Shown here in pieces: positions 1-64,000 of a stretch of DNA of 64,000 nt (positions within the stretch are counted from its first letter, which is position 1; each line of letters begins with the position of its first letter). The translations under genes were made by a program, and so were the position numbers. Source of the stretch: Clostridia bacterium. GTDB taxonomy: Bacteria; Bacillota; Clostridia; Oscillospirales; CAG-272. The notes under the pieces were generated by a model that was not told where the DNA came from, ran no database searches, and saw only the letters and a list, made by a program, of their open reading frames with translations. The stretch covers positions 29,133 to 93,132 of the forward strand of contig JAFVRO010000014.1 in NCBI GenBank assembly GCA_017504205.1, written 5' to 3'.

Positions 1-5
1 AGGGT

Positions 6-524
6 TTATTTTAGCATATCGGACACGTCTTTATATAGCTTTGTGTAGTCATCAGTTGCAAATGAGCTGCTCAAGACATAAGAATACATACGGTCTCCAT
101 CAACCATTATTACACTGTCTTCGGTGAGTATAAGCTGAAAGATCGAAGTTTCGTCGGAATATGCCCGAAGTCTGATTCCCCACGCACCAAGTGATGAGGC
201 AACTACAGTGTCAGCCTTGAGATTTTTCACAGTGCCGTTCAGTCTTGATATAAGCGCTGACACCTTTGCTTTATCGGTAACAAGCGTTTCCCTGCCCCCG
301 TTACCGCTCTGTTCTGACATAGAGTTAAGATCGGTGATAAGAATACGTGTTACGGTATCATTTGACGCGGTATACTCAGCGATATCGTCGAGAAGGCTAT
401 TTGCCCTTATAGTTGGTATAGCAAGAATTATACCGAGCACCGCTATCGCAGATATTACTAAGAGCGCGGCAATGAGTATTTTTTTTAATAATGAACTATT
501 ATGATGAATTTTAATTTTTTTCAC
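6..524 (-). CDS. Hypothetical protein with N-terminal membrane anchor
   Basis: 172-aa ORF. Basic N-terminus then one hydrophobic helix (ILIAALLVISAIAVLGIILAI). AAAGGAG RBS upstream; lies 19 bp after the germination gene. Confidence 0.7.
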   Translation of the reverse strand: MKKIKIHHNSSLLKKILIAALLVISAIAVLGIILAIPTIRANSLLDDIAEYTASNDTVTRILITDLNSMSEQSGNGGRETLVTDKAKVSALISRLNGTVKNLKADTVVASSLGAWGIRLRAYSDETSIFQLILTEDSVIMVDGDRMYSYVLSSSFATDDYTKLYKDVSDMLK

Positions 525-543
525 TGTCGCGATCTCCTTTCGA

Positions 544-1959
544 TCAATCGTGCTTTTTTACTCTGAAAAACAGAGCAGCCATTGCTTTGGCATTAAACGG
601 GATAAGCGGATAGAGATATTTTCGGTTACCGTTGACGGTTTTATTGGTTGCGATGAGGATGAAAACCAAGGCAAGTCCTATTGCAAATCCCCAAATATTA
701 AACAATGCCACGAAAATCAGCAATAATATGCGCAAAAATTTAAAGGCGTATCCCAATTCATAGCTTGACTGGGAAAAGTTGGCGATAGTAACGAATGCCA
801 TATATAGTATTACCTCGGGGATAAGCCATCCTATTGCGATTGCAAAATCTCCGAGTATCAGACCTCCGACCACTGACAGGGAGTTTGTGAGCATATTCGG
901 AGTATTCATCGACGCCATTCGCATACCGTCAATAATGAATTCAGTTATCAAAAGTTGTGCTAAGATCGGAATTCGTCCACGCTCGGACGGAATTATAAAA
1001 GACAGCCAATCGGGAACGAGCTCAACGTTATTGATAAGAAGATACCAAAGGGGTATCATAAACAGAGTAAGCCAGCTTACTGCGTGTCGGACAAGGCGAA
1101 GATAGGTTCCGGTCAGAGGTGGGAAGTAATAATCGTTGGTTTCCTGCAAAAAATCAAAGATTGAAGTTGGGAGTATCATTGCCTCGGGGGTGTTATCGCA
1201 AAGTAGGATAAGTCTTCCTTCTTCAAGATGTGCGGCGGCGTTATCGGGACGCTCGGTGCATCTGATTTTAGGAAATGGGTTATACCAATTTGTTTTAAGC
1301 AGGCATTCCGCTATCGACTGATGCCCCATTGTAAGGCTACCTGTTTTTATTGAACTGAGTTTTTCTTTTATTTTGCTGACGTAACCGGGGTCGGCACGGT
1401 CAGCCATATAGCAAAGCACCACGTCTGTTTTGGAGCTTGAGCCGATAGACATATAATGCATAGTCAGCGAGGTATCTCTTATTCTTCTGCGAATAAGGGC
1501 GGTATTGAAGATCAAGGTTTCTACGAATCCGTCGCGTGCACCGCGTATCACTCTGTCGCTCTCGGGCTCCTGTGTGCTTCTGGCGGGATAAGTGCGGGAG
1601 TCAATCAGTATTGCTTTGTCTTCAAAATGTTTGCCGAGAACAAGTGTTGCGCCGGACATCACCATATGGAGCATCTGATCCACCGAATCGGTTGCCTCCG
1701 CCTCGACATACGGGATATTTTCATTTACAAAGACGGCGGCGGTAGAAGCTCCCTGCGCCTTTAGCTCTTTTATTGAAAGCAAGTATATCATCAGCTTCTG
1801 CATCGCTCCGTCTTTGACGAAGCCGTCGATATAGTAAAGCGTCAGCTCGCTATCGGCGATGACGAGAGTCTTCTTGATTATATCAAAATTTTCATTTACA
1901 CGAAGCAAAGAATCAATATTACGGATATTGTCCGTATAAGAAACGGTCAGCTTTTGCAT
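544..1959 (-). CDS. Spore germination protein, GerA/SpoVAF family
   Basis: Motifs EPESDRVIRGARDGFVETL, NTALIRRRIRD, TERPD, SVVGGLILGDFAI and a C-terminal multi-TM region ending YLYPLIPFN. Confidence 0.9.
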   Translation of the reverse strand: MQKLTVSYTDNIRNIDSLLRVNENFDIIKKTLVIADSELTLYYIDGFVKDGAMQKLMIYLLSIKELKAQGASTAAVFVNENIPYVEAEATDSVDQMLHMVMSGATLVLGKHFEDKAILIDSRTYPARSTQEPESDRVIRGARDGFVETLIFNTALIRRRIRDTSLTMHYMSIGSSSKTDVVLCYMADRADPGYVSKIKEKLSSIKTGSLTMGHQSIAECLLKTNWYNPFPKIRCTERPDNAAAHLEEGRLILLCDNTPEAMILPTSIFDFLQETNDYYFPPLTGTYLRLVRHAVSWLTLFMIPLWYLLINNVELVPDWLSFIIPSERGRIPILAQLLITEFIIDGMRMASMNTPNMLTNSLSVVGGLILGDFAIAIGWLIPEVILYMAFVTIANFSQSSYELGYAFKFLRILLLIFVALFNIWGFAIGLALVFILIATNKTVNGNRKYLYPLIPFNAKAMAALFFRVKKHD

Positions 1960-2040
1960 AGTTACACCTCAAAACATTATTATTTCTATGTTTTGCTGAA
2001 TAAGGCTTTTTTATACAAAAGCTGGCATATTTTATTCGTC

Positions 2041-3210
2041 TTATTCCTTGGACTCGGAAATCTCGAAGGTGGATCTTTCGCAGAGCTGATCCATAAGCTT
2101 TCCGTATCTGAATGCGCCCATGAGATAGTCCTTGCCGTAGTAGTTGACTATAGCCTCTGTTGTTGTGTTATTGAGTTCGGCAATTTCTTTTAGCTCAGTC
2201 TCATATTCCGACTCAGATAACGTAACGCCGAGAATCTTATACAGAGCATTCAGGACGACATCGTATTTTGCGGATTCCGTAGCCTCTTTGACGAGCTGAT
2301 CCTCGGTGACGCCGGCGGAAATAAGTATAGATTCATATGACATACCGTACATATCGGCCATAGACTGATAATATGCTTTCGCCTTTGCGAGATAGTGATC
2401 AACCTGCTGAGTCGGTTCTTTAACAAATACTGCGGCTTCGTATATTGCATCCCAAAGAGCTTCGCGTTCCTCCTGAGCAACTACGGCCTTTTTCTCCTCA
2501 ATGAGGAGATTTTTATAATATGTCTCGAAATCGGCTACGTTAGTATATTCTTTTGAGGTAAGCTGTGACACCATTTCATCGGTAAGTGCTTCGGGAAGCT
2601 TCTTCTCGACTATATGGTTTACGGTAATCTTGAACACTGCTTCCTTACCTGCCATATCTGGGTTATTGGGATAGGACTCTGGGAAGGTGACTGTAGTTTC
2701 CACCTGTGTACCCGGCATAATGCCGTAAAGGTCAGCATCAAATCCGGGGATATAACCCGTCTGTTCGCTAAGAGTAATGCTCTGCCCCTTTGCAGTACCG
2801 CCTTCAAACTTAACGCCGTCAATGTAGCCTTCAAAGTCGATATTAAGGATATCTCCCTTTTGGGTAACACGGTCGGTCACCTTTACTGTTTCGGCAAAAT
2901 TTGAAAGTAATTTCTTTATGTTTTCCTGATATTCGGCGTCGGTGAGCTCCTTTGATCGGGTTTTAATCACAAATCCTTCGAATTTTGTGAGGGTAACAAA
3001 TTCTGCAAGGTCAAGGTTTTCAAAGTCCATCTGAGGGGGGAGCGTTTCTGCATCGGTCTCGGGAGTGGTATCCGATACGCTTTCGGAGGATGATTCACCT
3101 GATGTGTCTTCTCCGTTACCAAATATTTTGGACAGTTGGCAGGAGCAGACTGATAGTAGCATAATAATGCAGAGTGTCAATGCGACTGACACGAAAATAA
3201 ATCTTTTCAT
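2041..3210 (-). CDS. Trigger-factor-like FKBP PPIase with signal peptide/lipobox, no ribosome-binding domain
   Basis: TF-type FKBP (GDILNIDFEGYIDGVKFEGG, YIPGF, TVTFPESY, AGKEAVFKITV) followed by a helical TF C-domain. N-terminus MKR + hydrophobic stretch + VCSC, then an acidic linker. Confidence 0.85.
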   Translation of the reverse strand: MKRFIFVSVALTLCIIMLLSVCSCQLSKIFGNGEDTSGESSSESVSDTTPETDAETLPPQMDFENLDLAEFVTLTKFEGFVIKTRSKELTDAEYQENIKKLLSNFAETVKVTDRVTQKGDILNIDFEGYIDGVKFEGGTAKGQSITLSEQTGYIPGFDADLYGIMPGTQVETTVTFPESYPNNPDMAGKEAVFKITVNHIVEKKLPEALTDEMVSQLTSKEYTNVADFETYYKNLLIEEKKAVVAQEEREALWDAIYEAAVFVKEPTQQVDHYLAKAKAYYQSMADMYGMSYESILISAGVTEDQLVKEATESAKYDVVLNALYKILGVTLSESEYETELKEIAELNNTTTEAIVNYYGKDYLMGAFRYGKLMDQLCERSTFEISESKE

Positions 3211-3250
3211 ATTAGCACCTTAGTATTTATATAAATTTAATTGGTAAGAA

Positions 3251-3285
3251 AAAGACTCACCCTATGTCAAACAGAATGAGTCTTT
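3251..3285 (-). terminator. Intrinsic terminator after rpmF
   Basis: AAAGACTCA...TGAGTCTTT inverted repeat with a T-run on the minus strand. Confidence 0.6.
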
Positions 3286-3313
3286 ATCGGCTGATAGGTT
3301 GCTGAAGAATGAC

Positions 3314-3511
3314 TTACGCCTCTTTCTTCTCAACTTCGCATACCTTTTTGCCATCGTAATAGCCGCAAGCCTTGCAGACACGATGAGCGAGTACGTATTC
3401 GTTGCACTCAGGGTTTGAGCATTTAGTCATACCGGGGAATACGAGCTTCCATGTGCTGGAGCGTCTTTTATCTCTGCGTGCTTTAGATGTTTTTCTCTTT
3501 GGTACTGCCAT
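3314..3511 (-). CDS. rpmF: 50S ribosomal protein bL32 (Zn-ribbon type)
   Basis: [19 protein letters not shown]...[12 protein letters not shown]; AAGGAGG RBS. Confidence 0.97.
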
Positions 3512-3611
3512 ACCTACACCTCCTTATCTTCGTGACGGATCTCCCGTTTCACTCAGAATTTATAATAAAATATTTTTTGCTTTTGCCTTTGCTTTAGGAG
3601 CTTTTACTCGG

Positions 3612-4130
3612 TCACTCATCAAGCTGGTCGATAATGCTTTGAAGCACGGCAAGTCTTGGGTCGACTTCTTTCTTGTCTGAGCAACCGCAATCTCCGTCAG
3701 CCTTTTTCTTTCCACATATAGGGCAAAGTCCCGGACAATCCTCACTGCACAGAAATCTCATTGGAAAATCAAGTATGAGTGCTTCCCTTACCTGTTCGTC
3801 GATGTCAATACATCCGTTGGTAACGATAGCATACTCATCCATATTCTCTTCAAGCTCTTCGTCGCTTACGGTTCCTTCCGCGGCAACGGTAAGAGTCATT
3901 TCCGTTTTGAAAACGTCACGCACCTCGTCCATACATCTGGCGCACTGTGTGATGAACGGCACCTCTGCATTCAAATGCAATTGAATATAACCACCGTTAT
4001 CGGTAACCTTACCGACAACATGAGCGTCTTTACTGAACTCGACATCTCCCATAGCTTCTGCCGCGAGATCAAATTCAAATTCGATAACGTCGGTTTCTCC
4101 GCGCAAAAGACTGCCAATGTCCAATTTCAT
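3612..4130 (-). CDS. yceD: YceD/DUF177 family protein
   Basis: CARC, LCSEDCPGLCPICG, DPRLAVL; upstream of rpmF. Start moved to ATG 4130 (GGAGG upstream) because the listed TTG at 4208 is the -35 box. Confidence 0.9.
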   Translation of the reverse strand: MKLDIGSLLRGETDVIEFEFDLAAEAMGDVEFSKDAHVVGKVTDNGGYIQLHLNAEVPFITQCARCMDEVRDVFKTEMTLTVAAEGTVSDEELEENMDEYAIVTNGCIDIDEQVREALILDFPMRFLCSEDCPGLCPICGKKKADGDCGCSDKKEVDPRLAVLQSIIDQLDE

Positions 4131-4179
4131 CCGCTTTATTATCCTCCAAATTACAAATATGCAAAATGCAACGATTATC

Positions 4180-4208
4180 ATTATAATATATTTATGTCTT
4201 TTTGTCAA
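4180..4208 (-). promoter_or_regulatory. sigmaA promoter of yceD-rpmF
   Basis: TTGACA (4208-4203), 17 bp, TATAAT (4185-4180): perfect consensus. Confidence 0.85.
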
Positions 4209-4340
4209 GTGCTTTTTTGAGATTTTTTGATTATATCTATAAAGCTAAAAAAAAGTAAAGGAAATCAAGCGAAATATATTTAAAAAAGTTCAGAATAATG
4301 GTATAATATATTGGAATAAAGGTTGGATGGAGGTAGTTCC

Positions 4341-5261
4341 GTGCTTAAAGAGTTCAGAAAATATTCATACGGTGAGAAAGAGCTTCTTAATATTCCCGAA
4401 AGACCCGAGCGGTCGCACAAGGGAACGTTTGGAAGGCTCCTGGTTATCGGCGGAAGTTACGGGATGAGCGGCGCTGCGTATTTCAGCGCTCACGCGGCGT
4501 ACCGAAGCGGTGTCGGGCTTGTAGAGATATATTCCGACGAGGAGAACCGAGGCATTTTGCAAACGCTTATACCGGAAGCTATTATAACAGGCTATTCCAC
4601 AGAAACGTACGACTCAGGCGATTTGCGTGTGGCTATAAGGCGTTGCGATGCTATTTCAATTGGAATGGGGCTCGGTTGCAGTAACACAGCGCGCACTGTT
4701 CTGGCGACAGTGCTTCAGGAGAGCCGTGTTCCGACGGTAATTGACGCGGATGCACTCAATCTTATTGCACATGACGGTGAGCTTTTCAGACTTATGTGCG
4801 AAAGACGGGATAACGCGGCAGGGGTGATCGTCACTCCGCATTTTGGAGAAATGTCGAGGTTGTGCGGCGTATCTATATCGGACATTGCAAATGACACCGT
4901 ACATATTGCCAAAGACTTTGCTGACAGAACGGGCGCGGTTTGTTTATTGAAGGACCGTAACACCGTAGTATGTGAGCCCGGATGTGATGACATATTTATC
5001 AATACAAGCGGATGCTCGGGGCTTGCGACGGCGGGAAGCGGAGACGTTCTTGCGGGTATTATCGGCGCTTTGTGTGCGTACGGAGTTCCCTCTGCGGAGG
5101 CGGCGCGGCTTGGGGCGTATGTTCATGGGCTTGCAGGAGAGGTGGCATCGGCAAAATTGAGTGAATACTCGGTTATGGCACGGGATATAATTGATTCACT
5201 CACCTTCGTTTTTCGACGCGCCGAGATTTTCAGATCAGAAAAAGGTATGCCGAAGCGGTAA
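4341..5261 (+). CDS. nnrD: ADP-dependent NAD(P)H-hydrate dehydratase (YjeF C-domain only)
   Basis: HKGTFG, GGS.GMSGAA, VIDADAL, TPHFGEMSRL, LATAGSGDVLAG. GTG start after GGAGG. Confidence 0.9.
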   Translation: MLKEFRKYSYGEKELLNIPERPERSHKGTFGRLLVIGGSYGMSGAAYFSAHAAYRSGVGLVEIYSDEENRGILQTLIPEAIITGYSTETYDSGDLRVAIRRCDAISIGMGLGCSNTARTVLATVLQESRVPTVIDADALNLIAHDGELFRLMCERRDNAAGVIVTPHFGEMSRLCGVSISDIANDTVHIAKDFADRTGAVCLLKDRNTVVCEPGCDDIFINTSGCSGLATAGSGDVLAGIIGALCAYGVPSAEAARLGAYVHGLAGEVASAKLSEYSVMARDIIDSLTFVFRRAEIFRSEKGMPKR

Positions 5262-5277
5262 CAAATGATGATCTTAT

Positions 5278-5838
5278 TTGAAGTTTAAGAATATCAAAAC
5301 ACTTGTGCCCATATTGACAAGACCGGAACCTTGCGGTATGAACAAGTACTATCCTAAAACCGAACGTGTAAAGGCACACCCCGGACAGTTGTTCAAATAT
5401 GCCAATGTAGAAATAGAGATGCTATATTCGCTTGAGTTCAACGCACCCAATGTGCTTGAATTTTATAACAATTCAAGCCTCGTTAACAAGGTCTTCGTGC
5501 ATGGTCAAAGCATTATGATGACCGGTGATATGGGACCTGAAGCTAATCCCATTTGTCGAAAATATTATGGCAACTATTTGAAGAGCGATTTTTACCAAGT
5601 TGCTCATCACGGCGGTCAAGGTGGAAGCAATGAGTTCAATAAACTCTGCAACCCAAAGTATGTTTTGTGGCCTGTAGGTGAACGCAGTTACCAATCTTTA
5701 AAAGACCATTCATATAACTCTTGGCTTTCAACATCAGGAACCGTAGATATTTTCTTCCCTGCGTGGTATCATACTACAGTAATAAATCTCCCGTTTGACG
5801 GAAAGGAATCTTCATACGAGGTTTATCCTAATAAATAA
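5278..5838 (+). pseudogene. C-terminal fragment of a ComEC-like metallo-beta-lactamase-fold hydrolase
   Basis: Has NNSSLV, MTGD and QVAHHG motifs but no HxHxDH motif and no RBS before any possible start. Confidence 0.55.
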
Positions 5839-5849
5839 TTAATACCTAA

Positions 5850-5884
5850 AGACCAGCTCAAATTCAATGAGCTGGTCTCTTTTT
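5850..5884. terminator. Terminator between convergent genes
   Basis: AGACCAGCTCA-7nt-TGAGCTGGTCT followed by a T-run. Confidence 0.75.
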
Positions 5885-5886
5885 AT

Positions 5887-6621
5887 TTATTCCTCGCAGT
5901 TTTCCCAGTTATGGTAAACGTTGATTACATCCTCGTTATCCTCGAGCATCTCAAGCATAAGCGTCATATGGCGGATATTATCCTCGTTTGTCATGGTGAC
6001 GTATGTCTGAGGAATACGGTCCTTTTCTGCGGACTCTATCTTATAGCCCTGAGCCTCAAGTGCATCTCTTACGGGATAGAGGTCGTCGGTCTCGGTGTAT
6101 ATCTCAAACACGTCGCTGTCCTCTTCTGCGACGAAATCTGCGGCACCTGCTTCAAGAGCTGCCTCCATAAGTGCGTCCTCATCTACATCCTCCTTGAGAA
6201 TTACTATAACGCCCTTCTCGTCGAACATATAACTTACGCATCCGGATGAACCGAGGTTGCCGCCAAATTTATCAAAGGCGTGTCTTACCTCACCCGCAGT
6301 TCTGTTTCTGTTATCTGTCGTAGTTTCAACGATAACTGCGACTCCCTCAGGGCCGTAGCCCTCGTAGGTAATTTCTTCGTAATCAGTGCTATCTGCGCCG
6401 AGAGCCTTTTTGATGGTTCTTTCGATATTATCATTAGGAACATTATTGGCTCTTGCTTTGGCAATAAGGTCACGGAGACGTGAGTTACTTGCGGGATCAC
6501 CGCCACCTTCTTTTACTGCGATGGTGATCTCCTTGGCAATTCTGGTAAAGACACTTGCTCTTGCGGCATCTGCCTTTGCTTTCTTATGCTTGATATTATT
6601 CCATTTACTATGTCCTGACAT
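5887..6621 (-). CDS. yebC: YebC/PmpR family protein
   Basis: MSGHSKWNNIKHKK, YEGYGP, TDNRNRT, C-terminal VYHN. Confidence 0.95.
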   Translation of the reverse strand: MSGHSKWNNIKHKKAKADAARASVFTRIAKEITIAVKEGGGDPASNSRLRDLIAKARANNVPNDNIERTIKKALGADSTDYEEITYEGYGPEGVAVIVETTTDNRNRTAGEVRHAFDKFGGNLGSSGCVSYMFDEKGVIVILKEDVDEDALMEAALEAGAADFVAEEDSDVFEIYTETDDLYPVRDALEAQGYKIESAEKDRIPQTYVTMTNEDNIRHMTLMLEMLEDNEDVINVYHNWENCEE

Positions 6622-6648
6622 ATTAATTTCCTCACTTTATATATGTTT

Positions 6649-8370
6649 TTATATTTTTTCAGTTTTCTTAAGGCAGATGAGCTCAAATGCGTTTCCAAGC
6701 ACATATCCTGCCGCCTCGGTCAGTTTAAGACGGAATGCGACGGTCTGTTCATCGGTGGCGTTGAGTATCTGACAGTTGTGATAGAAGCGGTTAAATTCGG
6801 CGGCAACGTCGAGGATATATCTCGTGATGACCGAGGGCTCAAGATCTCTTACTGCGGTGAGAACTTTTTCGGGGAATTTTGCGAGCACCTTAAGAAGGTT
6901 TGCCTCTTCCTGTGCGGTAATACGGTCACTCGATGTATATTTGTCCGCGCCTGTCTTTCTTGCTTTTTCAAGCACTGAACAGGTACGCGCGTAGGTGTAC
7001 TGAACGTACGGGCCTGTATTTCCCTCAAAGCTCAGTGCATCCTCAAGTCTGAAGTCGATATCTTTAATTCTATTGCCGAGCAGGTAGTAGAAAACTACGG
7101 CGCCGACGCCGACCGCCTCTGCAGTCTCTTCCTTATTGGCAATATTGGGATTCTTCTCGGTCATTATGTCTGCGACCTTTGATATTGCCATATCGAAGAG
7201 GTCCTTGAGAAGAATTACGTTACCGGTACGGGTAGCAAGCTTTTCGCCGTTAATGCTGACAGTTCCGTAAGGAACGTGGATAAGTTTATCGTACCAATCG
7301 TAGCCCATAAGCTCAACCACCTTGAACCACTGAGCGAAGTGCAGACTCTGGGCGGAGCTTGTAACGTAGATACATTTATCAAAATCGTAGGTATTCTTTC
7401 TATATACTGCGGCGGCGATATCACGGGTAGGATAAAGAGTTGATCCGTCGCGTTTAAGAATGAGGCATGGAGGCATATTATAGTCTGCAAGGTCAACGAG
7501 GGATGCGCCGTCATCTATCTTTAAAAGGTTCATCTGACGGAGCTTTTCGACCTGAGCGGGCATTTTATCGGTGTAAAAGCTCTCTCCGGCGTAGCTATCG
7601 AACTCGATTCCGAGCTGACGGTAGGTCTTTTTGTATTCCTTGACGCTGATTTCGATAAACCATTTCCAAAGTTCGATATTATCGGGATCGTTCTGCTCAA
7701 GCTTATGAAATTCCTTACGCGCGGCGTCCTCAAGGGATTTATCAAGCTCTGCCTCATGGTGGAATTTTACATAAAGCTCAACGAGCTTATCAACTCCGCC
7801 GACTTCGACCTCTTCCCTATTACCCCAGAGGCGGTATGCGACTATCATTTTACCGAACTGCGTACCCCAGTCACCGAGATAGTTGATGCCCACGCACTTA
7901 TAGCCGAGAAATTCATGAAGCTTTTTGATGGAGTGACCTATTACGGTCGTACCGAGGTGTCCTATATGGAAGGGCTTTGCGACGTTGGGGGATGAGTAGT
8001 CGAGCACTACGGTTTTGCCTTTTCCTATTGTCTGTGAGCCGTATTTGTTACCGCCACTCAGTATTTCGGTAAGAAGCGTTGTGGCAAGGTAATCATTTGA
8101 AATATATATATTCAGATACCCGTTGACGTTCTCAATGCGCTCGATGGGTTCGCCTGCGATACCTGCTTTCAATATCTCGGCAATCTGAATGGGAGAGCGA
8201 CGCAAAGTTTTACTGAATCTGAAGCACGGAAGAGAGATATCTCCGAAGCTTGATTCCGGCGGATATTCGAACATATCACGGATGCTCTCTGCCTCAACGA
8301 CGGTTCCGTTCCAATTATCGCTGATAGCTTTGGATATTTTTTCAGCTAAAATTTGTTTGATTTCAATCAT
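6649..8370 (-). CDS. argS: Arginine--tRNA ligase
   Basis: DYSSPNVAKPFHIGHL (HIGH), NYLGDWGTQFG, GNTGPYVQY, FNRFYHNC. Confidence 0.96.
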   Translation of the reverse strand: MIEIKQILAEKISKAISDNWNGTVVEAESIRDMFEYPPESSFGDISLPCFRFSKTLRRSPIQIAEILKAGIAGEPIERIENVNGYLNIYISNDYLATTLLTEILSGGNKYGSQTIGKGKTVVLDYSSPNVAKPFHIGHLGTTVIGHSIKKLHEFLGYKCVGINYLGDWGTQFGKMIVAYRLWGNREEVEVGGVDKLVELYVKFHHEAELDKSLEDAARKEFHKLEQNDPDNIELWKWFIEISVKEYKKTYRQLGIEFDSYAGESFYTDKMPAQVEKLRQMNLLKIDDGASLVDLADYNMPPCLILKRDGSTLYPTRDIAAAVYRKNTYDFDKCIYVTSSAQSLHFAQWFKVVELMGYDWYDKLIHVPYGTVSINGEKLATRTGNVILLKDLFDMAISKVADIMTEKNPNIANKEETAEAVGVGAVVFYYLLGNRIKDIDFRLEDALSFEGNTGPYVQYTYARTCSVLEKARKTGADKYTSSDRITAQEEANLLKVLAKFPEKVLTAVRDLEPSVITRYILDVAAEFNRFYHNCQILNATDEQTVAFRLKLTEAAGYVLGNAFELICLKKTEKI

Positions 8371-8406
8371 AATTTATTAGTCCTTTCGTTTGCTTACAAT
8401 AGCAAA

Positions 8407-10083
8407 TCAATAATTATTACCTTCGTTTATCATTTCTGCGGCGGCGGTCCTTTGCGCGTCCGTGACGTTGATGCCGCCGAGTATTCTTGCTATTTCCTCT
8501 ACACGATCGTTGTAATCAAGCACGGCAACAGACGTTCTGGTATCCGTTTCGGTATCGGATTTAGAGATCAAGTAATGGGCATCTGCAAGAGATGCTATCT
8601 GCGCGGAGTGAGTCACGCAAATGACCTGAACGTTTTTGGCAGTCTGTTTAAGTTTAATGCCGACTTTGTGTGAGGTTTTGCCTGAAATTCCGGTATCCAC
8701 CTCATCGTATATGACGGTGCCTACATTATCTTTATCGGACAACACGCTTTTTAGAGCCAGCATTATTCTTGACAGCTCACCGCCCGACGCGATTTTGATA
8801 AGGGGCATTGGATCATCACCCTTATTTGTGGCGATCAGCAATTCTACATCGTCAAGTCCATCCGGAGACAGGCGGTCGAGTTGGTTTATACCGACCTTGA
8901 ATCTTACGCCTGACATATCGAGATACCTAAGCGTATCGATAATGCGCGCTTCGAGTATTGCCGCCGCTTCTTTTCGCTTTTCACTCAGCTTTTCAGCAAG
9001 AGCAAGTGCTTTTGATTCTATCAGTGCTATATATTTGTCGAGCTCGTCGGTACGAGCGGCACTATTCTCAAGTTTTGAAAGCTCGGCTTCTGCCATTTCC
9101 TTATATTCAAGTATCTGAGGAATGCTTGATCCGTATTTGCGTTTCAGTTTTGAAACTGCATCGAGGACTGACTCAATCTTATTGATTCTCTCGGTGGCAT
9201 CCTCGCAATCATCGTCGGTATAAGCACTTACAGTTTCCGCAATATCCATTACCTCATATTTCATATCCGTAAGTCTTTCGATAAGACCGCCGAGGTCGGG
9301 GATAGCATCTGAAATACTCTGGAGTGAGGCAATGGCTCGATCGAATATGTAATAAGCGGACGCGCCTCTGTCACTTCCGTAGAGGATTTTATAGGCAAAC
9401 TTTGTTTGTTTATTTACTCTTTCGAGACTAAGTAGCCTTTTCTTTTCCTTTTCAAGCTTATCCTCGGTATCGGGCTTAAGACCTGCGCCCGAGATGTCAG
9501 CTATCTGATAGCGAAGCATTTCTATACGTCTTAAGCGTTCAGCCTCGCCAAGTGTAAGCTCGTTCAGTTCTTTTCTTGCCTTAACAAGCTCTGAGTACTG
9601 TATTCTGTATTCAGCAAGCAGGTCGGAAAGCTCTGCGAATGCGTCAAGCAGGCTGAGATGATAACTCTTCTGAAGAAGACGTTGATTATCGTTCTGTCCG
9701 TGAATATTCACAAGGCAATGGGCTATCTCGCGTTGGATGGCTTTGGTTATCGGTTGACCGTTAAGCTTTACCGAAGATCTTCCCTCTTTAGTAAGAGTGC
9801 ATTGAATCATCAGCGAATCGTCCTCAATGGCAAAGCCAAGTGTGGAAATGGCTCGGACAGTTGGTTCATCGAGCCCTTCAAATACACCGACGACAGTTGC
9901 CTTATCGCAGCCCTTTCTTACAAGTTCACGAGAAACACGGTTACCGAGAAGCATATTGATACTATCAACGATAATAGATTTACCCGCTCCCGTTTCGCCG
10001 GTAAGGACCGAAAATCCCGCGCTGAAATCTACACTCAGCTTACTTATTACGGCTATATTTTCGATATACAATGAACTCAGCAT
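8407..10083 (-). CDS. recN: DNA repair protein RecN
   Basis: LTGETGAGKS, IHGQ, ASGGELSRIMLA, DEVDTGISG, CVTH. Confidence 0.96.
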   Translation of the reverse strand: MLSSLYIENIAVISKLSVDFSAGFSVLTGETGAGKSIIVDSINMLLGNRVSRELVRKGCDKATVVGVFEGLDEPTVRAISTLGFAIEDDSLMIQCTLTKEGRSSVKLNGQPITKAIQREIAHCLVNIHGQNDNQRLLQKSYHLSLLDAFAELSDLLAEYRIQYSELVKARKELNELTLGEAERLRRIEMLRYQIADISGAGLKPDTEDKLEKEKKRLLSLERVNKQTKFAYKILYGSDRGASAYYIFDRAIASLQSISDAIPDLGGLIERLTDMKYEVMDIAETVSAYTDDDCEDATERINKIESVLDAVSKLKRKYGSSIPQILEYKEMAEAELSKLENSAARTDELDKYIALIESKALALAEKLSEKRKEAAAILEARIIDTLRYLDMSGVRFKVGINQLDRLSPDGLDDVELLIATNKGDDPMPLIKIASGGELSRIMLALKSVLSDKDNVGTVIYDEVDTGISGKTSHKVGIKLKQTAKNVQVICVTHSAQIASLADAHYLISKSDTETDTRTSVAVLDYNDRVEEIARILGGINVTDAQRTAAAEMINEGNNY

Positions 10084-10106
10084 TGTTTTATCCTTTCTTT
10101 AATTTC

Positions 10107-10562
10107 TCATGAAAGATGGGTATATCTGCGAAACTCTTCCCTGAATTCTGCCGCAGTAAGCTCATCTGAGAAAACTATCATTATGGTGTCGTCTCCCGCA
10201 ACGCAACCAAGGCACTCTGAAATTCCCATATTGTCGATTCCCGAAGCTACTGCAGGGGCAAGTCCCGGCAAAGTATGAACTACTACAATATTCATAGCAC
10301 TCTCCACCTTCTTCACGGCTCCTCTGAGTGCCTCATTGAGCCTGAGTCCAAGAGAATGATCCTCATGACGGGGCATTGTATATTTATAAGTTCCGTGTCC
10401 CGTGGGAAGCTTGGAAATTTTCATATCCCTTATATCGCGTGAGACTGTCGCCTGAGTAACGTTGAAGCCTGCCTGTGAAAGCTTAGCAATAAGATCCTCT
10501 TGCGTCTCTATGGAGTTCTCTGTGATAAGCTGTGCGATCATTTCCTGTCGTTTGGATTTCAT
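10107..10562 (-). CDS. argR: Arginine repressor
   Basis: TQEDL, VTQATVSRDI, TLPG, AGDDT. Confidence 0.95.
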   Translation of the reverse strand: MKSKRQEMIAQLITENSIETQEDLIAKLSQAGFNVTQATVSRDIRDMKISKLPTGHGTYKYTMPRHEDHSLGLRLNEALRGAVKKVESAMNIVVVHTLPGLAPAVASGIDNMGISECLGCVAGDDTIMIVFSDELTAAEFREEFRRYTHLS

Positions 10563-10574
10563 TTTTTACCTCAC

Positions 10575-11456
10575 TCAATTATTGTATTCGTTCATTTTTT
10601 GTCTCAAAGTTTTATAGAACATCTGCTTTTTTATGCGGATCAGCTTGGTCGTCAGATCTGAACGTGTGATTTTTACAAAATCGCCGTAATAGATCTCGCT
10701 ATTGCTTTTACCGTCAAGCGTCAGGTACAGAGATTTTTCGCGCTTGCACACATTTTTAACGCATAGCACCGATCTGTTTGAAAACAAAACGGGGCGTGAG
10801 GACGAGAAATGTGAGCAAATTGGCGTTACACAGAAGCACGCAAGTGCGGGGTCAATAATCGGCCCTCCTGCAGACATTGAATAAGCAGTAGATCCTGTCG
10901 GGGTGGCAATTATTAGTCCATCTGCCCTGTAGGAGTTCAAAAACGTATCCTCCTCATAGAGTTCAAGGTCGACTATTCTTGCTATAGATCCGTTGGAGAT
11001 AACCGCTTCATTCAGAGCATATGAATTAAACCTGATCTTTCCGGTACTTCCTATGATAGAAACTGACAGCATAGAGCGCTTTTCAAGATTGTATTCGCCG
11101 CTGAAAAGCTTTGGAAGCAGATCAAGCTCGGTCATATCAAGTTCTGCCATATAACCGAGACGTCCGAGATTTATACCGATAATAGGAGTTCCGTGTGGAG
11201 CAGCTCTTCGGGCTGATTCAAGTATCGTACCGTCCCCTCCGAGAACGACTATGACATCTGCCTCAGAATACACCTGATCGGCGGGTAAGTATGTGAATTG
11301 CTTACGGGATTGGTGCATTCGCGTGATCCTGTCTTTATTATTTACGGTAATCAGGATACGGCATTCGCCCGCCTCGATAAGCTTATCGGCTACCCGAATA
11401 GCGGCGGAAAGCTTTTCGTTGATATTAAAGTTTGTTATCAATGCAAACTGTAGCAT
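10575..11456 (-). CDS. nadK: NAD(+) kinase
   Basis: LGGDGT, GINLGRLGY, ALNE, ADGLIIATPTGSTAYSMSAGGP. Confidence 0.95.
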   Translation of the reverse strand: MLQFALITNFNINEKLSAAIRVADKLIEAGECRILITVNNKDRITRMHQSRKQFTYLPADQVYSEADVIVVLGGDGTILESARRAAPHGTPIIGINLGRLGYMAELDMTELDLLPKLFSGEYNLEKRSMLSVSIIGSTGKIRFNSYALNEAVISNGSIARIVDLELYEEDTFLNSYRADGLIIATPTGSTAYSMSAGGPIIDPALACFCVTPICSHFSSSRPVLFSNRSVLCVKNVCKREKSLYLTLDGKSNSEIYYGDFVKITRSDLTTKLIRIKKQMFYKTLRQKMNEYNN

Positions 11457-11488
11457 ATTTGCAGTTCCTTTCGGTTTTCAAAAAGCGG

Positions 11489-12292
11489 TCAGGCTTTATT
11501 GAAAACGGTTTTTCTGATTAAGTTATCTATATATACGGTACCCGGCTGCGCAGATGTCGAGGTCAATCTTAGGGCGCACAGATATTCAATGTTACCGTCT
11601 CCGCCGGTTATGGGGGACGTACATATACCGTCAAGAGTAAAGCCGTTTTGGAGTGCGCAGGATACGACCTTGACTACCGCCAAGTATCTATCGGTATCCT
11701 TTTTTACGATTCCGTTTTTATTGAGTGCGTTTCTGCCTGCTTCAAACTGCGGTTTGATCAAGGAGACGAGCACGGCATCCTTTTTGAGAAGATTGACGAT
11801 GCCCGGAATAATGAGAGTTTGCGATATGAAGGAAACGTCCATAACCGCCAAATCAAACGGATCTTGATGCAGATCTTGAAGCGTAATATACCTTGCGTTG
11901 AGTCCTTCAAATGAAGTTACGCGAACATTCTCTGCAATACGCGGATGAAGCTGTCCTCTACCTGAATCTACGGCACATACATGTTCGGCTCCACATTGAA
12001 GCAAGCAATCGGTAAAGCCGCCTGTTGATGCACCTATATCAATACAGGACTTACCCGTTGCGTCAATTTTAAATGTGTTTAGTGCGTGCTCGAGCTTATA
12101 GCCACCCCGTCCAACGTACCTTTCAGCATTATTTACCGTTACATTATGGGTGACGGTCTCGTCAACGGATTCGGAGGGTTTAGAGACTGTGCGGCCGTCT
12201 ACGGTAACAAACCCCTTTTCGATATATACCTTTGCCTTCTGTCGGCTTTCGGCGTAACCGTTTTCATACAGATACAAGTCAATACGCATCAT
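11489..12292 (-). CDS. tlyA: TlyA-family rRNA 2'-O-methyltransferase
   Basis: S4 domain (RIDLYL), DIGASTGGFTD, DVSFIS, LIKPQFEAG, GGDGNIEY. Confidence 0.95.
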   Translation of the reverse strand: MMRIDLYLYENGYAESRQKAKVYIEKGFVTVDGRTVSKPSESVDETVTHNVTVNNAERYVGRGGYKLEHALNTFKIDATGKSCIDIGASTGGFTDCLLQCGAEHVCAVDSGRGQLHPRIAENVRVTSFEGLNARYITLQDLHQDPFDLAVMDVSFISQTLIIPGIVNLLKKDAVLVSLIKPQFEAGRNALNKNGIVKKDTDRYLAVVKVVSCALQNGFTLDGICTSPITGGDGNIEYLCALRLTSTSAQPGTVYIDNLIRKTVFNKA

Positions 12293-13188
12293 CAGAACTC
12301 CCTGTTAAGAAGATAGGAGGCAAATGCAGACAGTACTCCGTTTGTATCGTAGGGTGATATTACCGAGATCGCCTCGTTGGTCAGGCAACGTGCAACGTCA
12401 AGGGCTTCACTGACTGAATAGAAGCTCATATAGGTTGTTTTGTCGTTTTCTCTGTCCGAGCCTATATTTTTGCCAAGGACCTCTGCAGTTGATGTAGTAT
12501 CGAGAATGTCGTCCACTATTTGAAAGACCATTCCGATTTTCCGCGCGTAGGTATCGAGTGCGGCATATTGGGGAGTTCCTGCACCATAATCTGCGCAGAT
12601 CGCGCCAATAAGACACGATGCCCGTATAAGCTGACCTGTTTTCAAAGAATGCATTTTTTGCAGGGTCTCGAGGGGAATGCGGTTACCTTCGCTTTCGAGA
12701 TCTACAAGTTGACCTCCTATCATACCGCGAGCACCTGCACATCCCGCAAGAAGTGATATAAGTGCGACTTTTTTACTGTCAGACAAGCCGTAAGCATCTG
12801 CCACGGTGCTGAAGGCTTCTGTAAGCAGAGCATCTCCCGCAAGCACCGCTACGGCTTCACCGTATACTCTATGGTTTGTAGGCTTGCCTCGTCTCAGATC
12901 GTCGTCGTCCATACAAGGAAGATCATCGTGAATGAGTGAATAGGTATGGATCATTTCGATGGCGCATGCGGCGGGAAGAACAATATCAACTGCGCCGCCA
13001 AATATTTTTGCGCTTTCTATAGCCAGAAACGGGCGAACGCGCTTACCGCCTGCGGTAAAGCTGTAATTCATTGAATCATACACTGTACGAAGTGAGGCGT
13101 CGTCTGTAAACAGAAATTTTTCGGCGTATTCTTCAAGCAGAGCTTTATTTGCCGATATGAGTGAGAGTAGTTCTTTTTCGTTTATCAT
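12292..13188 (-). CDS. ispA: Farnesyl/geranyl diphosphate synthase
   Basis: GGKRVRP, HDDLPCMDDDDLRRGKP, FQIVDDILD. Confidence 0.93.
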   Translation of the reverse strand: MINEKELLSLISANKALLEEYAEKFLFTDDASLRTVYDSMNYSFTAGGKRVRPFLAIESAKIFGGAVDIVLPAACAIEMIHTYSLIHDDLPCMDDDDLRRGKPTNHRVYGEAVAVLAGDALLTEAFSTVADAYGLSDSKKVALISLLAGCAGARGMIGGQLVDLESEGNRIPLETLQKMHSLKTGQLIRASCLIGAICADYGAGTPQYAALDTYARKIGMVFQIVDDILDTTSTAEVLGKNIGSDRENDKTTYMSFYSVSEALDVARCLTNEAISVISPYDTNGVLSAFASYLLNREF

Positions 13189-13204
13189 TTCAACATCCGT
13201 AAAT

Positions 13205-13414
13205 TTATTGTGGAAGTTCGGACGCGTTTATAACCGTGACCTTTTGCTGAGCCGAGTCAAGCATACCGTTGCAGAATTTTATGAGCTCGATTCCCTCTTT
13301 GTATAGTTCAAGAGACATATCGAGTGGGGTATCGGGCTGTTCAAGGAGGCGCGTTACCTCTTCAAGCCTTTGCATTGCCGCCTCAAAGGTCATTGATTCG
13401 TTCTGATGGTTCAT
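13205..13414 (-). CDS. xseB: Exodeoxyribonuclease VII small subunit
   Basis: TFEAAMQRLEEV...SLELYKEG; start taken at the ATG after AAGGAG. Confidence 0.92.
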   Translation of the reverse strand: MNHQNESMTFEAAMQRLEEVTRLLEQPDTPLDMSLELYKEGIELIKFCNGMLDSAQQKVTVINASELPQ

Positions 13415-13430
13415 TTTTTTCTCCTTAGGT

Positions 13431-14669
13431 TCATTCATTATCGGGTTGATACTCGCTTACCACTATTGCACCGATGTTTCCGTCCTTAAAGGTCACGTTT
13501 ATCAACGCCCCCTTTTGTAATGCGGTAGCGGACATTATACGGTCACCGCTTTTTTTATCGGTAACTGTAGCAAAGCCTCTTGACATAACGGAAAGTGGGT
13601 TGAGTGCGTTCAGCTTATCCACAGAGGCTTTCAACGAGATACGCTTTCTGTCAAGGGTTGAAGCAATGGCATTTCCGAGCCGTGCGCTGAAATTATCAAT
13701 AGTTATTCTTCTTGCGTTCATCGAGTGAACGAGCAGATTCATTCCGCGTCCCTCACTGAGTAGCTTAATTTTACTTCTCAACAAATCAAAATGACGTTGA
13801 AGAGTCGAGCGCATACCTATCTTCAGGGAATCAAGCTGTGCCTGAATTTCGCGGAAATCGGGCACTGCAAGCTCTGCGGCGGCAGACGGTGTTGGGGCTC
13901 GCACGTCGGAGACGAAATCGCTGATGGTGAAATCCGTTTCGTGTCCTACAGCGGAAATTATGGGGATGGTACAGGAATAGATCGTTTTGGCGAGATATTC
14001 ACTATTGAATTCCCAGAGATCTTCAATAGAGCCACCGCCTCTGCCAATGATTATAACATCCACGCTTTGGGTATCGTTAAAATAGCTGATACCGTCTGAT
14101 ATCTGTTTTGCTGCTCCGTTGCCTTGCACTTGCGAAGGATATATAACGATTTCGGCAAGCGGAAAGCGTCTGCCCAGCACGTTTATCATATCACGCACCG
14201 CCGCTCCCGACGGAGAGGTAACGATGCCGATGCGGCCCGGGTATTTCGGAAGTGCTTTTTTGTGTGCCTGATCGAAGTAGCCTGAGGCGTAAAGACGCTG
14301 CTTGAGCTGCTCGTAAGCAAGATGAAGTGCGCCCACGCCGTCCGGGATTATATCATCAACATATAACTGATACTGTCCGCTTTTACCGTAGAGGGAAACT
14401 CTACCTCTTGCCACGACCTTCATTCCGTCCTTCAGACTGAAGGTCAGTCTTTGAGCATAGGAGCGGAACATTACGGAGCTTACCACTCCGTCTGAATCCT
14501 TGAGGGAAAAATAGAGGTGTCCCGAGGAGTAGTATTTAAAATTTGAGATCTCGCCTCTAACGTATACGGATCTTAAAAGCTCGTCTGTGTCAAGTAGGCG
14601 GGTCACATAATCGTTGAGCTGGGATACAGTCAGTGTCAGCTGACCGTGTGCGTCGTTCATTCGGTTCAC
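13431..14669 (-). CDS. xseA: Exodeoxyribonuclease VII large subunit
   Basis: GEISNF, SGHLYFSLKD, RGGGSIEDL, GHETD, TPSAAAE. Confidence 0.96.
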   Translation of the reverse strand: MNRMNDAHGQLTLTVSQLNDYVTRLLDTDELLRSVYVRGEISNFKYYSSGHLYFSLKDSDGVVSSVMFRSYAQRLTFSLKDGMKVVARGRVSLYGKSGQYQLYVDDIIPDGVGALHLAYEQLKQRLYASGYFDQAHKKALPKYPGRIGIVTSPSGAAVRDMINVLGRRFPLAEIVIYPSQVQGNGAAKQISDGISYFNDTQSVDVIIIGRGGGSIEDLWEFNSEYLAKTIYSCTIPIISAVGHETDFTISDFVSDVRAPTPSAAAELAVPDFREIQAQLDSLKIGMRSTLQRHFDLLRSKIKLLSEGRGMNLLVHSMNARRITIDNFSARLGNAIASTLDRKRISLKASVDKLNALNPLSVMSRGFATVTDKKSGDRIMSATALQKGALINVTFKDGNIGAIVVSEYQPDNE

Positions 14670-14684
14670 CTTTTTCTGTAATAG

Positions 14685-15644
14685 TTAGTTCAGGTATGCA
14701 AGTCTGCAGAGCAAGGAAATTCCTGCTGCGTTATCTGCGGAAAATTCGGGGGATGCAAACAAGGCGTTGAAGTGCTCGGAGAGCTTGCCTTGGATATATT
14801 TATTACTCATAACGCCGCCTGCGAACAAAAGCTTTGTATCGGGGTAGCGTTCGAGAAGATTTTCCGTAAGCTTAGTAAACGTAAGCACGAGGTAATCAAG
14901 AACGAAGCGGCTTGTGACCTCACGGCTTTGGGTGGTCGTGTACAGTTTTCCCGCAAGGCTTTCAAGGCCGGACAGGTTACAGTTAAGTCCTTTTACGGAC
15001 ACGCGCGGCTTCGGTACTTTTTCTTTACAGTTATCCGACAGACATTCCATTTCCCGTCCGCAGGGGAATGTAAGCCCCATTGCAACTCCTGTGCGATCTA
15101 TTGCCTGACCCGCGTTCAGGTCGCTTGTGCCGCCGATCAGCTCTATATTGAACGGATGAGCTACCGTGGTGCCGGGGGTAACGCGGAGTATTTCCGTGGT
15201 GCCACCTGAAACGTGGAAGGCACAAAACGGAGATGATATAAGAGTATCTGCCGTTCCTGAGGAATAAGCCGCAGCCATAACGTGTCCCTCTTGGTGAGAA
15301 AACTGAAATACGGGTACATTGGCGCCAAGACCTATACTGAGCGCGGTATCACGCCCAACGAGGAAGCAAGGCATATACGAGCCTTCAACATTTCTCGGCG
15401 TTGACGAGCAACCGACGGCGACAATTTTATAGTCCCGCAGTATATTTTTGGCGGAGGATAATAAATCGGGGAGATTCTTTATATGTGCAAATACGGCGTC
15501 ACTCTGGCGCAATCCTCTTTCGCCATCATTCACCTCAAGGAGTTTTTTCAGATTAAGTATTACGCTTCCGTCCGCATCGCACGCCGCAACGGATGTGGTA
15601 TAGTTACTTGTATCAATACCGATAAAGCAAATGGGATCAGCCAT
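14685..15644 (-). CDS. TsaD/Kae1-like (peptidase M22) paralog
   Basis: GIDTSNYTTS, SHQEGH, HVSGGT, AGQAIDR, GGVMSN, DNAAG. Confidence 0.85.
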   Translation of the reverse strand: MADPICFIGIDTSNYTTSVAACDADGSVILNLKKLLEVNDGERGLRQSDAVFAHIKNLPDLLSSAKNILRDYKIVAVGCSSTPRNVEGSYMPCFLVGRDTALSIGLGANVPVFQFSHQEGHVMAAAYSSGTADTLISSPFCAFHVSGGTTEILRVTPGTTVAHPFNIELIGGTSDLNAGQAIDRTGVAMGLTFPCGREMECLSDNCKEKVPKPRVSVKGLNCNLSGLESLAGKLYTTTQSREVTSRFVLDYLVLTFTKLTENLLERYPDTKLLFAGGVMSNKYIQGKLSEHFNALFASPEFSADNAAGISLLCRLAYLN

Positions 15645-16131
15645 TCTTTTCTACCTTTGCGCGAGGCTTTGCACTTTTTCTTTTCGGCGCGGTATTTTTA
15701 ACCGAAAGAAAAGTTTCATCACATTCCTCTATCAGTTGATTTTTTATACCGTTAAGTACGCCGTTGACAAATCCCTTGGTTTTATCGTCATCGTATTTTT
15801 TAACTAGCTCGATAGCCTCGTTGATTGAGACAGTGAAAGGAATGTCGGGGGTATATTTCATTTCATATATTGCAACACGCATAGCGCACAGCGCGGGCTT
15901 GGAAATTCTGCCGATTTTCCAACCGTTTGCGTATTTTTCGATCAGCGCATCCAACTCCGATTCGTACTCTATGACACCGAAGAAAACTCCGTTGACATAC
16001 TCGTCATTGGGAATATCGCGGACATTCTTTGCGGTCTCAAAAATTGCGGTGGGGTCATCGTCACGTCTGAATTCTCTTTCGAAGAGTATTTCATACACCA
16101 GTGTGCGTGCTTCTTTTCTGTTAAGCTCCAT
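15637..16131 (-). CDS. nusB: Transcription antitermination factor NusB
   Basis: RKEAR, SINEAIELVKKY, FVNGVL. Confidence 0.93.
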   Translation of the reverse strand: MELNRKEARTLVYEILFEREFRRDDDPTAIFETAKNVRDIPNDEYVNGVFFGVIEYESELDALIEKYANGWKIGRISKPALCAMRVAIYEMKYTPDIPFTVSINEAIELVKKYDDDKTKGFVNGVLNGIKNQLIEECDETFLSVKNTAPKRKSAKPRAKVEKNG

Positions 16132-16218
16132 ATTGCTTCCCTTTCATGTTGAGTTATGGTCGGCGCAGGTCGGTCGGTTTTCCGACGTGCGTTCTATATA
16201 CATAATAATTCACAGTAT

Positions 16219-16247
16219 ATTATACATAGAATTCCGTAAAAAGTCAA
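16219..16247 (-). promoter_or_regulatory. sigmaA promoter of the nusB operon
   Basis: TTGACT, 17 bp, TATAAT. Confidence 0.7.
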
Positions 16248-16388
16248 CTGATATTTGCATTTTTATATGTTTTTTATAATATTTATTCATTAAATATCGA
16301 AAAAAACATCGCTACAGCGAATTAACGAAGATATATACGGTAAAAATAAGCTGATAACAAAAAACTCGTGCAAATATTTTGTAGGGTG

Positions 16389-16417
16389 TTGCAAACGGAA
16401 GGAAAATAATGTATAAT
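16389..16417 (+). promoter_or_regulatory. sigmaA promoter
   Basis: TTGCAA, 17 bp, TATAAT, upstream of the 16448 gene. Confidence 0.65.
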
Positions 16418-16447
16418 ATATAAAGACTATTTGCGTGAGGTAATTTT

Positions 16448-16876
16448 ATGGATGCAAAAACTATTTTTAAGAAAACGCTTATTCTGACATGTATTATATA
16501 CACCGTATTTTCAGCAGTGCTTCTCTGCGGTCAGTTATTGGCGGAAGGAAATGCCGATGACGTAATTATTGAGCCACTACGTTTTTTCTTGCTCCTTCCA
16601 TATGCACTTTGTACGGCGTTTGGGTTTACGTTTATGAAGTGCAAGGAAATACACGGCCTTATAAGAGGCTCGATTCATTACTTATGCGTAGCGGTCAGCA
16701 TATTTGCTTTTCTCTACCTACCCATGGCGTCGTCCGCATCTGACGGGGACAAGCTTGCGGCATTCTTTATTATTTCGATAGTGTACGCATTCGCATATGT
16801 GCTTTTGATATGCATACGTTCTGTGCGAAAAAAGCGTGCGACTGTCAAAAAGCAGTACAAAGAGTTATATAAATAA
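16448..16876 (+). CDS. Hypothetical 4-TM membrane protein
   Basis: Four hydrophobic segments, basic C-terminal tail, GAGG RBS. Confidence 0.75.
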   Translation: MDAKTIFKKTLILTCIIYTVFSAVLLCGQLLAEGNADDVIIEPLRFFLLLPYALCTAFGFTFMKCKEIHGLIRGSIHYLCVAVSIFAFLYLPMASSASDGDKLAAFFIISIVYAFAYVLLICIRSVRKKRATVKKQYKELYK

Positions 16877-16891
16877 ATCCGAGGTGATATT

Positions 16892-17752
16892 ATGTTTAAG
16901 AGTTCACAGTACGATACGGTAATGAAAAGGGCCTTGATGATCCTTGCGGCGTTGCTGGTAGTTTGCTTTGTTCTCAGAATGGTAGCATGCTCCGTAACAA
17001 AGCCTGAAGAAGATCCCAAGGACAGTGAGTCTGAATCTGTCAGTGATGAGCCAACGGATGAACCGACGGACAGTATTCAAGACAGTGAGAGCGATGGTGA
17101 TGGTGAAAGTGAGCAGGTTCCTGCGGACAGTGTGATACTTGCGCCTACCGAAGATGCGGGACAGGAGTATATCGACAAGATCATCTTCCTTGGGGACTCC
17201 ACCACTCATACGCTTGATGCATTTGGTAAGGTTCCTGAGACGCAGGTATGGACAGGTGAGGCAAAGACGCTTGCGCTTTATACCAACATTGATCAGACCA
17301 AGATTGTTTATCCCGTGACAAAGGAGCTTATGACGATAGGCGAAGCGGCGGCAAAGGCGAAGCCCGAATATCTCGTTATCACGCTTGGACTCAATGGCGG
17401 CGTCGGGGATTATTTCGAAGAGAGGCAATTCAAGGTAGCATACCGCAAGCTTATTAATGCCATCAAAGAAAATTCTCCCGAAACGCGTATCATTCTTAAT
17501 AATATTTTCCCCGTTTCCTCTTTGATAGAAGGTTATAAAACCATAAACAATCCGAACATCAACACGGCAAACGGTTGGATATATGATCTTGCGGAGGAGT
17601 TTGGATTGAAGTATCTTAATTCAAGGGAATGTCTTATTGACGAAAACGGTGAGTTGAGGCTTGACTATTCCCAGCCTGACGGCATTCATATGCAGCCTGC
17701 GGCGGCAGATGCGCTTTTGATGTATATAAGAACGCACGCATATATTGATTAA
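16892..17752 (+). CDS. Membrane-anchored SGNH/GDSL hydrolase
   Basis: FLGDS, TLGLNG, DGIH motifs; N-terminal hydrophobic anchor and acidic linker. Confidence 0.85.
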   Translation: MFKSSQYDTVMKRALMILAALLVVCFVLRMVACSVTKPEEDPKDSESESVSDEPTDEPTDSIQDSESDGDGESEQVPADSVILAPTEDAGQEYIDKIIFLGDSTTHTLDAFGKVPETQVWTGEAKTLALYTNIDQTKIVYPVTKELMTIGEAAAKAKPEYLVITLGLNGGVGDYFEERQFKVAYRKLINAIKENSPETRIILNNIFPVSSLIEGYKTINNPNINTANGWIYDLAEEFGLKYLNSRECLIDENGELRLDYSQPDGIHMQPAAADALLMYIRTHAYID

Positions 17753-17771
17753 ATTAAAGGAGACAAAACTG

Positions 17772-18269
17772 ATGAAAACAATTAAAGTGATTTCGATTAT
17801 CGTACTTGCCACACTGATGATGCTTTCCGCAGTTTCTTGCGGAGCTGAATACAAGGATGACATAAAGGCATCTGCTCTTTCTGAGGCGGCGCTTGCAAAA
17901 ATATCGGTTGAGGGCGGCTACGCGGTAGCCGATGCGGATTTTATGGAATTCAATTTTCCTGACGGTGCAAAGTACGCGGACGATTATGCGGTGGCTTATG
18001 CCGCAAACACCAGCGCGAACATCAACGAGGTAGGAATACTTCACGCAAAGACGGCAGAAGACGCTAAAAGCCTTTTTGAAGCCACTAAGGCTTACCTTGC
18101 GGATCGCAAGGAGGCGTGGATGAATGCTATAAATTACACACCTGACGAGCATCCCAAGATGGAAAATGCGGTTTGCAAGCAGTATGGGAATTATGTTGTA
18201 TACACGATTCTCACAACTGCGGACAGCGGTGCGGTGCTTGAGGTTATTGAGGGACAGTTAAAAAAATAA
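17772..18269 (+). CDS. Lipoprotein, DUF4358-like
   Basis: Lipobox AVSC; NEVGIL, Y.P.E..KMENA...YGNYVVY; start after AAGGAG. Confidence 0.7.
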   Translation: MKTIKVISIIVLATLMMLSAVSCGAEYKDDIKASALSEAALAKISVEGGYAVADADFMEFNFPDGAKYADDYAVAYAANTSANINEVGILHAKTAEDAKSLFEATKAYLADRKEAWMNAINYTPDEHPKMENAVCKQYGNYVVYTILTTADSGAVLEVIEGQLKK

Positions 18270-18294
18270 ACAGGATTTAATCGAATAACAAAAA

Positions 18295-18335
18295 TCGGGC
18301 GATCTCATATAATTGGGATCGCCCGAGCTTTATTT
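18295..18335. terminator. Bidirectional terminator
   Basis: TCGGGCGATCTCA-6nt-TGGGATCGCCCGA, flanked by A- and T-runs, between convergent genes. Confidence 0.75.
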
Positions 18336-18368
18336 TGGTTTTGTCTTTTAAAGAGAATATTTATGGGA

Positions 18369-20909
18369 TTATCTGATCTTCACCACTTTATATCCTGCTT
18401 TTTCTACGGTTTCGGTAAGTGTTTGGTCACTTACGTCTACGGTAAGCGTTACAACGGCGCATTTTTTCTTAAGGTTTACCTTGGCACTTACTCCGTCAAG
18501 CGCGTTAAGTGCCTCCTCTACTCTTGCGGAGCAATGTCCGCACATCATTCCGTTAATGTATACGGTTTTTTGTGTCATTTCTGAAGTCTCCTTTTTTGTG
18601 TTTAAATCGTTATTTAATGAGGGGCATACTGACGAGCAGTCTGTCTCTGTGCTTCGTTTATATTTGAAAAATCTAAGTCTTAATGCATTTGTTACTACGC
18701 ACACGGAGCTGAAACTCATGCATGCGGCTCCGATCATGGGGCTTAATTTGAGTCCAAGCGGAACATATAACGCTCCTGCCGCCAAAGGAATACCAAGTGT
18801 GTTATAGAAGAATGCCCAGAATAGATTTTGTTTTATGTTCTTTATGACCGCGCGGCTGAGCTTAATTGCGCCCGCCACGTCATCGAGGTCACTTTTCATA
18901 AGAACTATATCTGCGCTTTCTATGGCGATATCGGTTCCTGCGCCTATTGCAATTCCTACGTCCGCGCTTGCAAGTGCGGGGGCATCGTTAATACCGTCGC
19001 CTACCATAGCAACGATTTTACCTTGCTTTTTCAGGTCAGAGATCACTGCTTCCTTACCATCGGGGAGAACTCCTGCTATCACTCGGTCTATTCCAACCTC
19101 GTCGGCAATATACCTCCCCGTTTTTTCGTTATCACCCGTGAGCATTATGACCTCGATTCCCATTTGCTTCAAGGTTTCGACGGCTCCGCGGCTTGTTTTT
19201 TTGACAGTATCTGCCACGGCTATAATGCCTTGAACGGTTTTGTCAACGGTAAAGTACAGTGGTGTCTTACCGCTTTCGGCAAGTGATGTAGCTTTATCAG
19301 CAAGGTTGGAAACGTCTATGCCATTTTCATACATTAGTCTTGCGTTTCCCGCAAGCATTGTTCTGCCGTTAAATCCGGCTACAATACCGCCACCTGCAAC
19401 TGATTCTATATTATCGACGGGAATATAGGAAATTCCCTTTTTAGTGGCGTATTCAACAATCGCTTTTGAGAGAGGATGTTCTGACAGGTATTCTAAGCTT
19501 GCGGCAAGCGCTATAAGAGAGTCCTCGCTTACACCGTCTACGGGCAAAACATCAGTAACCTTTGGGCGTCCTTCGGTAACTGTACCTGTTTTATCAAGTA
19601 CTACTGTAGTTATCTTATGAGCGGTTTCAAGGCTTTCAGCGTTACGGATCAGTATTCCGTTTGCTGCGCCGCGTCCCGTACCGACCATTATTGCCGTAGG
19701 GGTTGCAAGTCCGAGCGCACACGGACATGATATTACGAGGACGGAGATAGCCATAGAAAGAGCAAGCTCGAAGTCCTTTGAAAATACCGCCCATACAATA
19801 AAGGTTATTACTGAAATTATCATAACGGCAGGAACGAAAACGCCGCTGACCTTATCAGCAAGCTTTGCAATCGGGGCCTTAGACGAAGCGGCTTCCTCAA
19901 CGAGCTTCAGAATTTTTGAGACGGCGGTATCCTCGCCGAGCTTTTCGACTCTGAATCTGAAGTATCCGCTTCCACTGACAGTTCCGGCGTTGACCTTATC
20001 CCCCATTTCCTTTTCTACCGGTAGACTCTCACCCGTCAGCGCGGATTCATCTATTGATGCATGTCCGTGAATTATCTCACCGTCTGCGGCGATGCTCTCT
20101 CCCATACGGACAGCAACTATATCGCCAATACGAAGATCTGTCAACGGAATCTCAACCTCTGTTCCATCTCTCACTACGGTTGCCTTATCCGGAGTAAGTG
20201 CCATCAGCTTTGCGATAGCGTCCGAGGTTTTACGTTTTGATCCGGCTTCAAAATATTTTCCAAGCGTAATAAGCGTCAATATCATCGCGCCCGACTCAAA
20301 ATACAGGTTATGAAGAAGCTCGTGAAGTATCTTCGAATCGTTATTTGCAACGGCGTAGGATATAGCATATATCGAGTAGATACCGTAAAGGATCGCGGCA
20401 AGTGAGCCCGTGGCGACCAAGGTGTCCATATTTGGAGATCCTTTAAAGAGCGACTTAAAGCCGACGATATAATACTTTCTGTTCAGGTACATTATCGGCA
20501 ACGTTAGCAAAAGCTGAGTTAGCGCAAACGCTACGCCGTTACGTTCACCCGAGAGGAACGGTGGAATAGGAAGTGAGAGCATGTGTCCCATTGCGACGTA
20601 CATAAGCGGAATGAGGAAAGCAAATGAGGCAATAAGTCGCGCTCTCGTGCTTTTAAGTTCCATATCCCCATCAGCGGTTGTTTTTTTCTGTTTTGCTTCA
20701 TTTGTCGTGGATGCAGCGTATCCTGCGTTTTTTACCGCTGCAACGATATCATCAGGAGTGACGTCTGCCGGGGTATATTCTACTGTCATTGAGTTCGTCA
20801 GCAAACTTACTTCGACGCGAGTTATTCCCTTCAGCTTTTTTACACTTCGTTCAACAGCGGAGCTGCACGCGCTGCACGACATTCCGCTTACGTTAAATTT
20901 TTGCTTCAT
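18369..20909 (-). CDS. copA: Cu(I)-translocating P1B-type ATPase with N- and C-terminal HMA domains
   Basis: GMSCSAC, TGES, CPC, DKTGT, SEHPL, GDGINDAP, YN, C-terminal GMMCGHC. Confidence 0.95.
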   Translation of the reverse strand: MKQKFNVSGMSCSACSSAVERSVKKLKGITRVEVSLLTNSMTVEYTPADVTPDDIVAAVKNAGYAASTTNEAKQKKTTADGDMELKSTRARLIASFAFLIPLMYVAMGHMLSLPIPPFLSGERNGVAFALTQLLLTLPIMYLNRKYYIVGFKSLFKGSPNMDTLVATGSLAAILYGIYSIYAISYAVANNDSKILHELLHNLYFESGAMILTLITLGKYFEAGSKRKTSDAIAKLMALTPDKATVVRDGTEVEIPLTDLRIGDIVAVRMGESIAADGEIIHGHASIDESALTGESLPVEKEMGDKVNAGTVSGSGYFRFRVEKLGEDTAVSKILKLVEEAASSKAPIAKLADKVSGVFVPAVMIISVITFIVWAVFSKDFELALSMAISVLVISCPCALGLATPTAIMVGTGRGAANGILIRNAESLETAHKITTVVLDKTGTVTEGRPKVTDVLPVDGVSEDSLIALAASLEYLSEHPLSKAIVEYATKKGISYIPVDNIESVAGGGIVAGFNGRTMLAGNARLMYENGIDVSNLADKATSLAESGKTPLYFTVDKTVQGIIAVADTVKKTSRGAVETLKQMGIEVIMLTGDNEKTGRYIADEVGIDRVIAGVLPDGKEAVISDLKKQGKIVAMVGDGINDAPALASADVGIAIGAGTDIAIESADIVLMKSDLDDVAGAIKLSRAVIKNIKQNLFWAFFYNTLGIPLAAGALYVPLGLKLSPMIGAACMSFSSVCVVTNALRLRFFKYKRSTETDCSSVCPSLNNDLNTKKETSEMTQKTVYINGMMCGHCSARVEEALNALDGVSAKVNLKKKCAVVTLTVDVSDQTLTETVEKAGYKVVKIR

Positions 20910-20917
20910 TTTACCTC

Positions 20918-21241
20918 CTAACCGTTGAGCTTTTTGATGAGCTCAAGTGTTTCATTCATTATTGCTTCATCGCCGTCGAGAATTTTTTCGGTGACGCAGG
21001 TCTTGAGATGCTCGTCAAGTATTAGGTATCCTAGATTTTTTAACGCGCTTTCAACTGCGGAAATTTGTATAAGGATATCCCCGCAATATCGGTTTTCATC
21101 AAGCATCCTTTTGATTCCCGTAAGCTGACCTATTATACGGTTTATCCGATTTTCAAGCTTTTTGGCGGATTCGTAAGATCGCGGGGTCTTTTTGTGGCAA
21201 CAGTTACATTCCGTTACGCATTTTTCATCAATAATACTCAT
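20918..21241 (-). CDS. csoR: CsoR-family copper-sensing repressor
   Basis: RINRIIGQ, YCGDILIQISAV, HLKTC; directly upstream of copA. Confidence 0.92.
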   Translation of the reverse strand: MSIIDEKCVTECNCCHKKTPRSYESAKKLENRINRIIGQLTGIKRMLDENRYCGDILIQISAVESALKNLGYLILDEHLKTCVTEKILDGDEAIMNETLELIKKLNG

Positions 21242-21271
21242 TCTTCTGTATCCTTTACGTTATTCCCTTAT

Positions 21272-21300
21272 ATTATATACCCCCGTGGGGTATTTGTCAA
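21272..21300 (-). promoter_or_regulatory. sigmaA promoter with CsoR operator in the spacer
   Basis: TTGACA (21300-21295), 17 bp, TATAAT (21277-21272). Palindrome ATACCCC-CGT-GGGGTAT (21277-21293) has the C-tract/G-tract form of CsoR operators. Confidence 0.88.
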
Positions 21301-21411
21301 CAGTGTTTGCATAAATCTATGAAAAAAATTGAATATGCGATATTATTTGCCAGAGTTGAACATGCACATTGAAAACATACTAAAAGTAGTGAGTCATGAA
21401 GGAGACGTGAT

Positions 21412-23958
21412 TTGAAAATGAAGAAATCCCGTACACGGAAAAGGTTTTGGAAGATTTTTACTGCATTCTTCCTTATTGGATCGTTTGCTTGCAGTGTTGC
21501 GGTTATTGGAGGTGCGCTTTGGGTGGACAGAAGCTTTGATAAGGTACCTGACATATCAAAATTCAGCTCTGATGCGTTGAAGCGCAACACTACGTTATAC
21601 TATTATGAATTTAATGACAGAGTAGCGCGCAAGGGGGAAGCGCGTGTTTTTGAAGAAAAGGTATACGGTGGGCAAAACAGTATTCCCGTTGAATATTCTG
21701 AGATGCCTACTAATTTGATAAACGCGTTTATTGCCATCGAGGACAAGAGGTTTTATGATCATCACGGTATCGACTTTTGGCGCACGCTTGGCGCAGGATT
21801 AAATTACGTTCTTAATTCGGGATCAAGCTACGGCGGATCGACAATAACGCAACAGGTAGTGAAAAATATTACAGGCTACAGTGAATACAGTGTAAGGCGA
21901 AAAATTCAGGAGATGATATTTGCGTCAGCTCTTGAAGAGAGGCTTTCCAAGCAACAGATACTTGAGCTTTATCTCAACATAATCAATCTGGCGCACGGGA
22001 ACTACGGTGTTGGGGGAGCGGCGAAATACTATTTTTCAAAAACTGTTGGGGAGCTTACGCTGACGGAGTGTGCCGCGCTTGCGGCTATAACGAGCAGTCC
22101 GTCAAGATTTGAGCCAATAAGGCATCCCGATGCCAACCGCACACGGCGTAACATGATCCTTGGTCTTATGCTCGAGCAGGAGTATATCACTGAGGAGCAG
22201 TATAATACGAGTGTGGCAGAGGAGCTTGAATTGAAGGTTGATGACGTTGAGAAGACAGACGGAATAAATTCATGGTACGTTGATATGGCAATTGAGGATG
22301 TCATAGACGACCTTTGCAGTAAGTGTGGGTACACGCAGGAGTCGGCATCCGAGCTTGTTCTGCGCGGCGGTCTGAGTATCTATCTTGCGATAGATCCGGA
22401 AATACAAAGTTCTATGGAAAGATATTATCTTGACGATACGAATTTTTCTGAAAAGTCGGGGGGCGAAAATGCCGAGTCTGCGGCTATTATTATTGACAGT
22501 CGCACGGGTGATATACTTGGTGTGGTCGGAGCACGTGGGCAAAAAAGCGGAAACCGCATTCTGAATCACGCGACGCAGGCACTCCACGCAACGGGATCTG
22601 TAATCAAGCCACTTTCTGTTTATACGCCCGCGCTCGAAAAGGACATTATCAATTATGCGAGTGTTTATGACGATACACCGTTCAGCTTTGAGCGATCGGA
22701 TAAATCCGTGCGTGATACGGTAGGATGGCCAAAAAACGCTAATAATGCGTATCGCGGGCTGACAAACATCAACTATGCCGTGAGATATTCAACCAACACG
22801 GTAGCCGTAAAGGTCTTGTCCGATTTGGGCCTTGACGAATCCTTTGATTTCCTTTCAAACAGGCTCAGGATGAGCAGTCTTATTCCGAAAGCAACTCTTG
22901 CCGGCGGCACTGAAATAAGCGACAAAAGCTATGTTTCTTTGGCTTTGGGGCAGATGTGCTACGGTGTAACGCTCAAGGAGATTACGGCTGCTTATTCCGT
23001 TCTTGCATCTGGAGGATATTACAACAGGCCGCGCTCATATTTTGAAGTCAGGGATGCAGATGGAAAGGTTTTGCTATCAACTGTCGAAGAGCCCGAAAGA
23101 GTGATAGGTTCTGACACTGCGTGCATAATGACTAAGCTATTGCAGAACGTCGTGGATTCAGGAACTGCCAAAAGCATTACACTTGATGCATTCGTGGATT
23201 GTGCGGCAAAAACGGGAACGACTCAGGGAGATCGGGACAAGTGGACTATCGGATACACTCCGTATTATATTTGTGGCGTATGGTACGGTTTTGAGAGGAC
23301 GGATGAAATTCCCGAATTAAAAAAGAATCCTGCGGTAAAAATTTGGGACTCTCTCATGACGGAAGCTCATAGGAAATATATAAGCGGTGGCGAAACTCCT
23401 GAGAGGTTCGTGCTTGACGAAGGTGTGACAGGGGCAATATATTGTGTTGATTCGGGAAAGCTTATGACGGACGTATGCGGATGTGATCCGCGGGGAGACA
23501 GATCACAATACGGATATTTCAAAAAAGGTACTCAGCCGTCTTCACGGTGCGACGTACACGTTCCTGTAAGATATGATTCGGTTTGCGGAGGCGTTGCCGG
23601 GGATAAATGCCCCCTTGAAAACTGCGATTATGTTGGACTTTTAAGGATTGAGCGGTCATTTCCAAAGGATATCCGCATAGCAGACGGTCAATACACATAC
23701 AGAAACGTATTGACTGAAGCTCACACTCACATTCCGACTCTTCCCTTTTACTCATCACTATACAAAGAGGGAGAGTATTCGGGAACGAGTACCGCAGAAA
23801 AGCAGTTCAATATGGGGTGTCCCTGCGAGCATTCTGATAACGGAGAGTCCTTTAAGGACGAGGCGGAGTTGGAAGAGGTAGAGGATATCACTGAGGATGG
23901 CGGAGCAACATTACCGTATACCGGAACAGATGCACCGCGACCGTTCGATCCGGAATGA
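21412..23958 (+). CDS. Class A penicillin-binding protein (PBP1A family)
   Basis: Transglycosylase EDKRFYDHHG, GGSTITQQ, RKIQE; transpeptidase SVIK, STN, KTGT; Cys-rich C-terminal region. Confidence 0.93.
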   Translation: MKMKKSRTRKRFWKIFTAFFLIGSFACSVAVIGGALWVDRSFDKVPDISKFSSDALKRNTTLYYYEFNDRVARKGEARVFEEKVYGGQNSIPVEYSEMPTNLINAFIAIEDKRFYDHHGIDFWRTLGAGLNYVLNSGSSYGGSTITQQVVKNITGYSEYSVRRKIQEMIFASALEERLSKQQILELYLNIINLAHGNYGVGGAAKYYFSKTVGELTLTECAALAAITSSPSRFEPIRHPDANRTRRNMILGLMLEQEYITEEQYNTSVAEELELKVDDVEKTDGINSWYVDMAIEDVIDDLCSKCGYTQESASELVLRGGLSIYLAIDPEIQSSMERYYLDDTNFSEKSGGENAESAAIIIDSRTGDILGVVGARGQKSGNRILNHATQALHATGSVIKPLSVYTPALEKDIINYASVYDDTPFSFERSDKSVRDTVGWPKNANNAYRGLTNINYAVRYSTNTVAVKVLSDLGLDESFDFLSNRLRMSSLIPKATLAGGTEISDKSYVSLALGQMCYGVTLKEITAAYSVLASGGYYNRPRSYFEVRDADGKVLLSTVEEPERVIGSDTACIMTKLLQNVVDSGTAKSITLDAFVDCAAKTGTTQGDRDKWTIGYTPYYICGVWYGFERTDEIPELKKNPAVKIWDSLMTEAHRKYISGGETPERFVLDEGVTGAIYCVDSGKLMTDVCGCDPRGDRSQYGYFKKGTQPSSRCDVHVPVRYDSVCGGVAGDKCPLENCDYVGLLRIERSFPKDIRIADGQYTYRNVLTEAHTHIPTLPFYSSLYKEGEYSGTSTAEKQFNMGCPCEHSDNGESFKDEAELEEVEDITEDGGATLPYTGTDAPRPFDPE

Positions 23959-23987
23959 CCGTATCGCATAATACGACAAAAATCCCC

Positions 23988-24016
23988 TTGACAAAGAGCG
24001 CGGAATATTGTAAAAT
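23988..24016 (+). promoter_or_regulatory. sigmaA promoter
   Basis: TTGACA, 17 bp, TAAAAT. Confidence 0.7.
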
Positions 24017-24047
24017 ACTGTTGTAACTTTTATTGGAGGACCGCATT

Positions 24048-24407
24048 ATGACTAAAGGGCGCATAAAATCGATCAGAATAAAAACAGTATTATTTACCAC
24101 GGTAGCCTTGGCATTGGCGATTGCTGCGTTTTTGGGAGCATTTACCTCCTGCAAAAAAGAGGAACAAAGTGACAGAGCCTTGTGCATAAGTGCGACAAAG
24201 CGTGCGGTGCGTACTGAGCTCGGGGATGCAGATTTCAACTTTTGTCCTGACAGTGAGTTTTCAGTAAGGAAGCAGGATGACGGAAGTTATAAGGTCAGAG
24301 GTTCACTCATCGAGAAAAAATCAGATACCGGTAAAAAGGTAACTCATTATTTTACCGCGATAATCCGAGGGGAATCATTCGGGGACGTAACCCTGATATG
24401 GGGATAA
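24048..24407 (+). CDS. Small putative lipoprotein
   Basis: GGAGG RBS, basic N-terminus, hydrophobic stretch ending FTSC. Confidence 0.7.
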   Translation: MTKGRIKSIRIKTVLFTTVALALAIAAFLGAFTSCKKEEQSDRALCISATKRAVRTELGDADFNFCPDSEFSVRKQDDGSYKVRGSLIEKKSDTGKKVTHYFTAIIRGESFGDVTLIWG

Positions 24408-24419
24408 AGAGATAATATA

Positions 24420-24452
24420 AAAACAAGGCTGATCGGGCAGCCTTGTTTTTTT
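24420..24452. terminator. Bidirectional terminator
   Basis: AAAACAAGGCTG-6nt-CAGCCTTGTTTT. Confidence 0.8.
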
Positions 24453-24455
24453 ACT

Positions 24456-25178
24456 TTAGCCGTTATAAGCGTCCTCGTCGCAGATGAGGGTAACATTGGG
24501 ATGAAGCTTAAGTATCGTTGCAGGACATTTGGTTTCAATGGTTTCGCCAAGCATTTTTGCTATTGCGTCGTGCTTACTCTTGCCGCTTGCCATGATAATT
24601 ATTCTCTTCGCCTTGAAGATGGATGCAATACCCATAGTAAGAGCCTGCTTCGGCACGTCATCTATTGAGTCGAAGAATCTTGCGTTTGCCTTGATGGTGC
24701 TATCGGTAAGATCCGTGAGATGTGTATTGGGATAGAGAATGTCGCCCGGCTCGTTGAAGCCGATATGTCCGTTCTGACCGATACCAAGTATCTGGAGATC
24801 AACTCCGCCCAAGGAATCAATGAGCTTCTCGTAATCTGCGCAGAAGGCGTCGGGATCCTTTGCGGTTCCGTCGGGAACGTTGGTGTTTGCGAGGTTTATA
24901 TTGACCTTGCTGAAAAGGTGGTAATTCATAAAATATCTGTAACTTTGGTCATTATCCGGAGTGATGGGATAATACTCATCGAGATTTACGGTTGTGATTT
25001 TTGAAAAATCAAGTTTACCGTCCTGATAATCTTTAACGAGGCAGGCATACATACCCTCGGGGGTTGAACCGGTAGCGAGTCCGAGAACCGAATCAGGCTT
25101 CTCACAGATCTGCTTTGAAAGCTCGCCGGCAGCGGTGGCTGACATTTCGTCATAATTCTTGCATACAATAACCTTCAT
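24456..25178 (-). CDS. nagB: Glucosamine-6-phosphate deaminase
   Basis: LGLATGSTP, NLDEY, LGIGQNGHIGFNEPG, ALTMGI; start after GGAGG. Confidence 0.96.
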   Translation of the reverse strand: MKVIVCKNYDEMSATAAGELSKQICEKPDSVLGLATGSTPEGMYACLVKDYQDGKLDFSKITTVNLDEYYPITPDNDQSYRYFMNYHLFSKVNINLANTNVPDGTAKDPDAFCADYEKLIDSLGGVDLQILGIGQNGHIGFNEPGDILYPNTHLTDLTDSTIKANARFFDSIDDVPKQALTMGIASIFKAKRIIIMASGKSKHDAIAKMLGETIETKCPATILKLHPNVTLICDEDAYNG

Positions 25179-25212
25179 AATAATTGTTCCTCCAATATAT
25201 AAAAATATAAAA

Positions 25213-26313
25213 TTATCTTTCAATAAGCACTGCGCGGCAGGGAGAGCCTTCGCAGCCCTTTATTTTGAGCGGCAGGGCGCAAAGATCGTATACGCCTTCC
25301 TTAACAAGAGAGAGGTCGATTCCCTCCAACACCACTATTGCCTCGCTGAGAAGTTCTCGGTGAACCTCTACGGAGCATTCGGGTCTGCTTATGCTTTGGT
25401 TTTCGCAGCCTATAAGCACTATACCACGTTCCGCAAGTATTTTAGCAACACCCTTTGCAAAATGCACGTTTCCTTTGATCAGGAGTCGTGTGCAGTCCAC
25501 GGGAACATTTTCCTCAACGAATCTTGCGTCGACGTCGCTTTGACTCTCAAGAACGTATGCGCTTCCCATGCATTTATACAGTGAAATGGCATCTATAGCG
25601 GCGCCGTCTTTGACGAAATGCTTTGGGGCGTCAAGGTGCGTTGCGTTGTGCACGCACATATTCAGGTCAGTTACGTTGCATTCGTCCCCGTTTGACATAT
25701 CTTTGACTCTTTTTAGCGTGGGGCCGGTATCTCCGGGGTAAACGGTAGCAGAGGTAAGCTCACGGGTGATATCGTAGATATAATAATCCTTTTTCTCGGC
25801 GACTACGGCTTCGTAGGCAACTCTTTCCTGACCATCCATAAGATATATTATTCCGCAATACTCAAATCCGTTCTTCTCAAGCATCTTTCTCATGGGAATA
25901 TTTCCGGTATGGGTATCCACTCTGATGCTTCCGACATTGTTATCGCGGCACAGGGATTTGATATAATCAATTATATGCTTACCGAGACCTTTATAACGGT
26001 ATTTTTTGGATATTGCAATTCTGTGCAACGCGAAATATCTGCCCGACGTATTCCACTGTCCCTCGAATATCTGCTCATACGTTGGCTCCCCTGTACGAAG
26101 TGTGGTAAAAACGGCTATGATCTGCTCTTTGCCGTCTATATCATCACAAACAACGTATGACTGTCCTTTAACAATGTCTTCTTTGACAATATCTCTTGAC
26201 GGATAACCGTATTGCCACTGATCAATTCCAAGCTTTCCAAGGGATTGTCTTGCATCAGCGATTATTACCATTATGCTATCGATATCAGATTTTTTTGAAA
26301 TGCGGATCTTCAT
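25213..26313 (-). CDS. GNAT acetyltransferase fused to cyclase/kynurenine-formamidase (KynB-like) domain
   Basis: N-half: DQWQYGYP, LHRIAI, GLG, RVDTH.GN.PM..MLEKNGF. C-half: YPGD, HNATHLDAPKHF, VHRELL, LEG, LPLKI.G.EGSPCRA. Confidence 0.85.
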   Translation of the reverse strand: MKIRISKKSDIDSIMVIIADARQSLGKLGIDQWQYGYPSRDIVKEDIVKGQSYVVCDDIDGKEQIIAVFTTLRTGEPTYEQIFEGQWNTSGRYFALHRIAISKKYRYKGLGKHIIDYIKSLCRDNNVGSIRVDTHTGNIPMRKMLEKNGFEYCGIIYLMDGQERVAYEAVVAEKKDYYIYDITRELTSATVYPGDTGPTLKRVKDMSNGDECNVTDLNMCVHNATHLDAPKHFVKDGAAIDAISLYKCMGSAYVLESQSDVDARFVEENVPVDCTRLLIKGNVHFAKGVAKILAERGIVLIGCENQSISRPECSVEVHRELLSEAIVVLEGIDLSLVKEGVYDLCALPLKIKGCEGSPCRAVLIER

Positions 26314-26337
26314 TTAATATTCCTCCGAGCGGTTAAG

Positions 26338-26736
26338 TTATTTCAATTTATCAAGCTCTTCGCACTCATGACAGAGTTCCGTTCTTCCCTTTTCGAGTGC
26401 TTCGGCAAGGGTCGAGCTTTCTGCGTTATCTGCAGTTTTTACAAATATGCAATCTGCGTTTGTGTGATATATCGGAAGGTCTCCATACCAATAAACCGTA
26501 TGCTGACCGTCAAGGCCGTACGGATATTCGGTTTCGGTATCAGAGTCAGCTTGGTATTCGGAATCCTTCTTTTCCGAATCAATAAATTCTGCGTACATTG
26601 AGTCGATAGCATCGGGAGTTATTGAGCTACCGGTGCCGAGCGGATCGCGGGATATACGGTTTGAGCAGGACGGAAGGACTGCAACCAGCAGTATAGCCAA
26701 TACAATGGCAGGCAGACGTTTGTTCATTCCACGCAC
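26338..26736 (-). CDS. Lipoprotein with C-terminal His/Cys metal-binding module
   Basis: Lipobox LPSC; VYW...YH....C...TLAEALEKG...CHEC. Confidence 0.7.
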   Translation of the reverse strand: MRGMNKRLPAIVLAILLVAVLPSCSNRISRDPLGTGSSITPDAIDSMYAEFIDSEKKDSEYQADSDTETEYPYGLDGQHTVYWYGDLPIYHTNADCIFVKTADNAESSTLAEALEKGRTELCHECEELDKLK

Positions 26737-26739
26737 CTC

Positions 26740-27630
26740 TTAATATCCGTATCCGTCATCTGACAGCATTTTTTCGAGAACGGACATTTTGCTTGAGGCA
26801 TACTCATATGCGCTTTTATAGTCGGAAATTTCTCTGCAGCAAACCTCAAGATCGCACAGTATATCGTACAGTAAGGGAGTGATTATGACGTTTTCCGACC
26901 TAAGAACAGTCTGAAGTATTACGGTAGCTCCTTTGTAATCATTTGATAATATAAGTTTTTTTGCTTCAAGTACAGAACCCAGGTACGCATTTTCATCATC
27001 AAATTCATCGGTTGCGTCATCATTGCCGTTTTCAATTTTTTCACACGCGACAACAAAACGGCAGAACGGATCAGAGAATGACAATCCGTCAAAAGTCCTT
27101 GGGATACTTTCCTCAGAGTACACCGTATGGGATATTTTACTGTTCAAATAGCGAAAATATACTGATATCTCAGAGATTATGTTGTCAGTATAATATGCCG
27201 ATAAAGCGCAATATCTGACCGCCTCGTCAAAAAAGCCTGCCGCCGAGCGGATACGGCCCTCTGCAAACAAGGACTTGGCAATATTTACACTGCATCCTGC
27301 CAGGATCAGGGCGATCTCGTCATCATTTGTATCAAGTCCACCAAGGCAGAGGCTGCGGCACATTCTGTACTCACCGGACATATATGCGCGTTTGATGTTT
27401 TCCATATTATTGATCTTAAGGTAGATAGCCTCGGATCCTTCATCGGCAATAAGGTATCCCGCGGGGACTTTAAGGCGTTCAGCGAGATAAACAAGCGTTG
27501 GGAGTGACGGAAGTGCGGAGCCATTCTCTATCTGACTGAGCATATTTCGGGTTATGCTATCCCCCGCAAGCTCTGACTGCGTCATCATTTTTGCCGTTCT
27601 CAGGCTTTTTATCTTTTCGCCGATCCTCAT
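26740..27630 (-). CDS. XRE HTH regulator with helical/TPR-like C-terminus
   Basis: IGEKIKSLR..KMMTQSELAG..ITRNMLSQIENG..LPS. Confidence 0.85.
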   Translation of the reverse strand: MRIGEKIKSLRTAKMMTQSELAGDSITRNMLSQIENGSALPSLPTLVYLAERLKVPAGYLIADEGSEAIYLKINNMENIKRAYMSGEYRMCRSLCLGGLDTNDDEIALILAGCSVNIAKSLFAEGRIRSAAGFFDEAVRYCALSAYYTDNIISEISVYFRYLNSKISHTVYSEESIPRTFDGLSFSDPFCRFVVACEKIENGNDDATDEFDDENAYLGSVLEAKKLILSNDYKGATVILQTVLRSENVIITPLLYDILCDLEVCCREISDYKSAYEYASSKMSVLEKMLSDDGYGY

Positions 27631-27838
27631 ATTTTTCTCCCGTAATCATGGTGATGTAAGCATTATTTACCCTCAGTATTATATCACACCTCATGCACAA
27701 TTTCAAGTGCTCTGCGTGATTTTTTTATAAATTTACGAAATTACTGTTTTAATATAATTTAATGTCGAGCAAGCGTATTTCACGGCGAAAGGACGTCAAA
27801 AAAATTAGCATAATTTTATTTATTTCCCTTTATTTTTA

Positions 27839-27867
27839 TTGACAAAACTTTTGAACCGTGTTATAAT
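27839..27867 (+). promoter_or_regulatory. Strong sigmaA promoter
   Basis: TTGACA, 17 bp, TGnTATAAT, with an AT-rich upstream region. Confidence 0.85.
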
Positions 27868-27919
27868 ATCAACAGTGAATAGGTCAAGCGACCGAGTCTA
27901 AAACAAAGGAGAAAGAAAA

Positions 27920-28990
27920 ATGTCCAGTACAGCAAAAAAAATCATCATTTTGGTCGGCAGTGCAGCAGTGTTGTTAGCAGTTTTGCTTATTATTTTATTC
28001 ACTTGCGGCGGCAACAACAATCCCGAGAACCCTATCGACAGTGACAGCGAGTCTGAAAGCATCGGCGGCCTCCCCACCCCCGAGGATTCAGAATCCGAAA
28101 CAGAAGAGCCCGGTGATTCAACCACAGATCCGGTTGAAACGCCCACAGAAGAGTCTGATCAGACTACGGAAGAGCCTGCAGACGGAACTACCGACACACC
28201 CAATCAGTCCACTGAGACCTCCGGTACTACCACACCCGAGACAAACACTTCAACCCCAAAACCCGAGACAAACACTAATAAGCCCGAGGACAAGCCCTCT
28301 GAGCCATCCAACGTTGAGGTGTTTGATCACAAGTCTGACACAATATACATAACCGCAAGCAACGTTTATACAAGAAAGGCTGCGTTGGTTGCTGAATATA
28401 CCGAATACACGATAGTTCACTACCGTGACAGTTACGAAAGAATAGCCAGCAGCCAGAATTGGAGCTGCATCAACATTGACGGTATTTACTGCTATATTCT
28501 CAATGAGTATATAAGTACCACAGAGCCGCCTGAAATAGTTGATACGCCCGAGGATACAGAGCCTCCTGTTGATCCTGACGATCCCTCTATCAATCCCGAT
28601 GATCCTGATAACCCCGGTACTCCTGCAGTTCCCGGTGAGTTTGTAGAAGACAACTCTGTTTATTATGTACAGACTTGGGGCGTTAACGTCCGTTACACAC
28701 CTGAGGTAATCGGAAGCTTCGGCGACAAGGAAAACAATGTTGCAGGTCACTTCGGATACGGTGATGCAATCCAGGCGATCGCATCTAACGGCAGATGGAT
28801 AAGAATTTCCTTCAATAAGGATGGTGCAAGCTACGTTTGCTACGTTGCTATCACCTCATCCGTTGACGGAAGTGCTATTCTTTCCAAGACCCCTCCCACG
28901 CCCATCGAGCCTCCAACTCCCGAGGATACCACCAATACACCCGTTGTGACAGAGCCCTCCACCGAGACCGAGGAGCAGCCCTCAAAGTAA
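27920..28990 (+). CDS. Membrane-anchored surface protein with two SH3b-like domains and P/T/E-rich linkers
   Basis: N-terminal TM. SH3-like segments (IYITASNVYTR...WSCINIDG..CYI; VNVRYTP...WIRISF...CYVA). No catalytic domain recognised. Confidence 0.75.
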   Translation: MSSTAKKIIILVGSAAVLLAVLLIILFTCGGNNNPENPIDSDSESESIGGLPTPEDSESETEEPGDSTTDPVETPTEESDQTTEEPADGTTDTPNQSTETSGTTTPETNTSTPKPETNTNKPEDKPSEPSNVEVFDHKSDTIYITASNVYTRKAALVAEYTEYTIVHYRDSYERIASSQNWSCINIDGIYCYILNEYISTTEPPEIVDTPEDTEPPVDPDDPSINPDDPDNPGTPAVPGEFVEDNSVYYVQTWGVNVRYTPEVIGSFGDKENNVAGHFGYGDAIQAIASNGRWIRISFNKDGASYVCYVAITSSVDGSAILSKTPPTPIEPPTPEDTTNTPVVTEPSTETEEQPSK

Positions 28991-29006
28991 TTTCTATTAA
29001 CTAATT

Positions 29007-29040
29007 AAGCACCTCAAGGCTTATGCTTTGAGGTGCTTTT
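29007..29040. terminator. Terminator between convergent genes
   Basis: AAGCACCTCAAGGC-ttat-GCTTTGAGGTGCTT. Confidence 0.8.
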
Positions 29041-29047
29041 GTGTTTA

Positions 29048-30232
29048 TCAATGTTTATCTTTATTACTGTGATGCTTATGCACTGCATCGGGCTTTCTTG
29101 CAGTAGCGGGACGGAAGAACTGATATAGATTACACGGGATCATACCGTTGTAGAGCTTTCTGATCTTATCAGCGCGTCTGCCGTAGAGCTTTTCAAAATA
29201 ATCGCAGGAGGTGATGACGTATATCTGCCACGGTGAGAGTTTTGAAAATTCAAAGCCCATTTTACGGTAGAGGCGTTCGACGTCGAGCTTTTCGCCCATT
29301 CTTTCCCCGTATGGAGGGTTACAGATGATAGTTCCTTTTCTGCCTTCGGGACGGTGCTGAGAGATCGTCAGCGCATCCATTCTGAAGGTTTTTACATATT
29401 TACCGACACCTGCACGGTCGGCGTTGGATCTTGCAAGCTCGACACACAACGGGTCTATATCAGATGCGAAAACCTCGAAGGATGCGTCGGGTATGATTTT
29501 AGCGCGAGCCTCTTCCCTTGCCCGTTTCCAGCTGTCCTCGGGGATTGACTCGAAGCGTTCGGACACGAAGCGACGGTTAAGTCCGGGGGCGATATTGCAC
29601 ATCAGCATAGCGGCCTCAATTGCAATCGTTCCCGACCCGCAGAAGGGATCCCACAGTAGAACGTCATCACGCAGATGGGCGTTTATTGCCATAGCGGCGG
29701 CAAGAGTTTCTCTCAACGGTGCGATACCTGCATCGGGGCGGTATCCTCGTTTATGAAGTGGGATACCGGTGGTATCTATCATCACGGTAGCTACGTCCTT
29801 GAAAATGAAGAACTCTATCTGATATTTGTTACCGCTTTCTTCAAACCACTCTATGCCGTAGCAGCTTTTAAGGCGATCTACGGCGGCTTTTTTTATGATG
29901 CTCTGACAGTCGGGGATCGACGTGAGCAGGCTCCGTATCGAATGGCCTTTTACAGGGAATGCGTCCTCGGGGCCGATCCAATCATCGAGCGGCAATGCTT
30001 TTACTCCGTCGTAAAGCTCGGTAAACGTATGGGCTTCAAAAGAGCCGAGTTTAACGTATATACGCTCCGCACATCTGAGGTTTATATTGGCACGGGCTAT
30101 ATCGTCGAGCGTGCCTTCAAAGGTAATTCTGCCGTCCATAGTATCAATGCGGCGGCATCCCAAGGCATCAATTTCGTCGCCAAGATATTTTTCAAGTCCG
30201 AACAGGCAGGTTGCAACAAGTTGTAGTTTCAT
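29048..30232 (-). CDS. rlmL: THUMP-domain 23S rRNA methyltransferase (RlmL/YpsC family)
   Basis: LHKRGYR, APLRETLAAA, DPFCGSGTIAIEAA, NPPYGER. Confidence 0.9.
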   Translation of the reverse strand: MKLQLVATCLFGLEKYLGDEIDALGCRRIDTMDGRITFEGTLDDIARANINLRCAERIYVKLGSFEAHTFTELYDGVKALPLDDWIGPEDAFPVKGHSIRSLLTSIPDCQSIIKKAAVDRLKSCYGIEWFEESGNKYQIEFFIFKDVATVMIDTTGIPLHKRGYRPDAGIAPLRETLAAAMAINAHLRDDVLLWDPFCGSGTIAIEAAMLMCNIAPGLNRRFVSERFESIPEDSWKRAREEARAKIIPDASFEVFASDIDPLCVELARSNADRAGVGKYVKTFRMDALTISQHRPEGRKGTIICNPPYGERMGEKLDVERLYRKMGFEFSKLSPWQIYVITSCDYFEKLYGRRADKIRKLYNGMIPCNLYQFFRPATARKPDAVHKHHSNKDKH

Positions 30233-30257
30233 AGCGTTTCTCTTTACAGGATAAATA

Positions 30258-30692
30258 TTATTTGAAGTACAGTCCTGCAAGAACCGCGGCGGATTCAAGC
30301 AGGTTCAGCATTTTGTCATAGTCTTTAACGAGTGTGACTATCTCGTCTGCCGCGTAGAAGTCGGCTTCGAGTTCATCGGGGCGTGAGTCGGCGCACATCA
30401 GGAATACTCTACCGTAGTGTGTTTTGCCGTCAAGCTCGGACTCACAATCAAAAATTGGCATTATTTCAAACTCAAAACGGTGCATTAGTCTGAACACTAG
30501 CATTGTGGCGGCATCCTCGGCGGCAGTCACGGCATCGGAACGGGTTGGACACTCCGGTAGCTCAAGGTAGGATTGTCCGTTTTCGTCAATTTTCTTTACG
30601 AACAGCCATTTGTTTTCGAGCTTACACATAAGTATTATGAAATCAATGCTCCCGAGCGTGCCGGGCTTTGCAATTTGTATAAAGCTTCTCAC
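30258..30692 (-). CDS. NUDIX-fold-like protein with degenerate Nudix box
   Basis: KWLFVK...YLELP and F.I.PI...YG..F scaffold, but no GX5EX7REUXEEXG. Confidence 0.55.
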   Translation of the reverse strand: MRSFIQIAKPGTLGSIDFIILMCKLENKWLFVKKIDENGQSYLELPECPTRSDAVTAAEDAATMLVFRLMHRFEFEIMPIFDCESELDGKTHYGRVFLMCADSRPDELEADFYAADEIVTLVKDYDKMLNLLESAAVLAGLYFK

Positions 30693-30702
30693 GGTAGTCC
30701 TC

Positions 30703-31869
30703 CTATTTTATTCTGACCAGGCGATCGCAACCGTTTTTGATGGCGTTTACTACTGCTGTTACGTCGGATTCTGTATTATATCGAGAAAGACTGAGTCTCA
30801 ATGTACAATCCGCATCGTGAGGTGTCAGGCCGAACGAAACGAGCGGGCGGCTTGGCTCTTTTGCATGAGACGAGCAGGCAGATCCGCTTGAGACGCATAT
30901 TCCCTCAGAGGAGAGGAAATGCAGCATTGTCTCGCTTTTTATTGAAGGCATTGTACAACTCAGGATATGAGGCGCTCTTGTTCCGCGTGGAATATTAAGT
31001 TTTACATCGTCAATACCGCTTAGACCCTCTTCCAAGAGATCACGAAGCGCGGTCATTTTTGATACATCATCTTTGAGCGTAGCATATGATTCACGCGCCG
31101 CAGCGGCAAAGCCGAGGATACCGAGCAGATTCTCCGTTCCCGAGCGCATTCCATGCTCCTGACCTCCACCAAATACTATTGGCACGAGTTTTTTTGTTTT
31201 AGTGATCGCAGGGCTTACATAGAGTGCGCCGACACCCTTGGGACCGTGTATTTTATGTGAGCTGACGGTTACGAGGTCAGCTCCGATGGTCTGTGGGGTG
31301 AAGGGTATCTTCATAAAGCCTTGGATAGCATCGCAGTGGGTTATGGCATCGGGAAATTTTTTCTTAACCCGCGCGAATGCGGTTTTTACGTCATAAAGCG
31401 CGCCTGTTTCGTTATTAACGAGCATAAGGGTTATCATGAACACCTTTTTACCGCTATTAAGCACTGTATCGAGTGCATCAAGATCGAGTACTCCGTTCCG
31501 CGTTGGAAGCTTAACGGGCTCAAAGCCGAGTTCTCTTGTCTGCTCTACTGCGTTATCAACAGACGGATGCTCTGAATCTGTGGTTATGATGACCGTAGCA
31601 TCACGCCTTTTCTTTGCTTTTGCGGAGCCGAGAATTGCAAGACAGTTTGCCTCTGTGCCCGAACCGGTAAATATAAGCTCGTCGGGATGCGGTGATCTTA
31701 TACCAAGCGCTCGGCATACGTCAACTCTTGCGCTGTCAAGTGCTTTTTTGGAGGCGACACCGAGTGCGTGGAGCGAGGAGGGATTACCGAAGATGTCCAG
31801 TGCCTTTACGGTCTCCTGCTTAACATATTCCGAGAGCGGTGTGGTAGCGCTATTATCAAGATATATCAT
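30703..31869 (-). CDS. Cysteine desulfurase (IscS/NifS family)
   Basis: IYLDNSATT, GNPSSLH, NNETG, SSHKIHGPKG, SSGSACSS. Confidence 0.93.
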   Translation of the reverse strand: MIYLDNSATTPLSEYVKQETVKALDIFGNPSSLHALGVASKKALDSARVDVCRALGIRSPHPDELIFTGSGTEANCLAILGSAKAKKRRDATVIITTDSEHPSVDNAVEQTRELGFEPVKLPTRNGVLDLDALDTVLNSGKKVFMITLMLVNNETGALYDVKTAFARVKKKFPDAITHCDAIQGFMKIPFTPQTIGADLVTVSSHKIHGPKGVGALYVSPAITKTKKLVPIVFGGGQEHGMRSGTENLLGILGFAAAARESYATLKDDVSKMTALRDLLEEGLSGIDDVKLNIPRGTRAPHILSCTMPSIKSETMLHFLSSEGICVSSGSACSSHAKEPSRPLVSFGLTPHDADCTLRLSLSRYNTESDVTAVVNAIKNGCDRLVRIK

Positions 31870-31892
31870 AGTGATTGGTTCCTTTATCCGTA

Positions 31893-31929
31893 AAAAATTG
31901 CCGTGCGGTCAAAAACCACGGCAATTTTT
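31893..31929. terminator. Intrinsic terminator between the lipoprotein and desulfurase genes
   Basis: AAAAATTGCCGTG...CACGGCAATTTTT. Confidence 0.7.
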
Positions 31930-31935
31930 ATATTT

Positions 31936-32511
31936 TTATCTGAATATAAATTCCGAGAGGATATTTTCTGCCTCAGCGTAATGGGTATCGAATTTTCCCT
32001 CTACGGTTTTGCCTTCGCTATCGGTATAGGTATCGGTAGAGGTATAGGTAAAATTATAGATAATACCATCGCGGGTGGTTATAGTCTGTGCGACCTTATA
32101 CTTCACACCGCCGAAAGTGAATGTATAGATATACTGCTTTGCTTCCCTTCCGCCCATGACCTTGGTTGCGGTTTTAGATTCGTCCACGGTAAAATCATCA
32201 AGAGAAGCGGTGTAGTCAGCAACGCAGGTTTCCCAATACTTTTCAACGGTCATTGAGTCGGGGTATGAGGTCACGGTGACGTTGGAGGTATCCGTCGCAG
32301 AAAAGTATGCGCTTGAAAAATTATCATCATTGTCCACGACCCATGATTTGGGGACATATAAGCAATACGGGACGTTGTCCTCGGATGCAAGCTGCATTCC
32401 GTCCGGAGCTTCAGCGTTTGAGCATGAAGCCATGCCAAGCACCAATACCAGCAGGAGTAATATGCTGAGGATAGATTTTTTGATTGTCGGTATTTTTTTA
32501 TTCGTTTTCAT
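31936..32511 (-). CDS. Lipoprotein, possibly PsbP/DcrB-like fold
   Basis: Lipobox MASC; YVPKSW, MGGREA..YIY, IYNFTYTS pattern. Confidence 0.6.
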   Translation of the reverse strand: MKTNKKIPTIKKSILSILLLLVLVLGMASCSNAEAPDGMQLASEDNVPYCLYVPKSWVVDNDDNFSSAYFSATDTSNVTVTSYPDSMTVEKYWETCVADYTASLDDFTVDESKTATKVMGGREAKQYIYTFTFGGVKYKVAQTITTRDGIIYNFTYTSTDTYTDSEGKTVEGKFDTHYAEAENILSEFIFR

Positions 32512-32603
32512 TTTAGCACCTCTGAATTCGGTTTACCATTATATGATAACATAAATCAGTATAAATATCAATAATAAATTGTTAACATTCGGCGTTTTTT
32601 GCG

Positions 32604-33860
32604 TCAATTGTCACTTATTACCTTTTCTGCGGCACTCATAATGCCTATTTTGCCGCTTTCGTAGGTAAGTCCACCTTGGAAGTAGACGGTAAAGGGCTCT
32701 CTCAGTGGGCCATCTGCGCTGAGTTCAATGGATGATCCCTGAGTGAATGCGCCTGCAGCCATTATGACCTTATCGTTATATCCGGGCATATCCCACGGCT
32801 CGGGGGTAACGAAAGCGTCAACGGGTGAGCCTGCCTGAATACCTTGGCAGAATTTGCAGAGCTTGTCCGCGCTTCCCGTGATTACGGTCTGTATGATATC
32901 GCTTCTCGTTTCGTTCCATTTCGGCTCAACGTTATATCCGAGGTTCTCAAATATATATGCGGCAAGGTGTGCGGTTTTGAGTGCCTGTGCGGTTGTATGT
33001 GGGGCATAGAACAGCCCCTTATATAGGCTTTTATTCTGACCGAGCGTTGCACCGACCTCGCAGCCTACGCCCACGGAGGTAAGTCTGTAGCTTGCAAGCT
33101 CAACTGCTCTTTCGGTACCTGCTATGTAGCCGCCACACTCTGCCATACCGCCGCCGGGGTTTTTGATGAGTGAGCCTATCACCATATCGGCGCCGTATGC
33201 GGTGGGCTCTTCGGTTTCGACGAACTCGCCGTAGCAGTTATCCACTACAACGTAGGCGTAGGGAGCGTTTGCTTTTACAAAGCGGCAAAGTTCACCGATC
33301 TCCGCAACGGTAAGTGTACGTCGGTTAAGGTAACCCTTTGAGCGTTGTACGAACACCACTTTAAGGCTTTTGCCGATAGTATCTATTGCATTTTTGATTG
33401 CGGGAAAGTCCAGAGTGCCCTGCTCTGTCAGCTCTATCTGACGGTAGCCAACGCCGAAGTCCTTGAGTGAGCCGTCACCGGGATTTCCGCAGATGCCTAT
33501 GACCTCCTCAAGCGTGTCGTACGGCTTGCCTGCAACTGAGAGCATTACATCACCCGGACGGAGCAGACCGTACAGTCCGATAGCAAGTGCCTGAGTACCG
33601 TTTACGATATTATGCCTTACGAATGCTTTGGGTGCTTTCATAACGTCCGCCCAGATAAGGTCGAGGGTATCCCTGCCTTTGTCGTCGTAGCCGTAGCCAC
33701 TGCTTGCGCAGAACATTGCGTCACAGACTTTATATTCTTTAAACAGATCCATTATTCTCTGTGTATTTATAAATGAGATCTCGTCGATACGAGCAAAATA
33801 CGGTGCAAGGGCGATTTCCGCCTCGCGTGTCAGGTCAATTATTCTTTTTGAAATTTGCAT
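32604..33860 (-). CDS. YnbB/aluminium-resistance family PLP protein (methionine gamma-lyase-like)
   Basis: GYGYDDKGRD, QRSKGY, VDNCYGEF, GSLIKNPGGG, IMAAGAF.QGSSIELSADGP. Confidence 0.92.
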   Translation of the reverse strand: MQISKRIIDLTREAEIALAPYFARIDEISFINTQRIMDLFKEYKVCDAMFCASSGYGYDDKGRDTLDLIWADVMKAPKAFVRHNIVNGTQALAIGLYGLLRPGDVMLSVAGKPYDTLEEVIGICGNPGDGSLKDFGVGYRQIELTEQGTLDFPAIKNAIDTIGKSLKVVFVQRSKGYLNRRTLTVAEIGELCRFVKANAPYAYVVVDNCYGEFVETEEPTAYGADMVIGSLIKNPGGGMAECGGYIAGTERAVELASYRLTSVGVGCEVGATLGQNKSLYKGLFYAPHTTAQALKTAHLAAYIFENLGYNVEPKWNETRSDIIQTVITGSADKLCKFCQGIQAGSPVDAFVTPEPWDMPGYNDKVIMAAGAFTQGSSIELSADGPLREPFTVYFQGGLTYESGKIGIMSAAEKVISDN

Positions 33861-33878
33861 TTTTATTTTCCTTTTTAA

Positions 33879-35288
33879 TTAAAATGATAATACTATATTT
33901 TTGAAGGTTCGCCCTCTATGCTCGAAGTCCTTGAAGGCGTCGAAGCTTGCGCATGCGGGCGAAAGTAAAACAGTATCTCCGGACGCGGCAAGGTCTTTTG
34001 CGGCTTGAACTGCATCTGCAAACAAGGGGGCGTTGATGATTTTTATATCTGATGTTTGATAAAGTGGGCAGGATGTAATGGCTGACCGTATGCGCTCTGC
34101 GGTCTGCCCCGTCAGCACGACTGCTTTGGCTCTTGCACAAAGTGCTTCGGCGAGAGTATCAAACGGAACGTTTTTATCCGAGCCGCCGCATATAACGATC
34201 GGACGGCAATCAAGAGCGTTAAGTGCCGCGACCGTGCGTGTCGGACTTGAGTCGATTGAACTATTATAATACTTTACTCCGTTTTTCTCGGCGACAAACT
34301 CAAGTCTATGCTCCACTCCACCGAAGGTGCGTGCGATGCTTTGAACGGTGGCGTTTGTAACGTGAGCTCTGGTGGCACCGATAGCCGCCATATAGTTTGC
34401 TACGTTGTGGCGTCCCGGGAGCTTGATGTCCGTCAGGTTCAGAACGGATTCGGGAGTATCGGCACAGTAAATCACCGTTCCGTTTTCAATATAAATGCAG
34501 GCTTTGGCATTTGGGATAAGCGAAAGGATCTCTTCGCGCGATTTTGAAAGTGAGAAGGCGGTGATATGTGCGGTCGGCTTAATTCTTTGGATAAGCTCAA
34601 GGCTTGCGGTATCATCTGCGTTTATTACAAGCTCTCTGCATCTTTCACCGATTATATCTGCCTTGGCACTGATATATTCGTTCATATCGATATGCCAATT
34701 CAAGTGATTTGGGGTGATATTTGTAAGCACTGCGACGTCGGGAGAGACTGATATTCCCTGAAGCTGAAAGCTTGACAGTTCAAGGACGGACAGGTCGGCG
34801 GCGGTATTATCTTTGATATGGGTAAGCGGTGAGATACCGATATTACCTCCGATAAAGGCTTTTGCGTGCTTTGAGAGCATCAGGTGTATCAGCGTTGTGG
34901 TAGTAGTCTTACCGTCGCTTCCGGTTATACAGAATAATTTTGACGGAGTCAGCATCATATAAAGCTCGATTTCGGAGCTGATGAGTGCGCCCTGCTCGAT
35001 TGCTTTAAGGAACTCGGGTATATCGGGGCGAATTGCAGGGGTACGAAAGATCACGCAATCCTCGGTGTGGAGTCCGTCAAGATAGCCATCTCCGCACTTG
35101 AAGATGACTTCATGCTTTTGGTACTTTTGCGCGGTATCGGACGGTGGAAGGCCTTTATCCCTTGCGATGAGACGTGGCGCGCCAAGCTCAAGCAGATAGT
35201 TTATCAGGGCATAGTTTGAACGTCCAAGTCCTACGACCTCACATGTGCCGTTTTTTATTCTTCGCAGTATCTCAGAAAGCTTATTCAT
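33879..35288 (-). CDS. murD: UDP-MurNAc-L-Ala--D-glutamate ligase
   Basis: ITGSDGKTTT, GGNIG, ELSSFQL, HRLE, LSPACASFD.F..FEHRG. Confidence 0.95.
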   Translation of the reverse strand: MNKLSEILRRIKNGTCEVVGLGRSNYALINYLLELGAPRLIARDKGLPPSDTAQKYQKHEVIFKCGDGYLDGLHTEDCVIFRTPAIRPDIPEFLKAIEQGALISSEIELYMMLTPSKLFCITGSDGKTTTTTLIHLMLSKHAKAFIGGNIGISPLTHIKDNTAADLSVLELSSFQLQGISVSPDVAVLTNITPNHLNWHIDMNEYISAKADIIGERCRELVINADDTASLELIQRIKPTAHITAFSLSKSREEILSLIPNAKACIYIENGTVIYCADTPESVLNLTDIKLPGRHNVANYMAAIGATRAHVTNATVQSIARTFGGVEHRLEFVAEKNGVKYYNSSIDSSPTRTVAALNALDCRPIVICGGSDKNVPFDTLAEALCARAKAVVLTGQTAERIRSAITSCPLYQTSDIKIINAPLFADAVQAAKDLAASGDTVLLSPACASFDAFKDFEHRGRTFKNIVLSF

Positions 35289-35515
35289 GGCATTGCTCCT
35301 TGAAGGTTATCAGTATTATTATATAACATTTCGGGCTGTGTTGCAAGTATAAATTTCAATATTTTCCGTACGTGTGCAGGTTTTTTGGTTATATAAAAAT
35401 ATTTGTTCAAGGGGCTTTTCAAAACAAAGTTTTTTTGGTATAATATAATAGATGTATTATGATCCGACGGATTCGGGCGGATTTAACATAGATTTTGAAT
35501 GCACAGGAGGTTTAT

Positions 35516-37642
35516 ATGGCGGTTAAGGGTGAAAAAGCTTCCAAGGGAAAAGCAACACCAAAGGCTTCATCAAAGACCAAAGCGCCTGGCAAGGCGAAAA
35601 AGGTAGAGTCGCAGGTTGAGGAGCTGACAATTGACGCGATCGTTGACGGAAACGGTGCAAGCACATCCGTTTACGATGACAGCAGTATAAAGTCATTGAA
35701 AGGCCCTGACAGAATAAGAAAAAGACCGCAGGTCGTATTTGGCTCGGACGGTCTTGAGGGGTGTGAGCACGCATATTTTGAGATACTTGCAAACGCGGTG
35801 GACGAGGCGCGTGAGGGATACGGTAATCTGATCACGACCACCGTTTTCAGAGATCACTCCATTGAGGTCGAGGACCACGGACGTGGAATTCCGCTTGGAT
35901 ACAACGAGCAGGAGCAGAGATACAACTGGGATCTTATTTTCTGTGAAATGTATGCCGGGGGTAAATACGATAACAAGGGTGGCAAGGGCAACTACAAGTT
36001 CTCGTTGGGCCTTAACGGTCTCGGCGCTTGCGGTACTCAGTGCAGCTCGGTTTACATGAACGTCACGTCTTACAAGGGAGATTACTGTCATTCCATCGAC
36101 TTTGCGCGTGGATTTGCGACAAGTGAATTGAGAGAGACAAAGCTCCCCCCTTCCCAGCGACGCACGGGAACTGTCATTCGTTGGCTTGCCGATCTTGAGG
36201 TTTTCACGGATATTGAAATTCCGCACGAATTCTTCAGAGACGTGCTTTACAGGCAATCGATAGTAAACGCCAACGTAGCGTTTGAGTTGAAGATCGAGCA
36301 GGAGGACGGTACGTTCTCTTACGAAAAGTATTTGCACGAGAACGGAATAGCGCAGTATGTCAGTGAGCTTGCAGGACAAAGTGCCATCACTATGCCCGTA
36401 AGTTGGCATCACGAGGACCGAGGACGCGACCGTGAGAACAAGGACGAGTACACGCTTGAGGCGGATTTTGCATTTTGTCTTTGCACAGAGGTAAATGTGA
36501 TAGAGTACTATCACAACTCAAGTTTTCTTGTACACGGCGGCTCTCCCGACAAGGCACTCCGAACTGCATTTGTGTTTGCGCTTGATAAATATATGCGTGA
36601 AAATGGCAAGTATCAAAAAGATGAGTCGAGGATCACGTTCCAGGATATTGCGGGGTGTCTGATCTTTGTTTGTAACAGCCGTTCCGACGAGACGTCGTTT
36701 GAAAACCAGACAAAGAAATCCATTTCAAACACATTTATACAGAATTCCATGACGGAGTTTCTCAAGCAGCAGCTGACGATCTATCTTACGGAAAATCCGC
36801 TTGATGCGGATCGGTTTGCAAAGCTTGTGCTTATCAACAGACGAAGCCGTGAGGCGGCGGAGAATGCGGTACAGATCTCTAAGAAGAAGCTGACTGCGGC
36901 GGTTGATTCGTCAAACCGTGTTGAGAAGTTTGTTAACTGCCGTTCAAGGGATCCTGAAAGGCGCGAGCTTTACATCGTTGAGGGAGATTCGGCTCTTACG
37001 TCCTGTAAGCTTGGAAGAAATGCGGAATTTCAGGCGATCATACCTGTTCGTGGAAAGACGCTTAACTGTATGAAGAGCACATATGAGAAAATATTTTCAA
37101 GTGACATTATCGTCGATCTTCTGAGGGTTATCGGTTGCGGTGTGGAGCTTCACGGAAAGGCGAAGCTTGATCTTCCGCCGTTTGACATAAACAATCTGAA
37201 ATGGTCCAAGATCATTATCTGTACTGATGCGGACGAGGACGGGTTCCAGATAAGAACGCTTCTTCTGACGCTTTTCTACCGTCTGCTCCCTACTCTGCTC
37301 AAGGAAGGCAAGGTGTTTATTGCGGAGTCACCGCTTTTTGAGATAACCACGAAGGACAAGACGTTATTTGCATATGATGAGCCCGAAAAGACAAAGATAC
37401 TCAAGGAGCTTGGAAGCAAGAAATACACTATCCAGCGTTCAAAGGGACTTGGTGAGAACGAGCCTGAGATGATGTGGCAGACCACGATGAATCCTGCGAC
37501 GAGAAGGCTTATTGCGGTACGTCCGACGGATGAAAAGATGACTTTATATATGTTTGATACCCTTCTTGGCGAGGATATTGACGAGAGAAAGCGTTTTATA
37601 ACGAAGTACGGCGGACTTTATCTTGCGGATATTGATGTATAA
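35516..37642 (+). CDS. Type IIA topoisomerase B subunit (divergent GyrB/ParE-like)
   Basis: GHKL motifs EILANAVDE and DHGRGIP; toprim VEGDSA, PVRGK, TDADEDG; RSKGLGE. Start after GGAGG. Confidence 0.92.
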   Translation: MAVKGEKASKGKATPKASSKTKAPGKAKKVESQVEELTIDAIVDGNGASTSVYDDSSIKSLKGPDRIRKRPQVVFGSDGLEGCEHAYFEILANAVDEAREGYGNLITTTVFRDHSIEVEDHGRGIPLGYNEQEQRYNWDLIFCEMYAGGKYDNKGGKGNYKFSLGLNGLGACGTQCSSVYMNVTSYKGDYCHSIDFARGFATSELRETKLPPSQRRTGTVIRWLADLEVFTDIEIPHEFFRDVLYRQSIVNANVAFELKIEQEDGTFSYEKYLHENGIAQYVSELAGQSAITMPVSWHHEDRGRDRENKDEYTLEADFAFCLCTEVNVIEYYHNSSFLVHGGSPDKALRTAFVFALDKYMRENGKYQKDESRITFQDIAGCLIFVCNSRSDETSFENQTKKSISNTFIQNSMTEFLKQQLTIYLTENPLDADRFAKLVLINRRSREAAENAVQISKKKLTAAVDSSNRVEKFVNCRSRDPERRELYIVEGDSALTSCKLGRNAEFQAIIPVRGKTLNCMKSTYEKIFSSDIIVDLLRVIGCGVELHGKAKLDLPPFDINNLKWSKIIICTDADEDGFQIRTLLLTLFYRLLPTLLKEGKVFIAESPLFEITTKDKTLFAYDEPEKTKILKELGSKKYTIQRSKGLGENEPEMMWQTTMNPATRRLIAVRPTDEKMTLYMFDTLLGEDIDERKRFITKYGGLYLADIDV

Positions 37643-37643
37643 A

Positions 37644-37681
37644 AATAGCGGGATGCACCGAGGTGCATCCCGTTTTCTATT
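37644..37681. terminator. Bidirectional terminator
   Basis: CGGGATGCAC-cgag-GTGCATCCCG followed by TTTT. Confidence 0.8.
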
Positions 37682-37690
37682 GTTTAATAA

Positions 37691-38290
37691 TTATTTATTC
37701 TTTGTTACCGTCTTACGGAGGTCAAGAAGTCTGACTATGACGGGGGAAAGGATCAGGTTGGTTACAAGCTCGACGATGAAGTTTGTGCCGACGAGGAACA
37801 AGAATATATATTCCACGGTTGAGGAATAGCCCTCTCCAACGCCCCACTCGGTGAGCGCTTCAAAGAAAAAGGCGAAGCATCCGAGCACGAATATACCGGT
37901 GTTTACAACGGGGCCTGCGATTGCCGCCGCCAGAACTGCGAGGTATTTGTTCTTTTTTTCGAGAAGCTTATAGACAAGTCCTGCTACAAGTCCACAGGCT
38001 ACGCCTTTTAAAAGAACAGTCACGACTGTCCCGGGAACGCTGATAGCAAGAAAAGCCGAGGCGTTGGTAATTAAGACTACCACTCCGAATACAAATCCAA
38101 GCCACGCACCGACGCCGACGCCGCACATTGCCGCGCCGATGATGATCGGGATAAGTCCTACTGCGGTTGCGAAGGGGCCGAAAATGGCTGTAAACGTTCC
38201 GAGAAGCTGAAGTACGATGACAAGTGCCGTCATTACCGCGCCGAGAACGAGCGTTTCGGTTGATTTTCGTCTTTGGTTGATTAAGTTCAT
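37691..38290 (-). CDS. panT: ECF transporter S component, probably pantothenate (PanT-like)
   Basis: About 6 TMs; IPIIIGA..G..GAWLG and P.VNT..F motifs; downstream of coaX. Confidence 0.75.
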   Translation of the reverse strand: MNLINQRRKSTETLVLGAVMTALVIVLQLLGTFTAIFGPFATAVGLIPIIIGAAMCGVGVGAWLGFVFGVVVLITNASAFLAISVPGTVVTVLLKGVACGLVAGLVYKLLEKKNKYLAVLAAAIAGPVVNTGIFVLGCFAFFFEALTEWGVGEGYSSTVEYIFLFLVGTNFIVELVTNLILSPVIVRLLDLRKTVTKNK

Positions 38291-38303
38291 AAAAGTCCTC
38301 CTT

Positions 38304-38331
38304 GCTGTCGTCCGCCGAAGCGGTACAACGC
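38304..38331 (-). ncRNA. pan-motif-like cis-regulatory hairpin
   Basis: GCGUUGU[A]CCGC-UUCG-GCGGACGAC[A]GC: an 11-bp stem with two single bulged As, directly before the AAGGAGG RBS of a pantothenate-related gene. Confidence 0.7.
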
Positions 38332-38373
38332 ATAATAATTTATATTTTCGCGGAAAGCGAGAATATTTGATGT

Positions 38374-39138
38374 TTAACTGTTCTTTCGGTACAGTAATTC
38401 AAGTCCTTTGAGGACGAGATATTCGTCTACAAGGATATTGTGGGTACAATGCGGTATGATTATCTGTGCAAGTCCGCCTGTTGCGATTACGGGAAGCTTG
38501 CAGTTCATTTCGGAGTTTATGCGATCTATCATTCCGTCTATGAGGGCGGCGTTTCCGAACACAACTCCCGATTTCATACAATCGACGGTATTTTTGCCGA
38601 TGACCTTCCCAGGTGCTTCGAGGCTTATTTTAGGAAGCTGAGCAGTTTTTTCGGCAAGGGCGTCAAGTCCCATCATAACTCCGGGGATGATGGAGACGCC
38701 TTCAAACGCGCCATTTTTATTAAGCACCGTCATTTTGGTGGCGGTTCCCATATCGATGATAAGAGAGGGGCTACCGTAGAGCTTATTTGCCGCGACGCAG
38801 GCGCATATAAGGTCTGATCCGACGCTTGAGGGGTTATCACAATGGATGTTCAATCCGGTTTTTATGCCGGGACCGACAACGAGAGCGTCCACGCCGTACA
38901 TAAGCTTCACAGCCTTTTTCATAACTGCGTTAAGGGGAGGAACTACGGAGGAGATTATTGCACCTTTTATCTCCTTTTTTTCCACGTTATGCAATTTCAG
39001 AATACTTAGTATCTTACTTGCGTACTCGTCCTCGGTCATTGAGAGCCTGGTTGACATACGGACTACGAAGTTAAGGCTTGAGCCGTCGAATCCGCCGCAC
39101 GTTATATTTGTATTACCGACGTCGATAGTAAGGATCAT
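38374..39138 (-). CDS. coaX: Type III pantothenate kinase
   Basis: IDVGNTN, SSVVP, GSD, IDMGTAT, G..I.PG, ATGG. Confidence 0.94.
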   Translation of the reverse strand: MILTIDVGNTNITCGGFDGSSLNFVVRMSTRLSMTEDEYASKILSILKLHNVEKKEIKGAIISSVVPPLNAVMKKAVKLMYGVDALVVGPGIKTGLNIHCDNPSSVGSDLICACVAANKLYGSPSLIIDMGTATKMTVLNKNGAFEGVSIIPGVMMGLDALAEKTAQLPKISLEAPGKVIGKNTVDCMKSGVVFGNAALIDGMIDRINSEMNCKLPVIATGGLAQIIIPHCTHNILVDEYLVLKGLELLYRKNS

Positions 39139-39171
39139 CCGTTCCCGCTTCCCTTCTGAATATTTACATAT

Positions 39172-39200
39172 ATTTTACTACTTTTTCGGGAATTTGTCAA
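39172..39200 (-). promoter_or_regulatory. sigmaA promoter of coaX-panT
   Basis: TTGACA, 17 bp, TAAAAT. Confidence 0.7.
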
Positions 39201-39340
39201 GATGTTTCGTGGGGCTTGGCAAAGAGTTGCGTTGCATTTTGGAGATTGTGTTAATCAAAAGGTCAAAAAGTTAATATTGGCTATTGATTTTGAACGAAAA
39301 AGGGAGTATAATGTAGTTGATTAAATATTGAGGTAGAATT

Positions 39341-40654
39341 ATGGAAGTTAATTACAAGAATAAAAAGAAGTACAATACTGCGCGGTATCCCATAAGACAG
39401 CCGTGGTATCTCACCTGGCTTATATGGATACTTTCAAAGATCATGCTTATCGGCAAGAAGAGGCGTCTTGACAAGATCAACATGGAGGGCTTGAAGCCGC
39501 CGTACATAATACTGAGCAACCATATGTCGTTTATTGATTTTGAGCTGCTTGCCATGGGAACGCATCCGCACAAGGTCAACAATGTGGTCAACATTGACGG
39601 ATACTATATGCGTCCGTGGCTTATGGAGTGGATCGGCGCGATATGCACGAGAAAATTCACGCAGGATATGCATCTGGTCAAGTCGATAAAGAAGGTGCTT
39701 GAGCGCGGAGACATACTTTGCATTTATCCTGAGGCACGTTATTCGCCTTGCGGGACGAGGTCGTACCTTCCCGAATCGTTGGGAATGCTTGTAAAGCGCA
39801 GTGGCGTACCCGTGGTTGCGGTAGTACATCGCGGAAACTATCTGCACACGCCGTTCTGGAATTTCAGAAAGAAGCGCAAGGTTCCCTTTCACACCACGAT
39901 GACGCAGGTGCTTACCCCCGACGATTTGAAGGTATTATCCGTTGACGAGATAAACGCAAGGCTTCAGGATGCGTTGGAATATGATGAATATGAATACCAG
40001 AAGCAAAACGGGATACTTATAACGGAAAGCTTTCGTGCCGAGGGAATGCACAAGATACTTTATCAATGCCCGCATTGTCTTAAGGAGTCGGTAATGGACT
40101 CCAAAGGGGACGAGATATTCTGCACGGAGTGCGGCAAACGTTGGAGGTTTAATGAGGACGGCACGTTGACTGCAACCGAGGGTGAGACGGAATTTCCGAA
40201 GGTCGTGGACTGGTTTGAATGGGAACGGCAGCAGGTACGCGCCGAGGTCGAGAGTGGTAATTACCGCTTTGAGGACGAGGTCGAGGTATATTCGATGCCG
40301 AGGTGTTGGAAGTTTGAGCCGCTAGGCATGGCACATCTTGTACACGATATTACGGACGGATTTGTGCTTGAGGGGCATTACAGAGGTCAGGATTACCGCA
40401 TTCAGAGGATGCCGCTTCAGACGAACAGTTTACACGTCGAGTATGATTTCCAGCACATAAAGCCGCTTGACTGCATAGATATTTCGACCGAGGACGATTC
40501 CTTTTACTGTTATCCGTCCAAGAAAAACGTGGCTACCAAGCTCGCGTTTGCGGTCGAGGAGATATATCGGTTAAGCTATGAGCGCGCGATGGCGAAGAGG
40601 ATGGCACGACGCGCGGCAAGGCAGGCGGAAGAGTCTGAAATCGACGATAAATAA
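39341..40654 (+). CDS. PlsC-like acyltransferase with C-terminal Zn-ribbon extension
   Basis: NHMSFID (HX4D), IYPEA, CPHC...CTECG. TTGATT-17-TATAAT promoter at 39284-39312. Confidence 0.85.
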   Translation: MEVNYKNKKKYNTARYPIRQPWYLTWLIWILSKIMLIGKKRRLDKINMEGLKPPYIILSNHMSFIDFELLAMGTHPHKVNNVVNIDGYYMRPWLMEWIGAICTRKFTQDMHLVKSIKKVLERGDILCIYPEARYSPCGTRSYLPESLGMLVKRSGVPVVAVVHRGNYLHTPFWNFRKKRKVPFHTTMTQVLTPDDLKVLSVDEINARLQDALEYDEYEYQKQNGILITESFRAEGMHKILYQCPHCLKESVMDSKGDEIFCTECGKRWRFNEDGTLTATEGETEFPKVVDWFEWERQQVRAEVESGNYRFEDEVEVYSMPRCWKFEPLGMAHLVHDITDGFVLEGHYRGQDYRIQRMPLQTNSLHVEYDFQHIKPLDCIDISTEDDSFYCYPSKKNVATKLAFAVEEIYRLSYERAMAKRMARRAARQAEESEIDDK

Positions 40655-40663
40655 CAGTAAAAC

Positions 40664-40804
40664 GGGGCTGTCTCACGCAAGTGAGACAGCCCCTGAAATC
40701 GAACTCGACGAATCAAATTCGTCGTTTTGGCACGAAAATAGCATCAAATTTCATTAAAATCTGCGCCAAAACCGTTCGAAAGGGATGTCTTAATGAGACA
40801 GCCC
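40664..40804. repeat. Palindrome-bounded structured element (MITE/REP-like)
   Basis: GGGGCTGTCTCA-cgcaag-TGAGACAGCCCC at the left, degenerate GGGATGTCTTA-a-TGAGACAGCCC at the right, nested inverted repeats between. Confidence 0.6.
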
Positions 40805-40811
40805 GGGAAGT

Positions 40812-41771
40812 TTATTCAAACTTTTGAAATCCGCACTCGTTGGCGAAGTCCTTCAAGGCGTTGACGTATGTGTCTTTATCGGTGGGATATGCCAGACCGT
40901 GCCCTGCTCCTTTTATTATAACGAGATTTTTAGGGGCGGAGCATTCGTCAAACAGTTCGCGGCTCATATAGCACGGAACGAAGTCGTCGCTCTCGCCGTG
41001 GATGAAGATGATCGGCACGGTTGCTTTTTTAACGGCCTCTATTGCAGGCTCATCGTTAAGGTCAAAGCCACCATAAAGGATCGCGCCAAGTCTTATGAAC
41101 GGATAGAAAAGCTTTGGGGGCAGCTTCATATCGGTGAGAACCTTATAGAGAATCGCCTTAGCGGAGGAAAAGCCGCAGTCGGAAAGCACGCAAACGACAT
41201 TTTCGGGCAGTTTTTTGCCCGCAGTCATTACAACTGTGGAGCCTCCCATTGAGATTCCGGTAAGGATGATCTTGACGTCCTTGCCGAGTTTTTCGATCAT
41301 GAAGTCTATCCACCTTAGAAGATCTTTATGCTCGTTGATGCCGAATGAGATGACGTTGCCGTCGCTGTTTCCTGCGCCGCGAAGGTCGACGAGGACGGCG
41401 TTTCTGCCGAGTCTTTTGCACCTTTCAAGTCCTGCACTGAGGTCTCTTTCGGAGTTGCCGCGATAGCCGTGGATAAGGATTTCGACTATGGCATCATCGA
41501 AGAACTTATAATACTTTCCTCTCAGGCGAAGTCCGTCGAAGGAGGTTATTTCAAGCTCCTCACACGGCAGAGAGCGTTTGATTTTTACCCAGTCGATCAT
41601 TCTTTGATGGAACGGTATGTAAACGTCGCCCTCGGGTAGATCGTATTCGTCCTCACCGAGAGGGGGGCGTTTTTCAGAATAGCAGACGAGCCTGAAGCAG
41701 ACGTATGCGGTTATCAGCACTACCGTGGCAAAAAATGTCAAGACAGATAAAATAATAATTGCAATTTTCAA
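40812..41771 (-). CDS. Membrane-anchored alpha/beta hydrolase
   Basis: HGY, GISMG nucleophile elbow, HGESDDFVP, GAGH. Confidence 0.9.
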   Translation of the reverse strand: MKIAIIILSVLTFFATVVLITAYVCFRLVCYSEKRPPLGEDEYDLPEGDVYIPFHQRMIDWVKIKRSLPCEELEITSFDGLRLRGKYYKFFDDAIVEILIHGYRGNSERDLSAGLERCKRLGRNAVLVDLRGAGNSDGNVISFGINEHKDLLRWIDFMIEKLGKDVKIILTGISMGGSTVVMTAGKKLPENVVCVLSDCGFSSAKAILYKVLTDMKLPPKLFYPFIRLGAILYGGFDLNDEPAIEAVKKATVPIIFIHGESDDFVPCYMSRELFDECSAPKNLVIIKGAGHGLAYPTDKDTYVNALKDFANECGFQKFE

Positions 41772-41882
41772 GGAAAGCGCCTCCGATACATTTCGTTAAG
41801 GATATTATACCACGCGTCCGAATTCTTTTCAACCTTTTTTCAAAAAAAGCGCGGCGATATTCCCAGACGGTAATGAATGTAC

Positions 41883-41911
41883 TTGACTTAACGAGGTTTT
41901 TGTAGTATAAT
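41883..41911 (+). promoter_or_regulatory. sigmaA promoter of htpG
   Basis: TTGACT, 17 bp, TATAAT. Confidence 0.7.
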
Positions 41912-41972
41912 TATTATAGATAAATATTATATATTACACTATGTGCTTATGCACGCAGAAAGGATGATTAAT

Positions 41973-43883
41973 TTGACAGAAGAATTTGCAAGTAAAAAGG
42001 GTGGAATATCGGTTCAGACCGAGCATATTTTCCCCGTTATAAAAAGATGGCTCTATTCGGACAAGGATATTTTTCTCCGTGAGATAGTATCAAATGCGTC
42101 GGATGCGATAACCAAGCTCAAGAGGCTTGAGGCGCTTGGACACATCACGCTTGATGCGGACGAGGATTTCAGGATCAATATTACCGTCAGCAAGAGTGAG
42201 TCCACGATTACGGTTGAGGACAACGGTATCGGTATGACAAATGAGGAGCTTGAGAAGTACATTTGTCAGATCGCGCTTTCGGGTGCGCTTGAGTTTATCA
42301 GTCAATATGAGGGTGACGGAGAAAACGATTCAGCAAATGGCATTATCGGTCACTTTGGACTTGGTTTCTACTCCTCTTTTATGGTAAGTGACACGGTTGA
42401 GTTATTCACCAAGTCTTACACGGGCGCTCCTGCGGTACATTGGAGCTGCGATGATTCAGGCGAATATGAGATAACCGAATGCGACAAAAAGACCAAGGGA
42501 ACGAAGGTCGTTATGCACGTTTCAGAGAGCGAGAAGGAGTATCTTGAGGGAGACAAGATCCGCGAAATACTGAACACCTACTGTGCTTTTATGCCCATAG
42601 ACATTTACCTTGACGTTGAGGGTGAGGAGCACGGTGAAGGATGCGATTGTGAGGAGTGTCATCACGAGCATGAAGATGGTTGTGAGTGTGACGAGTGTCA
42701 TTATGAGGAAAAGCCTGTAAATGATAAATCTCCGCTTTGGTTGAAGCAGGCATCCGAATGCACTCCTGAGATGTACAATGAGTTTTACCACAAGGTATTC
42801 AAGGATGCGCGTGACCCGTTGTTTTACATTCACATCAATGCGGATTTCCCGTTAAACTTCAAGGGTATTCTTTTCTTCCCGAGGCTTGATGCGGAGTACG
42901 AATCCCTTGAGGGTCAGGTGAAGCTTTATTACAATCAGGTATTCGTTGCAGACAACATCAAGGAGGTCATTCCCGATTATCTTCTGATGCTTCGCGGTGT
43001 GCTCGACTGTCCTGAGCTTCCACTCAACGTATCGAGAAGCTATTTACAGAACAACGTATACATCAAGAAGGTAGCGGCGCACATTGTCAAGAAGGTAGCG
43101 GACAAGCTCAACGCGCTTTGCAATGTGGACAGAGATAAATACGAGTCAATCTGGGATGATATTCATCTGTTCGTTGAATATGCTTGCATGAGAGACAACA
43201 AATTCTATGAAAAGGTTAAGCCGTCACTTCTTTTGAGAATTACGGACAAGTCCTTTATGACTATTGAAGAGTATCTTGAGGCGGCAAAGGAAGCCAACGA
43301 GAACGTAATATACTACACCTCCGACGTAACGCTTCAGGCGCAGTATGTTTCTATGCTGAATGCGGCGGGAATAAAGGTTGCGATATTTGACAAGCCTTTT
43401 GAGACGCAGTTTATTTCCATGCTTGAGGGATATGGCGACGAGATCAAGTTTGTCAGAGTTGACTCGGATATTGCGGACGCGCTCAAGAGCGGTGATGAAA
43501 AGGATGAGGACGAGGCTTTGACTGCTTTGTTCCGTACGGTGAGCGGAAACGATGCACTTAAGGTTGAGATCTGCGCGCTCAGGGATGAAAGCATTCCTGC
43601 TTTTCTGACTGTTACGGAAGAGTCAAGGCGAATGGAGGAAATGATGAAGATGTATGCAAGAAGCGGAATGAGCTTTGGTCAGGACAGCTTCCCTCTTGAT
43701 TATACGCTCAGGCTCAACCGTTCATCGTCCATCATTTCACGCCTCAAGGCTAAAGATGGTAAGGATGCTGAACAAATAGCGGACTATATTTACCGCCTTG
43801 CTTGTCTTGCGAACAGAAAGCTCAGCACTGAAGAAATGAAGGATTTTCTCAATGCAAGTTTTGAAATTCTTTCGAAATTATAA
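41973..43883 (+). CDS. htpG: Chaperone HtpG (Hsp90)
   Basis: LYSDKDIFLREIVSNASDA, DNGIGM, IGHFGLGFYS, LPLNVSRS. TTG start after AAAGGA. Confidence 0.95.
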   Translation: MTEEFASKKGGISVQTEHIFPVIKRWLYSDKDIFLREIVSNASDAITKLKRLEALGHITLDADEDFRINITVSKSESTITVEDNGIGMTNEELEKYICQIALSGALEFISQYEGDGENDSANGIIGHFGLGFYSSFMVSDTVELFTKSYTGAPAVHWSCDDSGEYEITECDKKTKGTKVVMHVSESEKEYLEGDKIREILNTYCAFMPIDIYLDVEGEEHGEGCDCEECHHEHEDGCECDECHYEEKPVNDKSPLWLKQASECTPEMYNEFYHKVFKDARDPLFYIHINADFPLNFKGILFFPRLDAEYESLEGQVKLYYNQVFVADNIKEVIPDYLLMLRGVLDCPELPLNVSRSYLQNNVYIKKVAAHIVKKVADKLNALCNVDRDKYESIWDDIHLFVEYACMRDNKFYEKVKPSLLLRITDKSFMTIEEYLEAAKEANENVIYYTSDVTLQAQYVSMLNAAGIKVAIFDKPFETQFISMLEGYGDEIKFVRVDSDIADALKSGDEKDEDEALTALFRTVSGNDALKVEICALRDESIPAFLTVTEESRRMEEMMKMYARSGMSFGQDSFPLDYTLRLNRSSSIISRLKAKDGKDAEQIADYIYRLACLANRKLSTEEMKDFLNASFEILSKL

Positions 43884-43937
43884 TTTGTCACAGCGCATTT
43901 AATCATATATTTATTGATCAAGGAGTAAACTATAATT

Positions 43938-44192
43938 ATGAAATTCAATTACACAACCAAAGGCGTATGCTCAAGAAGCATCGCGATAGAAATTGAAAAC
44001 GACGTTATTCTTTCCGCAGTTTACACCGGTGGTTGCTCGGGCAATACTCAGGGTGTATCCGCGCTTGTAAAGGGCATGAAGGTTGACGAGGCAATTGACA
44101 GGCTTGCGGGAATCCGTTGCGGATTCAAAAGCACGTCTTGTCCCGATCAGCTTGCTGAGGCACTCAAGCTTTACAAGGCCGGTAACATCTGA
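43938..44192 (+). CDS. TSCPD-domain protein (TIGR03905-like)
   Basis: GVCS, GGCSGN, GIRCG.KSTSCPDQLA. Confidence 0.9.
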   Translation: MKFNYTTKGVCSRSIAIEIENDVILSAVYTGGCSGNTQGVSALVKGMKVDEAIDRLAGIRCGFKSTSCPDQLAEALKLYKAGNI

Positions 44193-44256
44193 GTCAAAAA
44201 CACACGCCCAAGGTTAGGCAATAGCGAAACTAGATATAAAAGGAGAACTCGAAGCA

Positions 44257-45990
44257 ATGTCAAACAACACAGTCCGCAAGAATTATACAAGGTGGCTGAA
44301 TTGTCCTCTGTTATCAACTGAAGAACGTACAGAATTGTTATCTATCAGGGATAACGCATCGGAGGTAGAGTCACGTTTTTCATCATTCCTGTCATTTGGT
44401 ACGGCGGGGCTCAGAGGAATTATGAAGGTCGGAATGAACGCTATGAATATATACACAGTAGCGTACGCGACGCAGGCGATCGCCATTCTGATTAATGACT
44501 GCGGACGCGCAGATGACGGGGTCGCCATAGCCTATGATAGCCGCAACAATTCAGAGCTCTTTGCCAAAGAATGCGCTTGTGTACTTGCGGCCAACGGAAT
44601 CAAATCTTATATTTTTAACGGCGTACGTCCAACACCTGAATTATCGTTTGCGCTAAGGCATCTTGGTTGTGTTGCGGGAATAAACATCACTGCGTCGCAC
44701 AATCCAAAAGAATACAACGGCTACAAGGCGTATTGGGAGGACGGCGCACAGCTTCCGCCCGAGCACGCACAGACGGTAACGGACACACTTGCGACTATTG
44801 ACATTTTTGACGACGTAAAGCGAGTTCCTTTTGAAGATGGGGTAGCTTGCGGACTCATCGAGATGATAGGTGCGGACATTGACGAGGCTTACGTCAAATG
44901 TGTACTTGCTGAGGCGGTCAATCCATCTGCTATTCCCTATGTCGCTGATGATCTGAGGATTGTATTTACGCCTTTACACGGTGCGGGCTACAAGCTTGTC
45001 CCGGAAGTGCTTCGAAGAAGCGGAGTCAAGCATTTATTCATCGTCCCCGAGCAGGCGACGCCCTGCGGTGACTTTCCTACCGTTTCCAAGCCTAATCCCG
45101 AATTTCCCGAGGTCTTCAAGCTTGGAATCGAGATTGCCGAGCGAGAGAAGAGTGATCTGATCATAGCGTGTGACCCCGATGCTGACCGCGTTGGAGTTAT
45201 GGCGCGAAAAGCTGACGGCACGTTTACGACGATCTCAGGCAACCAGATGGGGGCTTTGTTATTGGACTATATTATCACGGCTTACAAGAAAACCGGCACG
45301 ATGCCCGAGGAGCCTTATGCGGTCAAGTCGATCGTCTCGACGGTTCTTGCGTCCAAAATATGTCAGACGCACGGAGTTGAAATGTTCAATGTTCTCACGG
45401 GCTTCAAGTTTATCGGTGAGGTCATAAAAAATCACGAAGCAGGTGGCCGTGGCAGCTTCATTTTTGGATTCGAGGAAAGCTACGGTTATCTCAAGGGAAC
45501 CTATGCGCGTGACAAGGATGCGGTGGTAGCAACGATGCTGATCACGGAAATGACTGCTTATTACAGAACATTGGGACTTACCATTTACGAAGCACTTGAG
45601 CGACTCTGGGAAAGATACGGCTTCTATTATGAGCAGACGGTTCAGGAGGAAATAAAGGGGATCGATGCCCCCATGAAGATGGCGGCACTTATGGCAGCAT
45701 TCCGTTCCGACTTCCCTTTAGTATTTGGCGGTCAGGCGGTAAAAGTCATAGGCGACTATCTTGAGGGGACATTTACCGATGTTGCTACCGGCGAAAAGAC
45801 TCCTACGGGGCTTCCTGCATCCGACGTATTATACTACGTTCTTGAGAACGGTGACACGGTAGTGGTTCGTCCTTCGGGAACTGAACCGAAGGTAAAATTC
45901 TATTTCCTTGTTTCCGGAAGCGGTGTTGAGCAGGCTCAGAATCAGATCAACAAGTACAGAGAACAGATTGCTTCGATAGCAGTTCTTTGA
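44257..45990 (+). CDS. pgm: Phosphoglucomutase/phosphomannomutase
   Basis: FGTAGLRG, TASHNP, DPDADR, FEESYG, RPSGTEPK. Confidence 0.93.
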   Translation: MSNNTVRKNYTRWLNCPLLSTEERTELLSIRDNASEVESRFSSFLSFGTAGLRGIMKVGMNAMNIYTVAYATQAIAILINDCGRADDGVAIAYDSRNNSELFAKECACVLAANGIKSYIFNGVRPTPELSFALRHLGCVAGINITASHNPKEYNGYKAYWEDGAQLPPEHAQTVTDTLATIDIFDDVKRVPFEDGVACGLIEMIGADIDEAYVKCVLAEAVNPSAIPYVADDLRIVFTPLHGAGYKLVPEVLRRSGVKHLFIVPEQATPCGDFPTVSKPNPEFPEVFKLGIEIAEREKSDLIIACDPDADRVGVMARKADGTFTTISGNQMGALLLDYIITAYKKTGTMPEEPYAVKSIVSTVLASKICQTHGVEMFNVLTGFKFIGEVIKNHEAGGRGSFIFGFEESYGYLKGTYARDKDAVVATMLITEMTAYYRTLGLTIYEALERLWERYGFYYEQTVQEEIKGIDAPMKMAALMAAFRSDFPLVFGGQAVKVIGDYLEGTFTDVATGEKTPTGLPASDVLYYVLENGDTVVVRPSGTEPKVKFYFLVSGSGVEQAQNQINKYREQIASIAVL

Positions 45991-46024
45991 TGCGATTGTC
46001 ACTATTTAAATAGCGGAGGTTAAA

Positions 46025-47152
46025 ATGGCTTTTTCGATAAATATTCCCTGCAGGATTTATTCCGGCACGGGTTGTGTAAAAGCGCACGGCACGGAGTTTG
46101 CACTTGGAAATCGGGCATTTATAGTTACAGGAAAAAGCTCTGCCAAATTATGCGGAGCGCTTGATGACGTATGTAGCGTACTGGCAGGTATTGGCGTAGG
46201 ATTTGAGATCTACTCGGGAGTGCGTGAAAATCCGCCTGTAACTGATTGCTTTGAGGCGGGACGCATATGCGCTGACAAGGGATGTGATTTCGTTATAGCG
46301 ATTGGCGGTGGGTCGGCTATGGATGCGGCTAAGGCTATTGCGGCATTTGCAACCACTGAATATGCCGAATGCACTGACATTTTTGATTATTCAAAAAAGA
46401 AGGCACCGTCACTTCCTTTGATCTGCATACCGACTACTGCCGGTACGGGAAGTGAGGGAAACCGTTATTCGGTACTTACCCTTCCTGATGGCAAGCGCAA
46501 GCGCACGTTTTCGCACGACGATTCGTGGGCAAAGAAGGTATTTCTTGATCCGAAATACACATACACGCTCTCTCGCGAGTACACTTTCAGCACGGCACTT
46601 GATGCTTTCCATCACGCGATGGAGTCGTATTTATCTCCAAAGTCCGATGATTTGTCAAGGATGCTTGCAATATATGCGGCGAGAAACATATGGGACGTGC
46701 TTTCCCAACTTCCCGAGCAGTTCAGTGAGAATATGAGGGCAAGTCTGCTTTACGCATCCTGCGCGGCGGGAATTGCTATAAGTGTTACGGGAACAGGATT
46801 TCCGCATCCGTTGGGATACAGTTTGACCTTGCTTGACGGCATTCCTCACGGCAAGGCATGTGCGGCGTTTGCTGCGGATTATATTGAGTACAACCGCAAG
46901 AATGAGCTTGGCGAGACATTGATCGGTGAATTTTGCGCGGCTCTCGGAGTAAAAGTAAAGGTTTTGGGAGAACTTCTTGTAGGTCTTGCATCGGTTGATC
47001 TATGCATGACAGAGGAACAAATAGCAGAGCATGTTGAGCTTATCAAAAGTGCGGGCAACTATGCTAACAGTCCTTACGTTCTGAGTGTTGATGAGATGTA
47101 TGACATATACAGGAAGCATTTTGCGGCGAAACGAAAGAGAGGCAACTGTTAA
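46025..47152 (+). CDS. Iron-containing alcohol dehydrogenase
   Basis: GGGSAMDAAK, PTTAGTGSE, DAFHHAMES, HPLGY, HG. Confidence 0.9.
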   Translation: MAFSINIPCRIYSGTGCVKAHGTEFALGNRAFIVTGKSSAKLCGALDDVCSVLAGIGVGFEIYSGVRENPPVTDCFEAGRICADKGCDFVIAIGGGSAMDAAKAIAAFATTEYAECTDIFDYSKKKAPSLPLICIPTTAGTGSEGNRYSVLTLPDGKRKRTFSHDDSWAKKVFLDPKYTYTLSREYTFSTALDAFHHAMESYLSPKSDDLSRMLAIYAARNIWDVLSQLPEQFSENMRASLLYASCAAGIAISVTGTGFPHPLGYSLTLLDGIPHGKACAAFAADYIEYNRKNELGETLIGEFCAALGVKVKVLGELLVGLASVDLCMTEEQIAEHVELIKSAGNYANSPYVLSVDEMYDIYRKHFAAKRKRGNC

Positions 47153-47153
47153 A

Positions 47154-47834
47154 ATGTTTGAAGAATTAAGAAAAAAGGCATATGAAGCGAATATTGCTCT
47201 TTACAGGAGTGGGTTAGTTTCATTCGACAGCGAAAACGTATCTGTCATTGACAATGAAAGGGCGCATATTGCGCTCAAGCCTGCAAACATTTCCTTTGAA
47301 GAGCTTACCGAGCAGGACATGCTTGTATATGATATTGACGGTAATATTATTCTCGGCACCGATAATCCTTTGCCTGATGCCATTACACAACTTGAGCTTT
47401 ACAGGTGTTTTGAGAGTATAAACAGCATTGTGCATACTTATTCATTATATGCAACCTCATTTGCGCAGGCGGGACGTTCCATTAAGCCTTACGGCGCGTC
47501 TCATGCGATCCTCTTCCCTGTTGCAGTGCCTTGCACTCGCAAGATGACGCACACGGAGGTAACGCAGGATTTTGAGAAGAGTCTTGCATCCATCATTATT
47601 TCTACAATCGAATCGTTAGGAGCTGACAAGCTTCGCGCGGTACTCGTTCATTCGCAATCTGTATTCGCTTGGGGTAATGATCCGATGGAAGCGGTACGCA
47701 CTGCCGTTGCTCTTGAGCGTATAGCACAAATGGCTTTCAACACAGAGCTTCTTCAGGTAACCATTGGACAAAATGGCGGTGTACCGATGCCTCAGGATCT
47801 CATTGCAAGGCTAAGAGACAGAGCGAATAACTGA
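47154..47834 (+). CDS. AraD-like class II aldolase/epimerase homolog, metal ligands substituted
   Basis: AraD scaffold (AYEAN..L, NVS, ATSFAQAG..I, VPCTR.MT, FAWG), but HTHS reads HTYS and HSHG reads HSQS. Confidence 0.8.
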   Translation: MFEELRKKAYEANIALYRSGLVSFDSENVSVIDNERAHIALKPANISFEELTEQDMLVYDIDGNIILGTDNPLPDAITQLELYRCFESINSIVHTYSLYATSFAQAGRSIKPYGASHAILFPVAVPCTRKMTHTEVTQDFEKSLASIIISTIESLGADKLRAVLVHSQSVFAWGNDPMEAVRTAVALERIAQMAFNTELLQVTIGQNGGVPMPQDLIARLRDRANN

Positions 47835-47852
47835 TATTCTGACAGGAGAGCT

Positions 47853-49013
47853 TTGATGAGTAAAAAACGTATTACTTCACTGTGCCTTATGATCGCGTTA
47901 CTTTTAACGTCTGTATTACAGCTTACTGCGTGCGGCTACGTACTGCCGGGTAATACCAATAGCGTCACCGCGGACACCAATGATAAATCTGACGATACGG
48001 AGCCTGATGCAGTTGCCCCGTCCTCGGATTTTCTGTTAACTCAGGAAGAGGTGTCGGGAGATACGTCCTTTGCGCTCTATGCGGTATACAGAAGATATGC
48101 AAGTGAGGCGCTTCTTATACCCGGATTGAAGCAATATTTAGTGCCTCAGGGAATGGATATCTGGGATGAAAAAAATCTGCTTATTATTTCCGGGTATTTT
48201 TCAGCAGACAGTGTAATCGACTCTTCAGTTCTGATGGCAATAGATCTTGCAAGCGGAAATTATGTGGGTGAATATTACATAAAAAATGCTGACGGAACTA
48301 AAAACAAGAGTCACGTTGGCGGTATTGCAATAACAGAAAAAGATCTGTTTATTTCGAGCGGAAACAAGCTGCACAGGATACCGCTTTCTGCGTTAGAGGA
48401 TGCCAAAGACCATGGAGATGTAACAATTATTGAAAGCATTTCCGTTCCATGCAACGCTTCGTTCTGCAATTATTCGGGCGGCGTATTATGGGTTGGAGAT
48501 TTCTTTCTGAAGGAATCATATCCTACGGATGAATACCGTCACTTGATAAACCGTGACGGTGAGCAATATTATGCGTGGTGCGTAGGGTACAAGGTAGATT
48601 CATCCTCAAAAAACGGATTAGCTTTTGACTTGCCGACAAATGACGGATTTGCGACACCCGATTATGTTTTGTCGATTCAGGAAAAAATCCAGGGATTTAC
48701 CGTATTATCGGACAAGCGTATAGTATTGAGTCAATCGTACGGGCGAGGCAACAATTCAAGGCTATATTTCTACGAAAATGTCTTAGACACTGATGCGCAT
48801 ACCACCGTTGAGTTAAACGGGCGTGATATTCCGGTATGGTTTTTGGACGGTAAATGTGAAAAAGACATAATTATTGCGCCCCCGATGGCGGAGGGAATCT
48901 GTGAAAAAGATGGAAATCTTTACGTCCTATATGAGTCAGGAGCGGACAAGTACCGTAACAATGGAGGCAAGTACCCTACGGATCACGTTTGGGTGATTAG
49001 CGCACCGGATTAA
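47853..49013 (+). CDS. Lipoprotein, probable beta-propeller
   Basis: Lipobox LTAC; blade-like motifs VPQGM, HVGGIA, IQGF, MAEGI. Confidence 0.7.
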   Translation: MMSKKRITSLCLMIALLLTSVLQLTACGYVLPGNTNSVTADTNDKSDDTEPDAVAPSSDFLLTQEEVSGDTSFALYAVYRRYASEALLIPGLKQYLVPQGMDIWDEKNLLIISGYFSADSVIDSSVLMAIDLASGNYVGEYYIKNADGTKNKSHVGGIAITEKDLFISSGNKLHRIPLSALEDAKDHGDVTIIESISVPCNASFCNYSGGVLWVGDFFLKESYPTDEYRHLINRDGEQYYAWCVGYKVDSSSKNGLAFDLPTNDGFATPDYVLSIQEKIQGFTVLSDKRIVLSQSYGRGNNSRLYFYENVLDTDAHTTVELNGRDIPVWFLDGKCEKDIIIAPPMAEGICEKDGNLYVLYESGADKYRNNGGKYPTDHVWVISAPD

Positions 49014-49049
49014 GATTTTTGATAAATATTAAATAGTATTAATGTAATA

Positions 49050-49082
49050 TGCCCCCAAAAAGTCAGATGCTTTTTGGGGGCA
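49050..49082. repeat. Perfect 13-bp inverted repeat (terminator, possibly IS-end derived)
   Basis: TGCCCCCAAAAAG-7nt-CTTTTTGGGGGCA between convergent genes. Confidence 0.7.
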
Positions 49083-49133
49083 ACCTTTATGTAAAAGAAC
49101 GATGTATGACAGAGAAGATTCAATTAATGCGAA

Positions 49134-49964
49134 TTATATTTGTGCACGTCTGTATTGAGAGGGTGATACGCCGAACTCTTTCTTGAACATGTGGTTAAAA
49201 TTTGACAAGGATGAAAAACCGCATTCCGCGCAAATCTCAATAATGTGCTTTTTAGTAGTAATGAGGAGTAGCTTCGCATGATTCAATCTGAGCTGCATCA
49301 GAAAATCAACATATTTTTTCCCCGTAATTTCATGAAAGTGCTTACTGAAATAGCTGGCAGAATATCCGCTTATTCTTGCCATATCTCCAAGTGACGGCGC
49401 TTCATTGAAATGAAGGAAAAGGTATCTCATGCACTTATAGATGGGATCGATTGTCCCCAAATCCTCTCCGCCATCCTTACCGTCCAAATCTGCATGTCTT
49501 AACAAGAAAATCAAGAGGCATTCAAGCAGATTCTTCTTATCCAAGTCGGAATATACATCCTCCACAGGTTCTTCAAGCATTGAAACGATAAACAATACTT
49601 TATTCAGATCGTCATCATTCAGCTCAAAAACATTATTTGAACTACGGTTAATAAGCGAGTTCAACAGACGCTTCGATACAGTATTGTTATCAAATTCAAT
49701 GTTAAGCAGTTCAAGATCATCAGGTATTATCAAGCAGTGAAAATCCGCAGGCGACAAAAAATAAGCGCTACCTTTTTTTAGCGGATACATACATCCATTA
49801 AGATTGTGATATCCGCCGCCGCATAATATAATTTCAATCTCATAGTAGGCGTGCATATGCATCCTTGTGTTTTTATTTATAACTTTCCTTCTTACAGATA
49901 TTCCATGGGTATCATCCGACCACTTTTTGGAAAAAACGGGAGTAGGTGAAGAGTCCATATACAC
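49134..49964 (-). CDS. AraC-family regulator with cupin sensor domain
   Basis: HMHAYYEI; C-terminal YFSKHF..ITG, CGFSSLSNF..MFKKEFGVSPSQYR. Confidence 0.92.
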   Translation of the reverse strand: MYMDSSPTPVFSKKWSDDTHGISVRRKVINKNTRMHMHAYYEIEIILCGGGYHNLNGCMYPLKKGSAYFLSPADFHCLIIPDDLELLNIEFDNNTVSKRLLNSLINRSSNNVFELNDDDLNKVLFIVSMLEEPVEDVYSDLDKKNLLECLLIFLLRHADLDGKDGGEDLGTIDPIYKCMRYLFLHFNEAPSLGDMARISGYSASYFSKHFHEITGKKYVDFLMQLRLNHAKLLLITTKKHIIEICAECGFSSLSNFNHMFKKEFGVSPSQYRRAQI

Positions 49965-50034
49965 GACCTCCTTTTTAGGTTTTTATATATTATACTACAT
50001 TGTTGTTATTTTTTCAAGTGTTTTCACTTAAATG

Positions 50035-50096
50035 CAAAAAATGTGCAATATTACCACAAAAAAGAACAAGATATTTTTCAAATCCTGTGATATTAT
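50035..50096 (+). promoter_or_regulatory. Putative AraC direct-repeat sites and extended -10 of the GH38 operon
   Basis: AAAAATGTGCAA and AAAAAAGAACAA, 21 bp apart, upstream of TGnTATTAT (50091-50096). Confidence 0.4.
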
Positions 50097-50170
50097 TAAA
50101 ATACATATGTATCATATATGAAATGCACGTTGTGAAAAGCAACGGTATAATTAAATAAGGAGAAGAAAAA

Positions 50171-52606
50171 ATGAGTCAAAAAAAGAAGATTTACTTTATT
50201 GGTAATGCGCATTTGGATCCCGTATGGATGTGGCGTTGGCAAGAGGGGTCCGCAGAGGCAAAGGCAACAATACGCAGTGCTCTTGACCGAATGAATGAGT
50301 ACCCCGAATTCAAATTTGTATGCTCAGCTTCTGCGATTTTTGAATGGATAGAAGAATTTGATCCGACAATGTTTGAAGAGATAAAGAAACGTGTTACAGA
50401 GGGTAGATTCATTCTCGTAGGCGGATGGTATATACAACCTGACTGCAATAATCCGTCAGGAGAGAGCTTCGCAAGACACAGTCTTTACGCACAGAGGTAT
50501 TTTAAGAATCAATTTGGAAAAACGGCAACTATTGGGTACAACGTTGACTCCTTTGGTCACAACGGTATGCTTCCTCAAATACTAAAAAAATCCGGTATGG
50601 ACAAATATGTATTTATGCGTCCGGGGTTAAATGAAAAGGACATGCCAAGCGAGCTTTTTAAATGGCAATCTCCCGATGGCTCGCAAGTTCTTGCCTGGAG
50701 GATAGTAGCAGGATATACGGGAAATGTAAAAAACATAGATGAGTTGGAAACAAAATTTTCCAAGGCGATCAACCTTTCACGAAACGACACTGATGCTATA
50801 ATGCTATTCTATGGAGTTGGTAATCACGGTGGTGGACCTACAAAGACCAATATAAATACCGTACTTGAATTCCGCGCAAAATATCCCGACAAGGAGATAA
50901 TCTTTTCCGATCTGGATGATTTTTTCCAATACGTTATGCCTATGTCTGACAGTTTCCCAGTCCATAATGATGACTTACAGCATCACGCAAGTGGGTGCTA
51001 CTCTGCTGTATCGTTTATAAAAAATGCTATACGCAGAGGTGAGAATGCATTGTATGCTGCAGAGGTATACGCATTTATGGGAAATAAGATTCTCGGCAGA
51101 AGCTTTGATTCCAAGGCGTTTGAGGCGGCTTGGAAGAACGTACTGTTCTGTCACTTCCATGATATAATGGGAGGGTGCTCCATAAAGGATGCTTATACAG
51201 ACGCAGGCTATATGATAGGTGAGACTATGTCATTTGCAATGAAAACCGAGAACAATGCGCTCCAGAGCATTTCCTGGGCGATTGACACTGCCGATCCACA
51301 AAAAGGTCTACCTATTGTTATATTCAATCCCCATGGATTTGATGTTGAGGATATGGTTACTATAAACAAGCAGGTTGCAAGAATATGTGACGAGGATGAC
51401 AACGATGTAGAGATACAGCTTGTTCGTTCTCAGACCTTTAGCTGCAAGAAGCGTTCTGACACGGCATTTGTCGCAAAGGTTCCCGCTATGGGCTATGCAA
51501 CCTATTATATAAAGCCTGCCCTTCCCGTAGACGAATCTACTACCGTAAATATGGAAGATGCGCCTGTTGAAGAGCCTGTTCTTCATATTGACGGTATGAT
51601 TATGGAAAACGATATCTTCCGTATAGAGTTTGAGAAGCACACGGGATATATAAAATCAATATTTGATAAGACCACCGAAACCGAGCTTATAGACGGCTTT
51701 GGTGCAGTTCCCACCGTTTACGACGAATATAAGCATGATACTTGGTCTCATGCGCTTAATTTCTTTGACCGTGAGATAGCGAAATTTGCGGACGCAGAGT
51801 TCAAGATAGTGGAAACGGGGCCTATCCGCGTTACTATGAAAGTAGTAAACCGCTACAATAACTCTACGCTTACACAATACATAAGCCTTCGTAAGGGCTC
51901 AAAGACAATAGACGTAAGGGCAAATGTTGATTGGCACGAAAGGCATAAAATGCTCAAGCTTGCATATAGCACCACGATTACGGATTCCAAAGCATACTAT
52001 GAGATTCCATTCGGGGTTATCAGCCGTCCCACCGACGGTGAAGAAGAGCCCGGACTTGGATTTATCGCGCTCAGAAATGAGGAACGCGGCTTGGCTATCC
52101 TGAACAATAATAAATACAGTTTCTCTGTAACGGGCAATGTAATGAATCTCACCGTAGTCCGTAGTCCGCTATTTGGAGATCATGGACGTGGCCGTGATGA
52201 CGAATGTGAATTTACCGATCAAGGAAGCCACGATTTTGCATATTCTATTATGCCTATCCGCAATAATGGCTGGAGCGAGGTTGCAAAGGAAGCAAGAAAG
52301 CTCAATCTTCCTATGACAAACATCATGGAAAACAATCATAAAGGTACTCTTAGTCATACCTTCAAGGGATTTGAATGCTCCGCAGAAAACATAATCGTTA
52401 CAGCAATCAAGGCATCCGAGGATGGTAAGGGTATGGTTATAAGAGCCTACGAAACAGATGGAGTTGATACCAATGCTGTAATATCGGGCGCGCTCCTCCC
52501 TGCCGAGCTCGAGGCTCATTTTGGGGCATATAGCGTAAACACCTATTATTACTCTTATGAAACAAATGAATGGAAGGAAGTTCTCATAACCGAGTACGAC
52601 ATATGA
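50171..52606 (+). CDS. GH38 alpha-mannosidase-family glycoside hydrolase (cytoplasmic)
   Basis: NAHLDPVWMWRW, GGWYIQPD.N.PSGES, DSFGH, YGVGNHGGGP, FHDI; no signal peptide. Confidence 0.92.
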   Translation: MSQKKKIYFIGNAHLDPVWMWRWQEGSAEAKATIRSALDRMNEYPEFKFVCSASAIFEWIEEFDPTMFEEIKKRVTEGRFILVGGWYIQPDCNNPSGESFARHSLYAQRYFKNQFGKTATIGYNVDSFGHNGMLPQILKKSGMDKYVFMRPGLNEKDMPSELFKWQSPDGSQVLAWRIVAGYTGNVKNIDELETKFSKAINLSRNDTDAIMLFYGVGNHGGGPTKTNINTVLEFRAKYPDKEIIFSDLDDFFQYVMPMSDSFPVHNDDLQHHASGCYSAVSFIKNAIRRGENALYAAEVYAFMGNKILGRSFDSKAFEAAWKNVLFCHFHDIMGGCSIKDAYTDAGYMIGETMSFAMKTENNALQSISWAIDTADPQKGLPIVIFNPHGFDVEDMVTINKQVARICDEDDNDVEIQLVRSQTFSCKKRSDTAFVAKVPAMGYATYYIKPALPVDESTTVNMEDAPVEEPVLHIDGMIMENDIFRIEFEKHTGYIKSIFDKTTETELIDGFGAVPTVYDEYKHDTWSHALNFFDREIAKFADAEFKIVETGPIRVTMKVVNRYNNSTLTQYISLRKGSKTIDVRANVDWHERHKMLKLAYSTTITDSKAYYEIPFGVISRPTDGEEEPGLGFIALRNEERGLAILNNNKYSFSVTGNVMNLTVVRSPLFGDHGRGRDDECEFTDQGSHDFAYSIMPIRNNGWSEVAKEARKLNLPMTNIMENNHKGTLSHTFKGFECSAENIIVTAIKASEDGKGMVIRAYETDGVDTNAVISGALLPAELEAHFGAYSVNTYYYSYETNEWKEVLITEYDI

Positions 52607-52607
52607 T

Positions 52608-53543
52608 ATGAAAATTGGAATAGATATCGGCGGTACAAAATGTGCCGTTGTCCTTGGCGACAACACTCATATTGAAAAGAAAATTAAATTTGCGACCACT
52701 ACCTGTGAGGAAACTCTGGAAAAAATTTTTAATGCAGTATCGGAAATAGGTGTAGGAGATGCTATCGGGGTATCATGCGGAGGCCCTCTTGACGAGGCAA
52801 GAGGGATAATACTATCCCCACCTAACCTTATCGGTTGGGACAACGTACACATAACCGAAATGCTTAGCGACAGATTTGGTGTTCCCGCATACCTATGTAA
52901 CGATGCCAATGCTTGTGCCTTGGCGGAATGGAAGTATGGAGCGGGCAGAGGGGCAAGGAATATGATATTTCTTACCTTCGGTACGGGATTTGGTGCAGGT
53001 CTCATACTGGACGGACATCTCTACAGCGGTACGAGCGGCATGGCGGGCGAAATAGGACACATAAGACTATCTGATTACGGTCCTGTAGGGTATGGAAAGC
53101 GAGGTTCGATCGAGGGCTTTTGCAGCGGCGGCGGTATTGCTCAAATTGGAAAAATGCTTGCGCTTGAAAAGCTTCAAAGCGGTTTAACGCTTCCATATTG
53201 TAAAGGCATTTCAGAACTTGATCAAATAAACGCAAAAATACTTGCCGACTACGCGGAACTTGGTGAGGAGGTAGGGTTAAAAGCGTATGAAATATGCGGA
53301 GAAATGCTTGGCCAGAGCATTTCAATGCTAATCGATCTGCTTAATCCCGAAGTGATCGTAATTGGAAGTATATTTACTCGCTCAGAAAAGCTTATACGAC
53401 CTCATATGGAAAGAATACTGAGTAATGAAACGCTCATCTCGTCTCGATCCGTGTGTCGCATTCTGCCTGCGGCGCTTGGTGAGAGCATAGGTGATTTTGC
53501 CGCGCTTGCGGTTGCGTTTGAAGGAGGTGAACAAAGTGCTTAA
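52608..53543 (+). CDS. ROK-family sugar kinase
   Basis: IGIDIGGTK, NDANACALAE, GTGFGAG, GEIGH; no HTH. Confidence 0.9.
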   Translation: MKIGIDIGGTKCAVVLGDNTHIEKKIKFATTTCEETLEKIFNAVSEIGVGDAIGVSCGGPLDEARGIILSPPNLIGWDNVHITEMLSDRFGVPAYLCNDANACALAEWKYGAGRGARNMIFLTFGTGFGAGLILDGHLYSGTSGMAGEIGHIRLSDYGPVGYGKRGSIEGFCSGGGIAQIGKMLALEKLQSGLTLPYCKGISELDQINAKILADYAELGEEVGLKAYEICGEMLGQSISMLIDLLNPEVIVIGSIFTRSEKLIRPHMERILSNETLISSRSVCRILPAALGESIGDFAALAVAFEGGEQSA

Positions 53544-54177
53544 CGAACTTATGACACGATACCCCCAACTCAAGGTTTGTGAGGAATCGATACTGACAGC
53601 TGAAAAAATGATGCTTGATACCTATCTCAAGGGAGGAAAAATACTCGTTTGCGGAAACGGCGGATCAGCGGCCGACGCAGACCACATAGTAGGTGAGCTT
53701 ATGAAGGGTTTTTTACTGAGAAGAAAAATGTCCCCACTGACAGCCAAAAAATTTGAAGCTGCACTTGGCAGTGATGCAGAGGAATTTATTAAAAAGCTTC
53801 AATGTGGAATTCCCGCAATTTCGCTCCCCGCGCAGAGCGCGGTACTATCCGCTTATGCAAATGATGTGGATGCCGAGCTTATGTATTCTCAGCTCGTTTT
53901 TGGATACGCGATGGATGAGGATATGCTGATAGCCATCTCTACCTCAGGAAATTCGAAAAATGTTTTTGCCGCTGCAAAAGTGGCAAAGGCAATTGGAATA
54001 AAGACGTTAGCTCTTACGGGCGGGGCGGACAGTAAGCTTTCTGCACTATGCGACTGTACAGTTAAGGTTCCGGAAAGCGAAACATTTAAAATTCAAGAGC
54101 TTCATCTGCCGGTGTATCATTATCTTTGTGCATCTGTCGAGCGCACGCTATTCAATACGCGAGATGACAATCAGTAA
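53536..54177 (+). CDS. GmhA-type SIS phosphosugar isomerase
   Basis: CGNGGSAADADH..GEL, ISTSGNS, IQELHL..YH. GTG start after AGGAGG, overlapping the kinase stop. Confidence 0.88.
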   Translation: MLNELMTRYPQLKVCEESILTAEKMMLDTYLKGGKILVCGNGGSAADADHIVGELMKGFLLRRKMSPLTAKKFEAALGSDAEEFIKKLQCGIPAISLPAQSAVLSAYANDVDAELMYSQLVFGYAMDEDMLIAISTSGNSKNVFAAAKVAKAIGIKTLALTGGADSKLSALCDCTVKVPESETFKIQELHLPVYHYLCASVERTLFNTRDDNQ

Positions 54178-54334
54178 AGAGGTCAAAAGTTCTTGTCTTT
54201 GATTATTATCTCACTTATAATTCTTCAGATTCCTGCGATACACGGTTGCAGAGCAGCAAACAACCCCTTCGATTTACATACATAACGATTGAGATTGTGA
54301 GAAGCCGGGAATCTGACGAGTATGAGCAATAAAT

Positions 54335-54362
54335 GGGCTGTCTCATTTGCGTGAGACAGCCC
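54335..54362. repeat. Second copy of the GGGCTGTCTCA palindrome
   Basis: GGGCTGTCTCA-tttgcg-TGAGACAGCCC; its reverse complement matches 40665-40692 with one loop mismatch. Confidence 0.75.
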
Positions 54363-54370
54363 GTTAATCT

Positions 54371-55612
54371 TTATTTTATATAGTTACTGTTTGCATCCTT
54401 CCCCGTTTTGGCTTTGTAGTCCTCGAGGGAGGTAAAGCTTTCACCACCGAAGTGGATAAGAAGTCTTGAATTTGGGGTATATACGTTATTATCAAGTTCG
54501 ATACGAGCCTCGGCATCGGGCGAAATGATTGAATAAATGGCGGCTCCCACGGGAGCAGGTCCAAAGACGTTATTTTTTATTTCAACGTAGCTTTCCGCAT
54601 CTGCTTTTTCTATACGCCAAAGGAAGATATGATGCCCCATGGGCTGAGGCCAAATCTCGCTACTGCGCGGGTCTCCCTCCCCGAGCATCGCAAATCCGCA
54701 TCCTGCGTTCAGACATACGTTATTAGTAAAGCAGGAATTGATCGGAAGCTTATCTCTGTATTCAAACGCTGCCATTCCGTAGGTATCGAAAACGTTATTT
54801 CGGCAAATAAAATTGCGCGCGGTTACAGTTTGGTCACCCGGACCCTGATGAGTTACGCAAGAATCATAGATGTTTTTGAACATACATCCTTCAACGGTTA
54901 CGTTATCACCGTGTGTCCAGAGTTCTACGCCGTTACCGAATCGTATGCGCAGCTCTTTGCTCCAGACGCAACCACCGATATTCACAAAATCGCAATTCTG
55001 CACGGTAATATTTTCACCACGGCCTGCAAGTCCATGAACGCCACTATTCATAAATTTAAGGTCTTTAAACGTAGTGTGCGATCTGAGTATACCAAGATTC
55101 CTTGTGAAAAAACTAATTCCCTCAATATGAGAATAAACAACGGCAGGATTACCAATTGAGTATAAAAGAACTGTCTGCGAGGTTTTAACGTGTGATGAGG
55201 GTTTTTCGCCGTAACGTGAATCCCAGAAGTCGCCTTGGGAGACAAGATCCTCCGTTGTCCATCTTAACGTTGCAAAAGACTCGACGCCGTCCTTTGTAAA
55301 CACAAAATTTCCGACGTTACCATCAATTTTTTTGGCACATTCCCAGACATTTGGCGTTTCAGTTTCAATCCAATCAGCAACATCGCTAAGATCTGCCGAT
55401 CCGCAAAACGTGGGCTTTTCACCTTCCCCGTAGGCTCCGTACGTTATTCCCTCCTTTGTCTCGAGGTTTGAGCGATAGAATGAGCCGCGCTTAAACAAAA
55501 CGGTATCACCGCGACTAAGGGTTGAAATATTTGAAATGGAATCAAGCGGTGTGTTTTCGGAACAACCGTCGTTTGTTGTCAGTCCGTTAATGTTATCAAT
55601 ATAATAAGTCAC
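54371..55612 (-). CDS. Right-handed parallel beta-helix (pectin-lyase-like) protein
   Basis: YYID..NG...NDG, GDTVLFKRG, YGAYGEGEKP, repeated N..V.NC.F.N coils; no signal peptide. Confidence 0.8.
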   Translation of the reverse strand: MTYYIDNINGLTTNDGCSENTPLDSISNISTLSRGDTVLFKRGSFYRSNLETKEGITYGAYGEGEKPTFCGSADLSDVADWIETETPNVWECAKKIDGNVGNFVFTKDGVESFATLRWTTEDLVSQGDFWDSRYGEKPSSHVKTSQTVLLYSIGNPAVVYSHIEGISFFTRNLGILRSHTTFKDLKFMNSGVHGLAGRGENITVQNCDFVNIGGCVWSKELRIRFGNGVELWTHGDNVTVEGCMFKNIYDSCVTHQGPGDQTVTARNFICRNNVFDTYGMAAFEYRDKLPINSCFTNNVCLNAGCGFAMLGEGDPRSSEIWPQPMGHHIFLWRIEKADAESYVEIKNNVFGPAPVGAAIYSIISPDAEARIELDNNVYTPNSRLLIHFGGESFTSLEDYKAKTGKDANSNYIK

Positions 55613-55650
55613 TGTTTTTCTCCTTATTCATTTTTTGATAACGCTTGTCT

Positions 55651-56247
55651 TTATCGCTTCAGTAACTCCACGGCATTTTTGTAACAGACACGGTCTGTAA
55701 GAATATTCAATGCCTCAAGAAGCGCATTAGCGGTCATTCCGCAAGGGAGGTCAAACTGTACGGCAAGGCTATCGCGTAGCTCGGTACTGTTTTTACCGCC
55801 GCTGAGTCCGTCGTTAAAGAAATCGGTTTTTGTTATGGGATCGTCTGAGCTTTTCAGAGGTGCATCCTCCGAATATGGTTTGAGCAAAGAGACAAGCACC
55901 TCCGCCTTCATTCCCTCTACCCCAAGAGTGCCCTCGGCGGATGGTGCAGATTTACGCTTTTCCTTCCCTTTGATTTGGGGTATATACAGTGATATGATCC
56001 TATCTTTTGGGATAAATGATTTTATATGTGAGCGGATCATCGCTCCTGCTTTATCGCTGTCCGTCAAGATTATCAATGGGCGCTCACGCGTAAGGGCTTT
56101 TATAAGGGCTTTCTTTTCCGTGCTTTTGAAAACGCCGAATCCGTTGGTTGTAATGACGGTGGCGTTTGCAATACCGAGTATTGCGGCGCGGTCATATTTT
56201 CCTTCTACGAGAATAGGATATGAGATATTCAGCTTTTCGTTAGTCAT
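55651..56247 (-). CDS. rnmV: Ribonuclease M5-like (Toprim + DUF4093)
   Basis: ILVEGKYD, LTDSD.AG..IR, LGVEG. Confidence 0.85.
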   Translation of the reverse strand: MTNEKLNISYPILVEGKYDRAAILGIANATVITTNGFGVFKSTEKKALIKALTRERPLIILTDSDKAGAMIRSHIKSFIPKDRIISLYIPQIKGKEKRKSAPSAEGTLGVEGMKAEVLVSLLKPYSEDAPLKSSDDPITKTDFFNDGLSGGKNSTELRDSLAVQFDLPCGMTANALLEALNILTDRVCYKNAVELLKR

Positions 56248-56270
56248 GTTTAATGTCCTTTCCCATAGAG

Positions 56271-57098
56271 TTACAAGATAAAAAATATTATTATCACCAA
56301 TGCAAGCACAATACGATATATGCCAAACACGGTAAGCTTACGTGTTCTTACGAAATCCATAAGGAAGTGTATGGTTATCAATGAAACTGCGAATGCAGTT
56401 ATTGCGCTCACTGTCAAGGCTATAATCTGCTCCGCAGTCAAAGCTATTCCGCATTTTTGAATAAAGCGCGTCGCCTTAAGCAGAGACGCGCCTATCATTG
56501 TTGGAATAGCAAGAAAAAATGAAAACTCTGCGGATGTACTACGATCAAGTCCAAGCAACAAGCCACCAAGGATTGTTGAGCCTGAGCGTGAGGTACCCGG
56601 AATGCAGGAAAGGGCTTGAAAAAAACCGATTGCGGCAGCATGGGGTACAGTAATCTCTGAACTTTGCTTGAGTTGCCTTCTCTTCTCCACGAAGATAAAC
56701 GCACTGCCGTAGATAATCAGGGTTATTGCGACAGTGGAAACGTTCATAAGGTGTGCCGAAATAAATTCATCAAGTTTCAGTGCGATTATCACGAGTGGTA
56801 TTTCTGCAACAGCGACCTTGAGCCAAAGAAAGAGGGTGTTCTTTTTTTCTTCCAATGACTTCTTCCTTGAGAATGGATTCAGTTTATAAAAGAAAGTTAC
56901 TGCAACGGCGAGAATTGATCCGAGTTGTATAAAAACAAAAAACAGTTCCTTGAATGCCTCAGTTTCTCCCGGCAGTGGAAAACCCAACAACGCATCCATG
57001 AGCAGCATATGGCCCGTTGAGCTGATTGGTAGCCATTCGGTTATCCCTTGGACGATGCCATAGAGGATAGATATCAGTATTATTTTTAAAATTTGCAT
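56271..57098 (-). CDS. uppP: Undecaprenyl-diphosphate phosphatase
   Basis: GIVQGITEWLPISSTGH, IQLG, PGTSRSGSTI, EFSFFLAIP. Confidence 0.95.
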   Translation of the reverse strand: MQILKIILISILYGIVQGITEWLPISSTGHMLLMDALLGFPLPGETEAFKELFFVFIQLGSILAVAVTFFYKLNPFSRKKSLEEKKNTLFLWLKVAVAEIPLVIIALKLDEFISAHLMNVSTVAITLIIYGSAFIFVEKRRQLKQSSEITVPHAAAIGFFQALSCIPGTSRSGSTILGGLLLGLDRSTSAEFSFFLAIPTMIGASLLKATRFIQKCGIALTAEQIIALTVSAITAFAVSLITIHFLMDFVRTRKLTVFGIYRIVLALVIIIFFIL

Positions 57099-57252
57099 AT
57101 TATGTAAAGCAGGCAGCAGGACTTTAGCGTATTGCTAATAGTGAACACTAATATACTTCAGTGTTTTTTACCGTCCGGTCTTTATCAATGGACTATTTAT
57201 AATATAATACTGAATTGCAGAAAAAATTCGTATCGGCAGATATTTTTTGTTT

Positions 57253-58335
57253 TTAACCTACGATGTACTCAAGTCTTTCAAGCAGAGATATGAAATCCGC
57301 ATCCTCGATGAGGAAGGCATAGCGCTTATGTCCGAGCTTATAGAGCAACTCTTCAGCAAGATAATACACGTCGGTTGTTTCGGTTTTATCGATAGTATCG
57401 AATACTCCGTACTCACGCCTGATCAATGACGGTGATACGGTTGGTGTATCGAGCAATTTTTCAAGTATTGTAACGCTTGCGTCGAGTTCCTTGATAGTAT
57501 TCGCGGTATCACCAAGCTCGGCATATATTACAGAAGCATAGCGATGAACGTCGCACATAAGCTCCGTACCTCTATCTGCCTCATTTTCAAGCAGTGCACC
57601 GTATATTCCGACTATTTTATTGAGTAATACTATTTTTTCCTCGGCGGAATATGCATCGCAAAATGCCAATGCGCGAAGTCTCTGGCAGAGTGCATCAGTA
57701 TAGGTTATTATATTATCCTTTATAAGGTCAATCTTTTCGTTATCTCGGCACAGAGCGATCCTGATCTTATCAGCAGTGATACATGACGAGGGGAAGCGAT
57801 TCACCACTGCAAGAGCTTTATCGGTCTCGCCGCGGGATGAGTATATCGCGCTGAGTATCTCGATGGTTGAGTATCTGTAATTATCCACGGTGCAATTATC
57901 AAGTATCTCCTCGCAGAGCTTCACTGCTTCGTCGAGGAAAGTGGGTTCAAGCTCGGCATGATATGCGGCGTAGGTGGTATAGAGTTTTTGGACAAGCTCG
58001 GACTTCATCAACCAATTATTTGGATATTTTGCCACGCCGTTTCTAAGAAGTGAGAGACTTTTTTCGTTTTTATCCTGTGCGCTCTCAAGGTCGGCTGACT
58101 TCTGTATTATAATCTCTATTGCGGCATTCACATCAGTGTTATCGAGTCCGAAAAGGAGATCTGTGGTTACCTCGAAAAGATTTGCTATGATGGGAATCAG
58201 ATGCAGGTCGGGCATTGCAAGCCCATTTTCCCAACGCGAAACTGCCTGCGGAGAGATATTGAGGTAATCTGCAAGCTTTTCCTGGGTCATGTTTTGCTCT
58301 CTTCTGAGACGCTTAATTGTTTTTCCAATATTCAT
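57253..58335 (-). CDS. XRE HTH regulator with TPR-like C-terminus
   Basis: IGKTIKRLR...MTQEKLA..L.ISPQAVSRWENG..MPD; helical remainder. Confidence 0.88.
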   Translation of the reverse strand: MNIGKTIKRLRREQNMTQEKLADYLNISPQAVSRWENGLAMPDLHLIPIIANLFEVTTDLLFGLDNTDVNAAIEIIIQKSADLESAQDKNEKSLSLLRNGVAKYPNNWLMKSELVQKLYTTYAAYHAELEPTFLDEAVKLCEEILDNCTVDNYRYSTIEILSAIYSSRGETDKALAVVNRFPSSCITADKIRIALCRDNEKIDLIKDNIITYTDALCQRLRALAFCDAYSAEEKIVLLNKIVGIYGALLENEADRGTELMCDVHRYASVIYAELGDTANTIKELDASVTILEKLLDTPTVSPSLIRREYGVFDTIDKTETTDVYYLAEELLYKLGHKRYAFLIEDADFISLLERLEYIVG

Positions 58336-58376
58336 TTTTGACCTCCGTTAAAACTGTAATTAGCGGTTGGTATCGG

Positions 58377-61300
58377 TTATGTGTCTTTGTTGGTATCGTT
58401 TTTGGGCGCGCGAGGAAGCTTTTCCATACGGGCACTTGGAAGTGTAGTTCTTTCCCTCTTTTCCTTGCCCGTTTTTTTGAAAAACGGTGCGCGTTTGGGT
58501 GACTCTTGGGAAGGAGCAGAAGTAGGTGTCGATGTCATTCGCTCCGGCCTAACACTTGTGGGCGATTCGGGGACTTCGTCATTTAGCTTTTGTGGCTCCG
58601 TCGAAGTCGTTGAGGTCACTTGATTCTGTGGTACATCGCCGGAAGTTTCGGCATCATTTTTAATCGGTTCTGATGCTGTAGAAGCTTCCTGAGATTCGGT
58701 GATCTCTGAAGATTTTGCAACATTACGGGGGGTATCAATAGGTTTTACTTCGGGAGCTTCCGCTTTTGGCACATCCTTTTGAGAATCAGGCTCTTGGGGT
58801 GTTTTTTTGGCGAATATTGAAAATATGCTCCTCTTTTTTCCAAGTATATCGGGCGCTACTGCTTCCATTAGTGTATAAAGTTGTGGAAATCCTTCAGTGA
58901 TCTGCATAGCGCATTTTTTAACCAGTTTACGGCTCTTAGGTGCGTTTTCCTTTACAAAGGACTCAAAGAAGCGAAGAGTCAGTGATGATTCACCGCTTTT
59001 GTAGAGCAAATTCACGAGGGAGGCGTTGACGTCGAGCGTTTTACACATTTTGCAGAAATCGACAGCTGCCTTGAAGGTAAGCTCGGCAAGCATTACGTTG
59101 TCTACCTTGATCTCATTAGCCGGAACCGTCTTATTCTTCTTTCTGAGTTCTGCCTGCTTATTTGCGACGTAGAGTGTACGCAGCTTTGCCATACACTTTC
59201 CATAGACTTCACCAAAGGATTGATTATTGGATGAGTCCAGAATGAATGGGATAGCTAATGCGGTGTAATACTCAAGCGCGATCTCAGGGGTTATGGGCTT
59301 TAAAAATTTAGCGTCCTCGGAATAAAGCTTACCGAAATAATACTCAAGTAATTCAGCGGCATCAAGTGTCATACAAGGTGATTTTGCCAAGCTTATCAGC
59401 TGCTTTACTGCGCCCTGAACGTTATGGTTTCTCATTTGTTTATACAAATTATCCGCCATAACGATCGTGGGGAATTCTTGAGCTGACGCATAGTCTGCGT
59501 TCGAGGTTATATATTCGGTAACGTACGGCAGGCAATCCTCACGAATCTGATATTTGAATGTCTCGGCGAGTTTTGAGGTTATGATAGGCTTAATTGCGGT
59601 CTGATAAAGTTCTGAATACAACTTACTTGCAAGAGGCGAGTTGATTTGTGTTAATGCAGAGCGCATCTCTTGGTCAAGAGCGATAAAATCAAACAGATTA
59701 CGCTTTTTGCGGTTAGCCTCTACAAGTTTAAAGAGACCGTTTTCAAGTGCAGATATGACCTCATCGGGCATTTCCGCGTAATTGCCGCACAAAACAGCGA
59801 TGGAATCAACCACTCCGTCAAGGCTTTTACCGAGTAACATATTACCGAGGAAGTATTCAAACACCTTGACGTTTTTAAGGTCAATAATTATTACTGCAAG
59901 CAGTTGTGCAGACATTGGGCGCAGGTTATACGGATCGCTGAAGATGAGATCTATAAGTTTTCTGTCTCCTGAGGCAAATGTTTTTTCGATACGGAGGAAG
60001 ATGCTTCTGACTATGGATCTCTGCACCTTTGGTTCTTCGTCGGTTATATGTTCTTCGAAGAAATTTATAATTTTCTGTGAGAGCTTATCTGCCTCGGGAA
60101 GCTCCTCAAGCATAGCCCCTCTGACTATTGAGCGAAGGCCTGCGGGAAGCCCTGCGTAGTGGTTATTGAGGAAGGTGATGATCTGATCCTGTATCTGCTC
60201 ACTTCTTATGGAGGCCATAAGCTTTTTGATGATATTTTCTTTTACATCGTCATCTTCGTTCTCGAAGTCTTCGTCGAAAAAGTTAAGTAGCTGAGATTGG
60301 AGAAACTGACCGTAGAAAACGCGGGTAAGGTTTTCCATAATCACGAGCTTTGCTTCTTTGGTTTCGGTTATATAATTTTTGCGTATGAACTGAAATAGCT
60401 TTTCGCGCATAATGTCGGTATGGATAAGTGTAAGAACGGGCTCCATCATTACCGCGCGGCATTCTTTTGTATCCGAGGGATAAAGCTTTTGAAGTTTTCC
60501 AAATACGTTGGGTGGGATAGCTCTCTTTTCGGATGAATATCTTGAGAGCGCAGCAAGCACGCAACATCTTTCGTCGGTTGCAAGGTATTGCTTAAATCTC
60601 TCATATGCGCATAGCAGGTTATAAATTGCGTCATCATTTGGAAGCACACCTGCGTCGTTATCTTCGGCATTTGTAATTTTATTGAAAAGCAGAATGATAC
60701 TGCTCATATTTTCAAACTTATAATCTTGAGTTTTTGGCATCATGCGGCAAGCAAATTCGATAAAATTCGTGCGTTTTTGAGCATTCTCAAGCAAACTGTA
60801 AAGAAATTCAACGTCATGTTTATACTTTTTATATGTTGAATCCTCTTCCTTCACACCTATAACGGTATTATTCTTAAAATTGAATATGAAAGCGTTACTT
60901 TTATTGATCAGGGGGAGTTGTTGGTCAATACCGTATACGAATTTCACATTAAAGAAGGTCATATTCGATTTACGCACAGATGCTGAAAATGAAATTATTG
61001 AAACCCTTCTTCTGATATGATGAGGAAATACGGAGAGTATTTTATTAAGGAGTTCGATGGACTTTTGGGAGTATGATTCGATACTTGCATCAATATCTAT
61101 ATATATTGATTTTGAGCCCTTACCTGAAGTTGTTACAAGGAGGGCGTAAATCAGACCATGGAGCAGACGTGAGTCATATTCTTCAGTCAATGTGCTTACG
61201 TCGCCGACGGACTCCGGAATATAATTAAGTTGGGGATAATCGACGGATGGTGCATCGCTATTAACTGAAATGTGGGTGACGTCATCAAAGCCACAGGCGA

Positions 61301-61685
61301 AATTGGATGGAGAAAAAAGTGAAAAATCGGATGAGGTGATAAGGGATTCTGTCTCCTCTTCGGAGAGGACGAGTGAATGCGCAAAATGGCCGTGCGCCTC
61401 GCCAGTAAAATCCTCGGACAAAAAGCTCACGCAGGACTGTATAAGCTCGCCTGTCTTTTTTGAAAAGTAAGACATATACACCGGTGGCATTCTATCATCC
61501 AGAATCAACTGCTTTTCTGCGTCGGTATATTTATAATTTTTGTTATATTCGCAAAGCTTAAGGATATTTTCTTTAATGTACAGTTCATTGATGCCGCTAC
61601 TTACCGCGAAGGTGTCATAGCTCAATTCCTTTTTATACAAGCTCAGCTTTGCGGGGACCTTTGCATACAGATGTTGTTTTGCCAT
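58377..61685 (-). CDS. Large protein with GAP1-N2/GAP1-M-like N-terminus, helical-repeat body and disordered C-tail
   Basis: QHLY...YDT.A.S.GI...IKE....LC.Y...GE......DFTG....FAHS, then ..IYI.ID.....LL..I...FP..IRR..S.ISF. Start moved to ATG 61685 (AAAGGA RBS). Confidence 0.65.
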   Translation of the reverse strand: MAKQHLYAKVPAKLSLYKKELSYDTFAVSSGINELYIKENILKLCEYNKNYKYTDAEKQLILDDRMPPVYMSYFSKKTGELIQSCVSFLSEDFTGEAHGHFAHSLVLSEEETESLITSSDFSLFSPSNFACGFDDVTHISVNSDAPSVDYPQLNYIPESVGDVSTLTEEYDSRLLHGLIYALLVTTSGKGSKSIYIDIDASIESYSQKSIELLNKILSVFPHHIRRRVSIISFSASVRKSNMTFFNVKFVYGIDQQLPLINKSNAFIFNFKNNTVIGVKEEDSTYKKYKHDVEFLYSLLENAQKRTNFIEFACRMMPKTQDYKFENMSSIILLFNKITNAEDNDAGVLPNDDAIYNLLCAYERFKQYLATDERCCVLAALSRYSSEKRAIPPNVFGKLQKLYPSDTKECRAVMMEPVLTLIHTDIMREKLFQFIRKNYITETKEAKLVIMENLTRVFYGQFLQSQLLNFFDEDFENEDDDVKENIIKKLMASIRSEQIQDQIITFLNNHYAGLPAGLRSIVRGAMLEELPEADKLSQKIINFFEEHITDEEPKVQRSIVRSIFLRIEKTFASGDRKLIDLIFSDPYNLRPMSAQLLAVIIIDLKNVKVFEYFLGNMLLGKSLDGVVDSIAVLCGNYAEMPDEVISALENGLFKLVEANRKKRNLFDFIALDQEMRSALTQINSPLASKLYSELYQTAIKPIITSKLAETFKYQIREDCLPYVTEYITSNADYASAQEFPTIVMADNLYKQMRNHNVQGAVKQLISLAKSPCMTLDAAELLEYYFGKLYSEDAKFLKPITPEIALEYYTALAIPFILDSSNNQSFGEVYGKCMAKLRTLYVANKQAELRKKNKTVPANEIKVDNVMLAELTFKAAVDFCKMCKTLDVNASLVNLLYKSGESSLTLRFFESFVKENAPKSRKLVKKCAMQITEGFPQLYTLMEAVAPDILGKKRSIFSIFAKKTPQEPDSQKDVPKAEAPEVKPIDTPRNVAKSSEITESQEASTASEPIKNDAETSGDVPQNQVTSTTSTEPQKLNDEVPESPTSVRPERMTSTPTSAPSQESPKRAPFFKKTGKEKRERTTLPSARMEKLPRAPKNDTNKDT

Positions 61686-61777
61686 TTTTGTTTTCCTTTT
61701 CAATATTATCAAATCATCCGAATGATTCAGACGGATTGTCAACCATTCGGATGATTCTTTTAGGGTATAGGATCTGA

Positions 61778-63007
61778 TTATTTAATAATCGCTCCGATGA
61801 TCATATCAAGAATGGGATAGAAGGTAATGAGTGAGAGCAGGAATACGATAATTTTTCCTGCAATCTTACCACCGAACTTATTGGATCTGGAGATGCTCTT
61901 TTTATCGAAGCTTTCAATAGCATCTGCCAATGCATCGATATCACCGAGGGAGTCGCTGCCTGCATCCATATTGGTGATATTATTCATGAAGTAAGAAAGA
62001 TGCTCAAAATCAGTTTCATAGAAGGTTTCAACATCTTCAAAGCCTTCAATGCTGAAGCATGCTTCAGGGAGAGACTGTGTAGGCTCAAGCTGAGAGGCAC
62101 TGCTATTAGCATAGAGAAGCACCTTAGTCATATTATCGCAGAAGCTTTCAACGATCTTATCGCCGTTTGCTTCAATGATATCAAGGTTATTTTCCAGTGT
62201 CTGGCAGTTTGCAAGTATCTTTTTGATACCTGAAATGAGCTTGATCTCTTTTACGATCTTACCTATGCTTATAAATGAGACCAGAAGTCCGACAATTATA
62301 CCGATAGCGTTAGGAACGTATCTGAGGAGGAGGGGGAGATCACCCAAAGAGGATATGAGCGACGCGAGTCTGTTATCGGTAAAGAAGGTTACTAAACCGA
62401 TAATGGAAAGTATGAAGGTAATTCCCCAGAGTATGATATAGGTAACGAGTTTGGGCATGCACCTGCTAACGCTATCTGTATCAACATTGAGTTCGTCCTT
62501 CTTTTCCTGAACGCGCTCACGGATAGCATTGACGTTGGACTGCTGCATTTTGAAGTTATGGCAGATCTTAGCCTTCTGCTGTGCGAGATACTCCTCGAAC
62601 AGTTCAGCTATTCTCTTTTCCTCATCGTATTCGTCCTCAAAGAAATCTACGATAAATCCGATTGGAACGTATTTATCCTTAGTATTCGGGAACTTGAGGA
62701 AAACATATCTCATATTTGCGGTACTGACCCTAATGCTTACATTTTTACCGCCCATGAGCATCTTTTCAAGCCAATCTATGTTCATGCACTGATAGATGCG
62801 CTCATACTGATCGCTATCTATATGGTTGGATGAGAAGATGGTTTCGATATCCTTTTTGCAACGCTCTGCCTCGGGCGTGCTGATATTCATCATAATGTTC
62901 TTAAAATCGACTATATGATCCTTAACCCATTCCATGGCTTGTTCCATGATATAGTTGGTGGATCTACGGTCTGTTTTCCATTGACATTCAAACATAATGT
63001 TATTCAC
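61778..63007 (-). CDS. Hypothetical membrane protein (3 TM, coiled-coil segments)
   Basis: 409-aa ORF with AAAGG RBS, two central TMs and one C-terminal TM. Confidence 0.75.
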   Translation of the reverse strand: MNNIMFECQWKTDRRSTNYIMEQAMEWVKDHIVDFKNIMMNISTPEAERCKKDIETIFSSNHIDSDQYERIYQCMNIDWLEKMLMGGKNVSIRVSTANMRYVFLKFPNTKDKYVPIGFIVDFFEDEYDEEKRIAELFEEYLAQQKAKICHNFKMQQSNVNAIRERVQEKKDELNVDTDSVSRCMPKLVTYIILWGITFILSIIGLVTFFTDNRLASLISSLGDLPLLLRYVPNAIGIIVGLLVSFISIGKIVKEIKLISGIKKILANCQTLENNLDIIEANGDKIVESFCDNMTKVLLYANSSASQLEPTQSLPEACFSIEGFEDVETFYETDFEHLSYFMNNITNMDAGSDSLGDIDALADAIESFDKKSISRSNKFGGKIAGKIIVFLLSLITFYPILDMIIGAIIK

Positions 63008-63061
63008 CTTTCTGTTAACCTTTTAACGCGTATCAAAGACACTTTAAATCAAGGTTATAGT

Positions 63062-64000
63062 TTATTTTTTAGAGTTCTTGAGTTTAGCAAACCTTTGGCA
63101 CGCATAGCTTTCGTCCTTACACTGACGGCGCTTAAGCTCCAGTGCGCTGATCGCTTTCGAATGGATGCAGCTTGTATCACCGAGTACCAGGTCGATCACG
63201 TTCAAAACAACGAATACATCGGAGCAATCAGCGGTATTACCTTCAAGGATTGAGATAATATTATCGGCTATTGCCTCGAGTGTTGGCTTTATACCCACGG
63301 CGAGCGGGATATAGAGGCTTCCATTATTATAAAGATCATTCTGCGCTTTAAAGAGCTCAACAAGAATATTATAAGTCTTGGCAGGCTTTTGGTCAATTTC
63401 GATGTATGAAACGGACGATTTAATGATTCTGAGAAGAGCATTCCGGTATGCAGAATTTACGTTTACGTTATTTGCGGCAAGAGGTGCGGTATGCATTGCT
63501 CTATAATACTCGTTATAAATTTCAAGGGCGTCGATCACATTTTCGCAGTTATAACTGAGCTTTTTGAGGGTATCAAGAGTTACAATTTCACTGTCGCCGC
63601 CGGAATGGCTACCGATCCACTCATCGAGTGCTTCAAGAGATACAGGATAACCGTTCAAGCACTCAACACCGTCCTCTGCCCAAAGGGTCATGAGTCTCTG
63701 AAGGAGCTGAACGATGGTCTGTTGTCTTGTGGCGAGCTTCTGAACAACCTCGTAATTGAATACGGTTTCATTTGCGATCACGAGATCGCTTGGAATATTT
63801 ACGTCGCGGAAGCCTGCGAAAAGGTTAGTCCACAGATATTCGGAAACGCTATCAAGCTGTGAGTAATAATCCGCTTTCATTTGCTCGAACTGAGCTTGAA
63901 TGGTTGCGTTAAGCTCGGCAGCCTCTTGATTTCTTTGGGCTTCGTTCTCTTGATTCTCGCGCTCCATGCGAGCCTGGCTCTCGGTGGTGATCCTTGTTCT
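63062..64000 (-). CDS. Hypothetical alpha-helical/coiled-coil protein, 5'-truncated by the window edge
   Basis: The frame stays open from 63967 to the window end (RTRITTESQAR-M...). Confidence 0.75.
   Translation of the reverse strand, partial: RTRITTESQARMERENQENEAQRNQEAAELNATIQAQFEQMKADYYSQLDSVSEYLWTNLFAGFRDVNIPSDLVIANETVFNYEVVQKLATRQQTIVQLLQRLMTLWAEDGVECLNGYPVSLEALDEWIGSHSGGDSEIVTLDTLKKLSYNCENVIDALEIYNEYYRAMHTAPLAANNVNVNSAYRNALLRIIKSSVSYIEIDQKPAKTYNILVELFKAQNDLYNNGSLYIPLAVGIKPTLEAIADNIISILEGNTADCSDVFVVLNVIDLVLGDTSCIHSKAISALELKRRQCKDESYACQRFAKLKNSKK

What the first reader, a model, noticed from the sequence alone, without database searches (positions are those of the whole stretch)
49134..54177. 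AraC + GH38 + ROK kinase + GmhA-type isomerase: candidate heptose (manno-heptoside) catabolic pathway
Seen: a tightly coupled three-gene operon (1-bp gap, 8-bp overlap) divergent from araC. The SIS protein keeps the GmhA catalytic pattern (H..xE in DADHIVGEL, STSGNS, QExH...H). No gmhB/hldE/nucleotidyltransferase or glycosyltransferase is nearby. Established: GmhA interconverts sedoheptulose-7-P and D-glycero-D-manno-heptose-7-P, and GH38 cleaves alpha-manno-configured glycosides. Mannose itself would need a ManA-type isomerase, not GmhA. Inference: GH38 releases a manno-heptose from LPS-core, capsule or S-layer fragments, ROK phosphorylates C7, and GmhA runs in reverse into the pentose phosphate pathway. 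That would be scavenging of other bacteria's heptoses, a route I do not know to be described.
Basis: partly seen in the sequence, partly recalled or inferred. Interest (0 to 1): 0.7.

Follow-up and report, generated by a model that had tools for sequence, protein, structure and literature searches.

The report
Mannosidase operon with kinase–heptose-isomerase pair
A gut Clostridia bacterium couples a sugar-cleaving mannosidase to a kinase and an isomerase of the type that normally makes seven-carbon sugars for cell walls; the kinase and isomerase are often fused in relatives, and they may be the first known route for eating heptose or a new kind of mannose-6-phosphate isomerase.

Summary
araC (49134-49964, minus) is divergent from GH38 (50171-52606), ROK (52608-53543) and a 213-aa GmhA-like SIS gene (53536-54177), with a 1-bp gap and an 8-bp overlap.

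The conserved core is the ROK-SIS pair:
- ROK lies in 64 of 73 evaluable related loci.
- In 96 of the 120 listed longer homologues the two are fused into one protein.
- The ROK orthologue was found only in genomes that also hold the SIS (27 of 27, plus 5 of 5 outside the order).

About half of the ROK-SIS loci also carry an exo-mannosidase: GH38 in 13 and GH2_13 beta-mannosidase in 21.

The SIS is a true GmhA-type enzyme. It keeps every catalytic and zinc residue, and close relatives are fused to GmhB, HldA-like kinase and nucleotidyltransferase and nest among the ROK-linked ones. The carrier genomes lack GmhB, so the pair is not biosynthetic.

ManA co-occurs with the SIS rather than being replaced by it.

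My best reading (0.45) is that ROK phosphorylates manno-configured sugars and the SIS converts heptose-7-P to sedoheptulose-7-P. The main rival (0.3) is that the SIS is a second mannose-6-P isomerase. I found neither in print. The substrate is unproven.

The parts
49134..49964 (-). AraC-family regulator (276 aa), divergent from the operon
   Evidence: HTH_18 84.8 bits, HTH_AraC and AraC_binding; the best NCBIfam hit is RhaS at 81 bits, below its cut-off. An AraC homologue lies in 23 of 80 related loci.
49965..50170 (.). 206-bp AT-rich divergent control region with the GH38 ribosome-binding site
   Evidence: Sequence. Promoter-like sites: minus strand 50017-49989 (11 of 12), plus strand 50075-50115 (9 of 12). 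Their number does not exceed that in shuffles.
50171..52606 (+). GH38 alpha-mannosidase (811 aa), no signal peptide, cytosolic type
   Evidence: Glyco_hydro_38N, Alpha-mann_mid and 38C. The N-domain starts at residue 6. The nearest solved relatives are Ams1 (249 bits) and further alpha-mannosidase entries (7ufr-7ufu; that these are human MAN2C1 is recalled).
52608..53543 (+). ROK-family sugar kinase (311 aa), no DNA-binding domain, no Cys zinc motif
   Evidence: ROK 180.5 bits over residues 3-300. It is below every NCBIfam cut-off. The nearest PDB entries are glucokinases and ManNAc kinase. Orthologues were found only in SIS+ genomes.
53536..54177 (+). GmhA-type SIS isomerase (213 aa) with a roughly 26-aa helical insertion (residues about 61-90)
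   Evidence: Start codon and ribosome-binding site. GmhA alignments. AF2 model: pLDDT 89.8, insertion forms helix 67-87. The top Foldseek hits are all GmhA, TM 0.75-0.86. Invariant residues.
54332..54365 (+). Stem-loop terminator shared with the convergent gene 54371-55612
   Evidence: 15-pair stem with 7 G-C pairs and a T-rich tail, reported on both strands.

Best explanation
This is an AraC-controlled cytosolic mannoside-utilisation operon. Its last two genes form a conserved, often fused, two-step salvage module. The ROK kinase phosphorylates the terminal primary hydroxyl of free manno-configured aldoses. The GmhA-type SIS enzyme then runs the GmhA reaction backwards, from D-glycero-D-manno-heptose-7-P to sedoheptulose-7-P, which enters the pentose phosphate pathway. 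Mannose released by the GH38 is phosphorylated by the same kinase and is isomerised by the ManA encoded elsewhere in the genome. In this reading the kinase has two products and needs two isomerases.

Shown: the gene order, the family memberships, the ROK-SIS coupling, the GmhA character of the SIS, and the absence of the heptose-nucleotide pathway.

Inferred: heptose as a kinase substrate, the direction of the isomerase, and the source of the heptose. The source could be a side activity of the mannosidases on manno-heptosides, or free heptose from other microbes' capsules, LPS cores or S-layer glycans.
For: 1. ROK-SIS coupling.
- In 80 related loci, ROK is adjacent on the same strand (gap of 150 nt or less) in 58, further off in 6, absent in 9 and not evaluable in 7.
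- 96 of the 120 listed longer homologues are ROK-SIS fusions, and ROK is N-terminal in 95.
- The ROK orthologue was found in 27 of 150 genomes of the order. All 27 are SIS+ and none of the 118 SIS- genomes has it. Five further genomes outside the order are also all SIS+.

2. The SIS is a GmhA.
- D47, H50, E54, Q187 and H195 align with D61, H64, E68, Q175 and H183 of B. pseudomallei GmhA (the mutants D61A, H64Q and Q175E are named in PDB titles).
- The same subfamily, at 45-55% identity, is fused to GmhB (NF006506 179-186 bits against a cut-off of 178), to an rfaE_dom_I-like PfkB kinase, and to a nucleotidyltransferase plus GmhB.
- In the tree these fusions nest inside the ROK-linked radiation.
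- No column conserved in the ROK-linked proteins differs in the fused ones, except C39/A.

3. The pair is not biosynthetic. GmhB-like genes were found in 6 of 151 genomes and in only 2 of the 27 ROK+SIS+ genomes. No gmhA scored above its cut-off in any of the 151.

4. ManA is not displaced.
- ManA was found in 27 of 32 SIS+ genomes against 34 of 118 SIS- genomes.
- Among GH38+ genomes it was found in 24 of 26 SIS+ against 14 of 22 SIS-.
- The window's own MAG has a ManA at C1:6017-6319.

5. Transaldolase (TIGR00875, above cut-off) is co-oriented and contiguous with the ROK, SIS or GH genes in 7 of 80 loci, in three different gene orders. ROK-SIS sits in an operon with an rfaE_dom_I-like kinase and a HAD enzyme in L070 and L122.
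Against: - The glycosidases next to the pair belong to families known only as mannosidases, and no heptosidase is known.
- A fused kinase-isomerase suggests that the kinase's main product is the isomerase's substrate, and by context the main sugar is mannose.
- ROK orthologues pair with ManA in three genomes of one genus, and with GH38 alone in five genomes, with the SIS elsewhere in the genome.
- G082 (six GH38 hits), G016 and G190 carry mannosidases and ROK plus SIS but no recognisable type I or type II PMI. That pattern fits the SIS acting on mannose-6-P.
- Transaldolase shows no genome-level enrichment: 11 of 32 SIS+ against 37 of 118 SIS-. It also handles fructose-6-P.
- Related genomes are not independent, so all these counts overstate the evidence.
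- The window's own genome is only 52% complete.
Confidence: 0.45

Rival explanations
1. The SIS is a non-canonical mannose-6-phosphate isomerase. GH38 or GH2_13 releases mannose, ROK makes mannose-6-P, and the GmhA-type enzyme converts it to fructose-6-P. This is the hexose counterpart of the GmhA reaction, with the same manno configuration at C2. ManA would then be a second, partly redundant isozyme.
For: - Mannosidase-family genes lie in 34 of the 64 ROK-containing loci.
- GH38 was found in 26 of 32 SIS+ genomes against 22 of 118 SIS- genomes.
- The ROK-SIS fusions imply that the kinase product feeds the isomerase.
- The ROK orthologue never occurs without the SIS, but it does occur without ManA in 6 of 32 genomes.
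- G082, G016 and G190 have mannosidases and no recognisable PMI.
- L036 has SIS-GH130-HAD, which resembles the order phosphorylase, mutase, isomerase.
- This reading needs only one new activity.
Against: - ManA shows no anti-correlation with the SIS. It is more frequent in SIS+ genomes, and it sits in the same operon as ROK-SIS in L045.
- The same subfamily is fused to GmhB, an HldA-like kinase and a nucleotidyltransferase, and these fusions are phylogenetically intermixed with the ROK-linked proteins, with no differing conserved residue.
- 8 of 22 GH38+ SIS- genomes also lack ManA, so a missing PMI is weak evidence.
- Transaldolase in the operon would be unexplained, apart from its use of fructose-6-P.
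Confidence: 0.3
2. The pair is an alternative biosynthetic entry to heptose. ROK would be either a non-orthologous heptose-7-P 1-kinase or a sedoheptulose kinase, working with GmhA to make activated heptose for surface glycans.
For: - GmhA normally precedes a kinase in the pathway.
- ROK-SIS lies beside an rfaE_dom_I-like kinase, a HAD enzyme and a GSU2086-family gene in L070 and L122.
Against: - GmhB-like genes were found in only 2 of 27 ROK+SIS+ genomes.
- The loci have AraC regulators and glycoside hydrolases, not glycosyltransferases.
- L070 and L122 already hold a PfkB kinase for the 1-position.
- I recall no ROK kinase that phosphorylates an anomeric position.
Confidence: 0.08
3. The SIS is a regulatory partner of the kinase that senses a phosphosugar, in the way the SIS-fold glucokinase regulatory protein controls mammalian glucokinase (recalled), and is not a pathway enzyme.
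For: - The tight pairing and the fusions.
- DiaA shows that a GmhA paralogue can lose its enzymatic role; the window's SIS scores 91 bits against the DiaA model.
Against: - All catalytic and zinc-binding residues are invariant across 165 ROK-linked sequences.
- The same subfamily is used as the isomerase in GmhB fusions.
Confidence: 0.05

Closest known systems
GmhA (sedoheptulose-7-phosphate isomerase) of ADP-/GDP-heptose biosynthesis
   Same: Same fold: all top Foldseek hits are GmhA, TM 0.75-0.86. Same catalytic and zinc residues. Close relatives are fused to GmhB, an HldA-like kinase and a nucleotidyltransferase.
   Different: It has a roughly 26-aa helical insertion after the HxxxE helix. 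It scores below all four NCBIfam gmhA cut-offs. It is partnered with a ROK kinase and mannosidases in genomes without GmhB, which implies the reverse, catabolic direction or another substrate.
N-glycan and mannoside utilisation loci of Firmicutes that pair GH38 with a ROK kinase (Streptococcus pneumoniae/pyogenes type; recalled, and PMC5215778 seen only as a search listing and abstract)
   Same: A cytosolic GH38 next to a ROK kinase, used to process imported mannosides.
   Different: As far as I recall, those loci hold no GmhA-type isomerase. Here the isomerase is the kinase's most constant partner.
Mannokinase plus type I phosphomannose isomerase (ManA)
   Same: The same logic of hydrolase, then kinase, then aldose-P/ketose-P isomerase. 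ManA itself sits beside the ROK orthologue in G010, G036 and G057 and after ROK-SIS in L045.
   Different: The isomerase in the operon has the SIS fold, not the cupin fold, and it co-occurs with ManA instead of replacing it.
E. coli allose pathway: the ROK kinase AlsK with RpiB/AlsI, which also isomerises a sugar phosphate one carbon longer than its usual substrate (recalled)
   Same: A ROK kinase for a rare aldose, coupled to a sugar-phosphate isomerase borrowed from central or biosynthetic metabolism. It is a precedent for tolerance of one extra or one fewer carbon.
   Different: Unrelated isomerase fold, and no glycosidase in the operon.

Membership tests
GmhA (D-sedoheptulose-7-phosphate isomerase) | Single-SIS-domain GmhA fold | tested here: met
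   AF2 model with pLDDT 89.8. In the Foldseek PDB listing every entry down to rank 36 is a GmhA/phosphoheptose isomerase except the DiaA entries at ranks 21 and 23 and one entry titled hypothetical protein; probability 1.00, TM 0.64-0.86.
GmhA (D-sedoheptulose-7-phosphate isomerase) | Catalytic and zinc-binding residues (D61, H64, E68, Q175, H183 in B. pseudomallei) and the phosphate loop S-T-S-G-x-S | tested here: met
   D47, H50, E54, Q187, H195 and S135-S140 align with them. They are invariant or nearly so in 165 ROK-linked sequences and in alignment A1.
GmhA (D-sedoheptulose-7-phosphate isomerase) | Score above the curated equivalog cut-off | tested here: not met
   TIGR00441 130.8 against 209.45, NF010546 132.5 against 276, and two more models below cut-off. 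The match is split in two by the insertion.
GmhA (D-sedoheptulose-7-phosphate isomerase) | Works with GmhB, a heptose kinase and a nucleotidyltransferase in the same genome | tested here: not met
   None in the window. GmhB-like genes in 2 of 27 ROK+SIS+ genomes. The window's own MAG has none, but it is only 52% complete.
GmhA (D-sedoheptulose-7-phosphate isomerase) | Interconverts sedoheptulose-7-P and D-glycero-D-manno-heptose-7-P | not testable with these tools
   Inferred from fusions of the same subfamily to GmhB above its cut-off and from their nesting in the tree.
ROK sugar kinase | ROK domain without an N-terminal DNA-binding domain, with the ATP-binding DxGxT motif and the catalytic Asp | tested here: met
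   PF00480 covers residues 3-300 of 311. GIDIGGTK, NDAN and GEIGH are present and invariant in A2. The motif names are recalled.
ROK sugar kinase | Cysteine-rich zinc motif CxCGxxGCxE | tested here: not met
   The region reads GPVGYGKRGSIEGFCSG, without the cysteines. The motif itself is recalled.
GH38 alpha-mannosidase | N-terminal catalytic, middle and C-terminal domains | tested here: met
   PF01074 204 bits, PF09261 50 bits, PF07748 130 bits. The nearest solved relatives are Ams1 and further alpha-mannosidase entries that I recall as MAN2C1. Activity was not tested.
Type I phosphomannose isomerase (ManA) | Cupin PMI domains | tested here: not met
   The SIS protein has no PMI domain. A separate ManA exists in the MAG at C1:6017-6319.

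The most novel reading that the evidence does not exclude
The ROK-GmhA pair, stand-alone or fused, is the core of a previously undescribed catabolic route for free D-glycero-D-manno-heptose in gut and rumen Clostridia: heptose, then heptose-7-P, then sedoheptulose-7-P, with transaldolase recruited in some operons. Some GH38 and GH2_13 enzymes next to the pair would then act as manno-heptosidases on other microbes' capsules, LPS cores or S-layer glycans. The mirror-image fusions of the same isomerase to KdsC-like phosphatases would make free heptose.
Probability: 0.4. Interest if true: 0.8.

Novelty: new variant of a known kind. Interest (0 to 1): 0.62.

Why it matters
Heptoses are known as building blocks of LPS, capsules and S-layers and as innate-immune signals (ADP-heptose). 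My full-text searches found no pathway that consumes them.

The module is widespread. At least 7999 homologues of this SIS subfamily were scored. There are 96 kinase-isomerase fusions among the 120 listed longer homologues. The SIS occurs in about one in five sampled genomes of the order. Where sources name the protein at all, it is called 'SIS domain-containing protein' or 'D-sedoheptulose 7-phosphate isomerase'; the few named fusions are called 'glucokinase'.

Either outcome of a simple enzyme assay would be new:
- a first heptose catabolic or salvage route in gut Firmicutes, which bears on turnover of a microbial immune signal, or
- a new SIS-fold class of phosphomannose isomerase, which would change how mannose use is predicted from genomes.

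Tried and rejected
- Non-orthologous displacement of ManA by the SIS was my first guess. I rejected it as the sole explanation because ManA is present in 27 of 32 SIS+ genomes and in the window's own MAG.
- Transaldolase as a genome-level marker shows no enrichment: 11 of 32 against 37 of 118. The GH38-transaldolase neighbourhood in SIS- genome G065 turned out to be convergent and not operonic.
- Complex prediction on ROK plus SIS gave no verdict (score 0.00). That is no evidence either way.
- The 308-aa HAD protein that replaces ROK in 6 loci has no PDB relative and no NCBIfam assignment, so I cannot say whether it is a mutase or a phosphatase.
- The neighbours of stand-alone SIS genes in genomes where ROK lies elsewhere are heterogeneous, except for a GSU2086-family neighbour in one family.
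- Literature searches found nothing relevant on heptose catabolism, utilisation, salvage or heptosidase; on GmhA with ROK or mannosidase; on GH38 with phosphoheptose isomerase; or on the SIS domain with mannose-6-phosphate isomerase. The library lacks most subscription journals, and I read no supplements.
- My first simple gene caller lost the SIS ORF in 12 loci. The counts were redone from tblastn coordinates.
Full report
**What is in the window**

- araC, 49134-49964, minus strand.
- GH38, 50171-52606.
- ROK, 52608-53543.
- A SIS gene whose real start is GTG 53536, five bases after GGAGGTG. This gives 213 aa and an 8-bp overlap with ROK.

GH38 and ROK are 1 bp apart. A strong stem-loop follows the SIS at 54332-54365. 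Pfam and NCBIfam confirm the families. The GH38 has no signal peptide, because its catalytic domain starts at residue 6. Its nearest solved relatives are the cytosolic alpha-mannosidase Ams1 and entries that I recall as MAN2C1. The ROK protein has no DNA-binding domain and lacks the cysteine zinc motif. The window lies in a MAG of 947 kb that is 52% complete, so absences in this genome carry little weight.

**The SIS protein is a GmhA with an insertion**

- It aligns with B. pseudomallei GmhA over residues 27-62 and, without a gap, over 91-207.
- D47, H50, E54, Q187 and H195 match D61, H64, E68, Q175 and H183. Three of those positions are named in the titles of PDB mutant entries.
- About 26 extra residues lie between the two aligned parts. 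In an AlphaFold model (pLDDT 89.8) they form a confident helix, residues 67-87.
- All the best structural matches are GmhA.
- Because the match is split, the protein scores 130.8 bits against TIGR00441, whose cut-off is 209.45. That explains why the only NCBI-sourced name in the listing is 'SIS domain-containing protein'.

**The conserved unit is ROK-SIS**

A scan of species-representative genomes returned 80 loci with a relative of the SIS at 51-77% identity.
- ROK is adjacent on the same strand, with a gap of 150 nt or less, in 58 loci. It lies 250-3006 nt away in 6 more, is absent in 9, and cannot be judged in 7 where the contig ends.
- A search for longer proteins found 562 hits at E of 1e-30 or better. 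Of the 120 listed, 96 are ROK-SIS fusions of about 500-550 aa, and ROK is N-terminal in 95.
- In 150 genomes of the same order that are at least 90% complete, the SIS was found in 32. The ROK orthologue (E of 1e-50 or better) was found in 27, and all 27 are SIS+.
- Five further genomes from a phylum-wide sample of 400 that hold the ROK orthologue all hold the SIS.
- ROK lies within 1.5 kb of the SIS in 16 of the 27. In 9 the two are apart, with ROK next to a GH38 in five genomes and next to ManA in three genomes of one genus.

**Partners of the pair**

Of the 64 ROK-containing loci, 34 also hold a mannosidase-family gene.
- GH38 is in 13 loci.
- In 21 loci the partner is a protein of about 770 aa. 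Its best solved relative (562 bits) is CapGH2b, a GH2_13 enzyme with measured beta-mannosidase activity from a beta-heteromannan locus (passages of PMC12770490 read).
- An AraC homologue is present in 23 of the 80 loci.
- Transaldolase (TIGR00875, 322-332 bits against a cut-off of 246) lies on the same strand, contiguous with the ROK, SIS or GH genes, in 7 loci, in three gene orders and together with GH38 or GH2_13 in three of them.
- ManA (TIGR00218, above cut-off) follows ROK-SIS directly in L045 and lies convergent to it in L054.
- Across genomes, GH38 was found in 26 of 32 SIS+ genomes and in 22 of 118 SIS- genomes.

**Does the SIS replace ManA? No**

Type I PMI was found in 27 of 32 SIS+ genomes against 34 of 118 SIS- genomes. 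Among GH38-bearing genomes the figures are 24 of 26 against 14 of 22. The window's own MAG has one. This is the opposite of the anti-correlation expected for a substitute enzyme.

There are exceptions. G082 (six GH38 hits), G016 and G190 have mannosidases and ROK plus SIS, but no convincing type I or type II PMI.

**Is the SIS still a heptose enzyme? The comparative evidence says yes**

The same subfamily, at 45-55% identity to the window's protein and carrying the insertion, is fused to four kinds of partner:
- GmhB, with NF006506 at 179-186 bits (cut-off 178) and TIGR00213 at 152-160 bits (cut-off 149.6).
- An rfaE_dom_I-like PfkB kinase.
- A nucleotidyltransferase plus GmhB.
- KdsC-like phosphatases.

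I built a FastTree tree of 209 SIS domains: the window, 80 loci, 5 further genome loci, 3 outgroup fusions and 120 fused proteins. The 120 stand-alone proteins were left out because their context is unknown. In this tree the GmhB and nucleotidyltransferase fusions form a clade that is sister to three ROK fusions and is nested within ROK-linked sequences. L076, where a PfkB-HAD fusion precedes the SIS, sits among ROK-linked neighbours (local support values only).

Every column that is at least 85% conserved in the 165 ROK-linked sequences carries the same majority residue in the 17 biosynthetic-type sequences, except C39/A. There is therefore no sequence sign of a change of substrate.

**The pair is not biosynthetic**

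GmhB-like genes were found in 6 of 151 genomes and in only 2 of the 27 ROK+SIS+ genomes. No gmhA above cut-off was found in any of the 151. Where the order does make heptose derivatives it uses other paralogues: a compact GmhA beside a nucleotidyltransferase-GmhB fusion (best heptose-specific hit HddC, below cut-off; L090), and a GmhA-HAD fusion with a GSU2086-family protein and a PfkB kinase.

**Reading**

The architecture is that of glycoside catabolism: an AraC regulator, a cytosolic exo-glycosidase, a kinase and an aldose-P/ketose-P isomerase. Two facts pull in different directions. The isomerase is in every testable respect a GmhA, yet the glycosidases are mannosidases.

I commit, at 0.45, to the model that best covers both facts and the phyletic pattern, in which ROK always occurs with the SIS and nearly always with ManA. 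In this model the kinase acts on manno-configured aldoses, ManA takes mannose-6-P, and the GmhA-type enzyme takes heptose-7-P to sedoheptulose-7-P. Transaldolase then makes sense in the operon, because net use of a C7 ketose phosphate needs it or a bypass.

The main rival (0.3) needs fewer new activities. In it the GmhA-type enzyme simply accepts mannose-6-P, which is one carbon shorter. From memory, RpiB shows comparable tolerance when it accepts allose-6-P. The rival explains the fusions and the genomes without a PMI. It does not explain the positive ManA association or the operon that holds both isomerases. A biosynthetic role (0.08) and a purely regulatory role (0.05) are unlikely.

**Novelty**

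Full-text searches found nothing relevant on heptose catabolism, utilisation, salvage or heptosidase, nor on GH38 or mannosidase together with phosphoheptose isomerase. The library omits most subscription journals. Both surviving readings would be new, and both can be tested with two recombinant proteins.

**Caveats**

- Related genomes are not independent.
- Most loci come from MAGs.
- Gene calls in the loci were made by a simple ORF picker and by tblastn.
- Support values in the tree are local SH-like only.
- No enzymatic property was or could be tested here.

Noticed in passing
L083:2995-6699, L084:5957-9692, L085:5916-9356, L091; variants L070:342-3797 and L122:4081-8624; L092-L095: A second conserved heptose-related module in the same order: a roughly 470-aa GmhA-HAD fusion, a GSU2086-family protein (NF052581, 385-410 bits) and an rfaE_dom_I-like PfkB kinase. 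In L070 and L122 the GmhA role is filled by ROK plus the insertion-type SIS. In one family the SIS simply sits next to the GSU2086-family gene. The product of the module is unknown.
   Followed up: partly
P0155, P0158, P0176, P0214, P0224, P0225: The same SIS subfamily is fused C-terminally to KdsC-like phosphatases (NF007019 90-99 bits, below cut-off). That is the mirror image of the kinase fusion and might make free heptose from sedoheptulose-7-P.
   Followed up: partly
L033:5572-7579, L050, L057, L074, L100:5006-6576, L036:3908-6639: In 6 of the 80 loci, and in L100, an uncharacterised 300-320-aa HAD protein takes the place of ROK upstream of the SIS, often preceded by a PNPOx/Nim-like gene. 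In L036 a GH130 phosphorylase-family gene lies between the SIS and the HAD gene. The HAD protein has no PDB or NCBIfam assignment.
   Followed up: partly
window 57253-63967 (-): A 1121-aa protein with only a GAP1-N2 domain (GTPase-associated protein 1, 34.8 bits) lies beside a 360-aa HTH_3 protein (weak hits to RstR and spr1629-type repressors) and two ORFs of 409 and 301 aa with no Pfam match. This may be a conflict or defence island.
   Followed up: no
window 46025-49013 (+): An Fe-alcohol dehydrogenase, an AraD-like class II aldolase/epimerase (below cut-offs) and a 386-aa ORF with no Pfam or NCBIfam match form a co-oriented run just upstream of araC. They are preceded by a 577-aa PGM/PMM-family gene (44257-45990).
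   Followed up: no
window 54371-55612 (-): The convergent 413-aa ORF has only a sub-threshold right-handed beta-helix match (24.8 bits against a cut-off of 25.9) and no signal for a known family.
   Followed up: no
L058:2280-9313: A record labelled Candidatus Saccharibacteria carries the insertion-type SIS inside a glycosyltransferase / UDP-GlcNAc 2-epimerase / HAD-IIIA cluster. That is a biosynthetic context, and the taxonomic label may deserve a check.
   Followed up: no

Follow-up and report, generated by a model that had tools for sequence, protein, structure and literature searches.

Positions 57253 to 64000 of the window, by which we mean the whole 64,000-nucleotide stretch of Clostridia bacterium DNA that was analysed, hold four co-oriented genes, all on the minus strand. 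The question they raise is whether the largest of them encodes the GAP1 of a GTPase-based conflict operon with its core beyond position 64000, as a preliminary description had proposed, or whether that role belongs to another gene. The features of this segment are as follows.

57253..58335, minus strand: 360-aa regulator of the XRE family, HTH with a helical (TPR-like) part, last of the co-oriented genes (ORF)
58377..61685, minus strand: 1102-aa GAP1-family protein (PF20013; ORF readable up to a TTG at 61742)
58380..58838, minus strand: its disordered P/S/T/E/K-rich tail with basic end, aa 950-1102 (composition, pLDDT <50)
58857..60839, minus strand: its all-helical alpha-solenoid body, aa 283-943 (AlphaFold2)
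60846..61685, minus strand: its N-terminal alpha/beta head, with GAP1-N2 at about aa 1-120 and GAP1-M at about aa 147-280
61713..61751, minus strand: spacer from the 409-aa gene to the large gene, with promoter-like site and inverted repeat
61778..63007, minus strand: 409-aa membrane protein with cytoplasmic helical N-domain, TM hairpin and C-terminal TM (ORF)
63062..64000, minus strand: 3' part of the 866-aa gene, whose ORF runs off the window end (>312 aa)

A nine-gene cluster reaching beyond the window

The ORF listing bears out the co-orientation described earlier, including a regulator that starts 41 bp after the large-gene stop. The segment is the 3' third of a cluster of nine co-oriented genes, which continues beyond 64000 and extends over about 20 kb, from window position 57253 to window-equivalent 77386. 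Listed from the 5' end, the genes are:

Gene 1, minus strand: secreted vWA-like protein with Ig repeats, one TM and a cytoplasmic tail
Gene 2, minus strand: Tubulin_2 (FtsZl1) GTPase, its C-terminal region long and helical
Gene 3, minus strand: orphan protein, 624 aa
Gene 4, minus strand: orphan protein, 272 aa
Gene 5, minus strand: DO-GTPase2-type GTPase with two zinc ribbons
Gene 6, minus strand: 866-aa protein
Gene 7, minus strand: 409-aa three-TM protein
Gene 8, minus strand: 1102-aa GAP1-family protein
Gene 9, minus strand: XRE-TPR regulator

Successive spacers measure 63 bp, 89 bp, a 1-nt overlap, 36, 62, 54, 35-92 and 41 bp.

The NTPases that had been predicted to lie past position 64000 were found there. 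The Tubulin_2 protein scores 156.6 bits (Pfam), and the alignment shows no variation in its T1 GxGGxG and T4 GGGTGSG motifs. The P-loop GTPase carries two zinc ribbons, CPxCG and CRxCG, followed by GSHNSGKT, hhhhDxPGE and NKxD; it is itself below the PF19993 (DO-GTPase2) cut-off (17.2 bits vs 27), and its orthologue in G051, 26% identical (E 5e-45), passes with 28.1 bits. For the surface protein, a signal peptide, a Big_9 match (33.4 bits) and a TM segment at 921-939 were seen; it can be aligned to its relatives' vWA domains, its own MIDAS motif being a degenerate DIGSN. No significant similarity was observed between the 624-aa and 272-aa proteins and their positional analogues (E 0.12).

The order of genes 1-7 is conserved at five GTDB loci and, in parts, at seven of the eight metagenome loci analysed (out of 12); the eighth, L077, holds a lone GTPase in a different context. 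Judged by this order, genes 1-7 represent, in very diverged form, an operon conserved among gut Clostridia, itself a variant of the tubulin theme in the GAP1-N2-type DO-GTPase ('GTPase-centric') systems of Kaur, Burroughs, Iyer and Aravind (2020, eLife, PMC7159879), in line with the divergent variant suggested at the outset. Going by the sections of that paper on the theme, the two agree in several features: the GTPase is of TRAFAC type, with a Walker B glutamate and two zinc ribbons at its N-terminus; the Tubulin_2 protein has a C-terminal region that is helical; the vWA protein is bound to the membrane and bears beta-sandwich repeats; the TM-bearing partners are variable; and the hosts are Firmicutes. 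In Firmicutes, their version includes a pair of tubulins, a pair of vWA proteins, of which one is fused to YtkA, and a protein with FNIII repeats, features not found here (FNIII had no Pfam match in this cluster); with one tubulin and one vWA-like protein of degenerate MIDAS, the present cluster is closer to the actinobacterial layout described there. Its composition also matches the FtsZl1-vWA-GTPase operons outlined by Makarova and Koonin (2010, Biol Direct, PMC2875224), in which MIDAS is intact in most vWA proteins, unlike here; the OmpA-family protein of those operons is absent, as expected since the organism is Gram-positive.

The 866-aa and 409-aa genes as operon partners

The 866-aa gene (in full, L002 195-2795, or window-equivalent 63062-65662) directly follows the GTPase gene and so occupies the GAP1 position, given by Kaur et al. 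in describing these operons (PMC7159879) as 'downstream of a DO-GTPase gene'. In a departure from their theme, the gene in this slot is not recognised by Pfam, and its product falls into only two 50%-identity clusters among 1.84 billion representatives. BLAST links it to its positional analogues (E 5.3e-6 and 7.8e-5), and a family profile of 13 sequences aligned with GAP1 profiles by hhalign, collinearly over the N and M regions, with E 4.4e-4 and 0.012 and low probabilities of 3.6-33%. In the ESM Atlas, the closest clusters contain GAP1-N2, GAP1-M or GAP1-N1, with scores of 0.85-0.89 that serve as a lead only, and the AlphaFold2 model is unusable (pLDDT 47.9). Taken together with its position, these similarities point to the 866-aa protein as probably the GTPase's own GAP1, extremely diverged.

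For the 409-aa protein, hydropathy agrees with the three TM segments described earlier, placing them at 191-209, 226-244 and 378-396. It belongs to no Pfam, NCBIfam or PADLOC family, and its N-domain is homologous to the same-position gene of relatives (E 7.6e-11 to 3.6e-4). The preliminary description had treated this gene and the 866-aa gene as unrecognised partners; syntenic at the five GTDB and seven metagenome loci, they are, on that evidence, conserved partners of the operon. In one relative, the 409-aa gene's counterpart adds an F5/8 type C domain.

The 1102-aa protein and its pilus-linked subfamily

The full ORF of the large gene (58377-61742) encodes 1121 aa; the true start is likely the ATG at 61685, which lies 3' of an AAGGA ribosome-binding site and gives 1102 aa, the length of database protein P0008. 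The motifs by which a GAP1 protein had been recognised (QHLY, YDTFAVSSGI, DFTGE, FAHS, IYIDID and FPHHIRRRVS) are all present in the translation. GAP1-N2 (PF20013) matches with E 2e-8 and 34.8 bits (cut-off 24), while Pfam GAP1-M stays below its own (12.2 bits vs 24), though hhalign with canonical GAP1 covers residues 19-333 (E 2.7e-10, probability 96.8%, 287 columns). In the AlphaFold2 model (mean pLDDT 81.6), the head is predicted to adopt a longin/DENN- or TagF-like fold; TagF is the best structural match, and longin-DENN modules of eukaryotic GTPase regulators (DENND1A, DENND10, folliculin/FNIP) are also among the closest. The helical body noted before is modelled as an alpha-solenoid of about 35 helices (pLDDT mostly >85), for which the best Foldseek matches were the HEAT/ARM solenoids CAND1, karyopherins, AP2 and Pds5B (E about 1e-3, TM about 0.14). 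The tail is likewise as first described, comprising the last 150 or so residues with a basic end of net +7. It runs beyond the basic-hydrophobic C-terminal motif conserved in the family, which here reads KKRSIFSIFAKK (family consensus end '..FFxKLFGKK'). A long tail is seen only in the G000 and G042 types. The protein has 59 homologues, mostly of 880-960 aa. A polar C-terminal extension is mentioned by Kaur et al. (PMC7159879) for GAP1 in the Firmicute tubulin theme.

The regulator gene has a GGAGG ribosome-binding site 6 nt before its ATG. Of its proposed XRE-TPR identity the HTH part is clear (HTH_3, E 4.7e-16, 59 bits), and PADLOC and NCBIfam matches are confined to it (residues 1-100); TPR_14 is sub-threshold, at 19.6 bits vs 23.5.

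The large protein, which had prompted the GAP1 proposal, turned out not to be the GAP1 that operons of this type conserve. Neither it nor the regulator is present at the operon end in any of the four relatives with that end visible (L049, L050, L035, L073). In eight of nine family genomes, pilB lies directly upstream of the subfamily's gene, in the fixed order p418-pilD-pilC-pilB-homologue; at these pilus loci, identity is 70-84% for PilB and 30-42% for the GAP1-type proteins. Of the 16 PF20013-positive family genomes, 12 gave no PF19993 match at E<=1e-4. A whole-genome search with the full-length protein recovered only pilus-subfamily proteins and none of the canonical GAP1s of the same family's HSP70-theme DO-GTPase2 loci (G106:C17, G020:C61, G163:C196, G023:C4). 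The latter, at 860-1010 aa, are similar in length to the 1102-aa protein and homologous to it over N2 and M, with no similarity detected past residue ~333; their genes adjoin DO-GTPase2 genes on one or both sides, close to HSP70, unlike the 1102-aa gene. By these comparisons, the GAP1 family has a second member here in the 1102-aa protein, from a subfamily normally found 3' of pilB in type IV pilus operons. Relative to the Kaur theme, the Pfam-recognisable GAP1-N2 protein is two genes further on and of a pilus-linked subfamily. The words 'pilus' and 'PilB' do not occur in the main text of Kaur et al. (PMC7159879), whose fig1-data1.pdf neighbourhoods may list such cases. What is new here is the pilus-linked subfamily; the tubulin-GTPase system type had already been predicted computationally.

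The same pilus linkage, search result and absence from relatives' operon ends would fit a reading in which the 1102-aa and XRE-TPR genes are a separate unit merely adjoining the tubulin/DO-GTPase operon: a displaced pilus-associated regulator or scaffold, with DENN/TagF-like head and solenoid, still serving a type IV pilus or another envelope machine, its GAP1 match being there by coincidence of gene order. TagF is itself a post-translational regulator of an envelope machine, the T6SS, according to the description in PMC5995506, and in the nearest congener (G042) the orthologue stands alone, beside a ruvC-like and other genes. The spacer before the large gene also holds an 8-bp inverted repeat, TCCGAATG at 61751-61744 and CATTCGGA at 61724-61717 (read from sequence), and a promoter-like site, TTGACA-18-GATGAT at 61742-61713, from which the large gene and regulator could have their own transcript; the consensus scan gave 19 such sites vs 15.6 expected, and so is no evidence of function. 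We nevertheless consider a separate unit less likely. The large gene is the only PF20013 gene of its genome, and its same-strand adjacency to a DO-GTPase2 operon is unlikely to be chance; no minus-strand terminator-like site was found within 56900-64000; and at L073 the slot 3' of the TM gene is filled by a second, GAP1-like paralogue of the 866-aa family. The junction with the 409-aa gene is spanned by contigs of two runs not marked as the source (X5 record 20; X6 record 30, different study) and, being bridged in independent assemblies, is therefore no assembly artefact. P0009 and P0010, 69% and 59% identical to the large protein, lie on contigs equal in size to those of P0002 (346398) and of P0003 and P0006 (24866), respectively, these sets comprising homologues of the large, 866-aa and 409-aa proteins, which suggests that the linkage is kept at 59-69% identity. 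No pilB was found in the genome carrying the cluster (G000, only 52% complete), and three congeners have pilB with no large-gene homologue next after it.

The best explanation is that the large gene and regulator came to sit at the cluster end within this lineage. The reading that we favour, and hold to be reasonably probable, is of a tubulin/DO-GTPase operon (genes 1-7) with an extremely diverged GAP1 of its own (866 aa), joined at its end by a pilus-subfamily GAP1 (1102 aa) and a regulator.

Possible workings of the cluster

In such an operon, the vWA/Ig protein, facing outward, and the TM protein would sense something at the envelope and the signal would pass on to the DO-GTPase, whose nucleotide state might be set by the longin/DENN-like heads of the GAP1-type proteins; the GTPase switch would then govern how the tubulin-like protein assembles at the membrane. 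The large protein's solenoid may act as a membrane-tethered scaffold, and the three-TM 409-aa protein as the conserved membrane partner of the 866-aa GAP1. The outcome predicted in the accounts of Kaur et al. (PMC7159879) is defence against invading elements and in those of Makarova and Koonin (PMC2875224) membrane remodelling; the literature searched yielded no experiments on any such system, and the 'conflict system' label remains a published inference.

The cluster might instead have no part in immunity and form a cytoskeleton-like apparatus that remodels the membrane or envelope or signals across the membrane, in which the GTPase would organise the tubulin-like protein under the membrane and the surface vWA/Ig protein would be an adhesin or wall anchor. 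Makarova and Koonin (PMC2875224) proposed the same for FtsZl1, vWA and 'a distinct GTPase'. None of the nine proteins has a recognisable toxic effector domain (Pfam, NCBIfam), PADLOC defence models matched no cluster component except the regulator's HTH, the flanking ORFs show no integrase or other gene of a mobile element, and the related subfamily is linked with pili, themselves envelope machines. We hold this reading only tentatively, since the spread is patchy, with Tubulin_2 relatives in 9 of 200 family genomes and relatives of the 866-aa protein in none of three congeners. Non-enzymatic parts also diverge very fast, as seen in the GAP1-type proteins beside PilB and in the 866-aa and 409-aa proteins, for each of which 3 proteins were found in 5.8 billion; patchiness and fast divergence together are, in the treatment by Kaur et al. 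(PMC7159879), a mark of conflict systems.

The cluster and its NTPases

ORF listing of the minus strand between 57253 and 64000 gave four co-oriented ORFs, the outermost of which is open at the window end. The remaining genes of the cluster lie in the next 20 kb (locus L002).

Genes of the cluster in 5' to 3' order, with the basis of identification in parentheses

L002 11313-14519, minus strand: 1068-aa surface protein (ORF, Pfam Big_9)
L002 7422-11249, minus strand: 1275-aa Tubulin_2 protein (ORF, Pfam)
L002 5458-7332, minus strand: 624-aa protein without detectable family (ORF)
L002 4640-5458, minus strand: 272-aa protein without detectable family (ORF)
L002 2858-4603, minus strand: 581-aa zinc-ribbon GTPase (ORF, motifs)
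63062-64000, open at the window end (>312 aa), whole gene L002 195-2795, minus strand: 866-aa protein (ORF)
61778-63007, minus strand: 409-aa protein with three TM segments (ORF, hydropathy)
58377-61742 (ORF of 1121 aa; likely start ATG 61685, 1102 aa), minus strand: large protein (ORF, Pfam)
57253-58335, minus strand: 360-aa XRE-TPR regulator (ORF, HTH_3)

In agreement with the preliminary description, the co-oriented genes are followed by the XRE-TPR gene, which starts 41 bp past the stop codon of the large gene. From the 1068-aa gene to the regulator, the intergenic spacers measure 63, 89, a 1-nt overlap, 36, 62, 54, 35–92, and 41 bp, and terminator-like sites were not found on the minus strand between 56900 and 64000. 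The 624-aa and 272-aa genes share one base, suggesting that they may be translationally coupled. Beyond the 1068-aa gene, L002 continues with an unrelated transporter gene. The window corresponds to C21:29133-93132 of a MAG that measures 947 kb and is 52% complete; congeners could not be used to draw island boundaries because their UppP sequences are just 46–48% identical and the 484-aa transporter has no match in them.

The core NTPase had been expected past 64000, correctly, since a Tubulin_2 protein and a GTPase with two zinc ribbons were identified upstream when the next 20 kb were read. The 1275-aa protein matched PF13809 (Tubulin_2) in Pfam over residues 36–387 (156.6 bits, E 1.3e-45), and in an alignment of eight sequences its T1 and T4 loops are intact, with G39/G41/G42/G44 and G181/G182/G184/G186 invariant. 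For the 581-aa GTPase, the alignment keeps CPxCG and CRxCG (the two zinc ribbons), GSHNSGKT (Walker A), hhhhDxPGE, and NKxD. DO-GTPases are described by Kaur et al. 2020 (PMC7159879) as TRAFAC GTPases with a Walker B glutamate and often two zinc ribbons, and both features are found in the 581-aa protein. Its own match to PF19993 (DO-GTPase2) reaches 17.2 bits against a cut-off of 27; an orthologue in genome G051 (26% identity, E 5e-45) scores 28.1 bits against the same cut-off, and the orthologue in locus L049 scores 25.1 bits. A sequence search of solved structures with the GTPase and the large protein returned no relative (best E 0.18 and 0.11, respectively).

The 1068-aa protein has a signal peptide, one TM segment at 921–939, a cytoplasmic tail, and three Big_9 stretches of the Ig-like β-sandwich type (33.4 bits against 23.6). 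The N-terminal part of the protein can be aligned to the vWA domains that relatives have, with DIGSN in place of DxSxS. N2-type systems include, according to Kaur et al. 2020 (PMC7159879), a rapidly evolving FNIII-repeat protein plus variable partners; fn3 families gave no Pfam match in the nine proteins at E ≤ 0.1–1, and the Ig-like stretches may stand in for the FNIII repeats. That the 624-aa protein might be a dead tubulin gained no support from sequence comparison: hhalign of this protein and its analogues against the tubulin profile was not significant (E 0.2–0.3), nor was pairwise BLAST against tubulin.

Systems of this type (vWA, tubulin-like, zinc-ribbon GTPase, GAP1) have been catalogued twice by comparative genomics, and another copy alone adds little. 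Makarova and Koonin 2010 (PMC2875224) proposed a role in membrane remodelling for FtsZl1-vWA-GTPase operons. Kaur et al. 2020 (PMC7159879) describe GAP1 as a protein with N, M, and C domains whose gene lies directly downstream of that for the DO-GTPase, or is fused to it; in their account, tubulin genes occur in about half of the N2 neighbourhoods, and the actinobacterial form combines one tubulin with a vWA/repeat protein bound to the membrane. The Firmicute tubulin theme as outlined there (PMC7159879) differs from the present cluster, which has one Tubulin_2 and one vWA-like protein without YtkA and shares with it only the polar extension. No experimental test of such systems was found in the literature searched. 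Against PADLOC-DB v2 (E ≤ 0.1), the nine proteins gave matches at E < 0.001 only with the HTH of the regulator, in residues 1–100 (e.g. RmrA, capH, and control proteins), all other matches having E values of 0.013–0.03. The cluster is real and was correctly spotted, and it is a strongly diverged form of a known system type.

The 866-aa and 409-aa proteins

A GTDB scan with the GTPase alignment gave 5 loci, in MAGs labelled Eubacteriales or Ruminococcus, and a metagenome scan gave 12, of which 8 were analysed and the 4 shortest left out; in one of these eight (L077), the GTPase stands alone and its context differs. The gene order that recurs is vWA/PKD-Big_9 surface protein, Tubulin_2, a CvpA-like protein (GTDB loci only), proteins of ~550 and ~220 aa, DO-GTPase, a protein of 530–843 aa, and a TM protein. 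The N-domain of the 409-aa protein is homologous to the TM protein of the relatives (E 7.6e-11 to 3.6e-4), and hydropathy gave the three TM segments that had been described. BLAST of the 866-aa protein against its positional analogues gave two matches (5.3e-6 and 7.8e-5), and profile–profile comparison with four GTDB analogues gave E 0.0011. Given these homologies to genes in the same positions, and given that each family comprises three proteins among 5.8 billion, the two upstream genes, initially called unrecognised, are conserved and very fast-evolving members of such operons. The 624-aa and 272-aa proteins, compared with the proteins in the corresponding positions, gave nothing significant (E 0.12). 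A full HMMER search of 1.84 billion representatives returned for the 866-aa family its own two clusters and one marginal match, and profile A1 of this protein found no further relatives in genome contigs.

Sequence comparison makes it probable, to the point that we would be somewhat surprised otherwise, that the 866-aa protein is itself a GAP1. It has no Pfam match, and the nearest ESM Atlas clusters, which can be rated as leads only, carry GAP1-N2, GAP1-M, or GAP1-N1 (scores 0.85–0.89). A 13-sequence profile of the family (A12) aligned collinearly from the N terminus with canonical GAP1 over 236 columns (E 0.012, probability 3.6%) and collinearly with the large-protein subfamily over 154 columns (E 4.4e-4, probability 33%). 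These collinear matches come from the 13-sequence profile only, smaller 866-aa profiles giving weaker or non-significant matches to GAP1: against the canonical GAP1 alignment A9, profile A1 gave E 0.54 (not significant), and A4, built from four positional analogues, gave E 0.097 (neither collinear nor significant). Pairwise BLAST between the 866-aa and 1121-aa proteins was likewise not significant. The AlphaFold2 model, built from a 3-sequence alignment, had a pLDDT of 47.9 and stayed below 50 throughout the first 380 residues; being unusable, it was kept out of the fold search. Counterparts in the relatives have at their C terminus a TM segment followed by a tail that is acidic and rich in serine, as Kaur et al. 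give for the GAP1 of the tubulin theme (PMC7159879).

For the 409-aa membrane protein, nothing above 0.80 was returned by the ESM Atlas, and neither SLATT nor another pore family was matched in Pfam at E ≤ 1. Its relative in L049 (14146-16005) ends in an F5/8 type C (discoidin) domain (PF00754, E 9e-9), which presumably faces outward and suggests for the TM partner a role as a surface sensor of variable make-up. The GTDB relatives also carry, between the tubulin and ~550-aa genes, a CvpA/Colicin V production-type membrane protein (PF02674, E 6e-11; L035 11330-12067 and equivalents in L048, L049, and L051), which is missing from the window's cluster and from L073 and L075. In the metagenome locus L073 (11648-16474), the 866-aa family is represented twice, by paralogues of 530 and 641 aa that lie on either side of the TM gene, the same layout as the window's 866-aa, TM, and large genes.

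The large protein and its pilus-linked relatives

The large gene most likely starts at ATG 61685 (MAKQHLY...), to judge from its sequence: this codon is preceded by an AAGGA site and yields a protein of 1102 aa, in agreement with the length of P0008, an identical protein in the database. All the motifs quoted in the preliminary description are present in its translation. Of the two GAP1 domains named there, GAP1-N2 was borne out by Pfam, PF20013 matching residues 20–134 of the 1121-aa ORF with 34.8 bits (E 2e-8, cut-off 24; 39.3 bits in the genome search), but GAP1-M was not, PF20014 scoring 12.2 bits, below the gathering cut-off of 24. By hhalign, the N2 and M regions are nonetheless homologous to canonical GAP1 (E 2.7e-10, columns up to 333), and PF20014 is present in the precomputed annotation of many members of the subfamily.

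AlphaFold2 with 58 sequences gave a model of mean pLDDT 81.6, consisting of an α/β domain (1–120), a second α/β domain (147–280), ~35 helices (283–943), and disorder from 950. The helical body and the P/S/T/E-rich tail with a basic end, both described beforehand, are borne out, the ~150-residue tail being rich in P, S, T, E, and K. Foldseek matched the model to HEAT/ARM solenoids. For the GAP1 head, prediction suggests a fold that may resemble that of longin-DENN GTPase regulators and of TagF; a literature search did not find TagF discussed together with DENN. At the C terminus, the family has a conserved basic-hydrophobic motif of consensus FFxKLFGKK, which reads KKRSIFSIFAKK in the window's protein, where the tail runs past it. 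This motif may bind membrane.

When 200 other genomes of the family were searched in full, homologues of the large protein were found in 10, one of them (G162) marginal, leaving 9 strong. In eight of these nine, the homologue lies 15–45 bp after pilB, as the fifth gene of a pilus unit in the order 418-aa gene, prepilin peptidase, PilC, PilB, homologue (Pfam A24, T2SSF, T2SSE+MshEN). The unit spans 1577-9340 in L021 (G023:C5) and is also present in L016/L017, L018, L019, L020, L022, L023, and L024; its 418-aa protein has no Pfam family, and its PF20013 member measures ~900 aa. Between genomes, PilB is 70–84% identical, against 30–42% for the PF20013 protein. In the ninth genome, the congener G042, the homologue is solitary and 45% identical, which is compatible with orthology because UppP of the congeners is itself no more than 46–48% identical.

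Canonical GAP1 genes beside DO-GTPase2/HSP70 in G020, G106, G163, and G023:C4 were missed by the large-protein query. These are the HSP70-theme loci L062 (G106:C17), L063 (G020:C61), L064 (G163:C196), and L065 (G023:C4), of canonical GAP1-N2/DO-GTPase2 type, which encode an Hsp70-like protein, a zinc-ribbon GTPase, a GAP1 of 860–1010 aa, and a second GTPase, apparently membrane-bound. G023 has both such a system and, on another contig, a pilus-linked PF20013 gene. Across the 200 other family genomes, PF20013 was present in 16 and PF19993 in 6. The two occur together in four genomes, each time on a single contig; twelve genomes, 85–97% complete, have PF20013 without a PF19993 match (E ≤ 1e-4), absence from an incomplete genome not being proof. 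Neither "pilus" nor "PilB" occurs in the main text of Kaur et al. 2020 (PMC7159879). The pilus-linked subfamily and its apparent recruitment to the cluster are what is new here.

Place of the large gene and proposed working of the cluster

That the large gene is integrated in the cluster, and does not merely lie beside it, is favoured by a slight margin. It is unlikely that the genome's single PF20013 gene adjoins a DO-GTPase operon by chance, and in L073 a GAP1-like paralogue occupies the slot of the large gene. Contigs from two runs outside those flagged as possible sources span the junction of the 409-aa and large genes, one of them from another study and with 10 differences; the junction of the large gene and the regulator is spanned solely in runs that carry this flag. 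In addition, the 69% and 59% identical homologues (P0009 and P0010) are recorded on contigs of exactly equal size (346398 and 24866 bases) to those of the 866-aa and 409-aa homologues. Counting against integration, a large gene was found at the operon end in none of four relatives with a visible end: the TM gene is followed by convergent unrelated genes (L049 and L050), a zinc-ribbon TM protein (L035), or an 866-aa paralogue (L073). A further point against is the spacer before the large gene, where a promoter-like TTGACA is overlapped by an 8-bp inverted repeat at 61717-61751, TCCGAATG ... CATTCGGA, 19 nt apart; this repeat could be an operator for the XRE-TPR regulator. A midpoint-rooted FastTree, read without support values, grouped the window's protein with its 69% and 59% homologues; the sister of this group is the solitary G042 type, and all pilus-verified members fall elsewhere, which is weak evidence. 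As for the regulator, its XRE HTH, as previously named, was upheld (HTH_3, 59 bits), and its TPR was sub-threshold (TPR_14, 19.6 bits against 23.5, with no stretch passing alone).

In the working that we propose for an integrated cluster, an envelope event would be reported by the outward-facing vWA/Ig protein and the TM protein, and the DO-GTPase would be the switch. Its nucleotide state may be set, or the GTPase held in place, by the predicted longin/DENN-like heads that the GAP1-type proteins have, and the switch would govern a tubulin-like assembly under the membrane. The solenoid of the large protein might serve as a scaffold, and transcription would be regulated by the XRE-TPR protein. 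The outcome could be either defence or remodelling of the envelope. No toxic effector domain was found among the nine proteins (Pfam, NCBIfam, PADLOC); a conflict role would agree with the patchy distribution of the system and with its very fast divergence.

In this gut-Clostridia form, the partner of the GTPase has diverged past the reach of Pfam, and Pfam-based censuses will therefore miss such systems or misplace GAP1. The second, commoner context of GAP1-N2, directly after pilB, bears on the function of the domain, and a pilus phenotype, being easier to score than an undefined defence, offers a tractable handle on it. The family name GAP1 has so far recorded gene neighbourhood only; the predicted longin-DENN/TagF-like head gives a biochemical hypothesis, namely that it could have GAP/GEF or sequestering activity. 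A broader reading, speculative and rather doubtful, is that PF20013/GAP1-N2 extends beyond DO-GTPase systems. The pilus-linked subfamily, large and fast-evolving, with a longin/DENN- or TagF-like head, an α-solenoid, and the basic-hydrophobic C-terminal motif, would invariably close the pilM-like/pilD/pilC/pilB operons of gut Clostridia, mostly where DO-GTPase is not detectable, and would regulate the type IV pilus machine or act as its scaffold. In the window's lineage, such a protein would have been extended by a long disordered tail and recruited, with the XRE-TPR regulator, to the end of a tubulin/DO-GTPase operon that already had a GAP1. On this view, heads of the GAP1 type would serve generally to adapt nucleotide-driven envelope machines to their controllers, as a bacterial counterpart of DENN-type regulators.

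Another Tubulin_2 operon is present in the same bacterial family, at L037 (G196:C29), L039 (G002:C2), L040 (G004:C12), and L041 (G003:C89). No GTPase gene is among the ORFs listed for these loci, which encode, in order, a vWA surface protein (713–890 aa), Tubulin_2 (1141–1211 aa), a protein of ~670–760 aa, and a giant membrane protein (1373–1735 aa).
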